Part shown: positions 1 through 64,000 of the stretch, in pieces
Numbering within the stretch: the first letter of the stretch is position 1
Layout: each line of letters starts with the position of its first letter
Assembly: GCA_037481815.1 (NCBI GenBank)
Contig: JBBFKX010000003.1
Span: 116,255 to 180,254, forward strand
Direction of reading: 5' to 3'
Length of the DNA: 64,000 nt
DNA from: a candidate division WOR-3 bacterium
GTDB lineage: Bacteria > Hydrothermota > 32-111
Made by a program: the position numbers and the translations under genes
Notes under the pieces: model-generated
Database searches by the model: none
What the model saw: the letters and a program-made list of their open reading frames with translations, nothing else
What the model was told of the DNA's origin: nothing

Positions 1-62
1 ATTTTTTGCGTTTTTATCAAAATACATTTTAAAGTTTTTAATAGTCAATCTCAGGAGAAAAA

Positions 63-707
63 ATGAAAAATGATAACAGAGAGGAAATCTTTAAATTGAT
101 CGATCAGGAAAAGAAAAAGGAAAATTATTTAAAAGTCCTGTCACTCTATGGAGAACTTTTAAAAGACAATGTTTACGATTTTAACCTGTACGCTTCTATG
201 GCAAAAATATATTATCTTCTTGGGGATTATGATGCGAGTGTAAGGTTTAACCTGATCGCAGTCCATCTTTCATTACTTGAGTCAGAGGATATTTTAAAAA
301 CCGATTCAACTGTTGCAAAAGAGATGGTTGAGATGATCAAGAATTTAAAGGAGTTAACTGACGACTTAAAAAAAATTGATAAAATTTTAAAAAATCTTAT
401 TTTCTGTGAACCAACGGTTACACATCTTGGGCATTCCCTTTTAGATTCTGGAATTGATAATGAATACAAACTTCTCTATACAAAACTTCTTAAAGGTGAA
501 GCAATCGATTTGAACGAAAAATATAAAAAAAGTGAAATGGAATTATACTATCCGTTTGGAATACTTTTTTCAGCTATCATTCTTGAAACCCGACTGAAAA
601 AAGAAGAAATCGTTGAATACTATCTATCCTACGATTCCTCAACGATGAGAACGGTTTATGAAAAAGTTTTAGAACTTTATGAAAATTACAAATTTGATCA
701 AACTTGA
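63..707 (+). CDS. hypothetical protein
   Basis: 214-aa ORF; ATG at 63 preceded by AGGAG (53-57); helical K/E/L-rich sequence, no family motif recognised. Confidence 0.5.
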   Translation: MKNDNREEIFKLIDQEKKKENYLKVLSLYGELLKDNVYDFNLYASMAKIYYLLGDYDASVRFNLIAVHLSLLESEDILKTDSTVAKEMVEMIKNLKELTDDLKKIDKILKNLIFCEPTVTHLGHSLLDSGIDNEYKLLYTKLLKGEAIDLNEKYKKSEMELYYPFGILFSAIILETRLKKEEIVEYYLSYDSSTMRTVYEKVLELYENYKFDQT

Positions 708-1908
708 TAAAAGGGAAAAGCACACATTTTATCTGCTCTTAATAGGTTCAATCTTCAACGGAATATCGTTGGGAGTTTTACTGTTACAGGAGTTCATACT
801 CAGAAAAACATTGTTTGGTAATCTTGTTGAGATAACGATCCTTGTGATGATCCAGCCGGTTTCCAATCTTTTCTCGATCTTCTTCTATTTTTTAAGTAGA
901 TATTTTAAAAGAAAAAACGATTTTTTTCTTATCATAGCTTTCTTTGGAAAACTTATATTACTTTTTATGGTGATCACAAAAAGTTCGATTCTTTTTCTTT
1001 TAGTAATCTCCGTTTTTTATATATTCAACACTTTTATGAATCCATTGTTCTCAAACATTATGCAGTTAAACTTTTCCAAAAAAAACAGAGGCCTTGTTTA
1101 TGGAATCGTTTCATCGGTATCCGTTCTATCCACACTCATAGTTTCAAACATTTCTGGAAAACTGTTGGATATCAATGATAATCTATACAAACTTCTATTT
1201 TCAATTTCAGCGATTTCGGGCTTTCTGTGTTGTTTCTTTTATTCAAGGATAAAGATAAGAAAAACAAAACAGAAAAAAATCGAAGAAAGAATATCTTTCT
1301 TACAACCTTTTAAAATAATCCTGAAGATCTTAAAAGAGAATAAAGATTTTAAAAACTATGAGATATTTTTTTTCATATACGGAATAGGTTATTTGATAAT
1401 ACTACCGGCGATACCGATATATTTTGTTGATGTGCTGAAACTCGATTATTCAAAAATCTCATTTATAAGAGGTTTTCTTGGACAACTCGGATATATAATA
1501 TTCTTCCCTTTAGTTGGATTTTTCCTTGATAGAATCAATCTTTTCATCTATTCATCCTTAACATTTTTTTTGCTTTCTCTCTACCCTCTTTTTCTTTTAT
1601 TTTCAAGCATTTTTCCAGATCCTTTAATTTTTGTTTATATCTCTTTTCTATTTTTTTCAATAAGTATGTCAGCTGTTTCTGTAATATGGGATCTATCTTC
1701 AATATATTTTGCAAAAGAAAACGATTCCTCACAATTTCAAAATGTGCATATCTTTTTAACCGGGGTCAGGGGGATGATAATTCCATCTTTAGGGTATCTG
1801 ATATTAAAATTTTCATCACCAAAACTATTATTTTTTTTATCTACCATCTTTTTCATCTCTTCATCTTTGGGAATGGGATATTTGTTCTATAAATCTAAAT
1901 CTTCTTGA
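679..1908 (+). CDS. multi-pass membrane transporter, MFS-like
   Basis: 409-aa ORF with about 10-12 hydrophobic segments in two halves separated by a basic loop (RIKIRKTKQKKIEER); overlaps the upstream ORF by 29 nt. Confidence 0.55.
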   Translation: MKITNLIKLDKREKHTFYLLLIGSIFNGISLGVLLLQEFILRKTLFGNLVEITILVMIQPVSNLFSIFFYFLSRYFKRKNDFFLIIAFFGKLILLFMVITKSSILFLLVISVFYIFNTFMNPLFSNIMQLNFSKKNRGLVYGIVSSVSVLSTLIVSNISGKLLDINDNLYKLLFSISAISGFLCCFFYSRIKIRKTKQKKIEERISFLQPFKIILKILKENKDFKNYEIFFFIYGIGYLIILPAIPIYFVDVLKLDYSKISFIRGFLGQLGYIIFFPLVGFFLDRINLFIYSSLTFFLLSLYPLFLLFSSIFPDPLIFVYISFLFFSISMSAVSVIWDLSSIYFAKENDSSQFQNVHIFLTGVRGMIIPSLGYLILKFSSPKLLFFLSTIFFISSSLGMGYLFYKSKSS

Positions 1909-1950
1909 CTTTTAATAATAAAATAGTATTATAAAAAATTAAGGTGCTTT

Positions 1951-2964
1951 ATGAAAGGGATAATTTTATCAGGTTTTAGACCAACAGGTAAAGTTCATAT
2001 AGGAAATTTAAAAGGTGCTCTTGAAAACTGGGTAAAATTGCAGGATGATTACACATGTTTTTTCGAAATTGCAGATTGGCATCTTTTAACTACATCCTAT
2101 GATGATGTAAGTTCTATACAGGAGAATATTTTTCAGATGGTAGTCGATTGGCTCGCTGCAGGGATCGATCCCCAAAAATCAACGATTTTTGTTCAATCAT
2201 CGGTTAAAGAACATTCAGAACTTTATCTACTTTTTTCGATGATAACACCTTTATCCTGGTTATACAGAAATCCAACATTAAAAGAACAGATAAGGGATCT
2301 TGAGATGACATCAGAAAACAACTATGGGCTTTTAGGTTATCCTGTTTTACAGGCAGCTGATATTCTATGTTATAAAGCAACAGCCGTTCCCGTTGGTGAG
2401 GATCAACTTCCACATCTTGAACTCACAAGAGAGATAGCAAGAAGGTTCAACAACCTTTACAAAGAAATCTTTCCTGAACCAAAATCTCTGATAACACAGT
2501 TTCCAAGAGTTTTAGGTATAGATGGCAAAAAAATGTCAAAATCTTTAAACAATGCCATATACATTGCTGATTCGGAAGAGGAGATAAAAAGGAAAGTGAA
2601 ACTTTCGATTACAGATACAGCAAAGATAAGAAAAAACGATCCAGGACACCCAGACATATGTAACATATTTTCCTACCATAAAATTTTTAATGCAGAAGAA
2701 ACAGAGCATATCAAAAACTCCTGCGAAAAAGGAGATCTCGGTTGTGTTGATTGTAAAAACAGATGTGCTGAAAAGATAATTGAGTATTTAAAACCTTTGC
2801 AGGAAAAAAGAAAAATCTTTGAAAATGACCCCGATACAATTTACGATATACTGGACAGTGGAAACAAAAAAGCTGAAACGATAGCAAAAAAAACTTTAAA
2901 TGAGGTCAACGAAAGTATGAATTTAATAATAAACAGGAGGTTTTATGATAAAACTTCACTATAA
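1951..2964 (+). CDS. trpS: tryptophan--tRNA ligase
   Basis: Class I aaRS signatures TGKVHIGN (HIGH-type) and KMSKS (GKKMSKSL); 337 aa is typical TrpRS size; RBS AAGGTG before the ATG. Confidence 0.93.
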   Translation: MKGIILSGFRPTGKVHIGNLKGALENWVKLQDDYTCFFEIADWHLLTTSYDDVSSIQENIFQMVVDWLAAGIDPQKSTIFVQSSVKEHSELYLLFSMITPLSWLYRNPTLKEQIRDLEMTSENNYGLLGYPVLQAADILCYKATAVPVGEDQLPHLELTREIARRFNNLYKEIFPEPKSLITQFPRVLGIDGKKMSKSLNNAIYIADSEEEIKRKVKLSITDTAKIRKNDPGHPDICNIFSYHKIFNAEETEHIKNSCEKGDLGCVDCKNRCAEKIIEYLKPLQEKRKIFENDPDTIYDILDSGNKKAETIAKKTLNEVNESMNLIINRRFYDKTSL

Positions 2965-4078
2965 TTACAAAGATCTCTTCAGATGCACAAGATTGGGACT
3001 ATCGATCAAAAAGATGTTCGTTATGTTGTCAGCGATTTCTCTTGGTGCTTTGGTTTATACAATTTTTAGTTATCTTGCATTCTTAACAAACGGAACATCT
3101 TTTAAAACAATATGGGAAACATACAAATTTATCCCTGTACCGGTAATCGGTGTGACAACACTTACCTGGTATTCCTGGTTAATCTGGTTAATCGGAGTTG
3201 TTTTGTATTTTATATTCTTCATCTATGCACAAACAGCTGTGACAAAGATCACATTTGAGCAACTTAAAGGAAATGAGTTCTATGAGATGAAAAAATCTTT
3301 AAAATACGCTTCAAAATTCTGGAAATCATCTTTTCTTGCTCCCGTAACACTTTTGATACTTATCGTGTTCATGTTCATCGGTGCTTTCATTTTTGGTTTG
3401 ATTGGAAGGATTCCATATTTTGGACCACTTTTTATAATACTTTTAATAATTCCTATAATTTTTGGAGCGGTTTTCACAGTTTATCTGATAATAATCTTCT
3501 TCGTTTCACTTTTCATATCACCAGCAGTAGCCGGAACATCGAAATCAGACACTTTTGATACATTATTTGAAATATTCTCTCTTGTTTGGGATCATCCATG
3601 GAGACTTGTTGTTTGGGGTGGTTTAGTTGGTGCAATGTCAACACTCGGGGGAGTTATACTTGGAATAATTTTAAAATATTCACTTGAACTCACAAGATGG
3701 GCATTATCTGTCTGGAACAATGGTTCATGGCTTAAGATTTGGTCAAACGGTTTTTATTTCCTTCCTCCAGTCCCCGCATACGATCTTGTTGAAAAAATCG
3801 CTTCATACGCAACACCTTTCCTTTTCTCAGTTCACAATTTCATTCCAGGCAACTGGGCGATAAATATTTCTTCATTCCTTTTCGGTATTCTACTCTACAT
3901 AGCAGGTTTTACTGTTATTTCTTACATACTCGTCTGCTGGACTGCAGGACTAACGATAATGTATGTTAACCTTGTAAAAATGAAAGATGATGTTAACCTT
4001 CTTGAAGAAAAAGATGAAGAGTTTGACGAAATAGAAGAAGAGGAAAAAGAGGAAAACAAAGAGGAAAAGAAAGAATAA
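2945..4078 (+). CDS. integral membrane protein with acidic C-terminal tail, function unknown
   Basis: 377-aa ORF, AGGAGG 6 nt before the ATG; many hydrophobic helices; C-terminus EEKDEEFDEIEEEEKEENKEEKKE. Confidence 0.6.
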   Translation: MIKLHYNYKDLFRCTRLGLSIKKMFVMLSAISLGALVYTIFSYLAFLTNGTSFKTIWETYKFIPVPVIGVTTLTWYSWLIWLIGVVLYFIFFIYAQTAVTKITFEQLKGNEFYEMKKSLKYASKFWKSSFLAPVTLLILIVFMFIGAFIFGLIGRIPYFGPLFIILLIIPIIFGAVFTVYLIIIFFVSLFISPAVAGTSKSDTFDTLFEIFSLVWDHPWRLVVWGGLVGAMSTLGGVILGIILKYSLELTRWALSVWNNGSWLKIWSNGFYFLPPVPAYDLVEKIASYATPFLFSVHNFIPGNWAINISSFLFGILLYIAGFTVISYILVCWTAGLTIMYVNLVKMKDDVNLLEEKDEEFDEIEEEEKEENKEEKKE

Positions 4079-4079
4079 A

Positions 4080-4104
4080 GGGAGTTTTTATACTCCCTTT
4101 TTTT
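4080..4104 (+). terminator. rho-independent terminator
   Basis: GGGAGT-loop-ACTCCC hairpin immediately after the stop at 4078, followed by a run of T. Confidence 0.7.
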
Positions 4105-4118
4105 AAAAGGTGGTGAAT

Positions 4119-4814
4119 ATGGGTCTTTTAATCTTTTTGATAATCGTAGGGGGATTGGGATTCACAGGATGGGCTATCTATACAAACAAAAAAAATGAAA
4201 CCCTTTCAGTTCCAGAGACATTCGTTATTAATAAAAAACCAACCATGCCTCTTGGAACCGATACTTCTTTCTTTCTGACAAAAACAAAGGAACTCACAAA
4301 CAAAAAAATCGAAAAGATTGGAGAGTTTTCTCTCGATAATTTTCCTTTTAAAAATTATTATTCAGGATTCTTTTCACCTGAAAAAAATGTGTTTATCATT
4401 CTTGGGCAGCATATACCCGATAATATCCAAAAACTTTTCGGTATATCAGAAAAACCTTTTATGAGTGTCATATCGATTTTTACAGATGGATCAGATCTTG
4501 AAACCACAACAAGGGAAAACGGTGATAAAGAGATCAAAAGTGAGTTCAGAAGGGTTGTAAAAATTGAAAATGTTCCTCTTGAACTTATGATAAACAAACA
4601 CAAAGAGAATGTTGATAAGATCGAAGTCAAAGGGATTCGAGAAGTTGCACTTGTTAAGGATGATTTCTTCAAGTATTTTGAAAGAGGATTAAGAATAGAT
4701 ATAGTTCACAAATCAACAAGAGGTTTTGTTACAAAAGCGGATGTGGAAGAGATCTTAAAAAAACTTGACCTCAAACTTAAGGAGGTCGGGAAAAAGGAGG
4801 AAGAACAACCTTAA
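4119..4814 (+). CDS. hypothetical membrane-anchored protein
   Basis: ORF open from GTG 4110; ATG 4119 sits 5 nt after AGGTGG; one N-terminal hydrophobic helix, no recognised motif. Confidence 0.5.
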   Translation: MGLLIFLIIVGGLGFTGWAIYTNKKNETLSVPETFVINKKPTMPLGTDTSFFLTKTKELTNKKIEKIGEFSLDNFPFKNYYSGFFSPEKNVFIILGQHIPDNIQKLFGISEKPFMSVISIFTDGSDLETTTRENGDKEIKSEFRRVVKIENVPLELMINKHKENVDKIEVKGIREVALVKDDFFKYFERGLRIDIVHKSTRGFVTKADVEEILKKLDLKLKEVGKKEEEQP

Positions 4815-5167
4815 TTTTCCTCTTTCATCCTCTTCCAGTTATCGAACAACCTTCTGATATGAGGGATTGTAATCGATCCACCGATTATCAACGCTATATC
4901 AACCGCTTCAACGAGTTCCTCATCGGTAACATTTTCTTCAAAACACCTTATAAGATGATAGAGAATGCAATCATCACACCTTAAAACGATCGATCCAACA
5001 AGACCCATCATCTCTTTGTATTTTGAAGGAATTTTTCCTTCATAGTAAACTTGAGAATCAAGAGCAAAAAACCTTTTCGTTGATGTTGTTGAAAAATCCA
5101 TTATTATTTTGTTTAACCTTTCCCTCTCCTTCCTGAACTCTTCAACATTTTTTTTCTTTTCATCCAT
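4811..5167 (-). CDS. carboxymuconolactone decarboxylase / AhpD-like family protein
   Basis: CxxC-xxx-H core (RCDDCILYHL) typical of the AhpD-like family; internal ATG 5167 has a GAGGTG RBS and avoids overlap with the upstream gene. Confidence 0.65.
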   Translation of the reverse strand: MDEKKKNVEEFRKERERLNKIIMDFSTTSTKRFFALDSQVYYEGKIPSKYKEMMGLVGSIVLRCDDCILYHLIRCFEENVTDEELVEAVDIALIIGGSITIPHIRRLFDNWKRMKEEN

Positions 5168-5174
5168 AAACACC

Positions 5175-6929
5175 TCACTTGATTTTTTTAAAAGTAAAAG
5201 TTCCATTTGGCTGTATTATATCAACATTTATAATTTTTTCATTTTTTTCATTGAATCTGACGAAGAAACCTTTAAGTTCTTTGAACTCAAAATAGTTTTT
5301 ACTTTTGGGAACTATTTTCATCGACTGCTGTCCCTTTAAATTCAAGGTTAAAAATTGATCTTTTGTTAACAATATTTCAAGTGTATCATTTTCTAATATG
5401 TATTTGCCTTCAAATTTTTTTAAATAGGATATCGAAAAAAGATCATCTTCTATCACTTTCTCAAAAACTATATCATCCGTTAACGGTTCTATCGGGAAAT
5501 AAAGTTTTGTTATATTTCCATCTTTATCTGTTTCAAACGAAATTTTAGTATCCATTTCGATCATTCCATCCGATTTTGCTGTAAAAACATCATAATGAAA
5601 ATGGGTCAATTTCATTTCCAGTTCATTGAATTTTAAAATCAGTTTACTATTTTCGTATTCAATCTTTAATTTACCGTAACCTTTATTTTCATAAACTCCT
5701 GCGTAATCTTTTAAAGGATGTGAAGGTTTTGTTTTCTTATTTCCAATTTCCTCTTTTTTTAATTTATTCACATTTAGATTTTCAACATCTTTTAAACGGT
5801 CACTCCATGGTGTTGGATCAAGTCCAAGCATCAATTCTGAAACAAACATTTCAACAAGAAAAGGAATAGCACTGTTGTTCATGTTTGAAAGAACTACCAC
5901 ACCGAAAGAATCATCCGGAAATATTCCCATGTGCGCTGAAAAACCATCTATATTCCCACCATGGAATATATGATATTTTCCCCTGTAATATTCTATAAAC
6001 CATCCCATTCCATAGGTTCTAAAACTCCTTTCAGGATAATTTGATCTTTCAGAAACTATCATTTTCGGTGTTATCATGTTGTCTATATAATCTGATGATA
6101 ATATATCATATCCTTTCCCTTTATTTAAAATAAAGATCAACCATTTTGCCATATCAATAACATTCGAATTTATCGTTCCTGCAGGTCCCATCGCGGGAAA
6201 CTCTCTGAAATTCATTTTAACAATTTTTTTACCATCAAAATAGTATGGGTAAGCAAAATCGTTTTGATTTTTCATAACCTCTGTTGAAAAATTCGTTTTT
6301 TCCATCTTTAGAGGTTTCAAAATCCTTTCATTAACAAAATTTTCCCAGCTTTCGCCTGAAACCTTTTCAACAAGATAACCTGCAACAAGATACATATGAT
6401 TCTGGTATTGGAATTTTGTTCTTATCGAATAGTTTGGTTTTAAATACTTTAACCTTTTATAAATATCCTCTCTTGAAAATGTTGAACCATACCACATAAA
6501 ATCATGCCTTGGAAGACCTATCCTGTGGGTTAAAATGTCAAGTGGTGTCGCAAGTTTTTCTGAAACTTCATCGTAGAGTTGAAAATCTGGAAGATAATCT
6601 TTTAGAGGTTTATCAAACTCCATTTTTCCATCTTGAACAAGTATCGACAATGCTGTTGCTGTGAAAGATTTTGTGCAGGAACCTATTGCAAAAAGTGTAT
6701 TTACTGTTACTCCTTTTTTATTCTCATAATCAGAATAACCATACCCTTTAGCGTATATCAAAGAGTCCCTGTAAACTATTCCTATTGAAAGACCCACCCC
6801 ATTATGCACCTTTAACATAGAATCTACAAAAAGATCTATCTTTTCAAACTTTTTAGTAAAATCTTCTGGATAAAAGTTTAGAAAAAATATTATAGTTGAT
6901 ACAAATATAAATTGTTTTAAAAACTTCAT
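5175..6929 (-). CDS. serine hydrolase, beta-lactamase/transpeptidase-like fold (secreted)
   Basis: SxxK (SCTKSF), YxN (YQN) and HGG motifs in the order seen in class C beta-lactamase-like esterases/PBPs; signal peptide after the ATG at 6929 (AAGGAG RBS); extra C-terminal domain. Confidence 0.75.
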   Translation of the reverse strand: MKFLKQFIFVSTIIFFLNFYPEDFTKKFEKIDLFVDSMLKVHNGVGLSIGIVYRDSLIYAKGYGYSDYENKKGVTVNTLFAIGSCTKSFTATALSILVQDGKMEFDKPLKDYLPDFQLYDEVSEKLATPLDILTHRIGLPRHDFMWYGSTFSREDIYKRLKYLKPNYSIRTKFQYQNHMYLVAGYLVEKVSGESWENFVNERILKPLKMEKTNFSTEVMKNQNDFAYPYYFDGKKIVKMNFREFPAMGPAGTINSNVIDMAKWLIFILNKGKGYDILSSDYIDNMITPKMIVSERSNYPERSFRTYGMGWFIEYYRGKYHIFHGGNIDGFSAHMGIFPDDSFGVVVLSNMNNSAIPFLVEMFVSELMLGLDPTPWSDRLKDVENLNVNKLKKEEIGNKKTKPSHPLKDYAGVYENKGYGKLKIEYENSKLILKFNELEMKLTHFHYDVFTAKSDGMIEMDTKISFETDKDGNITKLYFPIEPLTDDIVFEKVIEDDLFSISYLKKFEGKYILENDTLEILLTKDQFLTLNLKGQQSMKIVPKSKNYFEFKELKGFFVRFNEKNEKIINVDIIQPNGTFTFKKIK

Positions 6930-7025
6930 AACACTCCTTGATAATTTTATAGATAATAGATTAACCAATTATAAAGTCAATAAATATGTAGTTGAAAATG
7001 GTTTTATTTGTTATATAATTTTTTT

Positions 7026-7712
7026 ATGGAAAAATTCAAAATTGTGATTCTTGAAGATGAACAGGATATAAACGATCTAATCTCTATCCATCTGAAACAG
7101 AATAACTTTGACTTTATTCAATTTTTTTCCGGAAAAGATTTTTTAAAATTTCTATCAAACAACAACACTTTCCATCTACTTATTCTTGACCTCATGTTAC
7201 CGGAAGTGGATGGAATCGAAATTTTGAAAAGATTAAAAAATGATCCTTTGTACAAAAATATTCCGGTTATAATTCTTACAGCAAAATCTGAAGAGAGCGA
7301 TAAACTCGTTGGACTCGAACTTGGAAGTGACGATTATTTAACAAAACCTTTTTCAGTAAAAGAACTGATTGCAAGAATCAAGGTTATACTAAAAAGATAT
7401 TATTCTGAAAAAGATGAAAATGTTATCAGAATTGGAAAGGACATAGTTATAGATATAAATAGAGGAGAATGTTTATATAAAAACAAACCAGTTAATTTAA
7501 CATCAACAGAGTTTAGAATTTTAACAACACTTGCGAAAAGAAAGGGCTGGATCTTTTCAAGAGAAAAGATTTTAATGGCGATCTGGGGCAACGATAAAAT
7601 AGTTACGAAAAGGAGTGTTGATGTGCACATAAAAAGTATCAGAGACAAAATCGATAAAGAAGGTAAATATATAAAAAATATAAGAGGAATGGGATACAAA
7701 ATTGAGGATTAA
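7026..7712 (+). CDS. phoB: OmpR/PhoB-family response regulator
   Basis: REC domain (ILEDE...LILDLMLPEVDG...LTAK) plus winged-helix output (LTSTEFRIL...VDVHIKSIRDKI...IRGMGYK); next to a PhoR-like kinase; symbol from family and context only. Confidence 0.8.
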   Translation: MEKFKIVILEDEQDINDLISIHLKQNNFDFIQFFSGKDFLKFLSNNNTFHLLILDLMLPEVDGIEILKRLKNDPLYKNIPVIILTAKSEESDKLVGLELGSDDYLTKPFSVKELIARIKVILKRYYSEKDENVIRIGKDIVIDINRGECLYKNKPVNLTSTEFRILTTLAKRKGWIFSREKILMAIWGNDKIVTKRSVDVHIKSIRDKIDKEGKYIKNIRGMGYKIED

Positions 7713-9411
7713 ACCATTTTCAAAGGTCAAAGCGATAATTTATTTTCTTATTTTCATTCTACTGATCATAAATTCATTTTCATTCTATTTCACAAGCAGA
7801 ATGGTTAAAAAAACTTACATCTATTCAAATTCAAAAAATTTAGAATCAATCTCAAAATTACTTCTTGAAAACTTTAACGACTCCTTTAACGATTTACCAA
7901 TTTTGAACCAGAGAGTGAAAGAAAAAAGTCAAGAAACTGGACTGAGGATAACTCTTGTTGATAAAACTGGAAAGGTCATAGCAGATTCCCATCAGGACTA
8001 TAGATTGATGGAAAACCATAAGGGAAGAAAAGATATATATGAAGCACTCGAAGGGAAAAGTATAACGGTTGAAAGGTACAGTAAAACTTTAAAAAATAAA
8101 ATGATTTATTTTTCTATGCCGATATATAAAGAGAGTGAAATTATCGGTGTCATAAGATTGAGTTCTTTTTCAAAAGATATAGACAGGATTCTTTTTAACA
8201 TTTTCAGAGATTACATCTTCGTTTTCATTTTAAATCTTTTGATAATCTTTTCTATCTTCTACTTTTTAAACAAAAAAATAAATTATCCTTTAAACCTTAT
8301 TTTAAAAAATCTTGAAAAATTTGGAAGTGGAGAATTCGATACTAAAATAATTTTAAAGGATGAGGATGAATTCAAAAAAATAGGAAAAACTTTTAACGAT
8401 ATGGTTGATAGTATCAAGAATTTGATCATAAATACTGAACAAAAGAACAGAGAATTCGAAACACTTTTGAAAACTATCGATGAGGGAATAATCATAGTTG
8501 ATGATGAGTTCAACATCATCTATTCAAACAAAAAGATTGAAAATCTTTTCTCATCAGACAAGCAAAATATCAAAAGAATAACCGATATTTTCTTAAACTA
8601 CGATTTCATAAAAGCGTTGAAGGACTCTCAGAATGGTACAATAAAAATTGAAAGTGAAATAAAATCAAAAATTTTTCTCATAAACATATCCTTCATAAAA
8701 GAAGACAACAAATACATTTTAACATTTTTTGATATCTCCGATTTAAAAAATGTTGATCGCATGAGAAAAGATTTTATTTCAAATATATCACACGAGTTGA
8801 AAACTCCTTTAACTGCAATATATGGATATCTCGAAACTATAGAGATGGAATATAATGACATCAAATATGTTCCTATAATAAAAAAACATGTTGAAAATAT
8901 GAACAAACTCGTTGAAGAGATTTTAACATTATCATATCTTGAAACATCACCAAAAATAAAAATTGAAAACTTCATTTTAAACGATTCTATAAAAAATGTT
9001 ATTAACACTTTTTATGAAGATATAAACAAGAAAAAACTACAATTTGATTTTATCCATGATCAGAATATCTCTTTTTCTGGAGATAGAGAAAAAATCGAAA
9101 GGATGATAAAAAATCTTTTAGAAAATTCTATAAAGTATACAGATGAAGGTTATATAAAAGTTTATTTACAAAAAAAAGATCAAAAAATAATAATCGTGGT
9201 TGAGGATACAGGAATCGGTATTCCAGAAAAGGAGAGGGAACGAATATTTGAAAGATTTTATACTGTTGATAAATCAAGATCAAAAAAATATGGGGGATTT
9301 GGACTTGGCTTATCGATCGTAAAACATATAGTTAAACTACACAATGGAAAAATCGAAGTTGAAAGCGAAGAGGGAAAAGGAACAAAAATAATCGTAACCT
9401 TTGAAGGTTAA
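7702..9411 (+). CDS. phoR: sensor histidine kinase, PhoR-like (TM-HAMP-PAS-HisKA-HATPase)
   Basis: H-box FISNISHELKTPLTAI, N/G boxes (NLLENSIKYT, DTGIGIP, GGFGLGLSIV); overlaps the regulator stop; TTG start. Confidence 0.8.
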   Translation: MRIKPFSKVKAIIYFLIFILLIINSFSFYFTSRMVKKTYIYSNSKNLESISKLLLENFNDSFNDLPILNQRVKEKSQETGLRITLVDKTGKVIADSHQDYRLMENHKGRKDIYEALEGKSITVERYSKTLKNKMIYFSMPIYKESEIIGVIRLSSFSKDIDRILFNIFRDYIFVFILNLLIIFSIFYFLNKKINYPLNLILKNLEKFGSGEFDTKIILKDEDEFKKIGKTFNDMVDSIKNLIINTEQKNREFETLLKTIDEGIIIVDDEFNIIYSNKKIENLFSSDKQNIKRITDIFLNYDFIKALKDSQNGTIKIESEIKSKIFLINISFIKEDNKYILTFFDISDLKNVDRMRKDFISNISHELKTPLTAIYGYLETIEMEYNDIKYVPIIKKHVENMNKLVEEILTLSYLETSPKIKIENFILNDSIKNVINTFYEDINKKKLQFDFIHDQNISFSGDREKIERMIKNLLENSIKYTDEGYIKVYLQKKDQKIIIVVEDTGIGIPEKERERIFERFYTVDKSRSKKYGGFGLGLSIVKHIVKLHNGKIEVESEEGKGTKIIVTFEG

Positions 9412-10265
9412 ATCTTCAATTTTCTAATAGCGTTAGAAAAAATTTTTTTATCAGTTTTTGGAATCTTATTTTTTTGAGGGAATTTACCCTTTTTTACATC
9501 TTCAGCATACCTGTTTAAGGCATCAGAAATTCTTTTTGAAATATTTTCATACCTTTTTATAAACCTTGGAGTGAACCTTGAATACAATCCAATTATATCG
9601 TTTATAACAACTATCTGTCCATCACTATCAACACCCGAACCAATAGAATACACAGGAATTTTTAAATTTTCCTTTAAAAACTTTACAACAAGATCTGTTG
9701 TGTTTTCAACAATAACCATCAACACACCTGCTTTTTGGAGTTCAAAACCATCCTCTATTATTTTGGTTATCTCTTCTTCATCGTTTCCAAGAATCGGATA
9801 ACCTCCATATTTTTTATAACTCTGTGGTTTCATTCCGATATGTCCACAAACAGGTATTCCAGCATCAACAACAGCCTTTATTCTATCGATTATCTCCTTT
9901 CCTCCTTCCATTTTAACAGCATCAGATCTTGTTTCCTTTAATGCTCTTCCACAATTTCTTATCGCTTCACTTTTTGAAACCTGATATGTTAAAAAAGGCA
10001 TATCGAATATTAGGTACTGTTTTTTTATGGCTCTTCTAACAGATTTTCCAAAAACGATCATTTCATCTAAACTTATGTCGAGTGTTGATGTGTTTCCCAT
10101 CATCACCATCGATGCTGAATCTCCAACAAGTACAATATCAACATTAGAATCGTTTACTACAGAAGCGATCGAATAATCATAGGCAGTCACAAGGACTGCC
10201 TTTTCATTGTTTTTCTTTTTTCTTAAAAGTTCTTTATAGGTTATCTTTTCGAGTTTACTCTTCAA
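9408..10265 (-). CDS. panB: 3-methyl-2-oxobutanoate hydroxymethyltransferase
   Basis: LVGDSASMVMMG...DAVKMEGG...GHIGMKPQ pattern characteristic of ketopantoate hydroxymethyltransferase. Confidence 0.88.
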   Translation of the reverse strand: MKSKLEKITYKELLRKKKNNEKAVLVTAYDYSIASVVNDSNVDIVLVGDSASMVMMGNTSTLDISLDEMIVFGKSVRRAIKKQYLIFDMPFLTYQVSKSEAIRNCGRALKETRSDAVKMEGGKEIIDRIKAVVDAGIPVCGHIGMKPQSYKKYGGYPILGNDEEEITKIIEDGFELQKAGVLMVIVENTTDLVVKFLKENLKIPVYSIGSGVDSDGQIVVINDIIGLYSRFTPRFIKRYENISKRISDALNRYAEDVKKGKFPQKNKIPKTDKKIFSNAIRKLKI

Positions 10266-11706
10266 TTATTATTATCTCCTCTTCTCCTTTTACAGTATCT
10301 TTAGGAGTTGTATCTTTCTTTTCCTCTTCAATTATAAATGTCCCCTCTTCCTTCTTCTCTTCAGTTGGGATTTGTTGTTTTGGAGTTTCAACTTTGTTTT
10401 CAACTACTGGTTTTTCTTCCTTCACAACAGGTTGAGGTGTTGTCTGTTTCTCTTCAACAACAGGCACAACCTCTTCCTTTTTTACCTCTTCTATAACCGG
10501 TTCAGGTGTTACAACCTGTTCTTTTACTTCCTCTTTTATAACATTGGTTTCACCTGTTATATTCATGAGTTCACCATATTTTTTCATAAGATATTCTGTT
10601 TTGTTTCTATAGGAAAGCTTTATCTCTTCGTATGGTTTTATGTCCATATTTCCTTTGATCGAAATAATCGTTGCTGTTGAATATTTCTCATAGGGAACAA
10701 GAACCTGCAAAGCACCTGCTGCAAAATATTCTCCCGTTTTGTCTTTTCTAACTATTGTGAAAACATCCCCTGTATTTATTCCATCATTTTTACCAAGGTT
10801 TATAAAAACGATTGTGAACTCGTTTGTTCTCAGTTTTGGATTTTCTGTTCCTATTAGTGATCCATAGATTTCTTCTGAAACTTTCAAATATGAAGAATTA
10901 GGATTAATCTGTGGTTCTTCATATGTTGAAACAAAATCACCTTTGTTGATCTCATCGTACGCTGCTGTTATCGTTCCATAAGCAAAATTGTTTTCATAAC
11001 CATCTATTCTGACTTTTCCTATTATTCTTACATGTTTTCCAAGATTTTCACCACTTTTGTTATCTTTTACTTTGTTGTTCCAATTGAATATGATCAACTC
11101 TTTTCCTATCAAATTTTTATCTTCTGAATTTAACTTTATATAAACTTTTTCATTTGTAACCATCTGATAAGAATTTTTATATAAACCATCTATCTTTCCA
11201 ATCTGTGGGTTCTGTAAAGAAAGGTAGCCTGCTTTGAATGCCAATTTTTTTGCAACAGCATATTCAACAGCATTTTTTATCGTATAACTTTTTGTTCTTT
11301 CAATTTTTTTGATATCTTCTCTTATCTGTTTCACTTTACCGATCTGTTCATCCATTCCTGTTGAAGTTGTATACTCCATCTCTTGTTCCTGAACCTCTTT
11401 TTCAAAACCTATTTCTTCTTCTGTCTTTGTCATCTCTTTTTCTTCAACTTGTTGAACATTCTCCTGCAAAGTTGCATCAGCAGCGACATCAGGTATGATA
11501 AATTCCTGTCCTGGATATATCCAGTGAGGGTCTTTAATCTTTTCTATATTTGCATTGTAAATATTTCTCCAGATAAATGGATTATTGTAATAATAACCGG
11601 CAAGATCCCATAAAGTATCTCCCTTTTTAACAACATGCACTTTTTGTCCAAAAATTGCAAGAGATAACATTATGGCTATCAATAAGAGGAATAACCACTT
11701 CTTCAC
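10255..11706 (-). CDS. LysM domain protein with low-complexity E/K/P/V-rich C-terminus
   Basis: Signal peptide then LysM (HVVKKGDTLWDLAGYYYNNP...YPGQEFIIP); repetitive C-terminal linker. Confidence 0.75.
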   Translation of the reverse strand: MKKWLFLLLIAIMLSLAIFGQKVHVVKKGDTLWDLAGYYYNNPFIWRNIYNANIEKIKDPHWIYPGQEFIIPDVAADATLQENVQQVEEKEMTKTEEEIGFEKEVQEQEMEYTTSTGMDEQIGKVKQIREDIKKIERTKSYTIKNAVEYAVAKKLAFKAGYLSLQNPQIGKIDGLYKNSYQMVTNEKVYIKLNSEDKNLIGKELIIFNWNNKVKDNKSGENLGKHVRIIGKVRIDGYENNFAYGTITAAYDEINKGDFVSTYEEPQINPNSSYLKVSEEIYGSLIGTENPKLRTNEFTIVFINLGKNDGINTGDVFTIVRKDKTGEYFAAGALQVLVPYEKYSTATIISIKGNMDIKPYEEIKLSYRNKTEYLMKKYGELMNITGETNVIKEEVKEQVVTPEPVIEEVKKEEVVPVVEEKQTTPQPVVKEEKPVVENKVETPKQQIPTEEKKEEGTFIIEEEKKDTTPKDTVKGEEEIIIIEE

Positions 11707-11984
11707 TTCTCCTCCTTTTTAGATTGATTTTTAACCTGAATGAACTGGTATTTCAGAATACCCAGAATTTCATCAAACACTTTTTTTTCTTCAACGGTGA
11801 GTCCACTTTCCATTTTTTTATAAATGAATTCAAGTATATCGATAGAGTGTGAGGCACTTTCAAGGTCGAGTTTTGTTTCAATCCCCGGGATCTCAATAAG
11901 TTTCATATTTGCAAGGGATTGAATATAGAACGGATTTATAACATCCATTATCTCTATCTTTTTATCAGACAAGATTCCCTCCAT
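11703..11984 (-). CDS. hypothetical protein
   Basis: 93-aa ORF packed between alr and the LysM gene on the same strand; no motif. Confidence 0.4.
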   Translation of the reverse strand: MEGILSDKKIEIMDVINPFYIQSLANMKLIEIPGIETKLDLESASHSIDILEFIYKKMESGLTVEEKKVFDEILGILKYQFIQVKNQSKKEEK

Positions 11985-13122
11985 TTGTTGCTAGAATGTT
12001 TTTCTGATAGTATATGTTACCATTCTTAACAAATATTCTTGGAACTCTCGGCCCTATTCCCGTTAAAATTTCGTAGTTTAAAAGACCTGAGAGTTTAGCA
12101 AGTTCGTTTATAGAAATATTCTCTCCAAAAATCTCAACCTCATCACCAACTTTTACATTTTCAACATCAGAAATATCGATCATCGTAAGATCCATACATA
12201 CATTTCCAACAACCCTAACCCTTTTCCCTTTCAAAAACATATAAGATTTATTTGAGAGCAATCTTGAATATCCATCTCCGTAACCTATCAGAACCGTTGC
12301 TATCTTCATGTTTTTTTCAGCAACAAAATTTCTACCATAAGAAACGGTGTCTCCCTTTTTTAAGTTTTTGATCTGACATATTCTTGATTTTAAAAACATA
12401 ACCTGTTTGACCTTTATAAATTCTTTCAATCTCTCATCAGTATATTGTCCATAAAGCATTATTCCAGGTCTTACAAGATTGTACAAACTACCCTTGATGT
12501 TCACTATTCCCGATGAGTTCGCAAGATGTCTATATTTAAAATTTATACCCTTTTCTTTTAATTTATTTAAAATTATATCATATCTTCTCTTTTGTTCAAT
12601 AGAAAAACCCTTATCCTCCTTTTCCGCTTCTGCAAAATGAGAAAAAATTCCTGAAACATAAATATTCTTCAAATCCAGAATTTTAGGTATCTCTCTTTCA
12701 GCATCTCTATAGGAGATGCCTGTTCTATTCATCCCTGTATCGATCTCTATATGTGCTTCTGTGATCCTGTTTTTTCTTTTTGATTCTTTATCTATACTTT
12801 TTGCATAGGAGTATGATACAAGATTTGGCATTATATTGTAATCAACAATTTTGGGAGCATCCTTTTCGAGTGTAGGACTTAAAATCAAAATTTGATTGGG
12901 AATCCTGTGTATTCTCAGTTCTATCGCTTCATCTATCGAAGCAACTCCAAAAATTTCAATGTATGGAGATAAAACTCTTGTTATCTCTATACTATCATGA
13001 CCATAAGCGTTCGCTTTAACAGCAGCGAGTATCTTTACATCTTTTCCTATAACTTTTTTTATAGTTTTAACATTGTAAAGAAGATTATCTATGTTGATTT
13101 CAGCCCAGGTTCTATTTTTCAT
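11965..13122 (-). CDS. alr: alanine racemase
   Basis: PLP-lysine motif AVKANAYGHD near the N-terminus; 385 aa; C-terminal beta domain pattern (VSYG...MD). Confidence 0.9.
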   Translation of the reverse strand: MKNRTWAEINIDNLLYNVKTIKKVIGKDVKILAAVKANAYGHDSIEITRVLSPYIEIFGVASIDEAIELRIHRIPNQILILSPTLEKDAPKIVDYNIMPNLVSYSYAKSIDKESKRKNRITEAHIEIDTGMNRTGISYRDAEREIPKILDLKNIYVSGIFSHFAEAEKEDKGFSIEQKRRYDIILNKLKEKGINFKYRHLANSSGIVNIKGSLYNLVRPGIMLYGQYTDERLKEFIKVKQVMFLKSRICQIKNLKKGDTVSYGRNFVAEKNMKIATVLIGYGDGYSRLLSNKSYMFLKGKRVRVVGNVCMDLTMIDISDVENVKVGDEVEIFGENISINELAKLSGLLNYEILTGIGPRVPRIFVKNGNIYYQKNILATNGGNLV

Positions 13123-13468
13123 AAACCTCTTTGTATATTGAATCTTTTGTAAAAATTAAAAATGTATCCTTAAAAGAATATTTCAATTTCAGTTTGTAAT
13201 CTTTAAAAGAACTCTCATATTCAAAAAAAGAATCAAGTGTAATATCAAAATATCTTTGAAAAACTTTTAATTCGTAAGGAAAATAATTTTCCTTTCTATA
13301 AAACCCATCGATACGATTTTTCAGAGATAAAGTTTTTAGAAGTATCTCCTCTTTCGTCATCACATTTTTATTTTTTAAATTGAAAACTGGAGGTTTTAAG
13401 AATAAACCAAGCAATATGGAAACGAAAATTAAAAGTGTTAAAAGTTTATAGAATCTGTTATTTTTCAT
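13112..13468 (-). CDS. hypothetical membrane-anchored protein
   Basis: 118-aa ORF with an N-terminal hydrophobic helix; operonic position. Confidence 0.45.
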   Translation of the reverse strand: MKNNRFYKLLTLLIFVSILLGLFLKPPVFNLKNKNVMTKEEILLKTLSLKNRIDGFYRKENYFPYELKVFQRYFDITLDSFFEYESSFKDYKLKLKYSFKDTFLIFTKDSIYKEVYEK

Positions 13469-13760
13469 CCTCTATCAAACTCAAATGGTTTTCCTCGGAA
13501 ATCATCGTCTGATTCCATTTAGGTTCAAACACAAGGTTTATGTTAACATTTCCTTCTCCTGCAACTTCTTCTATCTTTTGTTTTAACTCATTTATCATCA
13601 CCGAAGCAAGTGGACATCCAGGAAAAGTAAGCGTCATATCTATAAAAACTTTGTTGTTTTCGATTTTGAAACCATATATCAATCCAAGTGTCACGATATC
13701 CATACCGATTTCTGGATCTATAACCTCACGCATCTTTTCAACGATCAACTTTCTATCCAT
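13458..13760 (-). CDS. DUF59 / SufT-like Fe-S cluster assembly protein
   Basis: VIDPEIGMDIVTLGLIY...TLTFPGCPL is the classic DUF59 (MIP18/PaaD-like) signature. Confidence 0.75.
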   Translation of the reverse strand: MDRKLIVEKMREVIDPEIGMDIVTLGLIYGFKIENNKVFIDMTLTFPGCPLASVMINELKQKIEEVAGEGNVNINLVFEPKWNQTMISEENHLSLIEDEK

Positions 13761-13811
13761 AATGCCTCCATAAAGTTTAAATTTATCATATAGTTAAAAT
13801 AAATCAATAGT

Positions 13812-14780
13812 TTAATTCAAAATGTTTCTGTATCGCAAAAAGAACTTTTCATCTTTTCCATAAAAACTGTCGTATCTGCTTACAAGATCGTTGTAAACCT
13901 TTTCATCAAGAACAACTTTCCCTATATAAAAAGGTTTACTTTTTGTCGTGAACGACCTTTTAAATTCACTCAGACCATCTTTTCCATCCTTGGTTCCGCC
14001 ACCAAGAATCATGACTTTGCTCCCACGATTCTTTGCCAATTCACATCCTTTATACAATAAAAGGTTTGAAAGACCTTTTGTGATCTCATCTTTTAATATT
14101 GTTGAAAGATGATAATAAGAGTTGAATTCATTTTCTATCAAAAACAATGATCCGCCAAAATATTTTTCATCTTTGTATGAGTTAAAAAGATATGAAAATT
14201 TTAAATTTTTTAAATTCAAAAAATATTTTTCGTTGAATTTTAAGAACTCTCTACCTTTCTTTTCTTCTATCATGTTTCTATAGAGTTCATAAAATTTTAA
14301 AAACTCTTCTTCCTTCTTTTCTTCTGAAATGTAAAAATTTTTTCTTTCAGCCAACCTTATTTTATTCCTGACGGAACTTTTAAACTCTTTTGTGTACCCA
14401 TCAACAAGATCAATATAGAAAACCTCTCTTATATACTCTATCCTGAAAAGATTGGACTCTGGAAGAGGGAAAAAAGGGTTAAATCTTATGAATCCAGCTA
14501 TAAGATTTTCCTTTTTTAAAAGGTTAAAAAGTTCTTCAAAAAAAGGTTCAGTAAAATCTTTTTCTTTGTTCGTTGTATAAAAAGAAGAATATCCATAAGG
14601 TGTCTCAAAATCTCTATATTTTTTGTTAACAAGAAGGATCAAAAAGATCAAATCACCATTTTTTTCTTTAAAATATAATTTTGCATCACCATAAAGTTTT
14701 GCATACTCTTCTAAAAACTGTAAATCTTTTATATTGTAATCTTTAAGAAGATTGTTCCAGTTATCACTTATTCTAATCAA
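13812..14780 (-). CDS. FemAB-like / GNAT (Acetyltransf_6-type) protein
   Basis: C-terminal pattern YYHLS...LLLYKGCELAKNRG...ILGGG...GLSEFKRSF resembles FemAB-family peptidyl/aminoacyl transferases; weak call. Confidence 0.45.
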   Translation of the reverse strand: MIRISDNWNNLLKDYNIKDLQFLEEYAKLYGDAKLYFKEKNGDLIFLILLVNKKYRDFETPYGYSSFYTTNKEKDFTEPFFEELFNLLKKENLIAGFIRFNPFFPLPESNLFRIEYIREVFYIDLVDGYTKEFKSSVRNKIRLAERKNFYISEEKKEEEFLKFYELYRNMIEEKKGREFLKFNEKYFLNLKNLKFSYLFNSYKDEKYFGGSLFLIENEFNSYYHLSTILKDEITKGLSNLLLYKGCELAKNRGSKVMILGGGTKDGKDGLSEFKRSFTTKSKPFYIGKVVLDEKVYNDLVSRYDSFYGKDEKFFLRYRNILN

Positions 14781-14786
14781 AATCTC

Positions 14787-16319
14787 TCACAGGTTATAAA
14801 AATATTTGTTATCGAGAATCCTGTACTGGATCGCTTCAGATATATGTTCATCCTTTATATTCTCGTCTCCTGCAAGATCCGCTATAGTTCTTGCAACTTT
14901 GATTATTTTTGTTATCGATCTTGGGGAGAACGAATAATGCTTCATCGCAGTTTCAAGTAAAAGTTTAGAATCAGAATCGAGTTTACAAAAAATTTTTAAA
15001 TATTTCGAAGTCAAATGTCCATTTCTTCTGATGTTTTTCAGACCCTTATATCTTTCTTCCTGTTTGTTGACAACATTTTGAACTCTCTTTCTTATATCTT
15101 TTGATCTCTCAACTTTTTCTTCATCAGATTCGTTCAAAAAGTCAATTCTTGGGACTTCAATATGAATATCGATTCTATCTAGTATCGGGCCTGAAATTTT
15201 TGAAAGGTATTTTTGAATATCAAAGGGTGTACATTTACATATATGGTTAGGATCTGAATAGTATCCACATCTACACGGATTCATCGCTGCGATCAAGGTA
15301 AACCTTGAAGGATAAACGAATGTATTCTGTGCTCTTGATACTGTTACATATCCATCTTCAAGTGGCTGTCTTAACGATTCGATTATATTTTTAGAGAACT
15401 CAGGGAATTCATCAAGGAATAAAACACCGTTATGTGCAAGTGAGACCTCTCCTGGATGTGAGTCCTGTCCTCCACCGATCAGAGCGACATCCGAGATAGT
15501 ATGGTGTGGACTTCTGAACGGTCTTTCTTTTATTATTCCCTCATTGTCTTTCAAAAGTCCCCTTATCGAATATATTTTCGTCGTTTCGAGTGACTCCTCA
15601 TCCGTCATCTCAGGTAAAATCGTTACAAACCTTTTTGCGAGCATAGTTTTTCCCGTTCCAGGAGGTCCAATCATCAAAACATTGTGTCCCCCGGAGGCTG
15701 CTATCTCAAGTGCTCGTTTCTGTAACAACAAACCTTTAACATCCTCAAAACCAAAATCGTATTCGAAAGATTCTTCTATCTGGTCTTTGTTCTCATAAGG
15801 TTTTATCTCTTTTGAACCAGACAGGAATTCAATGACCTCTCTGAGATCTTTTACAGGATATACCTTCATACCTTTTACTACAGATGCCTCTTTTCTATTT
15901 GAATATGGCAAAATGATTTTTCTTTCACCCTTCTCATAGATGGATGAAACTATTGCGAGGATCCCGTTAACACCTCTCACTTTTCCATCGAGTGCAAGTT
16001 CCCCAACAAAAATATAATCTTCAGAAAAATTTTTCACTATACCCAAAGATTTCAAAAGGGAAACAGCAATCGGAAGATCAAAATATGAGCCCTCTTTTTT
16101 TATATCCGCTGGAGCAAGGTTTACCGTTATTCTTCTATCAGGAAATGGAAAGTTTGAATTTTTAATTGCACTTCTTATCCTTTCTTTTGATTCCTTCACA
16201 GTTCTTTCAGCAAGTCCAACTATGTTGAAAGCGGGTAGTCCGTTTTGAACATCAGTTTCAACTTCAACAACATAACCTTCAATACCCCTGATCCCTGCTG
16301 ATTTTAGTGTTGAGATCAT
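14787..16319 (-). CDS. comM: YifB/ComM family Mg-chelatase-like ATPase
   Basis: N-terminal Lon-like domain, Walker A GPPGTGKT, Walker B LFLDEFPEF, C-terminal ChlI-like region; 510 aa. Confidence 0.9.
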   Translation of the reverse strand: MISTLKSAGIRGIEGYVVEVETDVQNGLPAFNIVGLAERTVKESKERIRSAIKNSNFPFPDRRITVNLAPADIKKEGSYFDLPIAVSLLKSLGIVKNFSEDYIFVGELALDGKVRGVNGILAIVSSIYEKGERKIILPYSNRKEASVVKGMKVYPVKDLREVIEFLSGSKEIKPYENKDQIEESFEYDFGFEDVKGLLLQKRALEIAASGGHNVLMIGPPGTGKTMLAKRFVTILPEMTDEESLETTKIYSIRGLLKDNEGIIKERPFRSPHHTISDVALIGGGQDSHPGEVSLAHNGVLFLDEFPEFSKNIIESLRQPLEDGYVTVSRAQNTFVYPSRFTLIAAMNPCRCGYYSDPNHICKCTPFDIQKYLSKISGPILDRIDIHIEVPRIDFLNESDEEKVERSKDIRKRVQNVVNKQEERYKGLKNIRRNGHLTSKYLKIFCKLDSDSKLLLETAMKHYSFSPRSITKIIKVARTIADLAGDENIKDEHISEAIQYRILDNKYFYNL

Positions 16320-18192
16320 AAATTTTTTCCAACCTCCTCCTTACAACTCCATCTGAAATAGATCTTATAACTTTTGGAATCTCCTGAACTTTTTCATAAT
16401 ATTTTTCTTTATCATTTTTTTTCAAAAATTTTAAATAGTTATAAAAAAGTTTTGCGTGTTCCAACAACCTGTAGGATGTTTTTAACTTTTCACAACTTCT
16501 TTCAAAAATCTTTTCTCTCTCTTTAACATCAACATTTTTCTCACCCTTTATATAATGGAACATTATTCCATTGGCACGGTCTTTTTTTATCATACTTTCA
16601 TATTTTCTAACGATCTCCTTTTTCTTTTTTTTACTTTTCAAAAATCTTGTTAAAAAGAAAACAGATTCTGTTAACAGATAACCGTTTCCTATCTGGACTC
16701 CAATATTGTAAGTTTTAAGGTAATAATCTTTTGATTGTTTATAATTTTTCTTCATCAGATACAATCTTCCAAGATTGTTATAAACCATCCATAGACCTAG
16801 TTTATTGTTCAATTTTAAAGCGTTATCGAGTGATTCGAGAAGGTTATACTCAGCATCAAGAAATTTCCCCTGCTCCATATACACAAGGGCTATTCCACTC
16901 TGACTTCTTACAGAACCGTAAAGATCGTTATAAAAGTGTTTTATGTCAATAGAATTGAGATAACATTCAGAAGACCTTTCAAAATTCCCCATATTCAGAT
17001 AAACGAATCCTTTTGCATCATAATATTTTGCAAGATCAAGAGTCATCTCTTTTTTGAAATTTATCAACTGGTTGTATTTAACAATTGAAAAATGTTTCTC
17101 TGCAAGGGTCTCCTTTTCTTTTTCAAAACTCTCCTCCATTTTATCGTAAAACTCTTTTGACATATCAAGGTATTTAAACACCTCATCTATATTTTTTCCC
17201 ATCTTAAAAAACACCATTCCTATATGTCTTGACGCTCTCGATTTTTCAAGAAGGTTAGCACTTTTACTTTTTAAAACCTTAAAAGAATAATTCAAGGAAT
17301 TTTCATATTCGTTCAAATAATAGTAACCAGAAGAAAGTTCGTTGTAAAGTTCATATCTTGAAAATTTTTTATTGTTACCTTTTAAATTTTTTTCAACCTG
17401 CTTTAAAATTTTGATCCCATCCTTATTTTTTCCACCCTGAACAAATATTTTCCCAATATTCAAATCTATTAAAAGTTTATCATCTCTATTCTTCATCCTT
17501 TTTCTTGCATCCTTCAAAAACAGATAAGATTTTTCTAACGAGTTTATACTCTGGATCTTCAATAGATGTAAACCTTTTTCGAGATGAATATAACCCTCAT
17601 TATAAAGTTGTATAAAAATGTCAACTATTTCGGGATCAAATTGGGTTTTTGAATTCTTTTTAATTTCTTTTATTGCATTCTCTTCACTTTTTATCTCTTT
17701 TTTATAACTTCTTCCTGAAGTCATAGCATCAAACGAATCAGCAACTGCAATTATGCGTGAAAATAGCGGAATATTTTTTCCCTTCAATCCATCAGGATAA
17801 CCTTTACCGTCAAACCTTTCATGATGATGTTTGATAGCTTCCTGCAATCCATTAACATATTTGAAAGAACCGAGAAGATAAGCACCATAGATCGAATGTC
17901 TTTTGATTTCCGAGAACTGGAATCTGTTCAATTTTCTTTTACTGTTCAAAATTGAAATCGGAACCTTCACTTTTCCTATATCATGTAAAATCGATGCAAG
18001 ATATAACACATCAAGATCTTTTTTGGAAAGTCCCAATCTTTTTCCTATTAGAATAGAATATCTCTGAACTCTCTCGGAATGACCTATTGTGTATTCATCT
18101 TTGGCATCTATAACATCTGATAAATATTTTATCGTATTTAAAAAGAGTTCTTCGTTTTCAAGCGAATTTGATAACTTCTTAAAATCTCTCAT
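16279..18192 (-). CDS. HD-GYP domain phosphodiesterase with TPR-like C-terminal region
   Basis: HSERV...LHDIGK...HHERFDGKGYPDGL (HD-GYP); the ORF-track extension to 18231 is an artefact of translating the tmRNA 3' end, first plausible ATG is 18192. Confidence 0.85.
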   Translation of the reverse strand: MRDFKKLSNSLENEELFLNTIKYLSDVIDAKDEYTIGHSERVQRYSILIGKRLGLSKKDLDVLYLASILHDIGKVKVPISILNSKRKLNRFQFSEIKRHSIYGAYLLGSFKYVNGLQEAIKHHHERFDGKGYPDGLKGKNIPLFSRIIAVADSFDAMTSGRSYKKEIKSEENAIKEIKKNSKTQFDPEIVDIFIQLYNEGYIHLEKGLHLLKIQSINSLEKSYLFLKDARKRMKNRDDKLLIDLNIGKIFVQGGKNKDGIKILKQVEKNLKGNNKKFSRYELYNELSSGYYYLNEYENSLNYSFKVLKSKSANLLEKSRASRHIGMVFFKMGKNIDEVFKYLDMSKEFYDKMEESFEKEKETLAEKHFSIVKYNQLINFKKEMTLDLAKYYDAKGFVYLNMGNFERSSECYLNSIDIKHFYNDLYGSVRSQSGIALVYMEQGKFLDAEYNLLESLDNALKLNNKLGLWMVYNNLGRLYLMKKNYKQSKDYYLKTYNIGVQIGNGYLLTESVFFLTRFLKSKKKKKEIVRKYESMIKKDRANGIMFHYIKGEKNVDVKEREKIFERSCEKLKTSYRLLEHAKLFYNYLKFLKKNDKEKYYEKVQEIPKVIRSISDGVVRRRLEKIYDLNTKISRDQGY

Positions 18193-18200
18193 ATTAAAAA

Positions 18201-18533
18201 TGGAGGCGGCGGGAATCGAACCCGCGTCCAAAGATAGATGTTCAGTTCTTCTACATGCTTAGCATCCATGAATTTATCCTGATTGGCTGGATGCGACCTT
18301 TCAGGATTTTTGCCCTTCTCTTTTGGTATGATTTGGGCAGATCATACCAGCAGTCAGGATAGATGAAGGTCATTTCAAAACCCCTGACCGGTCTTGAAAG
18401 CCCTGCCGCTAAATTATGCGGCTAAAGCGAAATTGTTGTCTTTTCTTTTTCGCCGGTTTTTTTACGAGACACCAGCAATCTCGGCATGCTTCCCCTGAAC
18501 AAGATTATCCCTGTCGAGACCAATTTCGCCCCC
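18201..18533 (-). ncRNA. ssrA: tmRNA (transfer-messenger RNA)
   Basis: Minus strand starts GGGGGCGAAATTGGTCTCGAC and ends GGACGCGGGTTCGATTCCCGCCGCCTCCA. Acceptor stem has a G3:U pair and the T-arm is GGTTCGATTCC. Internal tag frame ends ...GAC AAC AAT TTC GCT TTA GCC GCA TAA (DNNFALAA stop). CCA is not encoded. Confidence 0.9.
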
Positions 18534-18611
18534 CAACATTATAATAACTCAAATTTTATTTTTTTCAACATATAAATTTTTTATTGAAATATTTTTTTTT
18601 AATCATATAAT

Positions 18612-21600
18612 ATGATAAGGGAAATGAAAAATATCTTTTTGAACAGATCAAACCTTTTAAAATTTATTATACTTATAAATACCTTAATATTCCTCATATT
18701 CGTTTTGATATTTTTAAAACAGATAAATTTTGTCAAACAGGAAGAAAATAAAAAGATATTCAACTCTCTTGAGCATAATCATGAATTTTTCATAATCAAA
18801 AAACAAAATCTTTATGAGGACTTAAAATTTATTAGTTATCTTTACACAATTAACGACTTTTTGAAAAACAGTTCTGATCCTCTTGTGAGGGAAAGATTTT
18901 TAAATAAGGTAAAAGAGATACACAACGCCTACAACGAGATCGTTTCAATAACTCTATTCGATCGAGACAACAAAATCATATTTTCTGAAAACAACGAAAA
19001 TTATTCGGACACAACACTTCTTGTAGGTTCAATTATAGAAAAGACAATAAAACTTTCAAAAATAAAAAATTCAGGTGAACAGGTCATTTTTGATGCGTAT
19101 GTGCCGGTTTTTGATAAGAGAACTCAAAAATTTATCGGAACTATAGAACTTGATATTGATTTTTACAAATTCTATTCTTTCGAAAAAGGACACTTTTTTC
19201 CTTTCAAAGATTTAAACACATATTTTGTTCAACTCGATAAAGAATCACTCTACTTTTTTCAGATAACAGATTATAAACCTGAAATAAATTCTTTTGAAAT
19301 TTACGATTTTTCAAATCTTTTTGAAAATCTTGAATCAAAAAACACTTTCATTCTGTACTCACAAAAGGAAAAGAAAAAATTTTTCTCTTCAGTACAAAAA
19401 ATCGATGAAAATGAATATCTGATCGCATATATCGATTATAAAAAGTATATATCAAACATATTAAGGGTTTTATCATATACTCTCTTATTCTTCATTTTTG
19501 TAACAACCTTTTTCGATCTCATTTTAATTTTTATATACCTTTTGATAAACAATTTTCTTTACAGAAAGGAAATAGAAAACAAAAAAGAGATCGAGAAAAC
19601 GAAAAAGTATCTTGAAACACTTTTGAATTCATCTCCTCTTTATATTCTTGATATTACAAAAGATCTAAAGATCAACTTTTTTATAAACGAATCAGCAAAA
19701 ATTTTCTTCAATTCCGATAAAAATAGTTTCGATTTCAAAAATGTTTTGTTAAGAGACGACTATGCAAAGTTAAGAAGTTGTGTCGATAAATTTTATGAAG
19801 ACAAAGATAAAAATTTTGATTCCTTTGAAACAAAAATAAAAATTGATCTTGATGAAAGATATTTAACATTTCTCCTTTCTCCCATAAAGGATCAGGATGG
19901 TGAGATTTTATCAATCCTTGTAATAATTTCTGATATCACAGATTTAAAAAATTATGAACTTGATCTTGAAGATAAAAACAAAAAACTTCTATTCACTTTA
20001 CAGCAACTCGAATCAACAAACGAGGAGTTACAGACATCTGAAGAAGAACTCCTCGCAACAGAAGAAGAGTTAAAATACCAGATCGAGGAACTTGAAAAGA
20101 AAAGTAAAATTCTCCATGAAACAGAAGAGAAATTTAAAATCGCTTTAAAAAACTCAAACATTTCAGTGTTCGTTCAGGATAGAGATTTGAAATACAACTA
20201 TGGTTTCAATATTCCAGACAATATTCCGTTTGAAATGCTTTTTGAAAAAGTTGATGAGGATATTTTTAAAGGAAAAAATGTTGAAAAGTTCGTACGTATG
20301 AAACATCTTGCGATCACAAACGGAGAAAAATTTTCAGGTGAGATAGAACTGATATTTTTTAAAACAAAACATTACTTTTTCTATACTATAGAACCATTCT
20401 ATTCAAAGGATGAAAAAATTTCTGGTGTTTTAACTGCACTCCAGGATATAAGTGAAAAAGTTGAGATGCAAAAGGAGTTGATGCAGGTTTTTAAACTTGA
20501 AGCACTCGGGAACCTTGCAGGTGGTATTGCACATGATTTTAACAACATTCTTGCTGGAATAATCGGTAACGCAGAGATACTTGATATGAGGATCGGGGAG
20601 GATCAGGAACTCTCAAAGTATATCAAAAGTATAATCAAAATCTCTGAAAGTGCTTCAAAACTCACAAAACAACTTTTATCTTTTGCAAGAAAAGGGAAAT
20701 ATCAGAACATTGATTTTTCGGTTCACAAAATTATAAATGAAGTTTGCGATATACTTGAAAGAACGATTGACAGAAGAATAAGAATTGAACAACACCTTAA
20801 GGCAAAACCATCTTCAATAAAAGGCGATCCAGCACAGATAGAAACAGCGTTGATGAACCTCATTATAAACTCAAAGGATGCAATTTTGGAAAAAGGCGGT
20901 GACGGAAAAATAGAAGTTAGAACCGAAACCATAATCGTTGATGAAAATTTCAACAGGTTTTTGAACACAAAACTTGAAAACGGAACATATATTCACATAT
21001 CCGTATCGGATGATGGAATCGGGATGGATGATGAGATAAAAAAACATATATTTGAACCATTCTTTACAACAAAAGATGTTGGAAAAGGAACAGGGCTTGG
21101 GCTTGCAAGTGTTTACGGAACGATAAAAAATCATAAAGGATATATAGATTTTTACTCTGAGAGATTCAAAGGAACAACATTTAATATTTATCTACCTCTA
21201 TCAAACACTGATCTGGAAGAGGAAGTGGAACAGGAAAGCGAAAAAATAATTAATCTGAACATGAAAAAATCTATATTGATAATAGACGATGAAGAATCTA
21301 TAAGAAACAGTTGTAAAGAGATGCTTGAAAAAGAGGGTGTTAAAGTGTTGACAGCAAAGGATGGAATTGAAGGTGTTGAGATTTTTGAACAAAATAAAGA
21401 TGAAATTTGTCTGATAATTCTTGATATGATAATGCCCAAGATGTCCGGGAAAGATACTTTTATAGGAATAAAAAAATTGGATAGGGATATACCGGTTATA
21501 CTCTGTTCTGGCTACTCTGAGGAGGGGGAAGCTGAAGAGATTATAAGCATGGGAGTTGAAGCATTTTTACAAAAACCTTACAGGATGAAAACTTTAATAG

Positions 21601-21626
21601 AAACAATAAAAAAAATATTAAGGTGA
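18612..21626 (+). CDS. hybrid sensor histidine kinase / response regulator (TM, PAS, coiled coil, HisKA, HATPase, REC)
   Basis: H-box GGIAHDFNNIL, N box NLIINSKDA, G boxes DDGIGM and GTGLGLA, C-terminal REC (ILIIDDE...ILDMIMPKMSG). Confidence 0.85.
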   Translation: MIREMKNIFLNRSNLLKFIILINTLIFLIFVLIFLKQINFVKQEENKKIFNSLEHNHEFFIIKKQNLYEDLKFISYLYTINDFLKNSSDPLVRERFLNKVKEIHNAYNEIVSITLFDRDNKIIFSENNENYSDTTLLVGSIIEKTIKLSKIKNSGEQVIFDAYVPVFDKRTQKFIGTIELDIDFYKFYSFEKGHFFPFKDLNTYFVQLDKESLYFFQITDYKPEINSFEIYDFSNLFENLESKNTFILYSQKEKKKFFSSVQKIDENEYLIAYIDYKKYISNILRVLSYTLLFFIFVTTFFDLILIFIYLLINNFLYRKEIENKKEIEKTKKYLETLLNSSPLYILDITKDLKINFFINESAKIFFNSDKNSFDFKNVLLRDDYAKLRSCVDKFYEDKDKNFDSFETKIKIDLDERYLTFLLSPIKDQDGEILSILVIISDITDLKNYELDLEDKNKKLLFTLQQLESTNEELQTSEEELLATEEELKYQIEELEKKSKILHETEEKFKIALKNSNISVFVQDRDLKYNYGFNIPDNIPFEMLFEKVDEDIFKGKNVEKFVRMKHLAITNGEKFSGEIELIFFKTKHYFFYTIEPFYSKDEKISGVLTALQDISEKVEMQKELMQVFKLEALGNLAGGIAHDFNNILAGIIGNAEILDMRIGEDQELSKYIKSIIKISESASKLTKQLLSFARKGKYQNIDFSVHKIINEVCDILERTIDRRIRIEQHLKAKPSSIKGDPAQIETALMNLIINSKDAILEKGGDGKIEVRTETIIVDENFNRFLNTKLENGTYIHISVSDDGIGMDDEIKKHIFEPFFTTKDVGKGTGLGLASVYGTIKNHKGYIDFYSERFKGTTFNIYLPLSNTDLEEEVEQESEKIINLNMKKSILIIDDEESIRNSCKEMLEKEGVKVLTAKDGIEGVEIFEQNKDEICLIILDMIMPKMSGKDTFIGIKKLDRDIPVILCSGYSEEGEAEEIISMGVEAFLQKPYRMKTLIETIKKILR

Positions 21627-21629
21627 TCA

Positions 21630-22286
21630 TCACACCTCATTAAAATGATGTTTTACACTTTTTCCCGTTATCATAAAAATCGTATCCTCTGCAATATTAG
21701 TTGAAAGATCAGCAACCCTTTCGATGTTTTTGGCAACATCTATCACTGCAATGTCTACAAGTGAATTTTCCTGACATTTGTTAAGTCCTGAAATCATTTC
21801 CTCAACAATTTTATTTCTCAAAAGGTCAACTTCATCATCCTGATTCAAAACTTCTTTTGCAATATTTATATCCCCATCCACGAAAGATTTTATACTCTTC
21901 TCAAACATTTTTTTTGCAACGGAATAGATTTTTTCAAGATCTTTATTTTTTTCAAAAATCTTTTCTCCTTTTAAACTATCTATCCTTGAAGATATGTTTA
22001 CACTATGGTCTCCTATCCTTTCAAGATCATTATTTATTTTCAATATTGTAAAAAGTGCTCTTAAATCTGAAGCAACCGGCTGATTGGTTGCAATTATTGA
22101 GACACATTCGTTTTCTATTTCTACCTCTTTTCTGTTTGCAAAATCTTCCATCTCTTTGATTACCCTTTCTGCTATAACACTATCGTTATTCTTTAAAGAA
22201 AGTATTGAATCCTCAAACATTTTTTCAATAAACAAAGAGTAGTCGATCAACTCTTTTTTCAAACTTTCGATCCTTTCCTTTAGCAT
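21630..22286 (-). CDS. phoU: phosphate signalling complex protein PhoU
   Basis: Two PhoU repeats (NDLERIGDH, KNIERVADL); last gene of the pst operon. Confidence 0.9.
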   Translation of the reverse strand: MLKERIESLKKELIDYSLFIEKMFEDSILSLKNNDSVIAERVIKEMEDFANRKEVEIENECVSIIATNQPVASDLRALFTILKINNDLERIGDHSVNISSRIDSLKGEKIFEKNKDLEKIYSVAKKMFEKSIKSFVDGDINIAKEVLNQDDEVDLLRNKIVEEMISGLNKCQENSLVDIAVIDVAKNIERVADLSTNIAEDTIFMITGKSVKHHFNEV

Positions 22287-22295
22287 AAAAACTCC

Positions 22296-23051
22296 TTATC
22301 CAAAAATTCCTGTTATATATTCTTCAGTTCTTTTATTTTCTGGTGCTGTAAACATCTTTTTTGTTTCTCCAAATTCCACGATCTCTCCAAGATATATAAA
22401 AAGTGTGTAATCTGAAACTCTACCCGCCTGTGCTATATTGTGAGTCACAATTATTATTGTAAGTTTTTCTTTTAAAACTTCAAGCAATTCTTCTATTTTC
22501 TGTGTTGATTTTGGATCGAGTGCTGAAGTTGGTTCATCTAAGAGTAGAACTTCAGGATCATTTGCAAGAGCCCTTGCAATACACAACCTCTGTTGTTGTC
22601 CACCTGAAAGAGAAAGCGCACTATCGAACAACCTATCTTTAACCTCATCGTAAAGCCATACATCTTTTAAACTTTTAACAACTTTTTGATCGAGAAAAGA
22701 CTTATCTTTTATACCTTTAACTTTCAATCCAAAAGCAACATTTTCATATATTGAAAAAGGAAATGGGTTCGGTTTTTGAAACACCATCCCTATCTTTGTT
22801 CTCAAGAGTGAAAGATCAACATTTTTATCGTTGATGTTCATCCCATCAAAGATTATTTTTCCTTCAACCTTTGCGTTATAAAAATCGTTCATCCTGTTGA
22901 ATGATCTTATAAGTGTTGATTTACCGCATCCAGAGGGACCAATGATGGCAGTAACTTTTTTTTCATAAATTGAAAGGTTTATATTTTTAAGGACCTGTTT
23001 ATCATTGAAATAAAGGTTAAAGTTTTCGACTTTGATTTTTTCGTTTACCAT
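22296..23051 (-). CDS. pstB: phosphate ABC transporter ATP-binding protein
   Basis: Walker A GPSGCGKS, signature LSGGQQQR, Walker [12 protein letters not shown]; PstB-typical length and context. Confidence 0.95.
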
Positions 23052-23893
23052 TTTCTCTGCCTCCTGAGTCTCTGTCTTATAAGTATCGCTGAAAGGTTCA
23101 AAATCAGCACAAGAAGTAGTAGAACAAACGCTGATTTATATGCTATAGGAACCTGTTTTTCAGGTGAAACACCCTCTGTTACAAGACCATATATATGATA
23201 GGGAATAGCCATAACTTCACTTGAAAGTGATTTTGGCAACTTCCTTGAATATAAAGTTGCAGCCGTAAACATTATCGGTGCCGTTTCCCCTGCTATTCTA
23301 CCAACACTGAGTATTAAAGATGTCAGAATGTTTGGAAAAGCGACCGGAATGGAAATCTTATAAATCGTCTCAAATTTTGAACAACCAAGCGAATACGCTG
23401 CCTCTTTAAAAGTTATTGGAACACTTTTCAAGGACTCTTCTACAGATTTTATTATTATCGGTAAAGATAAAATTGCAAGTGTTAAACTTCCCGACAAAAG
23501 TGATACTTCAAGAGAAAATTTTATTACAAAAAATGATAATCCGAAAAGTCCAAAAATGATAGATGGAATGCCGGAAAGTGTTGTTATAGAGGTTTTCAAA
23601 AGGTCAACCAGAAATTTTGGTTTACCATATTCTGCTAAATAAACTGCTGTTATAACACCAACAGGAAAAGAAAAAATTGTTGAAAGTATTGTAAGATAAA
23701 ATGTTCCAACTATTGCAGGGAATATACCACCTTCAGTCATTCCATTTTTTGGAAATGTAAACAAAAAATCTGGTAAAATACCTCTGTATCCATTTTTAAA
23801 AATAGGAACAAGAAAAATAAGCAGTGAAGAGATTGTTAAAATTGTTGTAATATATATAAGTATCTCAAAACCTTTTTCTTTGATTTTTTTCAT
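23045..23893 (-). CDS. pstA: phosphate ABC transporter permease PstA
   Basis: 6-TM permease with an EAA-like loop ([22 protein letters not shown]), between pstC and pstB. Confidence 0.88.
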
Positions 23894-23894
23894 T

Positions 23895-24770
23895 CTATTC
23901 TCTTTTTAAATTTTTTATGAATCGATTCGATATCAATGTTAAGATAAGTGTTAAAAATAAAAGAACAAGTGCTATACCGTAGAGAACATAAAAGTGTGTT
24001 GTCCCAACCGCTGTTTCTCCCATCTCAGCGGCGATCGTTGATGTTAAAGGTCTTACTGGAGAAAAAATCGAATTTGGGAAATTCATCGCACCACCTGCTA
24101 CCATAAGAACTATCATCGTTTCACCTATTGATCTGCCAATTCCCAAAAGGAGCGCTGAGATAAGCGCTCCTTTTGTATAAGGTATAACAACTCTTGTAAT
24201 AGTATCAAATTTTGTTCCACCAAGGGCATATGATGCCTCTTTTAAAGTTGATGGAACAGTTGAGAGTGCATCTTCAGTTAAACTTGAAATTATCGGTATG
24301 ATTACTATACCGAGTATAAATGATGCGGTGAAAAGGTTTAACCCCGTTGGAATATTAAAGAATCTCCTTATGAATGGTCCGATGAAAACTATTCCGATAA
24401 ATCCAAAGATCACAGATGGTATCGAAGACAAAATTTCGATGAAGGGCTTTAAAATTTCTTTTGTTTTCAAATTGGCATACTCTGAAAGAAAAATTGCAGA
24501 ACCAACGCCAAGGGGTAAACCAACAAGTATAGATCCCAAAGTCACAAATATAGAGGAAACTATAAAATTGAATATCCCAAACGATGGAGGATCCATCGTG
24601 GGATAATATTTTCTTCCAAAAATGAAGTTTGTAAATCCAACCTCTTTGAAAGCGATATAACCTTTCGAAAAAATGTCATAAACTATCAAAGCAAGAATAA
24701 CAAGAGAGATCAAAGAGATGCTGTGTATTAAAAATGTTGCAAAACCATCTCTTATTTTTCTTTTTTCCAT
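23895..24770 (-). CDS. pstC: phosphate ABC transporter permease PstC
   Basis: 6-TM permease, EAA-like loop (EASYALGGTKFDTITRVVIPY), directly after pstS. Confidence 0.88.
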   Translation of the reverse strand: MEKRKIRDGFATFLIHSISLISLVILALIVYDIFSKGYIAFKEVGFTNFIFGRKYYPTMDPPSFGIFNFIVSSIFVTLGSILVGLPLGVGSAIFLSEYANLKTKEILKPFIEILSSIPSVIFGFIGIVFIGPFIRRFFNIPTGLNLFTASFILGIVIIPIISSLTEDALSTVPSTLKEASYALGGTKFDTITRVVIPYTKGALISALLLGIGRSIGETMIVLMVAGGAMNFPNSIFSPVRPLTSTIAAEMGETAVGTTHFYVLYGIALVLLFLTLILTLISNRFIKNLKRE

Positions 24771-24771
24771 A

Positions 24772-25581
24772 TTACCTCAAAGGTATGTAACCTGTTTCCT
24801 CAACTATTTTTTGACCTTCATCTGAAAGGATGAATTCTATAAACTTTCCGATATTTCCTTTTGGTTTACCGTTTGTATAAAGATACAAACTCCTTGCAAT
24901 TTTGTATGTTTTGTTGTTAACACTCTCTTTGGAAGGATAAACTCCTTCAATTTTGAGTGCTTTTACACTCTCATTAACAAAACCGATTCCAAGATAACCT
25001 ATTGCACCAGGGGTATCCTTTACAGTTGATAGAACCGCATTGTTTGAAGCAAGAAGCAGAGCATCCTCTCTATATTTTGTGTTCTCAAGAACCTTCTCGT
25101 TAAAAACTTCAAATGTACCTGATGAAACATCTCTTGAAACAACAACTATTGACATATCCTTTCCACCCAACTCTTTCCAGTTTCTTATTTTTCCAGTATA
25201 AATATCTTTTAATGTCTTCAAATTAATTTCCGAAACAGGATTTGAAGGGTGAACAACTATCGAAAGTGCATCGTTTGCAATTACCGTTTCATAAATATTT
25301 ATTCCATTCTCTTTTGCCTGATAGATCTCTTTCTCTTTAATTTTTCTGGACGAATTTGCAATGTCAACTTTTCCCTCTATAAGGTTTGAAATCCCAACAC
25401 CACTTCCACCACCTCTTACAGTTATGTTTATTGAAGGATTTTTATCCATAAACACTTCAGATGCTTTTTGAACGATTGGGAAAACCGTTGTTGAGCCAGA
25501 CACTGTTATCTCATTATTTTTTGGAAAAACAGAAAGAAATGATATTAAACAGATTAAAATTAAAGTAAATATTTTTTTCAT
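24772..25581 (-). CDS. pstS: phosphate ABC transporter substrate-binding protein
   Basis: Signal peptide, SGSTTVFP and RGGGSGVG phosphate-binding motifs. Confidence 0.9.
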   Translation of the reverse strand: MKKIFTLILICLISFLSVFPKNNEITVSGSTTVFPIVQKASEVFMDKNPSINITVRGGGSGVGISNLIEGKVDIANSSRKIKEKEIYQAKENGINIYETVIANDALSIVVHPSNPVSEINLKTLKDIYTGKIRNWKELGGKDMSIVVVSRDVSSGTFEVFNEKVLENTKYREDALLLASNNAVLSTVKDTPGAIGYLGIGFVNESVKALKIEGVYPSKESVNNKTYKIARSLYLYTNGKPKGNIGKFIEFILSDEGQKIVEETGYIPLR

Positions 25582-25591
25582 CTTTCACCTC

Positions 25592-26620
25592 CTATTGTAT
25601 CGTGTTTGAAAATTTCCATTTCATCTGGAAAACCATACCATTCAGATCAACTTTTGTTGTATCCTCATACATAGTTCTATCGTATGATAGTTGCATTATA
25701 ATACCATTATCTTTAAAGAAATTTAAATTTGTTCCAGCGATAATTCTTTGATGGCTATCATTATCATTATCAACATTTTTATCCCAGTTATCATATCTGA
25801 CAATAAATTCTAATGGTATATTCATAAGATTCTTTGCATTTATCAGACCTATTCCAGAATATCCATTTCCTTCTACACTATCAATTTTGTTTGAAACATA
25901 TTCAAACGATAAAGATAAGAAATTATAATTAAACTTTACAAGTCCCACATAAGCCATTCTTAAACTGTCTGAAATCAACGTATCAACACTTTCCGGTGAA
26001 AGGAGAGTTTTATTTTCATATAGAATTGAACCACCCAATGTCAGACCGGCAAATGGAACAACTCTGAGATTTGCAAGAAACGCAGGATTAAGATCAACAG
26101 AAGAATCGGTTTTTTTATAACCTTCACCATTCATAACAGAAAGTGCATAAAAACCAAAACCACCTGGGAACAGACCGTTGAATGAAACACCATAATCTGC
26201 TGAGTTTACTACCTTTTCTTTATCACTCAACTCTGTTTCATAGACCGGATATTCGTAATCGTAAATAGTACCAAAAAAATTCTTTATCAAACCAAAATTT
26301 ATATTGCTATTTTTTAATGGAAGATTTGAAAAATCAAGATATGCATATTTTAAACGAACAGATGCTCCTTCAACTCCATCTTTTAATGAAACAAAATCAA
26401 GTGTGAATCTTCCCTTTATATCATCTCTAAACTTTGGTTCAACTGTGAAATAACCTCTTGGAGAGTAAATCTGATTTTTGGTTAAAACGAATTCATTTTC
26501 ATTTTCAAACGTTGCATGGTATCTACTCCAGATTTCAAAACCGTATTTGGTCTCTCCAGCAAAAATAGTAGAAAAAATCAGTGTGAGCAAAAATAAAAGG
26601 GATAATTTTTTTAATTTCAT
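25592..26620 (-). CDS. outer-membrane beta-barrel porin, first gene of the pst operon (OprO/OprP-like by context)
   Basis: Signal peptide, alternating beta-strand pattern, C-terminal aromatic-rich end (MKWKFSNTIQ); the second ATG (26620) is better spaced from AGGAGG. Confidence 0.6.
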   Translation of the reverse strand: MKLKKLSLLFLLTLIFSTIFAGETKYGFEIWSRYHATFENENEFVLTKNQIYSPRGYFTVEPKFRDDIKGRFTLDFVSLKDGVEGASVRLKYAYLDFSNLPLKNSNINFGLIKNFFGTIYDYEYPVYETELSDKEKVVNSADYGVSFNGLFPGGFGFYALSVMNGEGYKKTDSSVDLNPAFLANLRVVPFAGLTLGGSILYENKTLLSPESVDTLISDSLRMAYVGLVKFNYNFLSLSFEYVSNKIDSVEGNGYSGIGLINAKNLMNIPLEFIVRYDNWDKNVDNDNDSHQRIIAGTNLNFFKDNGIIMQLSYDRTMYEDTTKVDLNGMVFQMKWKFSNTIQ

Positions 26621-26650
26621 CATACCTCCTTTTTGTTATTTTTCAAATGG

Positions 26651-26693
26651 AATATAAAACACAATTGTTAATTTTCTGTTAAGATTGTGTTAA
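26651..26693 (-). promoter_or_regulatory. Pho-box-like element: three TTAACA hexamers at exact 11-bp spacing plus a -10 TATATT
   Basis: Minus strand reads TTAACAcaatcTTAACAgaaaaTTAACAattgtgtttTATATT. On the plus strand the hexamers are TGTTAA at 26666, 26677 and 26688, and the -10 is at 26651-26656, 9 nt from the last hexamer. Confidence 0.55.
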
Positions 26694-26695
26694 AT

Positions 26696-27757
26696 TTATT
26701 TTCTCGATTTATACAGAAGAAAGATACTTACAAACAAAAAGAAAAAATTTGGATAGAGAAATATTAAAAAAGGATTCCCTTCCCCATTCGAAGCAGCGGA
26801 TCTAAATCCCTGCAGTACTCCCCAGTATAAAAATGAAAGGAGTATGCTTATTGAAAGTCCAAAAATTATTCCGGTGTTTTTTGTGTTTACAACAAAACTT
26901 GCAGATATTATGGATATAATAATGTTGATAAATAAAAAGTAAAACCTATACGAAATTTCTGTCTCCTGTTTTGATGGATCACCTTTACTTTTTAAAATTC
27001 TGTTCCTTATTTTCAAAAGTTCAGAAATCTTATAAATTTCAACATTTTCTCTATCAAATACCATCTCATCAGGTTTAGTATTCAAAATATCGTACATTTC
27101 TCTATTTTCAAACATTTCAAAACTATTGTTTTCAAGATCATAAACCTGGCAACTCTCAAATATCCATTTTCCACCACGAAAGATTCCTTTTTTTGCTTTT
27201 ATATAGATCTTCAAACCTGTTTTATCATCAGTTTTAAAAATTTCTGGATTTCTAATAAGCATATTTTTTACTGAAAAATACTCTCCTTTTAAGATTGTTT
27301 TTTCATCCTGTACAAATATAAAATCCTCTCTGTTGATCTGACTAAATTCTTTTGATTCCTTTATCTCTTTATATCTTTTTGTTGAATATGTTTCTACATT
27401 CTCTTTTAAAAAGAATTGTATAAATGACAATATTATGACCAAAAAAAATAATGGCAGTAAAAATCTGTAAACCGAGATCCCACTTGCTTTTATTGCCAAA
27501 AGTTCATTATTTTTTATCATGAATCCAACGGTTATAAAAATCGAAACAAGAATACCAAGAGGAAAAAGAAGAGTAAGAAGTGAAGGTATGTAAAAAAGGT
27601 AGAGAAAAAATATTTCTTTTAAAGTTTTTCCAGATTGAATGTAACCTGAAAGATTATCAGAAATATCAACTACTAAAAATATGAAAATGAAAAGAAACAG
27701 AACTATAAACAAAAACAAAACAAAATTCTTTAAGAGGTATCTATCAAGTATCTTCAT
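26696..27757 (-). CDS. lptG: LptF/LptG-family LPS export permease
   Basis: YjgP/YjgQ architecture: 3 TM, a large periplasmic domain, 3 TM; second of a tandem overlapping pair. Confidence 0.78.
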   Translation of the reverse strand: MKILDRYLLKNFVLFLFIVLFLFIFIFLVVDISDNLSGYIQSGKTLKEIFFLYLFYIPSLLTLLFPLGILVSIFITVGFMIKNNELLAIKASGISVYRFLLPLFFLVIILSFIQFFLKENVETYSTKRYKEIKESKEFSQINREDFIFVQDEKTILKGEYFSVKNMLIRNPEIFKTDDKTGLKIYIKAKKGIFRGGKWIFESCQVYDLENNSFEMFENREMYDILNTKPDEMVFDRENVEIYKISELLKIRNRILKSKGDPSKQETEISYRFYFLFINIIISIISASFVVNTKNTGIIFGLSISILLSFLYWGVLQGFRSAASNGEGNPFLIFLYPNFFFLFVSIFLLYKSRK

Positions 27758-28884
27758 TTTTTAAAAACCTTTGAATCTCTTAAAATAAAATAAAAACAAA
27801 AAAATAAGGTTAAAAAGTTTGGAAACCAGATCGTTATCGCTGGATTTAAAAATCCGTTATCAGATATTTGTTCCCCAAGAACAAGCAGAACATAATAGAA
27901 TACGAAAAGCATCGTAGAAATCGCAAAACCTATTGCAAGTGAGGATCGTTTGAGCCTTATACCGATTATTCCACCGAGCAAAACAAAAGCGAACACTCCA
28001 AAAGATATTGAAAACTTTTTATGTATCTCAACAAGATATCTGTAAACAGATTTTTTTCGCCTGATATCATAATCTCTTCCATTTTTGTTCTCATAACTTT
28101 TATTTAAATTTTTTATACTTTCGATAAGCATTTTAACACTCATCTCTCGATCACCTCTTACATCAAACCCTCCCTCAACTATATCTCCTGAAATTTTGAT
28201 GCTTTGAACAAAAGTGGAAAAAGAACTCTTTTTGTATTTACCATCGGAAACGATTTCAAAAATTTCTCCATTTTTCATATACACCGAGATTTTATTTGCA
28301 CCCTTTAACATTGAGATATGACCGCTGTCCGCTTTTATAAAAATTTTATCCTTTATGATATTACAACACGAGAACGAGTTATCTTTTCTTATATCATCAA
28401 AATAAAAGTAAACTTCATTATCATAACTTTTTTTGAATATTCCCTTTTCAACACTAACAGCAGGTCTGAGATTCAATATCTGTATAAACAACTGTTTTAC
28501 TTTATGGTTTGAATAGGGAACCACAATATCCGATATCAGGAAGGTCAAAACAAAAAGTATCACTGAAAAAAAAGTTAAATTGAATATGAATCTATAAGGA
28601 TTTATTCCAGATGATTTTAATGCTGTTATCTCAAGATCTGAAGACATTCTACCAAAAGTCATGATCGTTGATACGAGAACAGACATGGGTATAGATAAAA
28701 ATATTATGAATGGAAGATTATAAATGAAGAGTTTTAAAACTATCAAAAATGGGATGCCCTTTCCTATCAAAAGGTTCACGAGTTCAAAGACCCTGTTCAC
28801 AAGGAGAACAAAAATTATTAAAGACAGCGCAAGCAAAAATGACGGGAAAAAATCTTTTAAAATCATTCTATCGATAATTTTCAT
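27754..28884 (-). CDS. lptF: LptF/LptG-family LPS export permease
   Basis: Same architecture as the downstream paralogue; first of the pair, 4-nt overlap. Confidence 0.78.
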   Translation of the reverse strand: MKIIDRMILKDFFPSFLLALSLIIFVLLVNRVFELVNLLIGKGIPFLIVLKLFIYNLPFIIFLSIPMSVLVSTIMTFGRMSSDLEITALKSSGINPYRFIFNLTFFSVILFVLTFLISDIVVPYSNHKVKQLFIQILNLRPAVSVEKGIFKKSYDNEVYFYFDDIRKDNSFSCCNIIKDKIFIKADSGHISMLKGANKISVYMKNGEIFEIVSDGKYKKSSFSTFVQSIKISGDIVEGGFDVRGDREMSVKMLIESIKNLNKSYENKNGRDYDIRRKKSVYRYLVEIHKKFSISFGVFAFVLLGGIIGIRLKRSSLAIGFAISTMLFVFYYVLLVLGEQISDNGFLNPAITIWFPNFLTLFFCFYFILRDSKVFKK

Positions 28885-28922
28885 AACAAATATAATATCT
28901 TAAAAATTCTTCAAGTAAACAA

Positions 28923-29522
28923 TCATCTAAATATTTCAGGCCTTTTTTCTTTGTAACTATAATAGGATTCCTTTGAAAGTATCACATGATCGTATACTTC
29001 TATTCCAAGTATCTTTCCCGCTTCTATAAGACGTGTTGTCACAAGATCATCTTCATCCGATGGTTCAACATTGCTTGAGGGGTGGTTATGAACAACTATG
29101 ATTCCACATGCTCTATCCACAATAGGATCAGAAAAAACCTCTCTTGGATGAACGAATGTTGTGTTAAGGGTTCCAATAAAAACGGTTCTTTTCTGTATAA
29201 CTTTCATCGAGGAATCCAAACTGATAACTATAAAATTTTCCTGTCGCCTTTTTGAAATCTCTTTCAACAATAAGAACACATCTTTTGGTGATGTGATCCT
29301 TTTTTCCTTTTCCCTCAATCTCCTGAACAGTTCAAAAATCGAACACATTCTCACTCTATCATCGTTCTCAAGTTCAATGAAAGAATCGTTTGAAACTTCA
29401 GGGAAATCTGTGTAGATCTTTTCGACAGTTTTCACAAGAGTATCCTCTTTATAGTTTTTCTTTAAAATATTTTTTAAAATTTCAACATCTTTCAAATTTC
29501 TATATTCGATATTTTCTCCCAT
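28923..29522 (-). CDS. radC: RadC-like JAB/MPN domain protein
   Basis: JAMM motif HNHPSSNVEPSDEDD and an N-terminal helix-hairpin-helix-like region. Confidence 0.85.
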   Translation of the reverse strand: MGENIEYRNLKDVEILKNILKKNYKEDTLVKTVEKIYTDFPEVSNDSFIELENDDRVRMCSIFELFRRLREKEKRITSPKDVFLLLKEISKRRQENFIVISLDSSMKVIQKRTVFIGTLNTTFVHPREVFSDPIVDRACGIIVVHNHPSSNVEPSDEDDLVTTRLIEAGKILGIEVYDHVILSKESYYSYKEKRPEIFR

Positions 29523-29533
29523 AGTTCCCCTCC

Positions 29534-30346
29534 TTAAAAAATTTTTTTTACTTCATAGTCGAAACCTTTTTCAAACAGATCTTTTTCAATAAAAAATCTT
29601 TTCAAGTTCTCTTTTACACTTTTCTCAATTTTCTCTTCTGTTCCCCTGTAAAAAGATATTTCCAGTTTTTTATCACCAGATAGTTTTACATTAAAAACAC
29701 CTTCAACATTTTTTTCCAAAAACTTTTCAAAGCACTTCACAGGATATGCATATTTTTTTGCACTCCTTGTTTCAAAAATCGTAAATCTTTCAAGAGAATA
29801 ATAAGGAAACGAGAATATCTCAAATCGATCATATTCTCCCTTTTTAAGGAAATACATCTTGAAACGTTCATCCTGATATACATAAAGATTGATAAAAGTT
29901 TCAAGATTTTTTAGAAAATCTTTTTTTATAAAACAGTTACCTTTATAGTCCATAAAATAGAACCTTTCCACATAGGGATTTTCTGGATAAACAAAAGAGT
30001 TGAAAGCAGACCTGTATAGAGATATCTCATCTATGTCATCAACAAAAAATGGAATAACTATATCGGTTCTATATTTGAAAAAAACCTCAAGTGGAGATAA
30101 CCTTTTAAAAAACTCTCTATCACCCAGAATTATGTTGTAAGGTTTTGACAGAAAAATTTCAACAATCTTTTTGTTAGGGATTTTTTCATCAAAAAAATTT
30201 ATTTCAAAATTTTTATTCACTCTTTTAAAATCTTCAAAATCACTAAAAACTATCACAGATCTTTTTCTTTTCTTCATATAATCTGGATACACATTTTTTT
30301 CTATAATCTTTTTAATATTTTCAAAAAATTTTTCAAACTCTTTCAT
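29534..30346 (-). CDS. hypothetical protein
   Basis: ORF open to 30439, but the ATG at 30346 (MKEFEKFF) overlaps the upstream radical-SAM gene by only 14 nt; no motif recognised. Confidence 0.5.
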   Translation of the reverse strand: MKEFEKFFENIKKIIEKNVYPDYMKKRKRSVIVFSDFEDFKRVNKNFEINFFDEKIPNKKIVEIFLSKPYNIILGDREFFKRLSPLEVFFKYRTDIVIPFFVDDIDEISLYRSAFNSFVYPENPYVERFYFMDYKGNCFIKKDFLKNLETFINLYVYQDERFKMYFLKKGEYDRFEIFSFPYYSLERFTIFETRSAKKYAYPVKCFEKFLEKNVEGVFNVKLSGDKKLEISFYRGTEEKIEKSVKENLKRFFIEKDLFEKGFDYEVKKIF

Positions 30347-31652
30347 AATACTTTTTTGTCTCTCTGTTGAAACTTCTGATAAGATTTTTAAGACCCTGAA
30401 TCTCCTCTTCCGAGTACTTATAGTAAGATGAAAAAACACTTTTGTTTGTAAGAAGTGGATCTTTTATGATTTCTTCATATCTCTTATAAAAATCGGTTCT
30501 TGGAACAGGTGTAAACTCGTTCAAAACAATCCTCACTCTCTTTTCTTTTAAAAATTTTGCTGTTCGAATAACATCCTCCAAATTTTCATTCGGAAGTCCC
30601 ACGAGTATATAACAAAAAATTTTTCTTCCATCAAAACCGTTTTTCAATAACAGATTCAAAGCATTTTCGATCTCATCAAGGTTTGTTTTATTTCCGGTCT
30701 TTGAAAGAATATCTTCCGATATTGTTTCTATTGAAAGTGATATCATTCCAAGATTTATTTTTTTAAAAATTTCAAGAACATCATCTTCTATAAACCTCAC
30801 ATGCAAACCGTTTGAGAAATTGAATCTGAAACTATATTTTTTATCTATTATTTTTTCAAAGAGAGGTAAGAAATGTTTATCTTTTCTAAAAAGTAAAGCA
30901 TCGTCATAAAATGTGATATCTTTAACTTTCAACCTTTCGAGAAGATCGAGTTGAGATAATATGTTATCAAAAGGTAAACATGAAAAATTTTTATAGAGAA
31001 CGGAAACAGCACAATAACTACATCTATAAGGGCATCCCCTTTGAGTTAAAACCGCTGCTGATTCGAGTTCAGGATAAAGATCGTATGCCGGAATAAGTTC
31101 TTCAAGTGAAAAGTTTTTTTTCATTTTTATATCAGTATTATCTATTAGAAACTGGTATAGCCCATCAACATCGGAACTGAAAATATATGATGCACCAAGT
31201 TCTTTTGCATGTTCAGGTAAAAGTTTTGCATAGACACCACCAACTATTATTTTTGTTTTCGGATCTTTTTCTTTAACACTTTCGATCACCTCTTTTACAC
31301 CTTCATACCAGTATGTCATCATCGATGTGATAAAAACATAATCATAATTTTTCTTTGAGATAAACTCTAAAAATTTATCTTTTGAAACACCATATCTATA
31401 ATATGGTCTTTTGAACCATTCAAAAATTTCATTTTTTTTCACTTTTTCTTTTTTGAACTTTCCTGTTGAAAAGAATTTACTTTTGTATTTTTTTTCTAGA
31501 AAAATAGACTTTCTATCCATAAAATCAAAATAGTCAAAATCGATACTATTCTCTCTCAAAAATGATGCAACATACAAAAGTCCAAGAGGTTTTAACCAGT
31601 AATCGTAACAGGTAAAATCATATATTGGGGGATTTACCAAGAGTATTTGCAT
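30333..31652 (-). CDS. B12-binding-domain radical SAM protein
   Basis: N-terminal LLVNPP cobalamin-binding-type domain and a CxxxCxxC cluster (CPYRCSYC). Confidence 0.8.
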   Translation of the reverse strand: MQILLVNPPIYDFTCYDYWLKPLGLLYVASFLRENSIDFDYFDFMDRKSIFLEKKYKSKFFSTGKFKKEKVKKNEIFEWFKRPYYRYGVSKDKFLEFISKKNYDYVFITSMMTYWYEGVKEVIESVKEKDPKTKIIVGGVYAKLLPEHAKELGASYIFSSDVDGLYQFLIDNTDIKMKKNFSLEELIPAYDLYPELESAAVLTQRGCPYRCSYCAVSVLYKNFSCLPFDNILSQLDLLERLKVKDITFYDDALLFRKDKHFLPLFEKIIDKKYSFRFNFSNGLHVRFIEDDVLEIFKKINLGMISLSIETISEDILSKTGNKTNLDEIENALNLLLKNGFDGRKIFCYILVGLPNENLEDVIRTAKFLKEKRVRIVLNEFTPVPRTDFYKRYEEIIKDPLLTNKSVFSSYYKYSEEEIQGLKNLIRSFNRETKKYYERV

Positions 31653-32886
31653 ATTTGAAGATAAAATCACTCTTTGAAAACATTGAAGGGAAATTTTTAT
31701 AGGATTTTATTCCAAGGATCAGAGTTCTAATGTTGTCAACATAGGTTAAATAGTTCTCCAATTTTGCAGGATCTATCGAAACATTTTTCTCATTTTTAAT
31801 TTTTAAAGGATTTATAAACTTGTCATTTTTTTTCACCGCAAAATGGAGATGGTATCCGGTTGCATAACCTGTTTTTCCAACATAACCGATAACTTCACCC
31901 TGTTTCACAAACTTTCCAACCTTAACATTTTTTGAATAAGAATGAAGATGACAGTACTCACTCTGATACCCATTTTCATGATCAATTTTTATCGTCTTTC
32001 CACCGATATAGTTGTATCCAACAAAAATTATATAACCATCAGACGCAGCGTACACTGGAGTTTTCTTTGGAGCAGAATAATCAACAGCATAGTGGGGAAT
32101 GTATCTTTTCAAAATCGGATGATATCTTTTCGAAGTGAAAGTGGACGATATTCTGTAATAGGTTGCAAGAGGTGATTTTAAAAATCTTCCTTCAAGAGAG
32201 TTACCATTCTGATCGTAATAGATCTTACCATTTCCATCATCGTACAAAAAAGCTTCATACAGATTCTCATTGTTTTCAAAAGAGGCATACAAAATGTCCC
32301 CATACTGATAGAATTCATTGTCTATATATTTTTTTTCAAAAAGTATTGTAAATTTATCTCCTTTTTTCACTTCTGAAAAAACATCTATTCTCCAGTCAAA
32401 AATCTTGGTAAATTTTAAAGCCAATTTTTCGGTTTCACCTTTTTGTTTGATAGCGTTCACAATGTTATCCTCAACCTCACCTTCTATAAACTCTATAGAA
32501 ACAGTCGGTTCATGGCTTAAAACATAAGAATTATATTTAGAGGTGTATTCAACGATATATGTTTTTGAAAGATCATTTTTGTATTCAAGTCTTCTGAAAT
32601 TGAAATTTTCATCAGTAAAAATGAATATCTCATCGTTAATATCTATCTTTTTGGGAGGATAAATTTTTGAAAAATATTTTATTATGGAATCGATAACATC
32701 GTTTTTAAGATGAGACCTTCTTAAAATCCCAACAAAGGTTTCTCCTTTTGTAATCTCATATTTTACACCAATATAATCTTTTCTTTGATTTTCAATATCT
32801 TTTTTTACCTCACCTTTAAGAAATCTAACATATACAAAAGATGTTAGCAGAAAAATTAAAAATGACAGATAGAAAATCTTTTTCAA
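31618..32886 (-). CDS. M23 family metallopeptidase
   Basis: HxxxD and HLH motifs (HYAVDY..., GYHLHFAV) in the C-terminal LytM domain; N-terminal membrane anchor. Confidence 0.8.
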   Translation of the reverse strand: MKKIFYLSFLIFLLTSFVYVRFLKGEVKKDIENQRKDYIGVKYEITKGETFVGILRRSHLKNDVIDSIIKYFSKIYPPKKIDINDEIFIFTDENFNFRRLEYKNDLSKTYIVEYTSKYNSYVLSHEPTVSIEFIEGEVEDNIVNAIKQKGETEKLALKFTKIFDWRIDVFSEVKKGDKFTILFEKKYIDNEFYQYGDILYASFENNENLYEAFLYDDGNGKIYYDQNGNSLEGRFLKSPLATYYRISSTFTSKRYHPILKRYIPHYAVDYSAPKKTPVYAASDGYIIFVGYNYIGGKTIKIDHENGYQSEYCHLHSYSKNVKVGKFVKQGEVIGYVGKTGYATGYHLHFAVKKNDKFINPLKIKNEKNVSIDPAKLENYLTYVDNIRTLILGIKSYKNFPSMFSKSDFIFKYANTLGKSPNI

Positions 32887-33737
32887 TCTTTTAAACCACT
32901 CCTTGAATAACTTTCTATTATCTGTCTCTGCGCAACAAAGAACATTATGATAAGCGGTAAAACAACAAATGTTGATGCAGCCATAAGTAAGGTATAATTT
33001 GTTGATTGTTCTTGAATGAAATATGCAAGACCTACCTGAACCGGTCGAATGGAGTCAGAGTTGGTTACCACAAGCGGCCAGATAAACGAGTTCCATGAGG
33101 ACAGAATAGAAAATATCGATATGGTTGTTAATGCGGGCTTTGAAAGTGGGACAACAACTTTAAACAAAAAACCTATATCAGAGTATCCATCGATCACAGC
33201 AGCATCATAAAGATCTCTTGGTATAGTTTTGAAATGTTGTCTTAACAGGAATATCGAAAAAACATTAGCCATCCAGGGCACGATTTGAGCATAATAGGTA
33301 TCAATCCAACCCATCTTTTGCAAAATCATATAACCTGGAACTATATAAACAGGCATTGGAATCATCATAAGACCAAGTAAAGAAACAAAAAGGATCTCAC
33401 GACCTTTGAAATCCAATCTTGCGAAAGCATAGGCAGCGAGTATCGAAGTAAACAGTGTCCCGGCAAGTTGTACGAGAGCGATAAAGATGGTATTTAAAAA
33501 ATATCTTGTAAAATTTACCTTGTTCCATGCTGTGACATAATTTTTCACTTGGGGATTTTCAGGCAAGATGGATGGTGGGAACTTAACCGCTTCCACAGGT
33601 GTTTTTAAAGATGTTGAAACCATCCAGAAAAATGGGAAAAGTATCGTTAACGCTATGATGATCAGAATAAGATAGGTAAAAAACATTGACAGGTTTATTC
33701 TTTTTAATCTATTCATAAAAGACATTTTTTTCTCCAT
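32883..33737 (-). CDS. carbohydrate ABC transporter permease (MalG-type)
   Basis: 6 TM, EAA loop YDAAVIDGYSDIGFLFKVVVPL. Confidence 0.88.
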   Translation of the reverse strand: MEKKMSFMNRLKRINLSMFFTYLILIIIALTILFPFFWMVSTSLKTPVEAVKFPPSILPENPQVKNYVTAWNKVNFTRYFLNTIFIALVQLAGTLFTSILAAYAFARLDFKGREILFVSLLGLMMIPMPVYIVPGYMILQKMGWIDTYYAQIVPWMANVFSIFLLRQHFKTIPRDLYDAAVIDGYSDIGFLFKVVVPLSKPALTTISIFSILSSWNSFIWPLVVTNSDSIRPVQVGLAYFIQEQSTNYTLLMAASTFVVLPLIIMFFVAQRQIIESYSRSGLKD

Positions 33738-34647
33738 ATTTTTTCTGGACGATGGTTAAAAAGAGTATTATCAAAAAAAGTATAAAAGCTATGGCTGTAC
33801 CATAACCATATTTTCCATAGTTGAACGCCATATCGTAAAGATAATAAACGATAACATTTGTTGTTCCAAGAGGTCCACCAGCAGGAGGTCCGGTCATCAT
33901 CCAGACGGGAGCAAAAACCTGAAAACTTGTTATCGTTGTCATTATAAAAACATAGAAAGTCGTTGGGGAAAGTAATGGTAATGTTATATGCCTGAATACC
34001 TGCCAGTTTGATGCTCCATCAATTTTTGCAGATTCATAGTAATGTTCCGGGATATTCTGGAGTCCAGCAAGAAAAATAATCACATTGTATCCTATGGATT
34101 TCCAGATCGTCATTATCGATAAAGAAAAAAGAGCAAGAGAAGGTCCTTCAAGAATTTTCGGTAGATCGGTTTGAAAAATCATTTCAAAAATTCCTCTCGG
34201 TTCTTCAAGCCATTTTAATGGGGAGATTCCAAGAGATGTCAAAATGTAATTGGCAATACCAATCTTCGGATGGTATATCCATTTCCATACAAAGGATATC
34301 GCAATTATAGATGTGACCTCTGGAAGAAAATAGGTTGTTCTGAAAAAACCCTTGAATTTTATCTTCTGGTTTAAAAGAATAGCGATGAACATCGATATCA
34401 TGATCGTACCTGGCAGTACCATTATAACATACCAGAGTGTGTTCAACAACGATTGATAAAATTTTTCATCTCTGAAAATTTCCAGATAGTTTCCAAAACC
34501 AACGAAAGATCCTTTTCCAGCGATTCCCCAATTAAAAAAACTGATAAAAAAGGATAAAATTATTGGAAAAAACCTGAAAACGACGAGAATTATAAGTGCC
34601 GGGGATAAGAAAAGCATCGCTTTTAAAAATTTTTTCCTTTCATTCAT
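33709..34647 (-). CDS. carbohydrate ABC transporter permease (MalF-type)
   Basis: EAA loop YESAKIDGASNWQVFRHITLPLL; start placed at the ATG of MNERKKFLKAM (34647) because the longer ORF would run through the promoter palindrome. Confidence 0.85.
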   Translation of the reverse strand: MNERKKFLKAMLFLSPALIILVVFRFFPIILSFFISFFNWGIAGKGSFVGFGNYLEIFRDEKFYQSLLNTLWYVIMVLPGTIMISMFIAILLNQKIKFKGFFRTTYFLPEVTSIIAISFVWKWIYHPKIGIANYILTSLGISPLKWLEEPRGIFEMIFQTDLPKILEGPSLALFSLSIMTIWKSIGYNVIIFLAGLQNIPEHYYESAKIDGASNWQVFRHITLPLLSPTTFYVFIMTTITSFQVFAPVWMMTGPPAGGPLGTTNVIVYYLYDMAFNYGKYGYGTAIAFILFLIILFLTIVQKKYGEKNVFYE

Positions 34648-34677
34648 AATATATTTAGATTTTATATTATCAGAATT

Positions 34678-34723
34678 TTTTGTCAACATTCTGGTTGACA
34701 AAATTTTCTTATATATATAGAAT
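34678..34723. promoter_or_regulatory. palindromic divergent promoter region (TTTTGTCAAC-n6-GTTGACAAAA)
   Basis: Perfect 10-bp inverted arms at 34678-34687 and 34694-34703. Plus strand: TTGACA (34695-34700), 17 nt, TAGAAT (34718-34723). Minus strand: TTGACA (34686-34681), 16 nt, TAAAAT (34664-34659). Confidence 0.5.
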
Positions 34724-34752
34724 AGTTTTGTCAAATTAAAAAAGGAGTGTCT

Positions 34753-35901
34753 ATGTTCAACATCAACAAGGAAAGGTTGATCAACGATTTTTTAAATATG
34801 GTCAGGATAAACTCTGAATCATATGAAGAAAAATTGATGGGTGATTATTGTAAAAAAATTCTCAGGGATGAGTTCGGACTTGAAATATATGAAGATGATG
34901 CTTCGTTGAAAATCGGATCAAACCAGTCCAACATAATTGCAAAATATAGAGGAAACCCCCGTAAAAAAACTTTACTTTTCTGTGCTCATATTGATACTGT
35001 AAAACCCGGAAAAAATATAAATCCTATTTATGAAAATGGTAAAATTACATCGGATGGTAAAACTATTCTTGGTGCTGATGACAAATCAGGTATAGCATCC
35101 CTTTTTGAAGCGTTAAGGATAGTAAAAGAAAACGAACTCGATGTTCCAGATATCGAAATAGTGTTAACTGTGGCTGAAGAGGTCGGACTTAAAGGAGCAA
35201 AAAACCTCGATTTTTCAGTTTTGAAGGCAAAGGAAGGATACGCATTAGATAGTGAAGATATCGAGGGAATCTTCAACAGAGCACCATCTCAAAATTTCAT
35301 AGACATAACGGTTGAAGGGATAGAATCACATGCTGGAATGTCTCCTGAAAAGGGCATATCTGCGATTAAAGTTTTAAGTGATGCGATTTCAAACATGCCA
35401 TTTGGAAGGATCGACAGTGAAACAACTGCAAACATAGGAGTTATCGAAGGTGGACTCGCCTCAAACATAGTTGCAAAAAGATGTTCTATTAAAGGAGAGG
35501 TTAGAAGTCACGACGAGGAAAGGTTGAAATATTATACAGAAAAAGTTAAAGAGGCAGTTTACAACGCAATAAGTAGAAATAGAATCACTTTGCCTGATGG
35601 ATCTGTAAAAACTGCAACATGTAAAATTGAAGTTGAGAAAGCATACTCTGCAATGTATGTGAAAGAGGATGAGCCTGTTTTACAGAGAGCGATAAATGTT
35701 TATAAGAATCTTAAAATTCCTTACCGAATTCTAACAGGTGGTGGTGGTTCAGATGCAAACATTTTTAACGAACATGGTATAAAAACGATTATCTTGGGTA
35801 CTGGAATGAAAAATGTTCATACTGTCGATGAGTATATTTTTGAAAACGATCTTATCATGTTAACCAGAATAATTTTGGGTTTGATGACTTACGATCAATA
35901 G
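34753..35901 (+). CDS. M20/M25/M40 family metallopeptidase (PepT-like)
   Basis: HIDTV, ADDKSGIA and EEVGLKGA metal-ligand motifs; the ATG at 34753 is 5 nt after AAGGAG (the ORF-track start GTG 34747 lies inside the RBS). Confidence 0.85.
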   Translation: MFNINKERLINDFLNMVRINSESYEEKLMGDYCKKILRDEFGLEIYEDDASLKIGSNQSNIIAKYRGNPRKKTLLFCAHIDTVKPGKNINPIYENGKITSDGKTILGADDKSGIASLFEALRIVKENELDVPDIEIVLTVAEEVGLKGAKNLDFSVLKAKEGYALDSEDIEGIFNRAPSQNFIDITVEGIESHAGMSPEKGISAIKVLSDAISNMPFGRIDSETTANIGVIEGGLASNIVAKRCSIKGEVRSHDEERLKYYTEKVKEAVYNAISRNRITLPDGSVKTATCKIEVEKAYSAMYVKEDEPVLQRAINVYKNLKIPYRILTGGGGSDANIFNEHGIKTIILGTGMKNVHTVDEYIFENDLIMLTRIILGLMTYDQ

Positions 35902-35984
35902 TTTTGTCAGATTTTTATTGACATTTTGCTGTAAATCTTTATTATATAAAATCTATTTTTTTATAAATTTAAAAGGAGGATATT

Positions 35985-38060
35985 TTGGCTGATATTAAAA
36001 CAGGTGACATCAGAAACATAGCAATCGTTGGACACAACGGAGCAGGTAAAACAAGTTTTGGTGAAACTATACTTTTTAATACAGGTTTCACAACAAGATT
36101 GAACAAGGTCGATGAAAAAAATTCTATGCTTGACTATACCGATGAGGAAATGGCAAGGAGTATAACCATAGGTCTCAAACTTGCGACTGTAAAATGGCAG
36201 GATAAAACTATCAACTTCATCGATACACCAGGGTTCGTAGATTTCTTTGGGGAAGTCATATCGGCTTCAAAAGTTGTTGAATCTTTTATTTTCATCATCG
36301 ACGGTTCAACCGGAGTCGATCTTGGAACTGAAAATGCATGGGAACTGAGAAAGAAAGAAAAACTTGCAGGACTTTTCGTTATCAACAAGATGAAAAGAGA
36401 AAATGTTGATTATGAAAAAGTTTTTCAGGAAATAAAAAATTCACTTTCAGAAAGCGCAACTCTGATCCAACTTCCAATAGGAAGTGGACCAAACTTTAAA
36501 GGAGTGGTTGATCTTATAACCGGAAAAGCGTATGTTTACGAGAATGGTAAAAAAAGTGAAACTCAGGTTCCCGGTGATATAAAAGATTCTGTTGAAAAGA
36601 TGAAAAAAGAATTACTTGAGCAGATTGCATCATCCGATGAAACTTTGATGGAAAAGTTTTTTGCTGATAGTTTATCCCAGGAAGATATTAATACTGGATT
36701 TTTAAATGCAATCAAAAATGGAACACTCTATCCTGTATGTTTTACAGATTCTGTTGAAAATATAGGTGCTGATCTTGTGCTTGATTACATTATAAAATAT
36801 CTTCCTTCACCAGCAGATCTCAACATCAGAAGACCTATTGAATCGGAAACTTATCCAGAAAAACCAGATCAGAACTCTCCTTTCGCAGGTTTTGTTTTTA
36901 AAACAAATGTCGAAAAACATTTAGGTGATATAAACTTCGTCAGAGTATTCTCCGGGGTTTTGAAATCTGGAAGTGAAATCTACAACAGTTCAAAAAATGT
37001 TACGGAAAAAGTCAACCAGATGTATATCAATATTGGAAAAGAGAGAAAAGAGATAGATGAACTAACAACAGGAATGATAGGTGTTCTGGTAAAATTAAAA
37101 TCAACAAAAACTTCAGATACGATATGTGATAAATCGATAAACATTAAATTCCCGCCCATAGAATTCCCTCATGCAAATGTTTCAATGGCAATAATTCCTC
37201 TTGCAAAAGGTGATGAGGAAAAAATTTCAAATGGATTATCAAAACTCCATGAAGAGGATCCATCATTCTATTTCAAATTTGATCCCGAAATCAAACAGAC
37301 ACTCATACATGGACTTGGAACTATACATCTTGAAGTGATAATAAACAAATTGAAAGAAAAATTTGGAGTGAATGTCAACCTTGAAAAACCGAGGATCAAA
37401 TACAGAGAAACGATTAAAAAGACAGCATCAGCAGAAGGAAAGCATAAAAAACAATCTGGTGGAAGAGGACAGTTCGGTGTGTGTAATGTTAAATTTGAAC
37501 CACTTCCAAGGGGAACTGGATTCCAGTTCGTGGACGAGATTTTCGGTGGTGCAATTCCTGCAAAATTTGTCCCATCAGTTGAAAAAGGTATAAAAGATGC
37601 ACTTGAAAAAGGAGTTGTTGCGGGTTATCCGATAGTTGATGTAAAGGCGATCCTTTTCGACGGAAAATATCATGATGTTGATTCATCCGATATAGCGTTT
37701 CAGATAGCCGGATCACTTGCAGTAAAAGGTGCGATACCACAAGCAGATCCTGTAATCCTTGAACCTATAATGAATGTTGAGGTAACTGTCCCCGAAGAGT
37801 ATATGGGTGATATAATGGGAGATATAAACGCAAGAAGAGGAAAAATCCTTGGAACAGAACATGCTGGAAGATATCAAAAGATAAAAGCGTTGATTCCTGA
37901 AGCAGAAATGTATCAGTACTCATCTCAACTCAGATCGATGACACAGGGTAGAGGAACATTTAAAATGGAATTTGAGACATACGAAGAGGTTCCAAGAGAA
38001 AAGGTTGCAAAGATTATAGAGGAAGCGAAAAGATTTCAAGAGGAACAACAGGAGAAATGA
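35985..38060 (+). CDS. elongation factor G paralogue (EF-G2-like translational GTPase)
   Basis: G1 GHNGAGKTS, G3 DTPG, G4 NKMK, five-domain length (691 aa); TTG start after AAAGGAGG; not in a str-operon context. Confidence 0.88.
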   Translation: MADIKTGDIRNIAIVGHNGAGKTSFGETILFNTGFTTRLNKVDEKNSMLDYTDEEMARSITIGLKLATVKWQDKTINFIDTPGFVDFFGEVISASKVVESFIFIIDGSTGVDLGTENAWELRKKEKLAGLFVINKMKRENVDYEKVFQEIKNSLSESATLIQLPIGSGPNFKGVVDLITGKAYVYENGKKSETQVPGDIKDSVEKMKKELLEQIASSDETLMEKFFADSLSQEDINTGFLNAIKNGTLYPVCFTDSVENIGADLVLDYIIKYLPSPADLNIRRPIESETYPEKPDQNSPFAGFVFKTNVEKHLGDINFVRVFSGVLKSGSEIYNSSKNVTEKVNQMYINIGKERKEIDELTTGMIGVLVKLKSTKTSDTICDKSINIKFPPIEFPHANVSMAIIPLAKGDEEKISNGLSKLHEEDPSFYFKFDPEIKQTLIHGLGTIHLEVIINKLKEKFGVNVNLEKPRIKYRETIKKTASAEGKHKKQSGGRGQFGVCNVKFEPLPRGTGFQFVDEIFGGAIPAKFVPSVEKGIKDALEKGVVAGYPIVDVKAILFDGKYHDVDSSDIAFQIAGSLAVKGAIPQADPVILEPIMNVEVTVPEEYMGDIMGDINARRGKILGTEHAGRYQKIKALIPEAEMYQYSSQLRSMTQGRGTFKMEFETYEEVPREKVAKIIEEAKRFQEEQQEK

Positions 38061-38411
38061 TCATTTTAGATCATATCTTTGTTCAATATACTGTTTAAAA
38101 TCCTTTAATCCTTCAGAAAATTTGATGAAGAGAGCATCAAGAGTGCTCTCTTCATCCTGTAATATCTTATTTTTTCCAAAAATTTCAATCTTTTTGGCAA
38201 GTTCCATAAGATAGAAAAGATTAAAGTTCCCAACAACACTTTTAAACGCATGTGACTGTTTTGCAATCTGTTCAAAATCTCTTTCCTTTATCGCTTTTTC
38301 AAGCAAAGGATATCTCTGGTTGTAATCGTATATAAACGATTTCAATATATCCTTAAAATCATCGGAGTCCTTTCCAAAAAGTTCTTCAAGCGATGAAAGA
38401 TCGTAATCCAT
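38061..38411 (-). CDS. stand-alone Hpt (histidine phosphotransfer) domain protein
   Basis: 116-aa four-helix-type sequence with SHAFKSVVGNF matching the HxxKG/S...G Hpt motif. Confidence 0.6.
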   Translation of the reverse strand: MDYDLSSLEELFGKDSDDFKDILKSFIYDYNQRYPLLEKAIKERDFEQIAKQSHAFKSVVGNFNLFYLMELAKKIEIFGKNKILQDEESTLDALFIKFSEGLKDFKQYIEQRYDLK

Positions 38412-38415
38412 AAAG

Positions 38416-40524
38416 TTATGGTTTAAACCTGTAAGGTATAGTTGTCTTCATTTCTGCTGGAACCCCATCGATCGTTCCAGGATTGAATACCGCTTTGTAC
38501 GCTGCTTCAACTGCTGCGTTATCACAAGCAGGGTTCAAGGATTTTATAACCTTTGCTGAAACAACTTTTCCATCCTTTCCGACAACAACCTCAACAAAAA
38601 CTGTACCTTCAGCACCTATCTTCCTGGCAGCTTCAGGATATGCTGGTTGAATTATCTGTTTTGGGGTTGGTTGTATCACAACTGAAGGTTTCTTTTCCTC
38701 CTCTTTTTTCACGGTATCAACTGGTTGCTGTTGTTGCTGTTGAACCTGCTGGGAAAGCAACTGTGACGCTGTTGGAGTTTTTACCTGTGTCTCCTCTTTT
38801 GGTTTTGTTTCCTCTTTCACCTCTTTTTTAACATTCTTGTTGGTTTCAACAGTTTTTGTTTCCGTTTTTTGAACAGTTTCTTCAACTTTTGGTGCTGGGA
38901 AAAGCAAAGCAAAATCGATTTTCTTCTGGTTCGGTTTTTCTACATAGAATATATCAAGGTTTGAAATCGGTTCAATGTTTGAGGCATAAACGTTATCGAA
39001 AGATTTTAAAATATTGTTCGCTACTATAACCCTGTTTGGAACAAAAAGGAAAGCGTAAGGCTGATCATCAACGATTATCTGCTGGAACTCTTTCCAGTAA
39101 CCTCTTGCTTCTTCTTTGTCCATAGTTGTCATCGCAAGGTTAACGATAGAATCGACTTTTGGATTTCTGTAATCAACAAAGTTGAATCTTCCAGTTTCTT
39201 TTACTGAGGACCAGAAAGGTAGTGGATTGAAATCTTCGTTCACCTGCCATGAGAGTATGTAAATATCATAATCTTTCGAAAAGAGTTTCAAAATCAAAGA
39301 ATCTGAAGGTAACTCTTTTAAGTTAACATTTAAACCAGCATTTTTCAACTGGTTTGTAACCTCTCTTGCAACTTTTACGAGCATCGCATCATTTCTATCT
39401 GTTATGAGATTCAAAACAAACGGTTTGTTGTTGTACATGTATCCTTTTACAGGATCCTTTTTTAAAATATTTTCGACAAGTTTTATTCCATCTTTATTGT
39501 ATGAAACAGGTTTAATCTCTTCAGAATAAGCCCAGAATGATGGTGTTATCGGACCATTAGCAGGAATACCATTTTTTATCGTATTTTTTATCAGAAGATC
39601 TCTGTTTATCAATTGTGAAACACCTATTCTGAAATCTTTTGAGTCAAACGGTTTTCTTGAAAGGTTGAATCCAATATATGTATAGATGTTCCCTTTTTTC
39701 TGAATTCCCGTCACATTTTTTATCTTCGCTATCTCCTCTATGTTATCTGGTGTTATATCGTAAACAAGATCAAGTTTTCCTTCTTTGAGATCACTGATTA
39801 TAGATTGCTGATCGGTGTATATTCTGTAAACTATTTTATCTATGAAAGGTTTATCTTCCAGAGAATAGTTTTCATTTTTGACGAGTGATACATATTTACC
39901 ACTTTCCCATTTTTCGAGTTTGTATGGTCCATTTCCAACAGGTCTTGTGTTAAAATCTGAATACTGTATCTGATTTTTTTCTTTTTCAAGCAAATGTTTT
40001 GGAAGTGGTTTTATGTTTGAATCAAAAAGTGCCATGGGATAAACCTTGTTGCAATAGAAAACGATTTTATCATCAGATAATACCTTAACCGAATCTATAT
40101 TCTGTAATTTTGAAAATAACGGAGAATTGTTCTTTGGATCCTTGATCAGGTTGAAAGTGAATTCAACATCATACGCCGTAACCGGCTGTCCATCCTGCCA
40201 GACAATATCTTTTCTTAGATAATAAGTTATCTTTTTTAGATCCTCTGAATATTCCCATGAGTTTGCAAGCATGGGAACTATGTTTCCGTTGATATCAGTT
40301 TTATGGAGTGGAAGAAAGATCATATCCACTATCTCGTTATGTGCTATGAATGATGGATAAATAGGTGAAAGGTTCTCTGGTTCTCCAACTATTCCTACAA
40401 CAATTTCTCCACCTGATTCTCCAACCTGTGGTGCTCTGGATATCTTTTTTTCACATGAGATAACAAGAATTATCGCCAATATGATAAGAACTATTTTAGA
40501 AATTTTAGAAAATTGCCTCATCAA
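38416..40524 (-). CDS. lipoprotein: family-5 ABC substrate-binding domain fused to a TonB-like linker and TonB C-terminal domain
   Basis: Lipobox VISC. About 520 aa of peptide/nickel-type SBP (WQDGQPVTAYDV, NGPYKL). Then a K/E/P/T/Q-rich linker with a QQQQQQ run. The last ~77 aa, QPAYPEAARKIGAEGTVFVEVVVGKDGKV...NPG..DGVP...TIPYRF, are a TonB_C signature. Confidence 0.8.
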   Translation of the reverse strand: MMRQFSKISKIVLIILAIILVISCEKKISRAPQVGESGGEIVVGIVGEPENLSPIYPSFIAHNEIVDMIFLPLHKTDINGNIVPMLANSWEYSEDLKKITYYLRKDIVWQDGQPVTAYDVEFTFNLIKDPKNNSPLFSKLQNIDSVKVLSDDKIVFYCNKVYPMALFDSNIKPLPKHLLEKEKNQIQYSDFNTRPVGNGPYKLEKWESGKYVSLVKNENYSLEDKPFIDKIVYRIYTDQQSIISDLKEGKLDLVYDITPDNIEEIAKIKNVTGIQKKGNIYTYIGFNLSRKPFDSKDFRIGVSQLINRDLLIKNTIKNGIPANGPITPSFWAYSEEIKPVSYNKDGIKLVENILKKDPVKGYMYNNKPFVLNLITDRNDAMLVKVAREVTNQLKNAGLNVNLKELPSDSLILKLFSKDYDIYILSWQVNEDFNPLPFWSSVKETGRFNFVDYRNPKVDSIVNLAMTTMDKEEARGYWKEFQQIIVDDQPYAFLFVPNRVIVANNILKSFDNVYASNIEPISNLDIFYVEKPNQKKIDFALLFPAPKVEETVQKTETKTVETNKNVKKEVKEETKPKEETQVKTPTASQLLSQQVQQQQQQPVDTVKKEEEKKPSVVIQPTPKQIIQPAYPEAARKIGAEGTVFVEVVVGKDGKVVSAKVIKSLNPACDNAAVEAAYKAVFNPGTIDGVPAEMKTTIPYRFKP

Positions 40525-40571
40525 TCCTCCTTTTATTTATTTAAAGATTATTATTTAAAATTTTGAATTTG

Positions 40572-41819
40572 TCAACCTATTTGATTCTCTTCAGAAAGAG
40601 TTTGATCTATTATCATTTCAAGTTTATCTCCCAAACTCTGTTCAGAATAAAATTTTAAAATGTAATCTTTTCCCCTCTTCCCCATCTCCTCCCTTTCTGA
40701 TTCAGACATATTGTACACTTTCATAATTATTGAAACGATTTCATCAAGATTTTCAGGATCAGCATAGAATCCACAACCCGAGTCCTTAACGAACTCTGAA
40801 TATTCTGGTTTTGCTGTGATAAGTATCGGTTTCCCTGCAAGCATATAATCAAAAAGTTTGTTTGGACTTAAACCGTATTTGTAAAGTTCAGTCTTGTTAA
40901 CCGTGATCAAACATAGATCAACATTAGCAAGAAAATTCAAAATATTTCTTTTCGGTATCGTCTTATAGATTCTAACATTTTTTATATTTTCATCCTTAAT
41001 TCTTTTTTCGATATCTTCCCTCAAAGGGCCTTCTCCGAGTATTAAAAAATCGATAGGTTTATCTTCAAGTTTTTTTGCAATATCAAGAATAAGGTAAGGG
41101 TTGTTTGCAACACCTATCGCACCAGTATAAGCAATAGTAAACTTATCTATTTTATATTTTTCTTTGTAATACTCTTTGGGTTTATCGGGTGTAAAATGGT
41201 TTGGATATGTGCAGTTCGATATGAAATGTATTTTCTTTTCTTCTATACCTTTTGAAACTATATGATTTTTAAACTTTTCAACACAGACGATTATACTTTT
41301 GCTTTTCTGATAGATTATTTTTTCGAGAAGATATAAAAACCATGTGTAGGGATTTTTTTTCATCTCAGGTTTGAGTTGTATCAGTGACTCAGGCCAGAGG
41401 TCAAGAATATCTGATATGAATGGTTTTTTCAATTTTATCGATAGAAAAAGTGCGGAGAGTGCAGTGATCAACTGTGGTGAAACTCCTATAATTATATCTG
41501 GTTTTTCGAGTATCCTTCCAACTCTGTACATCTCAACAGAAAAAATTATCTGGTTCAACAATCTCTGAAAATCATTTTTTTTGTAAGTAAAAGTTTTAAC
41601 CCAGACAAAATTTACTCCGTTAACATTTTCGATTTTATAATATTCATCTTTTGCAAGTTTCATATGCTGGAGTTTGTGAACATTGAAATCAGAAGAAATT
41701 ATATATACTTTATAACCTCTTTTCACAAGTTCGATTCCAAAATCAAGATGTCTTGTTCCACCTGTCATCTCATAGGTGTGTGCGTTTTGATAACATATCC
41801 ATATGACTTTCTTTTTCGT
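40572..41819 (-). CDS. family-4 glycosyltransferase (WbuB/WcaI-like)
   Basis: C-terminal EGPLRE...KL.DYMLAGKPIL GT-B pattern. First ATG is at 41768, but the conserved N-terminal strand KKKVIWICYQNAHTYE continues in frame upstream to an ACG (41819-41817) 5 nt after GGAG. Confidence 0.8.
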   Translation of the reverse strand, partial: TKKKVIWICYQNAHTYEMTGGTRHLDFGIELVKRGYKVYIISSDFNVHKLQHMKLAKDEYYKIENVNGVNFVWVKTFTYKKNDFQRLLNQIIFSVEMYRVGRILEKPDIIIGVSPQLITALSALFLSIKLKKPFISDILDLWPESLIQLKPEMKKNPYTWFLYLLEKIIYQKSKSIIVCVEKFKNHIVSKGIEEKKIHFISNCTYPNHFTPDKPKEYYKEKYKIDKFTIAYTGAIGVANNPYLILDIAKKLEDKPIDFLILGEGPLREDIEKRIKDENIKNVRIYKTIPKRNILNFLANVDLCLITVNKTELYKYGLSPNKLFDYMLAGKPILITAKPEYSEFVKDSGCGFYADPENLDEIVSIIMKVYNMSESEREEMGKRGKDYILKFYSEQSLGDKLEMIIDQTLSEENQIG

Positions 41820-41877
41820 AAAAACTCCTTTTGTTGAATTTTTTATTATATTAAAAGGGAATTGAAAGTCAACAATT

Positions 41878-42435
41878 TTAAAATAGCCAGATACCTGTAG
41901 ACAAAGAAAAACCTGAAAAGATTATTCCTTTGTTCAAAGATGGATCTGAAAAGAAAAAATATGTATAACCTGCCTGAATCGAAAAACTCAAAGATAAGTT
42001 TTCACCAAGATAGAAAAGAAAACCGTTCTCGTTCGCAAGCGTAAATGCAGTATACGATTCGGATGGATTATAAACAAGTTTTGTATACCCTGAAGTGAAG
42101 TATCCAGAATAAGATCCATCCTTACTCCTTGCTTTTTGATATGTTGGGATTGAAAAAGAAACACCTAACTGTCCAAACCTTGCTCCATAGGAATAAAGTT
42201 TTAGACCAACGATTGGAGTGAACCTTATACCATTTTTTTCAGCAAAAGCGAGTTCTGATGAGAATGGAAAAAGGTTGATATAGAATGTGTTACTCTGTTC
42301 TATCGGTTCAAAATAAACCTGGGGAGAGAATGATATATTGAAAATGTTGTTGATCTTGGTTTTCTTTTTGACTTTTGAGTATGAAGGGGTAAAAAAAAGC
42401 GCCCCTATGATCAAAAACAAAAAAAATCTTTTCAT
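41878..42435 (-). CDS. small outer-membrane beta-barrel protein (hypothetical)
   Basis: Signal peptide, alternating aromatic/small residues, C-terminal ...GIWLF. Confidence 0.5.
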   Translation of the reverse strand: MKRFFLFLIIGALFFTPSYSKVKKKTKINNIFNISFSPQVYFEPIEQSNTFYINLFPFSSELAFAEKNGIRFTPIVGLKLYSYGARFGQLGVSFSIPTYQKARSKDGSYSGYFTSGYTKLVYNPSESYTAFTLANENGFLFYLGENLSLSFSIQAGYTYFFFSDPSLNKGIIFSGFSLSTGIWLF

Positions 42436-42529
42436 CTATAAAAAATATACTATAAAAAATAGTTTTTTTCAATGAAAATAAACACTATCAATCTTGACAA
42501 ATATCAATAAAAGGTTATTATAAAAAATT

Positions 42530-43483
42530 ATGAATCGTTTAAGAAATATAGAGATTTTCATAATTTTGCAGATTTTTTTCATCATAAAAATAGATGGATC
42601 TAACATCTTAACCGATTTTTTATTTTCAAAATCATCCAATGTTGGTTTTTCAATTTTAAAGATAACCCCGGATGCATTTTCATCAGCACTTTCGGGAGGT
42701 GCGACTACCGGTTATAACTCTCCATCTTCATTTCTTATAAATCCAGCATCTTCTTCATTCTATAAAGAAAAAGGAATAGTCGTTTCAACGATATACTCTT
42801 CAGGGTTCTCGAATATCTATTCGGGAGCGATGAACTATCCTTTCTCCTTTGGAACATTTTCTTTTTCAGCGACATCATCTATATCGGATACTATTCAATT
42901 AAGGAATGAAGATCCTGCGGAAAACCCTCTCGGATATTACAGATTCAACTCATATTCTTTTTCACTTGGTTATTCAAACAGCATAACAGATGGAATTTTC
43001 GTTGGCTTATCATCCTCTGCAATAAATGAAAATTCTTTCCTGTTAAACAAAACATCCTTTGTTGCAAGTGCTGGAGTTTTATTTGTTTTTGAGAGGTTTT
43101 TCAATTTTAAGGTTGGGATATCCACTTTGAATGTTGGATTCAGAACAAGGTATGATGCGACTTCACTTGATTATATCATACCACCTTTTACTTTAAAAAT
43201 TGGAACTTCTTTCGATCTGAAATTGAATGAAAATTTTAAAAACACGATATTTTCCGATTTTACAAAGGTGAACGATCAAGAGTTCAAGATATCTTTTGGA
43301 TACGACGGAGAAATTTTGAAAACACTTTCCTTAAGGATGGGTTTTCTGATAAACGATCCTGCAAAATTTTTATCTTTTGGGCTTGGTGTTAGGAATAACA
43401 GGTTGTCTTTAAACTATTCTTTTGTTCCGTATAACTATGGGCTTGGTTTTGAAAACAGTGTTAGTTTGAACTATAACTTTTAG
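42530..43483 (+). CDS. PorV/PorQ-family-like outer-membrane beta-barrel protein
   Basis: N-terminal FSILKITPDAFSSALSGGATTG...INPAS resembles the FLkI..gARa.amGgA...NPA motif of PorV/PorQ/UPF0164 barrels; beta-strand pattern to the C-terminal YNF. Confidence 0.45.
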   Translation: MNRLRNIEIFIILQIFFIIKIDGSNILTDFLFSKSSNVGFSILKITPDAFSSALSGGATTGYNSPSSFLINPASSSFYKEKGIVVSTIYSSGFSNIYSGAMNYPFSFGTFSFSATSSISDTIQLRNEDPAENPLGYYRFNSYSFSLGYSNSITDGIFVGLSSSAINENSFLLNKTSFVASAGVLFVFERFFNFKVGISTLNVGFRTRYDATSLDYIIPPFTLKIGTSFDLKLNENFKNTIFSDFTKVNDQEFKISFGYDGEILKTLSLRMGFLINDPAKFLSFGLGVRNNRLSLNYSFVPYNYGLGFENSVSLNYNF

Positions 43484-43491
43484 GTGGAAGA

Positions 43492-44169
43492 ATGGCTGGT
43501 TTACAGGGAAGTTTAAAAGATTTTGAAATCACCGATATACTTCAACTGATAAATATGAATAAAAAGGATGGTTGTCTTGAAATAACAACAAAAGACAGCG
43601 TAGGAAGGATTTATTTTGAGGGGGGAAGTGTTACCCATGCAGAAATAGATGATAGATTTGGAGAGAGTGCTATACATCAGATACTCGTTATAAACGATGG
43701 AAACTTCAAATTTATTCCTGATGTTAAAACACCACGAAACACGATAAGTTTACCCATACATCATTTGATGCTTGAAGCAGCACGAAGTATCGATGAATGG
43801 AAACAGATAGAAAAGCTTATACCTTCTTTAGATCTTGTTGTAAAGGTTGTTGAAAACCCTGATATCGACACCGATAACATAAAACTCTCAAGTGAAGAAT
43901 GGAAGATGTTGACATTCGTTGATAACGTTTCAACGATAAAAGAGATCGCAAAAAAGGTCAACCAATCAGAGTTTCAGACAGCAAAAACGATCTATGGTCT
44001 TATAACGAGTGGACTCATAACTGTTGAAGAAAAAGAGGGACTCGACGATATTTTAAAGGAAATAGATGCACAGATAACAGATGAAAAAACGGATAATGAG
44101 AATAAAAAAGATGAAAGATCCGATGATAACAATAAAAAGGGTGGTATAAAAAAATTCTTTTCAAGATAG
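43492..44169 (+). CDS. DUF4388 (PATAN-like) domain protein
   Basis: GSLKDFEITDILQLINMNKKDGCLEI...GRIYFEGGSVTHAE...GESAIHQIL is the DUF4388 signature. Confidence 0.6.
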   Translation: MAGLQGSLKDFEITDILQLINMNKKDGCLEITTKDSVGRIYFEGGSVTHAEIDDRFGESAIHQILVINDGNFKFIPDVKTPRNTISLPIHHLMLEAARSIDEWKQIEKLIPSLDLVVKVVENPDIDTDNIKLSSEEWKMLTFVDNVSTIKEIAKKVNQSEFQTAKTIYGLITSGLITVEEKEGLDDILKEIDAQITDEKTDNENKKDERSDDNNKKGGIKKFFSR

Positions 44170-44904
44170 AATCTTTAAAAATTCCTCTCTCTTTTTCTCC
44201 AAAAAAATCGTTGTGAGTTTTTCAAGGTTGATAACATCAAACATGTTGTACTCTATCAATGTGTTTAACGAATCTTTTGAACCGTTTTTGTATTCCTGCC
44301 AGAGTAAAACAGCATCATAACCGGTTAAATTCTTCACCCTTTTAGACCTCTCGATCATAAATTTCTCTTCAAGTTTCTTTAAACCACCTTTCCATCCAAC
44401 ACTCTTTGTTGCTCTGAAAAGATCAAAATGAAAATCTGGTAAAGATAGAAAAGGAAACTCTTTTTTTATTTTTGGAATATCAAATGTCTGTCCGTTGAAA
44501 GAAACAAGTATTGATGGTATTGAAAACATCTTTTCAAGTTTCAAATAGTCCTCACCACTTTTATACACATAAAAATTCCCTCCAACATAAAGTCCTATCA
44601 AAGTTATCTCACCCTCAATGGATGTTTCTATATCTATATAACCTATCTCATTTTTATAATGTGTTAAAACTCTCCAGTAATCTCTATATTTCAATCTTTT
44701 GAAAAAATATTCCATATCATCGTTTTTAAATGAATTTATCGATCTTTTAACCTCATCTAAGATCTGGATGTTTTTTTTCTCACCAAAAGGAAGTTGGTTC
44801 CATTTCTCAACAACATCCCACCAGTTTTTGAAACCTTTTTTCCAGAGTTGTTCTTCTTTTTTATAACTTATTCCATCAATATGAATGAATGTATTCGTCA
44901 GCAT
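44161..44904 (-). CDS. RNase H-like (DEDD-type, YprB-like) exonuclease domain protein
   Basis: IDIETS...FNGQTFDIP...YNMFDVINL acidic motifs in DEDD order. Confidence 0.55.
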   Translation of the reverse strand: MLTNTFIHIDGISYKKEEQLWKKGFKNWWDVVEKWNQLPFGEKKNIQILDEVKRSINSFKNDDMEYFFKRLKYRDYWRVLTHYKNEIGYIDIETSIEGEITLIGLYVGGNFYVYKSGEDYLKLEKMFSIPSILVSFNGQTFDIPKIKKEFPFLSLPDFHFDLFRATKSVGWKGGLKKLEEKFMIERSKRVKNLTGYDAVLLWQEYKNGSKDSLNTLIEYNMFDVINLEKLTTIFLEKKREEFLKILS

Positions 44905-45589
44905 AGATCTCTAAAATTTCCTCATAAGAGATAGTATATATTTTTTTGTTATTTTTGTCTTTAAAAAATTTATTCATATTTCTGTTTCTGTTTTGTGTTA
45001 AAAAATTTAAAAAATCCCAAAGTTTGTGATATTTTTTCTCATAATCCTTTTTTCTTGAAATCGATATAAAAGATGAATCAACCTTCGGTGATGGATTAAA
45101 CGAGTTTTTTTTGATAATAAAAAGATTTCTGATTTCAAAAAAGATGTTGACATATATTGAAATTGGAATAAAAAATCTTTTCACAAGTTTTTCCTGAAAC
45201 TCCTTTTGAACTATAAGATATCCTTTCTTTATACTTTCAGATTCAACAACCTTTTTAAAAATCTCTTTTGTTAAACTGTATGGAATACTTGAAACGGTTA
45301 TCTCTTCTTTTATTTTATAATCAAGACAACTTGTATTTAAAATTTCAACATTTTCATTTTTTGAAAATTTTTCTTTTAAGATTTCAAAATATTTCTTATC
45401 GAGTTCAAGTATCACAAGTTTTTCAGGTTTTTTTGAGAGAATTGTTTCACTTATTCTTCCATCCCCTCCACCGATTTCAAGCACCCTTTTCCCTTCAAGA
45501 TCAAAAAGAGAGTCCTCTATTTTTTTCAGCACATTTTTGTCGATCAAAAAATTCTGTGACAGTTTAACTCTTTTTACCGATGAATTCAT
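44876..45589 (-). CDS. rsmA: 16S rRNA adenine dimethyltransferase family (KsgA/RsmA, Erm-like)
   Basis: LSQNFLIDKNV and SAM motif VLEIGGGDG, NIPY-equivalent SIPYS. Confidence 0.78.
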   Translation of the reverse strand: MNSSVKRVKLSQNFLIDKNVLKKIEDSLFDLEGKRVLEIGGGDGRISETILSKKPEKLVILELDKKYFEILKEKFSKNENVEILNTSCLDYKIKEEITVSSIPYSLTKEIFKKVVESESIKKGYLIVQKEFQEKLVKRFFIPISIYVNIFFEIRNLFIIKKNSFNPSPKVDSSFISISRKKDYEKKYHKLWDFLNFLTQNRNRNMNKFFKDKNNKKIYTISYEEILEIYADEYIHSY

Positions 45590-46379
45590 AAAAATTTTTT
45601 TTAACTATTTTTTTCAAATCTTCAATGTCGATATTGAGCAACTCAGAAATTTTCTTATATATGTAAACAACATACTCTGGTCTATTCCTTTTGCCTCTGA
45701 ATGGAACAGGAGAAAGGTATGGTGAATCGGTTTCGATGAGCATCCTTTCGATATGATCTTTTTTGATTATATCTTTTAAATCGTTGTTCTTGAAAGTTAT
45801 GATTCCATTTATTCCAAAAAAATATCCTTTTGAAACTAAATTTTTTAGATTTTTTTCTGTACCTGAAAAACTATGGAACTCGAAAACCAGATCTTTATAA
45901 TCATCAATTATTTCGAAAACCTCTTCGTATCCGTTTCTCACATGCAACATCACAGGTTTTTTCTTTTTTCTCGCAAGATCCAACTGTTTTATAAAAAGTT
46001 CTTTCTGCTGTTTTAACTCATCCTTTTTGTGCCAGAAAAGGTCAACACCTATTTCCCCGATTCCAGAACAACCTTTTTCATCAAGCAATTTTTCTATTTC
46101 GTGAATATCTTGATCAGTGTAATTTGAAGCGTAGTGTGGATGTATTCCAGCAAAGTGATACACTTCAAAATCGTCAGGGAATTCTATGGAAAAAGATTTT
46201 TTGCTACTATCAACATCATATCCGACTATGTTTAAAATCCTGACATTGTTTTCCCTCAAACTTGAGGTAAAAACATTCATATTTTTTTCAAACTCAAACT
46301 CCTCCATTTGAAGATGGAGGTGAGAATCAAGAAAAGGTTCAGCCAACAGTATCCCCTGCTTCACAACTCTCATCAGCAA
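45564..46379 (-). CDS. tatD: TatD family metal-dependent hydrolase
   Basis: DSHLHL N-terminal motif, later IGEIGVD, HxR, ETDSPY. The real start may be TTG 46346, which overlaps the metG stop (GTTGGCTGA) and follows GGGGA. Confidence 0.85.
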   Translation of the reverse strand: MLMRVVKQGILLAEPFLDSHLHLQMEEFEFEKNMNVFTSSLRENNVRILNIVGYDVDSSKKSFSIEFPDDFEVYHFAGIHPHYASNYTDQDIHEIEKLLDEKGCSGIGEIGVDLFWHKKDELKQQKELFIKQLDLARKKKKPVMLHVRNGYEEVFEIIDDYKDLVFEFHSFSGTEKNLKNLVSKGYFFGINGIITFKNNDLKDIIKKDHIERMLIETDSPYLSPVPFRGKRNRPEYVVYIYKKISELLNIDIEDLKKIVKKNFYEFIGKKS

Positions 46380-48375
46380 AAAGAACTTTTACCCTTGTTT
46401 TATCTTTATTGGAAGCGGCAAGAAGCATACCAAACGACTTGTTTCCCCTTATCGTTGCAGGTTCAAGATTTTTCACAACAATTATTTTTTTTCCAGTAAG
46501 ATCTTCTGGTTTATAAAACAACGCAACTCCTGCAACAATATCTCTGATTTCATCTCCAACATCGATTTTCAATTTCAAAAGTTTATCTGAATTCTCAACT
46601 TTTTCGCATGAGAGAACTTTTGCAACAACAAGTTGAACCTTTTTGAAATAGTCGATGGAGATATAGTTTTTATCTTCATCCTTTTTCTCTACTGATACAA
46701 TTTCCGTTGAAACCTTTTGCCCCATCCTTTTTCTTTCTTCTTCGATAACTTTATCCTCTATCTTTGAGAAAAGAATATCAAGTTTTTTATTTTTAAATTC
46801 CTGCAAAGGTTCTAAATTTTTTATATCATCCCATCTGAATTCTTTTATCTCCAAAAAATCTCTCAGCCTTTTCGACGTGAATGGAATAAATGGATCACCA
46901 ACACATGATAGAACAACAACCGCCTTCATACAAACATACAGAACAGTATCAAGGTAATCCCTATCATTTTTTGCAAGAACCCAAGGTTCCTTTGAAGCAA
47001 AATATTTGTTCGATTCTCTTGCTATATCCATGAACTCATATGTTGCTTTTCTCAACTGATAGGTTTCTATGTATTCCCCAACCTTTTGAACCTTTTCATA
47101 TATCGTTTTCAAAAACTCTCTATCATCATCTTTTAACTCTTTTCCTTTCTTAACCTTTCCATCATTGTATTTTAAAACGAATTGCACGGTTCTATTTATG
47201 AAATTTCCATATATATCGGCAAGTTCCCCATTGTTTCGGTTTTGAAACTCTGTCCATGAAAAATCGGTATCTTTATTTTCCGGGAGTATTGATGCAAGAA
47301 CATACCTTAAAATATCCGGTGGAAACCTTTTAAGATAATCGTCAAGCCAGACAGCCCAGTTCCTGGATGTCGAAAGTTTTTTTCCTTCGATATTCAAATA
47401 CTCGTTTGCGGGAATATCATAAGGTAGATTATAACCCTCCTCAACTCCCATAAGTATTGATGGCCAGATTACAGAATGAAAAACTATGTTATCCTTTCCT
47501 AAAAAATGTATGATTCTTGTATCTTTATCCTTCCACCATTTTTCCCATCCATTCTTATCACCTTTATTTTCAAAATACTCCATAGTTGAAGATATGTATC
47601 CTATAGGTGCGTCAAACCAGACATAAAGAACTTTGTTTTCAAATCCTTCGATTGGGACTTTCACTCCCCAATCAAGATCTCTTGTTATGGCTCTTGGTTT
47701 CAAACCTTCTTTGATCCATCCAAGAGAGAACTCTTTAACATTATCTTTCCACCATGTCCGCGAATTTATGTACTCTTTCAATCTATCCTGAAACTTATCA
47801 AGATCAAGATAAAAATGTTCTGTCTCTTTTACAACAGGTGTAGCACCACAGATTTTACATTTTGGATCTATCAACGAAACATTATCTATCGGTTTTCCAC
47901 AGGTATCACATTGATCACCTCTAGCCCCTTCTGCTTTACAATGTGGACAAATGCCTTCAACATATCTATCGGGTAAAAATCTTTTACAATTTTCACAGTA
48001 GTACTGTTTCTCAACCTTTTTTGAAACATATCCATTTTGATAAAGTTTCAAAAAGAAATGTTTTGCATTCTCATGATGTATTGGCCTTGAAGTTCCCGAA
48101 AAATTATCGAAAACGATTCCAAATTTTTCAAAAGAATCTTTCATAACCTTATGGTAATAATCAACTATCTCTTTTGGAGTTTTCTTCATCTCGTCCGCTT
48201 TGATCGTTATTGGAACACCATGTTCATCACTTCCACAGATAAAACAAACTTCCTCTCCTTTGAGTTTCAAATATCTCACAAAAATATCAGCAGGAAGATA
48301 GCATCCTGCAAGGTGACCTATGTGGATTGGACCATTGGCATAAGGTAATGCAGCGGTTACGAGATACCTTGTCAT
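46339..48375 (-). CDS. metG: methionine--tRNA ligase with C-terminal tRNA-binding (Trbp111/EMAP-like) domain
   Basis: PYANGPIHIGHL (HIGH), KLSTSRN (KMSKS-type), Zn knuckles CPHC...CDTC and CKIC; the ATG at 48375 shares its A with the upstream stop (TGATG). Confidence 0.95.
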   Translation of the reverse strand: MTRYLVTAALPYANGPIHIGHLAGCYLPADIFVRYLKLKGEEVCFICGSDEHGVPITIKADEMKKTPKEIVDYYHKVMKDSFEKFGIVFDNFSGTSRPIHHENAKHFFLKLYQNGYVSKKVEKQYYCENCKRFLPDRYVEGICPHCKAEGARGDQCDTCGKPIDNVSLIDPKCKICGATPVVKETEHFYLDLDKFQDRLKEYINSRTWWKDNVKEFSLGWIKEGLKPRAITRDLDWGVKVPIEGFENKVLYVWFDAPIGYISSTMEYFENKGDKNGWEKWWKDKDTRIIHFLGKDNIVFHSVIWPSILMGVEEGYNLPYDIPANEYLNIEGKKLSTSRNWAVWLDDYLKRFPPDILRYVLASILPENKDTDFSWTEFQNRNNGELADIYGNFINRTVQFVLKYNDGKVKKGKELKDDDREFLKTIYEKVQKVGEYIETYQLRKATYEFMDIARESNKYFASKEPWVLAKNDRDYLDTVLYVCMKAVVVLSCVGDPFIPFTSKRLRDFLEIKEFRWDDIKNLEPLQEFKNKKLDILFSKIEDKVIEEERKRMGQKVSTEIVSVEKKDEDKNYISIDYFKKVQLVVAKVLSCEKVENSDKLLKLKIDVGDEIRDIVAGVALFYKPEDLTGKKIIVVKNLEPATIRGNKSFGMLLAASNKDKTRVKVLFADESCEAGDTVG

Positions 48376-49217
48376 CAATCCTCCTTTGTTTTGTTGAGGT
48401 TTGGGACAAATTTCCATTTTTTCTTTTTGATTCTATTGAACTCATCAAGTGTGTGTGTTATCAGTCCGCCATTCTCTTCAACATCTTTGTATTGTATCGT
48501 TACAAGGTCATTGTATATATCAAGTTTCACAATTTTACCTTCACCTAAAGTTGTTATAACATTTGAATTTATAGGAGGGAATCTCTTATACACATCCTCG
48601 TAAAAATCCATTTCGTACATCAGGCAACACATCAATCTTCCACACATCCCTGATACTTTTTGAGGTGTTACTGAAAGACCCTGATCTTTCAATGTCTGTA
48701 AAGTTATCGCTTCAAAATCTTTCAAAAATCTTCTACAACACAACTCTTCACCACATGCCCCAAAACCTCCCAACCTTTTAGCATAATCTCTTACTCCTAT
48801 CTGTTTCATCTGAATTCTCGCATGAAAGTATGAAGCGAGTTGTTTTACAAGATTTCTAAAATCGACCCTTTTTTCAGAAATAAAATAGAAGGTTATATGT
48901 TGCCCATCAAAATGTATCTCAATATCAACAAGTTTTATATTGAGTCCATTCTCCTTTATGAATTTCAAAGTTGGTTCATAAGCATCTTTTTCTTTCATCT
49001 CGTTTGATTTTTTTAACCTTATATCATCGTCTGTTGCCTTCCTTATGATTTTCCCAATAGATTTCTCAAACTCGTATGGAAAGATTTTCAAAAGAATTCC
49101 TATATCAAGCCCCTGATCATGTTGACACACAACATATTTCCCTTCCTCAACATCTATGTTTGTTGGTATTTCAAACATCTTTCTCTCAGCACCTCTGAAC
49201 TCAACTCTTCCAAACAT
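48375..49217 (-). CDS. ricT: PSP1 domain protein (RicT/YaaT-like)
   Basis: PSP1 C-terminal pattern with a Cys-rich stretch GACGEELCCRRFL...GMCGRLMCCL; follows holB as in Bacillus. Confidence 0.8.
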   Translation of the reverse strand: MFGRVEFRGAERKMFEIPTNIDVEEGKYVVCQHDQGLDIGILLKIFPYEFEKSIGKIIRKATDDDIRLKKSNEMKEKDAYEPTLKFIKENGLNIKLVDIEIHFDGQHITFYFISEKRVDFRNLVKQLASYFHARIQMKQIGVRDYAKRLGGFGACGEELCCRRFLKDFEAITLQTLKDQGLSVTPQKVSGMCGRLMCCLMYEMDFYEDVYKRFPPINSNVITTLGEGKIVKLDIYNDLVTIQYKDVEENGGLITHTLDEFNRIKKKKWKFVPNLNKTKED

Positions 49218-50226
49218 TATCTTTAACTCCTTCCTTTAAATCAAAGAGGTGATTTATTATATGAGCAGTTTGAAAGTTCACCCTTATATCCTGTTCAATA
49301 CTCATCAACTCTTCAAGCATCTCTGACAAATTTTCAGCAGTTTTAGCATTTTCACTTTCAAGTATTTTTTCGTTCAAATATTTTGATAAAACCTTTAAAA
49401 AAAGTTTTAAAAAATATTTTTCTTCTCCCTTTTTTGAAAGGGTTGAAAAATATTTTAAAAATCCATCCCTATCACCAGACAGAAACATATTCAAACTCTT
49501 TTGAGAATCGAAGGTTGTTTCAAGATCGATCTCTGGGCTTATATAACCATCAAAAATATAAAGATAGTTTTCTATTTTCTTTTCATCGTATCCAAGTTCT
49601 TTATATATTTTATAAAAATCATCCTTTGTCAGATAACCAAATTTTAAGACCTGACATCTTGAAACTATGGTTGGTAATACACCGTTCAAATTATCAGTTG
49701 TTAGAATAAACATCGTGGATTTTGGTGGTTCTTCAAGAATTTTTAAAAATGTGTTCGCTGATTCTTTTCTCATCATTTCAATGTTCCTGACGATGAAAAT
49801 TCTCTTTTCACCCAAATATGGTTTTGTCGAAGATTCAACTATAATCTCTCTTACAAGATCAACCGGGATATTTTCGTTCCCCGAAAAAGAAAAGAAATTT
49901 AAAAAAAACAATGTTCTTTCTTTTTTGGTTGTCTTATCTTTTACACCTTCCTGTAAAATTTCATTTATAGATTTCAAAATCGAATCTGAACTTATAAGAT
50001 CCTTTTTCAAAAAAGGATACACGATAAACAGATCTGGATGTTTAAACTCTTCAACATGTTTTCTATATTTCTCTCCAAAAATCTGTACAGCGAACTCTAA
50101 AGCAAGAGAGAATTTTCCAACACCTTTGTTTCCAGTAAAAAGGTAAGCGTTTGCTACCTTTTTTTCGAGAATGGATTTTTCAAGAATACTTTTCACTTTT
50201 GAATGACCAACGATATTTTCAAACAT
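49201..50226 (-). CDS. holB: DNA polymerase III delta-prime subunit
   Basis: AAA+ clamp-loader pattern GNKGVGKFSLA, ANTFLKILEEPP, TIVSRCQ. Confidence 0.82.
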   Translation of the reverse strand: MFENIVGHSKVKSILEKSILEKKVANAYLFTGNKGVGKFSLALEFAVQIFGEKYRKHVEEFKHPDLFIVYPFLKKDLISSDSILKSINEILQEGVKDKTTKKERTLFFLNFFSFSGNENIPVDLVREIIVESSTKPYLGEKRIFIVRNIEMMRKESANTFLKILEEPPKSTMFILTTDNLNGVLPTIVSRCQVLKFGYLTKDDFYKIYKELGYDEKKIENYLYIFDGYISPEIDLETTFDSQKSLNMFLSGDRDGFLKYFSTLSKKGEEKYFLKLFLKVLSKYLNEKILESENAKTAENLSEMLEELMSIEQDIRVNFQTAHIINHLFDLKEGVKDNVWKS

Positions 50227-50227
50227 A

Positions 50228-51448
50228 CTATTTCTTTTTCAGATATTGTAAAGGATTTATAGGCTTCCCATCTTTTCTCATCTCAAAATGTAAAACTGGC
50301 CCTTCAAGCGAACCCGTATCACCACCTTTTCCTATAACCTCACCTGCAAGAACCGGCTGGTTCAGCACCACATCTATTTCAGACAGATGAGCGTACAATG
50401 TATAATAACCGTTTCCATGATCTATCATCACCACATTACCATATCCTAAAAATTTATCAGCATAGATTATATCACCATCATAAACGGCGTATATAGGATC
50501 CCCGATGTTCACTTTTATATCGATTCCATTATTTATCGTTTTAGTTCCATATTTTGGATGCATAACTGAACCATAAGATGAAATCACTTTTCCATTTGCA
50601 GGCCAGATCACTTTACCCTTGTTCAGATCAAAATAATGTTTACCTTCAGAAACATCCCTTTTCTTGTCAATCTTTTTCTGAGCGATCCTCAATTTGTTTA
50701 TAAGATATTGCAAAGATTCCTGTGATTTGATCAACTCTTTTTCGATATCTGTCTGTTTTTTCTGCTCCGTCTGCAAACCTTTCAAAAATTGCTTTTTTTG
50801 CTCGATTTTATTCTGGAGTTCCTGTTTTTCTTTTTCAACTTCACTTTTCACAACAAGCAGTTGTTCTTTGCTCTGGTTGTACTCCTTTAGTTTTGTCTGA
50901 TATAACACCTGCAACTTTTTGACTTTATCATAAAGTTTTTTATCCTGTTTTGCCAAAAGCAATAGGTATCTTATCCTTTTTGCAAGATCAGCAAAAGATT
51001 TTGAGGTAAATACAACTTCAAAAGTGTGTATTTTTCCTTTTTTGTAGATGTTTATTACTCTTGTTTTTAATTTTGCTCTTCTATCGTTCAACTCATTTTG
51101 AACCTTTACAAGTTCTTTTTCAGTTGTATCTATTTTTAATGTCAAAAGTTTATCTTTTGTTTCAAGTTGTTTTATCAGAAGATCCGTTAAATATATCTCC
51201 TCATCCATCTTGTTTAAACTGTAAAGTGTTTTTGTTTCTTCAAGTTTTAACGAGTCCTTTCTCTCTTTGATCTGATTTAACTGTTTTTTGAGATCATTCA
51301 ATTTCTTCTCATTTTCACTGATCTTTTTATCAATATCATCATCAGCAAAAATCGTTGAAAAAATCAAAAGAAAAAACAGGAAACTAAAAACAACTTTTTT
51401 TGATGATACTATCAACGATATCTTCCTTTTTAACATTTTCCATCTCAC
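50228..51448 (-). CDS. coiled-coil M23/LytM-domain protein (EnvC-like murein hydrolase activator)
   Basis: Signal/anchor, about 230 aa of K/E/L/Q coiled coil, C-terminal LytM domain (GNVVMIDHGNGYYTLYAHL...LHFEMR); start uncertain (overlaps moxR). Confidence 0.75.
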   Translation of the reverse strand: MRWKMLKRKISLIVSSKKVVFSFLFFLLIFSTIFADDDIDKKISENEKKLNDLKKQLNQIKERKDSLKLEETKTLYSLNKMDEEIYLTDLLIKQLETKDKLLTLKIDTTEKELVKVQNELNDRRAKLKTRVINIYKKGKIHTFEVVFTSKSFADLAKRIRYLLLLAKQDKKLYDKVKKLQVLYQTKLKEYNQSKEQLLVVKSEVEKEKQELQNKIEQKKQFLKGLQTEQKKQTDIEKELIKSQESLQYLINKLRIAQKKIDKKRDVSEGKHYFDLNKGKVIWPANGKVISSYGSVMHPKYGTKTINNGIDIKVNIGDPIYAVYDGDIIYADKFLGYGNVVMIDHGNGYYTLYAHLSEIDVVLNQPVLAGEVIGKGGDTGSLEGPVLHFEMRKDGKPINPLQYLKKK

Positions 51449-52352
51449 CTTTGAATGACAGAATCAACCTGTGTTTTAAAACATAGGGAGCAACTTTTAC
51501 AACATCATCTATATCGGGCGTAACTCTTCCATCCATCAGTGCATATCCTTTTGCTGCAGCGATGATAAAAATTCCAGCCCTTGGACTCGCTCCCCATTTG
51601 ATATACTCTTTTACAAGATCAACTTCACTCGTTTCAGGTCTTGAGTTTCTTAAAATTTTTGAAACAGTTTCAACGATGTTCGACCCAACAGGTGCACTTT
51701 TAACATATTCCTGTATCTTTATTATATCATCCTTTTTAACTATGCCCTGATCAATTTTAAAATCTTCGTTCACGATCCTTTGTTTTAAAATCTCCATCTC
51801 ATATCTTTTTTCAGGATAATCTATCTGTATCATGAACATAAATCTATCAAGTTCCGCCTCAGGTAAAGGATATGTACCTTCCTGTTCGATCGGGTTCTGT
51901 GTGGCAAACACATTGAACGGTTTTTCGAGTTGATAATCAACACCTTCATTTGTGACCATTCTTTCTTCCATCGATTGCAAAAGTGCTGCCTGAGTTTTGG
52001 GAGGTGTTCTATTTATCTCATCGGCAAGTATTATATTTGCAAACACAGGACCTTTTATGAACTTGTACAGGGTTTCATTTCCATCCTTTCTTAGGACTGT
52101 TGTTCCAGTAATATCTGAAGGCATAAGATCCGGTGTAAACTGGATTCTACTATATTTACAATCTATGCTCTTTGCGATAAGTTTTATTATCAATGTTTTT
52201 GCAAGACCGGGAACACCAACTATTATTGAATGAGAATCACATATCAAAGTCAAAAATACCATCCTTATTATCTGATCCTGTCCTGCTACAACTTTTTTTA
52301 CATTCTCTTCTATTCTTTTATAAATTTTTGAAACATCTATGATTTCATTCAT
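51384..52352 (-). CDS. MoxR-family AAA+ ATPase
   Basis: Walker A GVPGLAKT, Walker [29 protein letters not shown]. Confidence 0.9.
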
Positions 52353-54876
52353 CTTTTTCCTCTAAATTCTCTTCTTCATCTGATCCTTCATCCTCTTCCC
52401 CATACTGTTGTTCATCAACATTTTTTTCACTTCCATTTCCATTCTCGTTGTATTCATGTGCTATTATCGCAACATCGACTAGTTTATCACCTTCTGCAAG
52501 GTTCATCAATCTAACACCAGCAGTGTTCCTTCCGATAACTCTTATATCCGATACTGCAATCCTTACTATCTGTCCCGATTCTGCTATCAAAAGAAGTTCA
52601 TCTTTATCAAGAACTTCGATAGCATCAACAACAGCACCGTTCCTTTCATGTGTTTTTATCGCTATTACCCCTTTTCCACCTCTATGTGTCTTTCTGTATT
52701 CCTGCATCTCTGATCTTTTTCCATATCCATTTTCTGTTGCAATAAACAGTGTCGATTCCCTTTTAACAACAACCATGCTGACAACCTCATCACCCTCTTC
52801 AAGTGTGACACCTTTAACTCCAGTTGCTCCTCTTCCCATATCTCTCACTTCATTTTCTTCAAACCTTATCGCCATTCCCCACTTTGTCACTATGATAACA
52901 TCGTTTGTTCCATCTGTTAAAGCAACATCTGCAACATTATCATTTTCATTAAGGTTGAGAGCGATTATTCCACCTTTTCGAGGATTGCTGAATGCGGAAA
53001 GTTCTGTTTTCTTTGCTATACCATTTTTTGTGATTATGAAGACAAAATGTTTATCATCAAACTCTCTTACGGGAACAGTTCCTCTGATCTCTTCATCCTT
53101 TTCAAGTTCAAGAAGGTTGACTATCGCTCTTCCTTTTGATGTTCTTCCACCTTCAGGGATCTGGAAAACTTTCAACCAGTAAACCTTTCCTTTGTTTGTG
53201 AAGAATAGAATATACTGATGTGTTGATGCGATAAAAATCTTTTCAGCGAAATCATCATCCTTTGTTGTTAATCCGATAACTCCCTTTCCCCCTCTATTCT
53301 GTTTCCTGTATGAGGAAATAGATTGTCTTTTTATATATCCCTGATGTGTTATCGTCACTATAACATTTTCATCCGCTATAAGATCCTCTATTTCAAGTTC
53401 CTCATCCTCATTTGGAACTATTTCTGTCAATCTTCCGTCTCCATACTCTTTTTTGATTTCAAGAAGTTCCTCTTTTACAACATTCAGAATATTTTTTTCA
53501 GATGAAAGTATGAATTTCAACCTTTCGATAAGTTTTATCAACTCTTCATACTCCTGATCGAGTTTCTCCCTTTCAAGGCCGGTCAACCTTGCAAGTTTCA
53601 TTTCAAGTATCGCGTTTGCCTGAATTTCTGATAGTTTAAATTTTTTCTGAAGTTTTTCTGATGCATCCTGAACATTCTCTGATGTTTTTATTATTTTTAC
53701 AACTTCATCGATATTTGAAACTGCGATTTTCAGTCCTTCAACGATGTGTGCCCTTTCCTCTGCTTTTTTCAGATCAAATTCTGTTCTTCTTCTGACAACT
53801 TCTTCTCTATGTTTTATGTAATGATGGATAATATCCTTCAATCCTAAAACTTTTGGTTCATTGTTCACAAGACAGATAAACATTATGGAATATGAGGTCT
53901 TCAGTTGAGTGTGTTTATAGAGTTGATTTAAAACAACTCTTTTCTCTGCACCTCTTTTGAGTTCAAGCACTATCCTCATTCCATCCCTATCGCTCTCATC
54001 TCTTATATCTGAAATATCTTCTATAACTTTGTTGTTAACAAGTTCAGCGATCTTTTCGATCAATTTTGCTTTATTTGTCTGATAGGGTATTTCAGTTATA
54101 ATGATCTGTTCTTTTTCATTCTTTTTTGTTTCAAATTTAACTTTTCCTTTTAAAATTATCTGCCCTTTTCCTGTCTCATACGCTTTTTTTATTCCACTTA
54201 TTCCCTGAATTATTCCACCTGTCGGGAAATCTGGTCCCTTTATATATTTCATCAACTTTTCAACACTGATTTCAGGGTTATCTATGTATGCAACCATTCC
54301 ATCAACAAGTTCTGTGATGTTATGTGGTGGAATATTTGTAGCCATTCCAACAGCGATTCCAGAAGTTCCATTCGCAAGAATGTTTGGAAACTTTGATGGG
54401 AGAACTACCGGTTCTTTGTAAGAACCATCAAAGTTTGGCATAAAGTTGACAGTATCCTTATCGATATCAACAAGCATCTCCTCAGCGATTTTTGAGAGTT
54501 TTGCTTCCGTGTACCTGTAAGCAGCAGCAGAATCACCATCTATTGAACCAAAGTTTCCCTGTCCTTTCACAAGTGGATACCTTAATGAAAAGTCCTGAAC
54601 CATTCTGACGAGTGTTTCATAAACAGCCATATCTCCATGAGGATGGTATTTACCAAGAACATCTCCAACAACTGTTGCTGACTTTTTAAACGGTTTGTTG
54701 TGGTAAAGCCCAAGTTCTTTCATCGCATAGAGTATTCTACGATGTACTGGTTTTAAACCATCACGAACATCAGGTAAAGCCCTGCTTATGATTACAGACA
54801 TTGCGTAATCGAGATAAGAGGACTTCATTTCATCTTCGATAGTTACATCAATGATTCTCTGTCTGTTGATATCCAT
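52345..54876 (-). CDS. gyrA: DNA gyrase subunit A
   Basis: [25 protein letters not shown] (QRDR), [10 protein letters not shown] (catalytic Tyr), C-terminal beta-pinwheel repeats and an acidic tail. Confidence 0.97.
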
Positions 54877-54888
54877 TTACAAAACTCC

Positions 54889-55191
54889 TTAGTATTGTGG
54901 ATAATTTTTATTTTTCACATTACCATTATTTTTATTGTAAACAAAATCCTCTAACGGATTTTCAAGTGTTAGATTTAGTTCAGAAAGATCCTCAGGATAC
55001 CTTCCATTGTTCATATAAAATGTTGCTATACCATTCCTTAACTTGTTAAGGTCAGATAACACTTTTGTTTTATCCGGAAGTTGTAAAACCTTTTCTGTTG
55101 TTTCTATTGTTTCTTTTTTTGTCTCACAAGCGTTGAATAACATCGATATAAATAAAATTATCATAAAAATAAATAATATTCTTTTTATCAT
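54889..55191 (-). CDS. small secreted/lipoprotein, hypothetical
   Basis: 100-aa ORF, hydrophobic N-terminus ending FNAC; the LRNGIATFYMNNGRYPEDL pattern resembles pseudopilin-like folds; weak. Confidence 0.4.
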   Translation of the reverse strand: MIKRILFIFMIILFISMLFNACETKKETIETTEKVLQLPDKTKVLSDLNKLRNGIATFYMNNGRYPEDLSELNLTLENPLEDFVYNKNNGNVKNKNYPQY

Positions 55192-55265
55192 AATAAGAAC
55201 TCCTAAAATTTAATGTTTTATTATAACAAAAAACTGAAAATCTTTCAACTAAAATCAGTTATTTT

Positions 55266-55376
55266 AAAAAATAAAAATGGGCAGATATTGAATCTGCCCG
55301 CTGAGCCCCGTAGGGCTTAACAGTTCGGCTTACGCCTTACTGGGACTTGACTACAAAACCATTTTAAGTAGAATTT
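55266..55376 (-). ncRNA. tracrRNA (predicted)
   Basis: Minus strand: AAATTCTACTTAAAATGGTTTTGTAGTCAAGTCCCAGTAAGGCGTAAGCCGAACTGTTAAGCCCTACGGGGCTCAGCGGGCAGATTCAATATCTGCCCATTTTTATTTTTT. A 36-nt anti-repeat (55339-55374) is complementary to the minus-sense repeat at 32/36 positions, with 2 G:U and 2 C:A. It is followed by a GGC-GTAA-GCC nexus-like hairpin, an AGCCC-TACG-GGGCT hairpin, and an 8-bp terminator stem (55279-55299) with a U-tract. Confidence 0.75.
55347..55374 (+). promoter_or_regulatory. predicted cas9 promoter embedded in the anti-repeat
   Basis: Plus strand TTGACT (55347-55352), 16 nt, TAGAAT (55369-55374); predicted start about 55381, 41 nt before the cas9 ATG; same architecture as the promoter in each CRISPR repeat. 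Confidence 0.45.
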
Positions 55377-55382
55377 AAAAAT

Positions 55383-55410
55383 ATTTTAACTATTTAAAAA
55401 TTTTTGTCAA
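55383..55410 (-). promoter_or_regulatory. predicted tracrRNA promoter
   Basis: Minus strand TTGACA (55410-55405), 16 nt, TAAAAT (55388-55383); predicted start about 55376, 2 nt before the anti-repeat. Confidence 0.55.
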
Positions 55411-55421
55411 GGGGGAATTTT

Positions 55422-58400
55422 ATGAAGTATGTTCTTGGTCTTGATCTTGGATACAATTCAATCGGCTGGGCTATTTTAGAACAGGATGAAAATGGTAATC
55501 CTGTAAAACTTATAAATACAGGTGTTAGATTGTTTGATCCTTCAGTAGAAGACATGGAAAAGGATGGAAAGGGAAAAACAAAAAATGTCACAAGAAGAGA
55601 GGCAAGATTAAGAAGAAGACAACTTTTTAGAAAAACGAAACGACTTGAAAAACTTTTAAATTTTTTTATAGAAAATAATTTTTTCGAAGATCAAAAAGAA
55701 AAGATTTATGATTCTTTTGAAAGGGACGAATTTTTATCCAAACTTGATAAAGAATTGTTAAATCCTTATATTTAAGAAGAAAAGGTCTTGATGAAAAACT
55801 TGAATTAAAAGAACTCGCAAGGATATTTTACCATATTGCACAACATAGAGGTTTTAAAACAACAAAACGAGAACTTGCAAAGATGGAAGATAATAATGAA
55901 AAGAAAAAAGAGTCAGGTATTGTGCAGAGTGAGATAAATTCTCTTGCTGAACAAATAAAACAATCTGGCAGTAGAACTTTGGGAGAATATTTTGCAACAC
56001 TTTTTGAAAAAGGAGAAAGAATCAGAGGAAAACATACAAGCAGAAAAATGTATGAAGAGGAGTTTGAGCAGATTTTTAAAAAACAGAAAGAGTTCTATCC
56101 AGAAATTTTAACAGATGATTTTAAGAAAAAACTTTACAAACTCATTTTCTTCCAGAGAGAATTGAAAAGCCAGAAAGATAAAGTTGGAGAATGTATTCTT
56201 GAAAAAGGTAAAAAAAGAGCACCCATTGCTCTCCTTGATTCTCAAAGGTTCAGATATATGTGCAAGGTAAACAATTTGAAACTGATTGATAAAGATACCG
56301 GAGAAATAACAGAGTTAACAAAAGAAGAAAAACAGAAAATTTTCAATGAACTCGAAAACAATGAAAAACTGACTTTTGATAAGATAAAAAAACTTCTTGG
56401 TATAAAAGACAAAGAAAGATTCATTTTCAATATAGAGAAAGGTGGAGAAAAACATATCACTGGAAACAGAACAAATGTGAAGATGAAAAAGGTTTTTGAT
56501 GATTGGGACAATTTTGATGAAGAGAAAAAGAACTCCATGATAAACGAAATCAGAACAATTGTAAAAATAGAAGCACTCGAAAGAAGAGGTTTAAAACTTG
56601 GATTTTCCCCTGAACAGGCAAAAAAATTCTCTCAGGTTGTTTTTGAAGATGGATATTTGAGTTATTCAAAAAAGGCGATCGAAAAACTTTTACCATTTTT
56701 AAAAGAAGGTTACAAAGAATATGATGCAATAAAAAAAGTTTACTCTGTTGAACTTGATAATCCAATACACGAAGAATTTGATTTTCTCCCTGAGATAGAA
56801 GATGTCATTCAAGTTAGAAATCCACTCGTTGAAAGAACCCTCTCTGAAACAAGATATCTTGTGAATTTTCTGATAAAAAAATATGGAAAACCAGAAACAA
56901 TAAAAATAGAACTTGCAAGAGAATTGAAACTTTCAAATAAACAGAAAGAACAAAAAGTAAAGGAGAATCGAGAAAACAGGAAAAGAAGAGAGGATGCAAT
57001 AGAAAAAATAAAAAATGATTTAAACATAACCGAACCAACAGAAGATCAGATTTTAAGATACCTTCTTGCAGAAGAATGTGGTTGGCATTGCCCTTATACT
57101 GGAAAATCTATTAATATAAACGACCTTTTGGGTCCTCATCCATTATTTGATATTGAGCATATAATTCCATTTGATAGATCTCTTGATAACTCTTTCTTAA
57201 ACAAAACTCTCTGCTACTCAGAAGAAAACAGAAATGTAAAACACAACAAAACACCCTATGAAGCATATTTTGGGACCGATAAGTGGGAAGCAATAATTGA
57301 AAGAGTAAAAAAATTCAATGGAAACGCCCGACTTGAAAAATTGAGAAGATTTCAGATGACACCAGAACAGGTTGAAAAACATTTTGAAGATTTTTCATCT
57401 CAATATTTGAACGACACAAGATACGCTTCAAAAGAAGCAAAAAAATATCTTGGTTTACTCTATGGTGGAATAAAAGATGATGGAATGGATAATAAAGGAA
57501 AAAGAAGAGTCATTGCAAGTTCTGGAAGAGTTACTTCAACATTAAGAAAAGCCCTTGGATTGAATACAATTTTAAACGAAGAAGATTTCAAAATAAGAGA
57601 TGACCATCGCCAGCATGCTATTGATGCTATAACAATAGCGTTAACTGATAATTCAACTATCAAAAAAATTTCTGATGCTGCAAAAAAAGAAAAATCTTTA
57701 GAAAAACTTTTCAAAAACTATCCTCTTCCATGGGAAAATTTCAGGCAGGAGGTTGAAGAAAAAATTACAAACCTTCTCGTTTCAAGAAAAGTTAACAAAA
57801 AAGTTTCAGGTCAGATACATGATGAAACATATTACAAAAAACCATTTGAAGAGAACGGTCAATCTTATACACACAAAAGAGTTAATTTGGAAAGTTTAAG
57901 TGAAAAAGATATTGACAATATAGTTGATGAAAGAATAAAAGAGATTGTAAAAACAACTCTAAACGGAGAAGATCCTAAAATCAAATTCAAAGATCCTAAA
58001 AATCATCCTTATGTCGAACAAAAAGATGGAAAAAAAGTTCAAATACATAAGGTTACAATAAAAACCAAATTTGAAACTTATAATGAAATTGGCCCAGAAA
58101 AAGCGAAAAGATATGTTCAATCAGCAGATAGCCATCATATTGAAATCTTTGAAGATTTGAAAACAGGCAAATGGGATGGATATGTTGTTTCTCTACTTGA
58201 GGCATACAAAAGAAAACAGAAAAATCTTCCAATCATAAACAGGAACTTCGGAGAGAACAAAAAATTCTTATTTTCTCTTGCAAAAGGAGAGGTTATCGAA
58301 CTTGATACTGAAGAGGGGAAAAGAGAGTTGTATGTTATAAAAAGAATAGCAGGGAACAATAAACAATTGTTGTTCACTAAAATCCATGATGCAAGAAAAT

Positions 58401-58519
58401 CTGATGAAATTAATAAAAACCCAAAAGGGCTAACAGCTGTTCCATCTGGACTACAGGCAAGAAATTGTAAAAAAGTTGTTATAAATATTCTTGGAGAAAA
58501 ACATTACGCAAATGATTGA
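55422..58519 (+). pseudogene. cas9: type II-C Cas9, about 1032 aa if repaired; interrupted by one frameshift near 55770 (true pseudogene or a sequencing/assembly error)
   Basis: ATG 55422 follows GGGGGA. Motifs in order: RuvC-I MKYVLGLDLGYNSIGWAIL (Asp at 55443-55445), bridge helix RREARLRRRQLFRKTKR, RuvC-II ETIKIELARE, HNH DIEHIIPFD...NKTL...NVKHNKTP (His at 57158-57160), RuvC-III DDHRQHAIDAITIAL. Frame 0 stops at TAA 55773-55775. Frame 2 is open from 55751 and continues LRRKGLDEKLELKELARIFYHIAQHRGFK through to 58519. Confidence 0.9.
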
Positions 58520-59432
58520 AAAAATAGTTGAGATTTCAGAAGGACCTGTAAAACTTTCTTCTGAGTATGAACAACTGATAGTATCAAAAAATGGAAGTGA
58601 AATTTTAAAAATTCCTTTAAATGAAATCGCTGTTATTCTAATTTCAACTCCACTTGCTTCAATTTCAACAAATGTAATTTCTCTAATAACCAAAAATAAA
58701 GGGATGATTGTAACCTGTGATCAATTCTATCTTCCAGTTGGTGTATTTTTACCTTATGAACTCAATTACATTCAATATGAAAGAATACAAAAACAGATTA
58801 ACGCTTCTTTGCCATTAAAAAAACAACTCTGGAAACAGATAATTTCAGAGAAAATAAATTCTCAGGCATCAGTTTTAAAAAAACATAAAGGAAACGATTT
58901 TGGACTTTTCTACATTTCACAAAAAGTTCAATCAGGTGATTCAACAAACCTTGAAGCATACTCTTCAAAAATCTACTGGAAACAACTTTTTGGAGAAAAA
59001 TTCAAACGCGATAAAGATCTACCTGGTGTTAATTCTATTTTAAACTATGGTTATACAATTTTAAGAGCGATGACAGCAAGAGCGGTCTGTTCTTCTGGAT
59101 TAAATCCAACACTTGGTATATTCCATCATAATAAATACAATACCTTCTGTCTTGCTGACGATCTTATGGAACCATATAGGCCTATAGTTGATGAGTTAAC
59201 TTATAAGTTGATGATCAACTCAGGAATACAACTCTTTTTAACAAAAGAGTTAAAAAAAGAAATCATCGAACAACTTCTGGACAAAAAATTTGAAGTTAAC
59301 AAAGAAAATTATTCACTTAACGAGTCACTGTTTAAATTAGCATCATCTCTTGTAAATGTTTATAATGGAAAAGAGAAAAAGTTAAATATTCCAACACCTT
59401 ATGAAAAGGAAAAAAACACCAACACAAAATAA
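58512..59432 (+). CDS. cas1: CRISPR-associated endonuclease Cas1 (type II)
   Basis: LNYGYTILRA...GIFHHNKYNTFCLADDLMEPYRPIVD catalytic-region pattern. The ATG at 58512 overlaps the cas9 stop (ATGATTGA); an alternative ATG lies at 58491. Confidence 0.9.
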   Translation: MIEKIVEISEGPVKLSSEYEQLIVSKNGSEILKIPLNEIAVILISTPLASISTNVISLITKNKGMIVTCDQFYLPVGVFLPYELNYIQYERIQKQINASLPLKKQLWKQIISEKINSQASVLKKHKGNDFGLFYISQKVQSGDSTNLEAYSSKIYWKQLFGEKFKRDKDLPGVNSILNYGYTILRAMTARAVCSSGLNPTLGIFHHNKYNTFCLADDLMEPYRPIVDELTYKLMINSGIQLFLTKELKKEIIEQLLDKKFEVNKENYSLNESLFKLASSLVNVYNGKEKKLNIPTPYEKEKNTNTK

Positions 59433-59751
59433 CAGATACCATTCGATGTGGATTTTAGCACTTTTCGATTTACCAACATTAACAAAAGAGGACAGAAAAA
59501 ATTACAGGGACTTTAGAAAAGAACTTTTAAAATCTGGTTTTGAACAATTACAATTTTCTGTGTATGCAAGATATGTCGGTGACGAAAAAAGAGCGGAAAC
59601 ATTTAAAAACAAAATAAAATCGGTTGTTCCACCAAAAGGTGAAGTCAGAATAATCTGTTTAACAGATATCCAGTTTGGAAAGATGGAAGTATATTATCAA
59701 AATTCCAGGAAAAAACCTGAAAAGAAACTTGAACAACTTCTACTTTTTTAA
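59401..59751 (+). CDS. cas2: CRISPR-associated endoribonuclease Cas2 (type II style)
   Basis: NRYHSMWILALFDLPTLTKEDRKNYRDFRKELLKSGFEQLQFSVYARY parallels the S. pyogenes-type Cas2 N-terminus (YRYMRMILMFDMPTDT..RK.YRKFRKFL...GF...QFSVY); overlaps the cas1 end. Confidence 0.85.
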   Translation: MKRKKTPTQNNRYHSMWILALFDLPTLTKEDRKNYRDFRKELLKSGFEQLQFSVYARYVGDEKRAETFKNKIKSVVPPKGEVRIICLTDIQFGKMEVYYQNSRKKPEKKLEQLLLF

Positions 59752-59768
59752 TCCAGTTTTAACAATAA

Positions 59769-59799
59769 ACCCTCTCATTGTGTGAACTTAAGAGAGGGT
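59769..59799 (-). terminator. hairpin between cas2 and repeat 1 (possible terminator of minus-strand array transcripts)
   Basis: ACCCTCTC (59769-59776) pairs with GAGAGGGT (59792-59799) across a 15-nt loop; on the minus strand it is followed by TTTATTGTT. Confidence 0.35.
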
Positions 59800-59801
59800 C
59801 T

Positions 59802-61488
59802 ATTCTACTTGAAATGGTTTTGTGGTCAAGCCCCAGCAAAGTTTTATGCATAGATTCTAAAATTAGTATTCTACTTGAAATGGTTTTGTGGTCAAGCCCC
59901 AGCGAAAAATCCTTTGACTTTTCTACAATGCTTATTCTACTTGAAATGGTTTTGTGGTCAAGCCCCAGCGCGATTATATTCTTCAAAACAAAATCCTCTA
60001 TTCTACTTGAAATGGTTTTGTGGTCAAGCCCCAGCTAAACTATGACAATAGTGAGGATACTGCTAATTCTACTTGAAATGGTTTTGTGGTCAAGCCCCAG
60101 CAACCTTCTTTTGATAATGTCAATATGATAAATTCTACTTGAAATGGTTTTGTGGTCAAGCCCCAGCGGGATAGCGGAGCAATAGAAAGTGATGCATATT
60201 CTACTTGAAATGGTTTTGTGGTCAAGCCCCAGCCAAATAAGAGATGATATAGAAGTACTATATATTCTACTTGAAATGGTTTTGTGGTCAAGCCCCAGCT
60301 ACTCGCTTCTTTCAAGGATGAAAAATAAAATTCTACTTGAAATGGTTTTGTGGTCAAGCCCCAGCGCTGGAGTTTGTTTCAAGTAATGACTCACCATTCT
60401 ACTTGAAATGGTTTTGTGGTCAAGCCCCAGCAACTTATGAGGTTTATAAAAAATTAAACGAATTCTACTTGAAATGGTTTTGTGGTCAAGCCCCAGCAAA
60501 AAAATGTTTTATATATAATAGAAACAAATTCTACTTGAAATGGTTTTGTGGTCAAGCCCCAGCAGCTTTGAACCCGGTTTATACAGTATTCATATTCTAC
60601 TTGAAATGGTTTTGTGGTCAAGCCCCAGCCAATTCTTGTGCTTTGTTTTCAAGTGTGTTATTCTACTTGAAATGGTTTTGTGGTCAAGCCCCAGCAAAGG
60701 AATAGGTGTTGGTTTAGGGGCTGGTATTCTACTTGAAATGGTTTTGTGGTCAAGCCCCAGCCATAGATGGGTCTGATGCATACCCAGATAAATTCTACTT
60801 GAAATGGTTTTGTGGTCAAGCCCCAGCTGTTTAATTTGCTTCCTGTATTGTAATATTATTCTACTTGAAATGGTTTTGTGGTCAAGCCCCAGCCAAAAAC
60901 CAAAATGACAGATGTTGAAAGTGATTCTACTTGAAATGGTTTTGTGGTCAAGCCCCAGCCATAGATGGGTCTGATGCATACCCAGATAAATTCTACTTGA
61001 AATGGTTTTGTGGTCAAGCCCCAGCTGTTTAATTTGCTTCCTGTATTGTAATATTATTCTACTTGAAATGGTTTTGTGGTCAAGCCCCAGCCAAAAACCA
61101 AAATGACAGATGTTGAAAGTGATTCTACTTGAAATGGTTTTGTGGTCAAGCCCCAGCTATCGATTTGGTTTTGTAATAACATGGTTAATTCTACTTGAAA
61201 TGGTTTTGTGGTCAAGCCCCAGCCTCGAGTTTGTTTCAAGTAATGACTCACCAATTCTACTTGAAATGGTTTTGTGGTCAAGCCCCAGCACCCGGCTTCA
61301 ATGTTTTTATCTGTATTGAATTCTACTTGAAATGGTTTTGTGGTCAAGCCCCAGCTCGACTGCACTGGAGATGCTGTTGTTGGAGAATTCTACTTGAAAT
61401 GGTTTTGTGGTCAAGCCCCAGCTCATTTTTTTGTAAAACTTCCTTAAAAAATATTCTACTTGAAATGTTTTTGTGGTCAAGCCCCAGC
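59802..61488 (-). CRISPR. CRISPR array, 26 repeats / 25 spacers; transcription inferred on the minus strand
   Basis: 36-bp repeat ATTCTACTTGAAATGGTTTTGTGGTCAAGCCCCAGC with a 66-bp period from 59802. Spacers are 30 bp (spacer 24 is 31 bp). The last repeat (61453-61488) has G to T at 61468. Orientation comes from tracrRNA complementarity and the promoter motif in the repeat. Confidence 0.97.
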
Positions 61489-61516
61489 TAAGAAGTATAT
61501 TGTTAAATTGTTATTG

Positions 61517-61804
61517 GGGACGGTGCTTGACTTTTTGACTTTTTTTTGTAACTTTATTTTTTTACGAAACTTAAAATTGATATAAATTTTTAGTTTTTTT
61601 TAATTTTTTTAAAACAAAAAAGTAAACTTTTTTATTCAATATCTTTTTTTGCCTTTGTTTATGATAGTTTCGGAATAATATAAATAGTGAAAATACAACA
61701 AAAACCTTAAAAAAATAAATAAAATTCTAACAGTTTTTTTTCGTATAACTTATTTTAAAACAATAAGTTAAAATATTTACTGTCAAAAAGTCAAGCACCG
61801 TCCC
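61517..61804. repeat. MITE-like element: perfect 23-bp terminal inverted repeats around a 242-bp AT-rich non-coding core
   Basis: GGGACGGTGCTTGACTTTTTGAC at 61517-61539 and its exact reverse complement at 61782-61804; no ORF inside; no obvious target-site duplication. Confidence 0.4.
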
Positions 61805-61863
61805 TAAGTTTATTTTTATATTAAAATCTTGTTTTATCTTAAATAACCTGTTATAATTATTTT

Positions 61864-62058
61864 ATGAAAAAACCTGTAAAAATTCTAAAGCAAAAGGAAA
61901 AAGCAGAATTTAATCGAAGTGTCTGGCATAACATGACTCCTGATGAAAGATTACAGATTGTTGAAAAATTAAAAGAAAATTATGTCAAAAGTTTTTTAAA
62001 CAAAAATGCACAAGGATTTAAAAGAGTTTTTAAAAAGTTTAAACGAAAAAAAAGTTGA
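61864..62058 (+). CDS. small hypothetical ORF upstream of and overlapping the NTase-fold gene
   Basis: 64-aa basic ORF; overlaps the next ORF by 53 nt in another frame, so it could be an independent partner gene or a frameshifted N-terminus. Confidence 0.3.
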   Translation: MKKPVKILKQKEKAEFNRSVWHNMTPDERLQIVEKLKENYVKSFLNKNAQGFKRVFKKFKRKKS

Positions 62059-62440
62059 TTACATGATTGTTGGAGGAATAGCAGTAGCATATTACGGTTA
62101 TCCCCGCTACACTGGTGATATAGACATCTGGATAAAAAAGTCAAAAGAAAATGCTCAAAAAGTTATTGAGGTGGTAAAAAATTTTGGCTATTCAAATATC
62201 GATTTATCACTTGAGGATCTCCTTGAAGATAATATGGTTTTTCAATTCGGAGTTGAACCAAATAGAAACGATTTAATCACAGATCTGGATGGTATAACTT
62301 TTGAAAAAGCAGAGAAAAATAAACAATTGATATCTCTTTAAAACATTTCAGTTTATATTGTTTCTCTTGAAGATTTAAAGAAAAATAAAAAGGCATCAGG
62401 AAGATATAAAGATCTTGATGATATTGAAAATCTTCCGTGA
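62006..62440 (+). pseudogene. small nucleotidyltransferase-fold protein interrupted by an in-frame TAA
   Basis: VDYMIVGGIAVAYYGYPRYTGDIDIW (a GG...G-x-D-x-D NTase-type motif). A TAA at 62339-62341 is followed in the same frame by NISVYIVSLEDLKKNKKASGRYKDLDDIENLP, the conserved C-terminus of this family. Confidence 0.55.
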
Positions 62441-62546
62441 TATATAAATAATCGCAATGTGTATTTTATTGTTATTTTTTGATATTAAAATTTAAAAGAA
62501 GCTCTGATTTAAGGGGACAGGTGTTTCAAAGTTCCAAGATCTAATC

Positions 62547-63530
62547 TCAAAATTTTGGAAATACCTCCATGCCATTTTTGTTGAGGTATTTTGTAACACC
62601 AACACTACCATTCTCTTTATACTGAAAAATTTCAACAGCATACCCATAAACATTGTTCACAAGCATATCCTCTTCATCAGTATAAAAAATCTTTTCAAGT
62701 TGTCCTTTTGAGTTGTAAACAAAGCCCTTTTTTGCATAACCAACAATAAAACTCTCTTTCAAATTGCCTTTCTCATCATGATAACTTTCTTCGATTTTTC
62801 TCCCCTTACTATCATATTTCCATCTTTTTATTGGGACATAAAGTTCGTTGGCACCTTTTAAACTATCATTTTTATCATAAAAACTTTCCTCTATCAATCT
62901 TCCATTGTTATCATATTTCCATTTGATTTTAGCACATCCGTATAAATCCTCTGCAATTTCTCCATTTTCAAAATGTTGTTGTTCAACACATCTTCCATCT
63001 GAATCATACAAAAATCTGTATTCTGCAACTCCACAATAATCTTTAACCTGATTTCCATTTTCGTCAAAATTTATGTTTTGAACAACATGTTTTAAATCTT
63101 TTCCTTTTTTATCTTTGAACACCTGATAGAAAAATTTCATTCTATATACACCATCACTCGTTTTGATCTGATTATCATCTTTATCTTTAAAAATAAACTC
63201 TTTACCTAAACTATCATAATTAATAATAATCTTCGCAACACCAAATATTCCACCATTTTTCAGTTTGTTTTGCTGATAATACTCTATCGTCTTCAAAAGG
63301 TCATTTTCATATTTGAAACGATAATACTCAAAATAATTTTCAGGATTTTTCAGTTCATCAACTCCAACAAATTCAAAATTCGTTGAAACCCCATAATCAA
63401 AACTAAGATAAGTGATTTCTTTCTGGTTCTGATTGCAATTGACTTTGCAAACATTTCCAACACACTCCCCTGCAGTTAGAAATAAATTTAATACAAAACC
63501 TATAATAATGAATAAAAAATTTCTTTTCAT
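62547..63530 (-). CDS. secreted repeat protein (YD/RHS-like or MORN-variant-like repeats)
   Basis: Signal peptide; repeated units YDSDGRCVEQQHF, YDNNGRLIEESFYD, YDSKGRKIEESYHD, YNSKGQLEKIFYTD. Confidence 0.55.
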   Translation of the reverse strand: MKRNFLFIIIGFVLNLFLTAGECVGNVCKVNCNQNQKEITYLSFDYGVSTNFEFVGVDELKNPENYFEYYRFKYENDLLKTIEYYQQNKLKNGGIFGVAKIIINYDSLGKEFIFKDKDDNQIKTSDGVYRMKFFYQVFKDKKGKDLKHVVQNINFDENGNQVKDYCGVAEYRFLYDSDGRCVEQQHFENGEIAEDLYGCAKIKWKYDNNGRLIEESFYDKNDSLKGANELYVPIKRWKYDSKGRKIEESYHDEKGNLKESFIVGYAKKGFVYNSKGQLEKIFYTDEEDMLVNNVYGYAVEIFQYKENGSVGVTKYLNKNGMEVFPKF

Positions 63531-63659
63531 AAATCTCCTTTATTTTTCTAAATTCTATAAAAAAAAATAAAATGTTCAATACTTAATTAAAAAAATTTTT
63601 GAGAAAAACCTGATTGTTTGATACATTTCAATCTATAAATCTATTATGGATTAAATAAA

Positions 63660-63679
63660 GGGACAGGCAATTCTGTCCC
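63660..63679 (-). terminator. rho-independent terminator (works on either strand)
   Basis: GGGACAG-gcaatt-CTGTCCC, T-runs on both sides; 15 nt after the stop of the 63694 gene. Confidence 0.6.
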
Positions 63680-63693
63680 TTTTATCAATTAAA

Positions 63694-64000
63694 CTATTTA
63701 ACTATAATAAGTTTACCATTATACTCTTTTTTACCATCAACAAGTTTTATAAAATATACTCCCTTTTTAAGTTTTTTCGTATTCAAAATATAATTTCCTG
63801 GATTTTTATCTTTTTCAAAAATCACCTGTTTACCAGAAACATCATAAACAACTATTTCATTTGTTTTTCCATTCAATGTGTATTCAAAAGAATTAAGATT
63901 AATCTCCATTTTAGTAACATTTTCTTTAAGATTTTCTTTTTCAAGGTTGGTAAGAGTATTTTTCAATATATAAAAACACCCGGATGCAAGATAAACATAA
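63694..64000 (-). CDS. C-terminal fragment of a T9SS-secreted protein (Por C-terminal sorting domain), truncated by the window edge
   Basis: VYDVSGKQVIFEKDKNPGNYILNTKKLKKGVYFIKLVDGKKEYNGKLIIVK is a typical T9SS type-A CTD; the frame stays open upstream of the listed TTG start all the way to 64000. Confidence 0.6.
   Translation of the reverse strand, partial: YVYLASGCFYILKNTLTNLEKENLKENVTKMEINLNSFEYTLNGKTNEIVVYDVSGKQVIFEKDKNPGNYILNTKKLKKGVYFIKLVDGKKEYNGKLIIVK

Follow-up and report, generated by a model that had tools for sequence, protein, structure and literature searches.

A locus of type II-C CRISPR-Cas9 architecture with a frameshifted cas9 gene in a WOR-3 bacterium

Near one end of the window (the whole 64,000-nucleotide stretch of WOR-3 DNA that was analysed) lie a tracrRNA gene, cas9, cas1, cas2, and a CRISPR array (Table 1). 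The genes cas1 and cas2 follow directly downstream of cas9, with the cas1 ATG at 58512 overlapping the cas9 stop by 8 nt (ATGATTGA). Cas1 is of the type II class, as judged by its matches to TIGR03639 (cas1_NMENI, 281 bits) and PADLOC Cas1_II (2.6e-101), and Cas2 is likewise recognised by Pfam PF09827, TIGR01573, and PADLOC Cas2_II (5.5e-40). Apart from spurious ORFs internal to the array, no ORF of at least 50 aa that could represent csn2 (II-A) or cas4 (II-B) occurs between cas2 and position 61864, and the flanking ORFs gave no Cas matches in Pfam, NCBIfam, or PADLOC.

Table 1. Coordinates of the genes, RNA elements, and predicted signals of the locus (positions in the window).
Feature	Position	Strand	Remarks
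tracrRNA gene	55266..55376	-	~105-110 nt
Intrinsic terminator hairpin of the tracrRNA (predicted)	55279..55299	-	GGGCAGAUUCAAUAUCUGCCC, then AUUUUUAUUU
Anti-repeat of the tracrRNA	55339..55374	-	pairs with 34/36 repeat positions
Promoter-like TTGACT-16-TAGAAT in the anti-repeat DNA	55347..55374	+	faces cas9; 10/12 consensus positions
Predicted tracrRNA promoter TTGACA-16-TAAAAT	55383..55410	-	11/12 consensus positions
cas9, whole (interrupted)	55422-58519	+	
cas9, 5' fragment	55422..55775	+	117 codons and premature TAA; RuvC-I (D8), Arg-rich bridge helix (57-74)
Frameshift site	55771..55773	+	TTT where intact alleles carry TTTT
cas9, remainder	55772..58519	+	915 codons, shifted frame; REC lobe, RuvC-II (E497), HNH (H580, N609), RuvC-III (H732, D735), WED/PI region
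cas1	58512..59432	+	306 aa, type II/NMENI class
cas2	59401..59751	+	116 aa, type II class
Hairpin CCCTCTC...GAGAGGG	59770..59798		within the 50 bp that separate cas2 from the array; 3 bp to repeat 1
CRISPR array	59802..61488	-	26 repeats of 36 bp, 25 spacers

The cas9 frame is not uninterrupted in this strain, but addition of a single T to the run at 55771-55773 yields 1032 aa without any further stop. A profile and sequence search of this repaired ORF, as proposed by the first-pass annotation, returned TIGR01865 (Cas9 equivalog) at 700 bits over profile positions 1-1070 of 1070, against a cut-off of 100, together with Pfam HNH_4, Cas9_a, and RuvC_III. The Cas9 motifs stand in canonical order, that is, RuvC-I, Arg-rich bridge helix (57-74), RuvC-II, HNH, and RuvC-III, and all catalytic residues of both RuvC (D8/E497/H732/D735) and HNH (H580/N609) are retained. 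Among relatives with solved structures, the best sequence matches are all II-C enzymes, namely Nme (2.7e-78), followed by Hpa, Geo/ThermoCas9, and Cje; aligned residues 2-778 are 32.5 % identical to Nme, so that the protein is not one with more than 90 % identity to a characterised Cas9. In addition, an AlphaFold model of P0001 (a 94 %-identical relative, not the exact sequence) superimposes on Nme1Cas9-sgRNA with a TM of 0.72-0.75. The II-A enzymes Sau and St1 rank below these II-C matches, and the Cas9d model reaches 168 bits, under its cut-off of 375. Judged by this ranking of sequence and fold matches, Cas9 groups with II-C and not with II-A, II-B, or Cas9d.

From 5' to 3', the tracrRNA comprises the anti-repeat, a small nexus-like hairpin (GGC-GUAA-GCC), then another one (GCCCC/GGGGC), and finally a terminator hairpin with a U-tract behind it. 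Two of the 34 paired positions in the anti-repeat duplex are G-U and the remaining two of the 36 are mismatched, while at three duplex positions repeat and anti-repeat covary across relatives (C/A/T with G/T/A, A/G with T/C, and G/T with C/A). The chimera of crRNA repeat and tracrRNA folds at -81.7 kcal/mol (z = -13.6). No Rfam family matches the tracrRNA; every relative examined has this sequence conserved ahead of cas9, and compensatory changes affect four pairs of the consensus fold, located in hairpin 2 and the terminator; one of them is a G-C to C-G change in the terminator hairpin. The latter is the sole terminator-like site in 55100-55500 (0.1 expected from shuffles). The tracrRNA would be transcribed to the left from a promoter close to consensus that directly precedes cas9, with a predicted start site at ~55376; its TTGACA is kept in all relatives (plus-strand reading TTTGTCAAGGGGGA). 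This and all other promoter and terminator calls reported here are consensus matches, and promoters of WOR-3 are not known to have been mapped. Only the minus strand gives the order promoter, anti-repeat, hairpins, and terminator. On the opposite strand, the promoter-like sequence within the anti-repeat DNA is a candidate cas9 promoter or else a by-product of repeat complementarity. The start site it implies would lie only ~6 bp from that of the tracrRNA, so that transcription of tracrRNA and cas9 might be mutually exclusive or coupled, a notion that we regard as doubtful.

The array is built from 26 copies of the repeat ATTCTACTTGAAATGGTTTTGTGGTCAAGCCCCAGC at 59802-61488 with a period of 66 bp. 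Twenty-five of them are identical and the last, at the cas-distal end (61453-61488), bears one mismatch. The 25 spacers are 30 nt long (one has 31 nt), and S15-17 are the same as S18-20, which leaves 22 unique ones. In the minus-strand reading, the crRNA repeat is GCUGGGGCUUGACCACAAAACCAUUUCAAGUAGAAU. The search of the spacers for targets and a PAM, which the first-pass annotation had proposed, gave no protospacer for any tested spacer in the window, all fetched loci, phage records, plasmids, IMG/VR, and one JGI metagenome; nor are any spacers common to the window and the arrays of related genomes. On the minus strand, TTGACC-16-TAGAAT, agreeing with the promoter consensus at 10 of 12 positions, is present in 26/26 repeats, which amounts to one sequence copied 26 times and not to independent observations. 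Diverged repeats of relatives keep or even improve the hexamers, up to TTGACT and TATAAT. In the spacer between cas2 and the array, a hairpin with an invariant stem and a variable loop is found in all relatives examined; its minus-strand fold has -18.9 kcal/mol (z = -4.1) and is followed by UUUAUUGUU. With its loop of 11-15 nt it failed a simple terminator scan. It probably serves as a terminator for minus-strand array transcripts, possibly acting bidirectionally, and as part of the acquisition leader.

Cas9 motifs in canonical order, type II cas1 and cas2 directly downstream of cas9, a tracrRNA with anti-repeat, and the absence of a fourth cas gene are defining features of type II-C, and the architecture shows no departure from the II-C archetype. 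A chance origin is ruled out: controls fall far short of the repeat family, of the profile scores, and of the RNA fold with its z of -13.6. We consider the locus, with high confidence, to be a canonical type II-C CRISPR-Cas9 adaptive-immunity system of an uncultivated WOR-3 bacterium. The first-pass annotation had arrived at the same subtype, and every defining feature tested agrees with it: the elements from tracrRNA through array were found where it had placed them, without csn2 or cas4, and its figures for the length of the repaired Cas9, the cas1/cas9 overlap, the repeats, and the unique spacers were right. The same applies to its guide polarity (minus sense, with each spacer's low-coordinate end next to the PAM), the strand being fixed by the tracrRNA. 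Its description of the locus as complete holds insofar as all components are present, but not for cas9 itself, which is a pseudogene in this strain owing to a 1-nt deletion.

In a strain with intact cas9, transcription of the array would run on the minus strand, against the direction of cas9-cas1-cas2, and would most likely start from a predicted promoter embedded in each repeat. Each crRNA would consequently begin ~6-8 nt inside its spacer and carry a guide of ~23-25 nt, and read-through transcripts would presumably end at the conserved hairpin before cas2. Precedents are the II-C arrays of N. meningitidis and C. jejuni, which likewise run opposite to cas, with starts at nucleotide 6 of every spacer (PMC5965381, PMC3737331, PMC12477760). 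The repeat part of the crRNA would then pair with the anti-repeat of the tracrRNA at 34/36 positions and the pair load into the 1032-aa Cas9, which may cut DNA with a PAM 3' of the protospacer, equivalent to the low-coordinate end of the spacer on the plus strand. New spacers would be added by Cas1-Cas2 at the cas2-proximal repeat. It is also conceivable, albeit less probable, that crRNAs derive mainly from one long pre-crRNA that starts in the cas-distal flank (61489-61860) and is processed by RNase III within the duplex of repeat and anti-repeat, the repeat motif being incidental. Such a long and near-perfect duplex suits RNase III well as a substrate, the flank past the array is conserved in relatives and contains a perfectly conserved 23-bp inverted repeat, and both routes coexist in Neisseria (PMC5965381). 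However, a search of 61489-61900 for a strong minus-strand promoter was negative, the best candidate (9/12, at 61853-61880) lying beyond the inverted repeat, whereas the repeat motif, spaced by 16 nt, scores 10/12 and diverged repeats preserve or improve its hexamers. In any case, starts within the repeats and a long pre-crRNA are not mutually exclusive.

As to cas9, its frame opens with the ATG at 55422 and stops at a TAA (55773-55775) after 117 aa, continuing in another frame from 55772 to 58519. Intact alleles (L004 and L021) read ATTTTAAG at this site, as compared to ATTTAAG in the window and in L022, a Logan assembly of independent build with the same sequence as the window over 45883-59837 (14 kb), TTT run included, although it may stem from the same reads and thus leaves room for a systematic read error. 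The L021 strain has 99.8 % DNA identity to the window and differs at only 9 other positions over 5.3 kb, yet its TTTT keeps cas9 intact; its product (P0126) has 1032 aa and differs from the repaired ORF in 2 residues. TTTT is also found in the 92 %-identical L004. Given that the deletion recurs in an independent assembly while a 99.8 %-identical strain has an intact allele, the break is most likely a recent, real, and strain-specific inactivation; that all other components are intact likewise implies that Cas9 was lost recently. The change from TTTT to TTT, by truncating Cas9 after 117 aa, has most likely switched off interference and any Cas9-assisted spacer selection.

That the frameshift might instead be a sequencing or consensus error, the locus being fully functional in the organism, we consider improbable. 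A single-base change in a short homopolymer would fit such an error, as would the intact tracrRNA, cas1, cas2, and 25 identical repeats and the intact cas9 of an allele with just 9 other differences over 5.3 kb. T3-versus-T4 miscalls are, however, rare in short-read or HiFi data, and the TTT run recurs in the Logan assembly. Moreover, the 117-aa fragment (identical to P0124) and the 878/898-aa fragments of cas9 are recorded as separate entries in public collections, and ten neighbouring genes (44876 to 55191) have the same lengths as in relatives with zero indels, so the assembly is not indel-prone. Far less probable still is a site of programmed recoding or phase variation that tunes the Cas9 level in a living gene, even though the T-run lies early in cas9 and both allelic states occur in nature. 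Typical contingency loci need runs longer than 3-4 T, and L001-L003 carry the non-homopolymeric CTC TTA there, which means that the T tract is not conserved; recoding, for its part, would depend on a -1 shift at U-AUA-UUU-AAG, and this sequence does not fit the slippery heptamer X-XXY-YYZ. A recent inactivation in this strain thus remains the preferred reading.

The closest loci are those of WOR-3 MAGs named SRBZ and DPZ, SRBZ being a Tengchong spring at 78-80 °C (PMC3541193). The Cas9 proteins annotated in hot-spring WOR-3 MAGs, MEO0235088.1/MEO0297577.1 and MEO0288088.1 (assemblies GCA_039804105.1, GCA_039804125.1, and GCA_039804205.1), resemble that of the window in having 92-94 % protein identity, 1032 aa, a gyrA-adjacent gene, and a tracrRNA in common, with repeats identical to or 1 nt different from the window's. 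In contrast to the window's, however, their cas9 genes are intact, at ~88 % DNA identity and with no spacer in common. All of these Cas9 annotations are automatic and none of the proteins has been characterised. The host is probably a thermophilic hot-spring bacterium; an IVYWREL fraction of 0.423 also suggests growth at ~60 °C. The order gyrA - 100-aa ORF - cas9-cas1-cas2 - array recurs in the ~88 %-identical genomes, as does the downstream 327-aa gene, and gyrA-cas9 adjacency holds even where Cas9 is only 62-63 % identical. Variation is confined to a short stretch separating the array from the 327-aa gene, and the earlier proposal that the locus marks the edge of an accessory region is accordingly weak.

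To our knowledge, the candidate phylum WOR-3 has no cultured members and its CRISPR biology is unstudied, and the locus adds to it a II-C system with a well-supported tracrRNA:crRNA pair. A naturally inactivated cas9 beside a 99.8 %-identical intact allele furthermore illustrates on a small scale the loss of CRISPR in a population. An intact 1032-aa orthologue (P0126, or MEO0235088.1 at 94 %) combined with the guide scaffold is a candidate for trial as a thermostable compact editor. That the intact allele of this WOR-3 clade, which stems from springs near 80 °C and has just ~32 % identity to NmeCas9, encodes a compact nuclease of high thermostability whose PAM has not been seen before is rather unlikely. 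Possible thermostability aside, the locus is real but ordinary and leaves the understanding of type II-C systems unchanged. Singling it out as especially promising overrated it, given that 92-94 %-identical orthologues are already deposited as automatically annotated Cas9.

Among characterised II-C systems, that of Neisseria meningitidis (Nme1/Nme2Cas9; PDB 6JDQ, 6JE3) is the best match in both sequence (2.7e-78) and structure (TM 0.72-0.75). Shared features are the minimal cas9-cas1-cas2 operon, repeats of 36 nt with spacers of ~30 nt, and a Cas9 size of ~1030-1080 aa. Each array also runs against the cas operon, has promoter elements in every repeat (for the window, predicted from sequence), and carries its variant repeat on the side where, judged by transcription, it would not be expected (PMC3737331, PMC5965381, PMC12477760). 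On the other hand, identity across residues 2-778 is only ~32 %, the C-terminus that interacts with the PAM can scarcely be aligned (25.9 bits), the repeat and tracrRNA sequences are unrelated to those of Nme, and the window repeat, unlike that of Nme, has both -35-like and -10-like hexamers; the host is a hot-spring WOR-3 bacterium of ~31 % GC with a cas9 that is frameshifted in this strain. GeoCas9 and ThermoCas9 (PDB 8JTJ, 8UZA, 9AR4) are compact II-C enzymes as well and among the top sequence and fold matches. They are farther away than Nme (E about 1e-65 to 1e-69; TM 0.56-0.69) and belong to Bacillota instead of WOR-3; they come from thermophiles, whereas for the window Cas9 we only infer thermostability. 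CjCas9 of Campylobacter jejuni (PDB 5X2G) is a smaller protein of 984 aa and a much weaker match (1.1e-45). Its system nonetheless shares the minimal operon, the array opposite to cas, and the repeat-embedded promoters (PMC5965381, PMC3737331).

The locus is a canonical type II-C CRISPR-Cas9 system in which cas9 is most likely inactivated by a one-nucleotide deletion in the window strain; the observation made in the first-pass annotation is confirmed and its interpretation supported. The cas9 frame is closed by a TAA 117 codons after its ATG and continues in another frame, and inserting a single T into this run of the break site yields a 1032-aa product without further stop (hereafter repaired Cas9). 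This product clearly matches Cas9 profiles, with 700 bits (cut-off 100) to NCBIfam TIGR01865, the Cas9 equivalog, along its whole profile (1-1070 of 1070) and Pfam matches to HNH_4, Cas9_a, and RuvC_III, and all of its catalytic and guide-binding motifs are kept (see Table). The start codon of cas1 sits within the final cas9 codons (ATGATTGA); Cas1 fits cas1_NMENI, a type II model (281 bits), as well as PADLOC Cas1_II, and Cas2 fits Cas2_II. Between cas2 and position 61864, no further credible ORF was found, and the Cas9d model scored 168 bits, under its cut-off of 375. By this ORF content and score, subtypes II-A and II-B as well as Cas9d are ruled out.

Table. Positions of the features in the window and conserved residues of repaired Cas9
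Feature	Position	Strand	Details
tmRNA gene	18198-18533	minus	full length (Rfam RF00023, 158 bits)
100-aa ORF	54889-55191	minus	beside gyrA
Anti-repeat	55339-55374	plus	plus-strand DNA approximates reverse complement of repeat; tracrRNA anti-repeat is read on minus
Promoter-like motif in anti-repeat DNA	55347-55374	plus	TTGACT-16-TAGAAT
Predicted start of tracrRNA	~55376	minus	
Predicted start facing cas9	~55381	plus	
Predicted tracrRNA promoter	55410-55383	minus	TTGACA-16-TAAAAT, 11/12 positions match
tracrRNA hairpins		minus	GGC-GUAA-GCC and GCCCC-UACG-GGGGC
tracrRNA terminator		minus	GGGCAGAU...AUCUGCCC, then U-tract
cas9 ATG	55422		
T run at frameshift	55771-55773		
cas9 premature TAA	55773-55775		
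cas9 remainder	55772-58519		other frame
RuvC residue	D8		within LDLGYNSIGWA (motif check)
Arg-rich helix	residues 57-74		motif check
Further residues	E497; H580 + N609; H732 + D735		H580 + N609: HNH (motif check)
cas1	58512-59432		
cas2	59401-59751		
Hairpin between cas2 and array	59770-59798	minus	CCCTCTC...GAGAGGG
CRISPR array	59802 to about 61490		66-bp period
Spacers S9; S22	60366-60395; 61224-61253		
Duplicated units in array	60726-61121		S15-S17 = S18-S20
Variant last repeat	61453-61488		one mismatch
23-bp inverted repeat	61517-61539; 61782-61804	plus; minus	GGGACGGTGCTTGACTTTTTGAC
AbiEii-like 111-aa ORF	61864-62341	plus	
327-aa gene	62547-63530		

At the frameshift site, the window reads CCT TAT ATT TAA, and its relatives read CCA TAC ATT TTA AGA (locus L004) or CCT TAC CTC TTA AGG (L001-L003). 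Alleles of this site were obtained from Logan contigs and from the cluster of P0001 (a Cas9 relative 94 % identical to repaired Cas9), which has four relevant members, namely proteins of 117, 898, and 878 aa and the 1032-aa P0126; neither allele was found in JGI metagenome contigs. The 878-aa protein is encoded on the Logan contig L022 (SRR33387333), which is identical to the window throughout 45883-59837, TTT run included. P0126 is encoded on L021, a contig from a different run (SRR16606022) that has TTTT and nine substitutions relative to the window in 5.3 kb, and differs from repaired Cas9 in two residues; an intact sister allele of cas9 hence exists. All ten neighbouring genes between 44876 and 55191 are as long as their counterparts in relatives, which together with the identity of L022 argues that the deletion stems from the underlying data and not from the behaviour of one assembler. 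Systematic read errors common to both assemblies could still produce an artefact, yet we regard a real, recent, strain-level inactivation as the distinctly more probable explanation. Programmed frameshifting or recoding is unlikely, as the site has no slippery heptamer and the T run is not conserved.

The polarity of the guide RNAs can be read from the region upstream of cas9, which is kept in every relative examined. Here, the anti-repeat occupies the usual II-C position, and only on the minus strand does it have a strong promoter match on its 5' side and hairpins plus a terminator on its 3' side. The tracrRNA is accordingly predicted to run from about 55376 to about 55268. In its consensus fold, compensatory double changes affect four base pairs, which belong to hairpin 2 and the terminator, and the most telling evidence is the covariation of repeat and anti-repeat at three duplex positions across relatives. 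A repeat-GAAA-tracrRNA chimera moreover folds into the expected sgRNA shape (-81.7 kcal/mol, z = -13.6); neither the tracrRNA nor the repeat is represented in Rfam. Given the order of promoter, hairpins, and terminator and the repeat covariation, crRNAs must be minus-strand transcripts in which the repeat reads GCUGGGGCUUGACCACAAAACCAUUUCAAGUAGAAU. Plus-strand crRNAs are rejected because it is only on the minus strand that the anti-repeat has the hairpins and the terminator on its 3' side, and the PAM had thus been placed correctly in the first-pass annotation, next to the low-coordinate end of the spacers. For Neisseria meningitidis and C. jejuni, array transcription against the direction of the cas operon has been described (PMC3737331). 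The DNA of the anti-repeat also carries the promoter-like motif of the repeat, aimed at cas9, and the two predicted starts lie about 6 bp apart, so that each putative promoter falls within the transcribed region of the other. Judging from these motifs, the crossed promoters may cause mutual interference or may be a mere by-product of complementarity.

The array was delimited with Tandem Repeats Finder and a repeat finder, and a direct scan returned 26 copies of the 36-bp unit ATTCTACTTGAAATGGTTTTGTGGTCAAGCCCCAGC, 25 of them identical. The 25 spacers are 30 nt long (one 31 nt) and comprise 22 unique sequences, as three spacer-repeat units are tandemly duplicated inside the array. A seven-unit block is duplicated in the array of L004; both duplications could reflect real repeat-mediated recombination or the assembly of a repetitive region. 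On the minus strand, all 26 repeats carry TTGACC-16-TAGAAT, the -10 hexamer ending on the last repeat base, and in the diverged repeats of relatives the hexamers are kept or nearer consensus (TTGACT, TATAAT), with variation at the positions between them. This matches the repeat-embedded promoter design of Neisseria and Campylobacter, predicted here from the motif and experimentally shown there; in Neisseria, crRNA transcription starts from the 6th nucleotide of the spacer, and the leader-adjacent repeat yields no crRNA (PMC5965381; PMC12477760). In the window, each repeat would drive minus-strand crRNA transcription from its predicted promoter, placing crRNA 5' ends 6-8 nt into the spacers, and the promoter of the cas2-proximal repeat would fire into the 50-bp segment between the array and cas2. 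This segment contains a hairpin kept in all relatives (stem invariant, loop variable), which on the minus strand reaches -18.9 kcal/mol and is followed by UUUAUUGUU. Such a hairpin would act as a terminator shielding cas2 from antisense transcription and is probably also part of the acquisition leader, since the sole variant repeat lies at the opposite, cas-distal end; this variant is the repeat form throughout the L001 and L002 arrays. crRNAs might additionally arise from a long precursor that begins in the distal flank and is processed by RNase III.

Since no spacer is shared among the four genomes, the polarity of acquisition was deduced from the variant terminal repeat together with the conserved leader on the cas2 side. 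The arrays are wholly turned over between genomes, which indicates active spacer acquisition in the lineage. Spacers S9 and S22 address the same protospacer with a 1-nt offset and one mismatch, and pairs with the same register or a 1-nt shift also occur in L002 (S5/S7) and L004 (S11/S25), suggesting that one PAM-flanked site was sampled repeatedly in variant invaders. A single repeat only follows cas2 on some short-read contigs of related strains, L006 (Logan SRR25293831; 10412-10600) and L021 (5268-5303). This is either true array loss or assembler collapse; that collapse does occur is evident from L022, where the 26 repeats of the window are reduced to 2. Searches for protospacers, from which the PAM could be read, with all 22 unique spacers (and, in the local and phage searches, those of relatives) revealed nothing above chance in the window and the loci L001-L020, INPHARED phage records, PLSDB plasmids, IMG/VR (exact-core scans), or JGI metagenome contigs, with best matches at chance level (14-15 nt, or 26/28 to Bacillus phages, E = 0.3).

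The order gyrA, 100-aa ORF, tracrRNA, cas9, cas1, cas2, and array is common to genomes of about 88 % DNA identity, and the adjacency of gyrA and cas9 is kept even at 62-63 % Cas9 identity; in 70 % relatives, the locus is located elsewhere. The 100-aa ORF is always found beside gyrA, including at 62-63 % Cas9 identity (102 aa there), and has no match in Pfam, NCBIfam, or PADLOC. Downstream, the 327-aa gene is conserved in the 88 %-identical relatives, and the stretch between this gene and the array includes a small variable spot, with an AbiEii-like nucleotidyltransferase remnant in the window, a 144-aa AbiEii-like version with a PDDEXK protein and an N6/N4 methyltransferase in L001, and none of these in L004. 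The shared gene order and the small variable spot point to a long-standing resident and not to the border of a large accessory island; the earlier view of the locus as the edge of an accessory region is therefore weak. Within the spot, the similarity of the 111-aa ORF to AbiEii-type nucleotidyltransferases is confined to their N-terminal third (5.8e-5, profile positions 12-70 of 219), and an overlapping 64-aa ORF precedes it; by sequence, the two look like a toxin-antitoxin remnant. Shortly after the last, cas-distal repeat of the array, some 240 bp of AT-rich DNA are flanked by a perfect inverted repeat of 23 bp. L001, L004, and L022 carry this pair in the corresponding position; it is absent from the 99.8 % identical strain L021, where a single repeat abuts the sequence right of the element. 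The element may serve as a leader for the pre-crRNA or as paired operators, or be an ancient mobile element; a recent MITE insertion is rejected, given the same site in the ~88 %-identical genomes and the lack of a second copy in the window.

Among 5.8 billion proteins, the closest to repaired Cas9 are two 1032-aa Cas9s of WOR-3 MAGs (94 % and 92 % identical), followed by relatives at 71-62 % labelled WOR-3, TA06, or "bacterium" and a broad 40-48 % set from Nitrospirota, Planctomycetota, Hydrogenedentota, and other phyla. One relative, P0122 (MEO0280787.1), is a 1040-aa variant with an 8-residue tandem duplication (EKLRRIQI then EKLRRFQM) directly after the HNH motif region and before RuvC-III. 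Across 39 ORFs of the window, the IVYWREL fraction amounts to 0.423, which by the Zeldovich rule, reportedly relating this fraction to growth temperature, would suggest growth at about 60 °C. By their names, SRBZ-2_201901 and DPZ-2_202101, the MAGs would come from the Tengchong geothermal field, whose SRBZ springs measured 78-80 °C at pH 8 (PMC3541193). Spring origin and amino acid composition together make thermophily of the host plausible. A full-text literature search on WOR-3, hot springs, and Cas9 returned nothing relevant. The locus adds a member to the known II-C kind, its close relatives being already automatically annotated as cas9; it is noteworthy for a compact Cas9 that may be thermostable and for which a guide RNA can now be confidently specified, and is otherwise ordinary.

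Among solved structures, II-C enzymes give the best matches by sequence: N. meningitidis (Nme) Cas9 entries lead (2.7e-78), ahead of HpaCas9, Geo/ThermoCas9, and CjCas9. Repaired Cas9 is 32.5 % identical to Nme Cas9 across aligned residues 2-778, nowhere near the identity of more than 90 % to a characterised Cas9 above which the first-pass annotation would have deemed it not new, and its PAM-interacting tail matches with 25.9 bits only. On Nme1Cas9-sgRNA, the AlphaFold model of the 94 % identical P0001 (mean pLDDT 82.5) superposes with a TM of 0.72-0.75 at 24-25 % whole-chain identity.

Follow-up and report, generated by a model that had tools for sequence, protein, structure and literature searches.

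[quoted passage not shown] Such promoters have been demonstrated in Neisseria meningitidis (Zhang et al. 2013, as reported in PMC5965381 and PMC12477760), where transcription starts at the sixth nucleotide of the spacer (PMC12477760). The single-repeat R26 allele of Neisseria is reported to give no crRNA (PMC12477760), as is expected of the cas2-proximal repeat described below. In Campylobacter jejuni, each crRNA is made from the promoter GGTAAAAT in the upstream repeat and starts at spacer position 5 (PMC3656092). An extended -10 element has been noted in the repeats of Clostridium cellulolyticum (PMC7038990), and across 58 surveyed II-C species the repeats were described as having gnTAnaaT at their 3' end, the array as convergent and the degenerate repeat as transcription-proximal (PMC4607530). 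For Flavobacterium, a TTG encoded in the repeat has been proposed as a -33 element (PMC8092290, PMC10309648), and II-C arrays have been stated to be expressed from within, toward their variable end (PMC8092290). Spacers are acquired next to cas2 in the II-C systems of Riemerella and Campylobacter (PMC6008519), and Chylinski et al. pointed out that, in Neisseria and Campylobacter, an orientation predicted from degenerate repeats is wrong (PMC3737331). The type II-C literature already covers promoters inside repeats, arrays that converge with the cas genes and transcription that runs to the variable end. The Neisseria and Campylobacter precedent, which a preliminary description of the present DNA had invoked, is to be found in this literature (PMC5965381, PMC3656092, PMC4607530, PMC12477760).

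Here, we compare these systems with a locus found in a window of 64,000 nucleotides (the whole stretch of DNA that was analysed, to which all coordinates refer). Its operon consists of cas9 (55422-58519, plus strand; the orthologue has 1032 amino acids), cas1 (58512-59432, plus strand; type II, cas1_NMENI) and cas2 (59401-59751, plus strand), followed directly by the array, with gyrA upstream (open reading frames and Pfam/NCBIfam matches). By the same means neither csn2 nor cas4 was found in the cas operon, and a cas9-cas1-cas2 set without either gene assigns the system to type II-C. The closest Cas9 proteins share 94% and 91% identity, are 1032 amino acids long and stem from candidate division WOR-3 genomes, one of which (L002) shares synteny and 88% nucleotide identity with the window. 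The best relatives of solved structure are NmeCas9 entries (E 1.5e-77), and the protein belongs to a compact, Nme-like II-C lineage of about 1000-1100 amino acids. Judged by its gene content and protein sequences, the locus is a Neisseria-like type II-C CRISPR-Cas9 system of a candidate division WOR-3 bacterium.

In the window, cas9 is frameshifted. Compared with three relatives, a 1-nt deletion at about 55771, within a T-run, leads to a stop at 55773-55775. The stop falls after codon 117; the frame then resumes, and 878 codons are intact up to 58519. The deletion may reflect either recent inactivation or an error in sequencing. With cas9 frameshifted, the system may not be active at present.

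The array (59802-61488, crRNA sense on the minus strand) comprises 26 repeats of 36 nt and 25 spacers, which are 30 nt long in 24 cases and 31 nt in one. The repeat reads ATTCTACTTGAAATGGTTTTGTGGTCAAGCCCCAGC on the plus strand and GCTGGGGCTTGACCACAAAACCATTTCAAGTAGAAT on the minus strand. Twenty-five of the 26 copies are identical; the sole deviant is the cas-distal repeat (61453-61488), with a single change, G16 to T. A promoter scan found TTGACC-16-TAGAAT in 26/26 repeats on the minus strand, with 10/12 matches to the consensus and no TG before the -10 element, and nothing comparable on the plus strand of the repeat. Read on the minus strand, TTGACC occupies repeat positions 9-14 and TAGAAT positions 31-36, the final six nucleotides, with 16 nt between them. 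For a repeat that starts at plus-strand coordinate s, the -10 TAGAAT thus covers s to s+5 and the -35 TTGACC s+22 to s+27. The deviant base of the cas-distal repeat falls into the 16-nt promoter spacer, outside both boxes. TAGAAT is preceded by AAG, and a TGn extension is absent; the experimentally proven promoters of Neisseria, Campylobacter and C. cellulolyticum do have one, which counts against promoter activity of the motif. As cas9, cas1 and cas2 lie on the plus strand and end at 59751, with the array beyond, all motifs are aimed at cas2. Box positions, spacing and the presence of the complete motif in every repeat, pointing toward the cas genes, are as the preliminary description had given them.

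In transcription order, the cas-distal copy (61453-61480, minus strand; -35 61480-61475, -10 61458-61453) comes first, with a start predicted about 6-8 nt into the spacer at 61423-61452. The last copy, next to cas2 (59802-59829, minus strand), would fire into a hairpin. It has neither spacer nor repeat downstream, so that no crRNA is expected from it. The earlier count of 26 promoters antisense toward cas2 consequently stands for the motifs, but only 25 of them precede a spacer, and 25 productive promoters are predicted.

How often would such a motif arise by chance? In a simulation, 0.5% of random 36-mers of the window's composition contained a match of at least 10/12 on either strand. The same simulation gave 0.07% for a match with the -10 flush at a 3' end, and shuffles of the repeat itself gave 0.18%. 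The 26 copies represent a single evolutionary event, and therefore these figures, not the copy number, provide the relevant chance estimate. At a simulated frequency of 0.5% or less, a chance origin of the motif was rejected.

WOR-3 belongs to the FCB group, and the Bacteroidetes in that group use a different promoter type. For this reason we tested which type the host uses. In 5.1 kb of intergenic DNA from the window there were 8 matches of at least 11/12 to TTGACA-N16-18-TATAAT, where 0.33 were expected and the maximum in 200 simulations was 3. The density of such matches in intergenic DNA of the window was 22-fold that in coding DNA. The -7 motif of Bacteroidetes, TAnnTTTG, was not enriched in the same intergenic DNA (3 vs 8.3 expected). 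With canonical boxes strongly enriched and TAnnTTTG unenriched, Bacteroidetes-type promoters were rejected for this host, which by these counts clearly uses canonical sigma70 promoters with -35 and -10 boxes. Within this sequence-derived set, a 10/12 match with 16-nt spacing is in the range of the organism's own promoters.

The sense of the crRNA can be deduced from the tracrRNA. Outside the array, the window contains a single repeat-like copy, an anti-repeat at 55339-55374, between the gene neighbouring gyrA and cas9; read on the minus strand (55374-55339), it is identical to the complement of the repeat at 32/36 positions. It forms part of a putative tracrRNA (about 55270-55376, minus strand) that contains the anti-repeat, two stems and a terminator hairpin with a U-run (55299-55279, minus strand). 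The tracrRNA promoter (55383-55410, minus strand; TTGACA-16-TAAAAT) matches the consensus at 11/12 positions and reaches 12/12 in several relatives. Its predicted start, 55376/55375, is the first base of the anti-repeat. Repeat and anti-repeat are predicted to pair over almost all 36 positions, with a duplex energy of -81.5 kcal/mol, and the tracrRNA stems covary, with compensatory changes in 7 pairs among 8 relatives. A plus-strand array transcript, being equal in sense to the anti-repeat, would be unable to pair with it. The crRNA sense is hence the minus strand, as fixed by the predicted tracrRNA promoter and terminator and by the covarying stems. All of these agree with the orientation of the repeat motif, for which the match between promoter direction and tracrRNA-derived sense had been claimed before. 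Rfam contained no match for the tracrRNA region or for the element in the cas-distal flank discussed below. A protospacer and PAM check of the crRNA sense gave no match for two spacers searched against viral contigs. The core of a twice-acquired spacer was not matched in metagenome contigs, nor was any spacer matched in the fetched loci.

The two ends of the array indicate its polarity. The variant base of the cas-distal repeat is the norm in all repeats of two relatives at 94% (L081 and L082), whose arrays have a variant repeat of their own, likewise at the cas-distal end. Since variant terminal repeats mark the old end of an array, spacer acquisition probably takes place beside cas2, in agreement with the published findings on Riemerella and C. 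jejuni (PMC6008519) and on transcription toward the variable end (PMC8092290). No spacers from which the polarity could be read directly are common to the window, L002, L081 and L082, and two further assemblies (L085, L086) hold a single repeat each. At the cas2 side, a hairpin (59764-59804, minus strand) abuts the first repeat, in the position of the presumed leader. In it, CCCTCTC (59770-59776) pairs with GAGAGGG (59792-59798), and TTTATTGTT follows on the minus strand. The fold has a predicted energy of -19.9 kcal/mol (z -3.65). An equivalent hairpin of unrelated sequence is found at the same place in 38/47 related loci, and the hairpin probably terminates array transcripts before cas2. The direction of the promoters, toward cas2, was rightly described, but antisense transcription of cas2 itself is probably blocked by this hairpin and its T-run.

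To place the motif in a wider context, species-representative genomes were scanned with a Cas9 alignment. This yielded 80 loci from more than ten phyla, including WOR-3, Zixibacteria, Ignavibacteria, Nitrospirota, Chloroflexota, Planctomycetota, Acidobacteriota and Hydrogenedentota. Further loci were added by look-ups of the closest proteins, and the set used for comparison contains 47 distinct 36-nt repeats. The loci all have the layout of the window, with the tracrRNA on the minus strand, cas9-cas1-cas2 on the plus strand and an array with minus-strand crRNA sense. From the strand of the predicted tracrRNA it is deduced that the array is convergent with the cas operon, an architecture found likewise in about 37 related loci.

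TAnAnT forms the last six bases in 46/47 distinct repeats of this Cas9 clade. Among the first 41 repeats compared, T31, A34 and T36 are invariant and A32 is present in 40. A TTG at positions 9-11 or 8-10 occurs in about 90% of the 47 repeats, at a spacing of 16-17 nt, and the mean -35 score over the 47 is 4.2/6, compared with 2.3 in shuffles. A total of at least 10/12 with a full TTGAC box is reached by 14/47, mostly the nearer relatives of the window, and a TGn precedes the -10 in just 4/47. In nine loci of the WOR-3 clade, with Cas9 identities as low as 49%, substitutions in the hexamers are confined to positions under weak constraint and bring them closer to the consensus, giving TTGACC, TTGACT or TTGACA and TAGAAT or TATAAT, while repeat positions 15-30 vary freely. 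A preference for purines at the predicted start, spacer positions 5-9, was absent in 124 spacers of the WOR-3 clade and in all 828 spacers. With no such bias at the predicted starts, the purine test is uninformative.

Taken together, we consider it likely that each repeat doubles as a sigma70 promoter and that crRNAs are started within the spacers. In this model, RNA polymerase would initiate some 6-8 nt inside the neighbouring 30-nt spacer and produce a short primary transcript, composed of a guide of 22-25 nt and the repeat that follows it. Almost the full length of this repeat would pair with the tracrRNA, which is transcribed from the minus strand upstream of cas9, and RNase III could then shorten the 3' end, as happens in Neisseria and Campylobacter. 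Transcription would run from the old, cas-distal end toward the end adjacent to cas2, where new spacers enter, and the hairpin with its T-run between the first repeat and cas2 would halt transcripts before they become antisense to cas2. Because transcription toward the leader end would mean that no leader promoter could serve the array, each unit would need a promoter of its own. From the repeat comparison, the -10 element is well supported and a separate contribution of the -35 box is plausible. Both boxes are present, as had been noticed earlier, but the function of the -35 box is inseparable from the constraints that the RNA duplex, Cas9 or the integrase place on the same bases.

An alternative, to which we give a low probability, is that initiation occurs through the -10 hexamer only, and that TTGACC is a by-product of constraints from the crRNA:tracrRNA duplex, Cas9 or Cas1-Cas2. 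Repeat positions 1-13 are conserved en bloc, and positions 1-8, which contain no promoter element, are conserved as strongly as the -35 box. Since the bases at 9-13 also take part in pairing with the tracrRNA, conservation of TTGAC could reflect any of these constraints. In distant loci the TTGAC region has turned into a bulge of the duplex and TTGAC is lost, while TAnAnT is kept; as TTGAC is restricted to the nearer relatives, shared ancestry may explain the box. Across the 47 repeats, the qualities of the -35 and -10 elements show no compensation (rho 0.08). Against these points, the spacing of 16-17 nt is maintained throughout the clade, the sixth position of the -35 box changes to T or A and not away from the consensus, and the host's own promoters have strong -35 boxes. 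A bare TAGAAT hexamer without TGn is normally a weak promoter, and the lack of a TGn in the repeat is one point in favour of a role of the -35 box.

Could the array instead be read from outside? A single long pre-crRNA that starts outside the array, at a promoter in the flank beyond its cas-distal end (from 61489), and is cut by RNase III with the tracrRNA, would go with an inactive repeat motif. The near-perfect 36-bp repeat:anti-repeat duplex would be an ideal substrate for RNase III, and in Neisseria long precursors coexist with internal starts (PMC5965381). In addition, an AT-rich element of about 290 bp (61517-61806), bounded by the inverted repeat GGGACGGTGCTTGAC, adjoins the cas-distal (trailer) end and is conserved in L002 and L081, and thus in three strains with the window. 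This element has no clear promoter toward the array, however, and the best minus-strand match within 61489-61900 is no better than 9/12, with none of the matches conserved. An external promoter in this flank was rejected, as none was convincing or conserved. Moreover, the newest spacers would be farthest from such a promoter, and the TAnAnT with which 46 of the 47 repeat types end would be left unexplained. We regard a single external start as very improbable. Hardly more probable is that the locus is decaying, the repeat promoters being relics that no longer serve immunity. The frameshift in cas9 speaks for decay, but the remaining 878 codons of cas9 as well as cas1 and cas2 are intact, all repeats except one are identical, and a deletion in a T-run sits at a typical site of sequencing error. 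Decay would, furthermore, bear on current activity and not on the nature of the motif.

The anti-repeat is of interest as well. On the plus strand, its DNA contains a promoter of the repeat type (55347-55374; TTGACT-16-TAGAAT), 47 nt before the cas9 ATG, which is a candidate promoter of cas9-cas1-cas2. It is the best plus-strand candidate upstream of cas9 in 18/37 loci, including all AT-rich ones. In one relative (L087), the hexamer reads TATAAT in the anti-repeat but TAGAAT in the repeat, which gives a better -10 but a mismatch in the RNA duplex. The tracrRNA promoter (55410-55383 on the minus strand) lies immediately downstream, and the two overlap almost completely and divergently. Their predicted starts, 55376 on the minus strand and about 55380 on the plus strand, are separated by some 4 bp and divergent. 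The -35 box of the tracrRNA promoter also overlaps the Shine-Dalgarno sequence of cas9 (GTCAAGGGGG on the plus strand), and the string formed by this overlap, GTCAAGG, is shared by loci from different phyla. No description of such an overlapping arrangement was found in the literature searched. Owing to the overlap, initiation of cas9 and of the tracrRNA would be mutually exclusive. We tentatively suggest that the Cas9 clade may use its repeat twice as a complete and portable sigma70 promoter, for the crRNAs and, via the fossil repeat in the tracrRNA anti-repeat, for the cas operon, although we hold this to be doubtful. If true, it would provide a built-in balance between the nuclease and its guide scaffold, and the module would express itself after transfer between phyla.

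In the comparison with known systems, the Flavobacterium columnare and F. psychrophilum arrays resemble the present one in that an upstream TTG in the repeat has been proposed as the promoter and that transcription runs toward the variable (leader) end, as it probably does here. They differ in having the Bacteroidetes-type pair of a -33 TTG and a -7 TAnnTTTG as well as longer repeats, whereas the WOR-3 repeat, like the promoters of its host, has canonical -35 and -10 boxes. As in C. jejuni, the promoter is placed in the 3' portion of the repeat preceding each crRNA, array and cas genes are antisense to one another, the repeat at the transcription-proximal end is degenerate and new spacers would enter next to cas2 (PMC6008519). 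The C. jejuni box GGTAAAAT is, in contrast, described as extended -10-like with no -35 mentioned, its start is at spacer position 5, and its tracrRNA lies downstream of the array. No canonical -35 box in II-C repeats was described in the literature searched, of which coverage is incomplete.

The locus is also like that of Neisseria. Both systems consist of cas9-cas1-cas2 only, with 36-nt repeats, 30-nt spacers and an array convergent with the cas genes, and NmeCas9 is the closest solved structure. In both, the last six repeat bases form the -10 (TACAAT in Neisseria, TAGAAT here), the start lies a few bases into the spacer (at the 6th nucleotide in Neisseria; predicted from the motif here), and the 5' ends of the repeats are alike (GTTGTAGC in Neisseria, GCTGGGGC here). 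In contrast, the Neisseria repeat has the extended -10 TGCTACAAT and no -35 (its positions 9-14 read TCCCTT), while the WOR-3 repeat has TTGACC and no TGn. Here, the tracrRNA is encoded upstream of cas9 and divergently from it. The host is an uncultured WOR-3 bacterium, and the promoters in its repeats are predicted.

The mechanism is therefore known, and the understanding of how type II-C systems work is left unchanged; what differs is the architecture of the promoter, -35 plus -10 instead of an extended -10, which is a modest variation. For the use of compact Cas9 proteins of this clade, the comparison sets the strand of the crRNA and a likely guide length of about 22-25 nt, and it argues for orienting these arrays contrary to the customary rule. 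It also draws attention to the possibility that cas9 and the tracrRNA are transcribed in a coupled manner. By this analysis, the range of repeat-embedded crRNA promoters grows to include WOR-3, an uncultured phylum, and a large Cas9 clade from the environment that spans more than ten phyla, in which a bipartite -35/-10 promoter can apparently do the job that the extended -10 does in Neisseria and Campylobacter.

The DNA around the anti-repeat (55339-55410) carries two predicted promoters that overlap and diverge. On the plus strand, a promoter of the same type as that found in the repeats (TTGACT-16-TAGAAT) lies within the anti-repeat DNA and points to cas9, while the sequence TTGACA-16-TAAAAT on the minus strand forms the tracrRNA promoter. 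The -35 box of the latter shares bases with the Shine-Dalgarno sequence of cas9, and the motif GTCAAGG at this overlap is kept in most of 37 related loci.

Comparison with the related loci L002, L081 and L084 revealed a 1-nt deletion within a T-run at about position 55771, which frameshifts the cas9 gene of the window (55422-58519). The shifted frame meets a stop codon at 55773-55775 (plus strand). Apart from the frameshift cas9 is intact, with an N-terminal part of 117 aa and 878 codons following. The gene is either a recent pseudogene or carries a homopolymer sequencing error.

At the other end of the cas operon, a strong hairpin (59764-59804) touches the cas2-proximal repeat. At the same position in the related Cas9 loci (L001-L090), a hairpin is kept in 38 of 47 loci, where its structure is conserved and its sequence is not. 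The hairpin probably terminates the transcripts of the array and belongs to the presumed leader.

Within the array, three repeat-spacer units are duplicated exactly in tandem (60726-60923 and 60924-61121), and a block of seven units is duplicated in the array of the syntenic locus L002. Both duplications presumably arose by recombination between repeats. Two spacers (60366-60395 and 61224-61253) derive from one common protospacer. They are shifted by 1 nt relative to each other and differ by a single mismatch, which suggests that they were acquired independently, from related invaders. In L085 and L086, two short-read assemblies with the same Cas9 as L084, a single repeat is found at about 14460-14500 in place of the long array of L084, which reflects either assembly collapse or a real loss of the array.

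Elsewhere in the window, a tmRNA gene (18198-18533, minus strand) is predicted to encode the tag peptide GEKEKTTISL, the ending of which is atypical. This gene is preceded by a TATAAT box, and a TTGAAA box lies another 19 nt upstream of that.

On its cas-distal side, the array is flanked by an AT-rich element roughly 290 bp long (61517-61806; L002, 16574-16857; L081, 15488-15773), which is delimited by the inverted repeat GGGACGGTGCTTGAC and kept in these three strains. Single copies of an arm of this inverted repeat occur elsewhere in L084 and L085. An Rfam search of the element gave no match, and no clear promoter was found in it. Further out, two small overlapping ORFs (61864-62341), the second of which is nucleotidyltransferase-like, are present in L081 and absent from the corresponding place in L002. 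They may constitute a toxin-antitoxin pair inserted next to the array. The only variant repeat of the window is also cas-distal (61453-61488). Its variant base is the norm throughout the repeats of L081 and L082, the 94% relatives, whose arrays have a variant of their own, with an AGT ending, in the cas-distal repeat.
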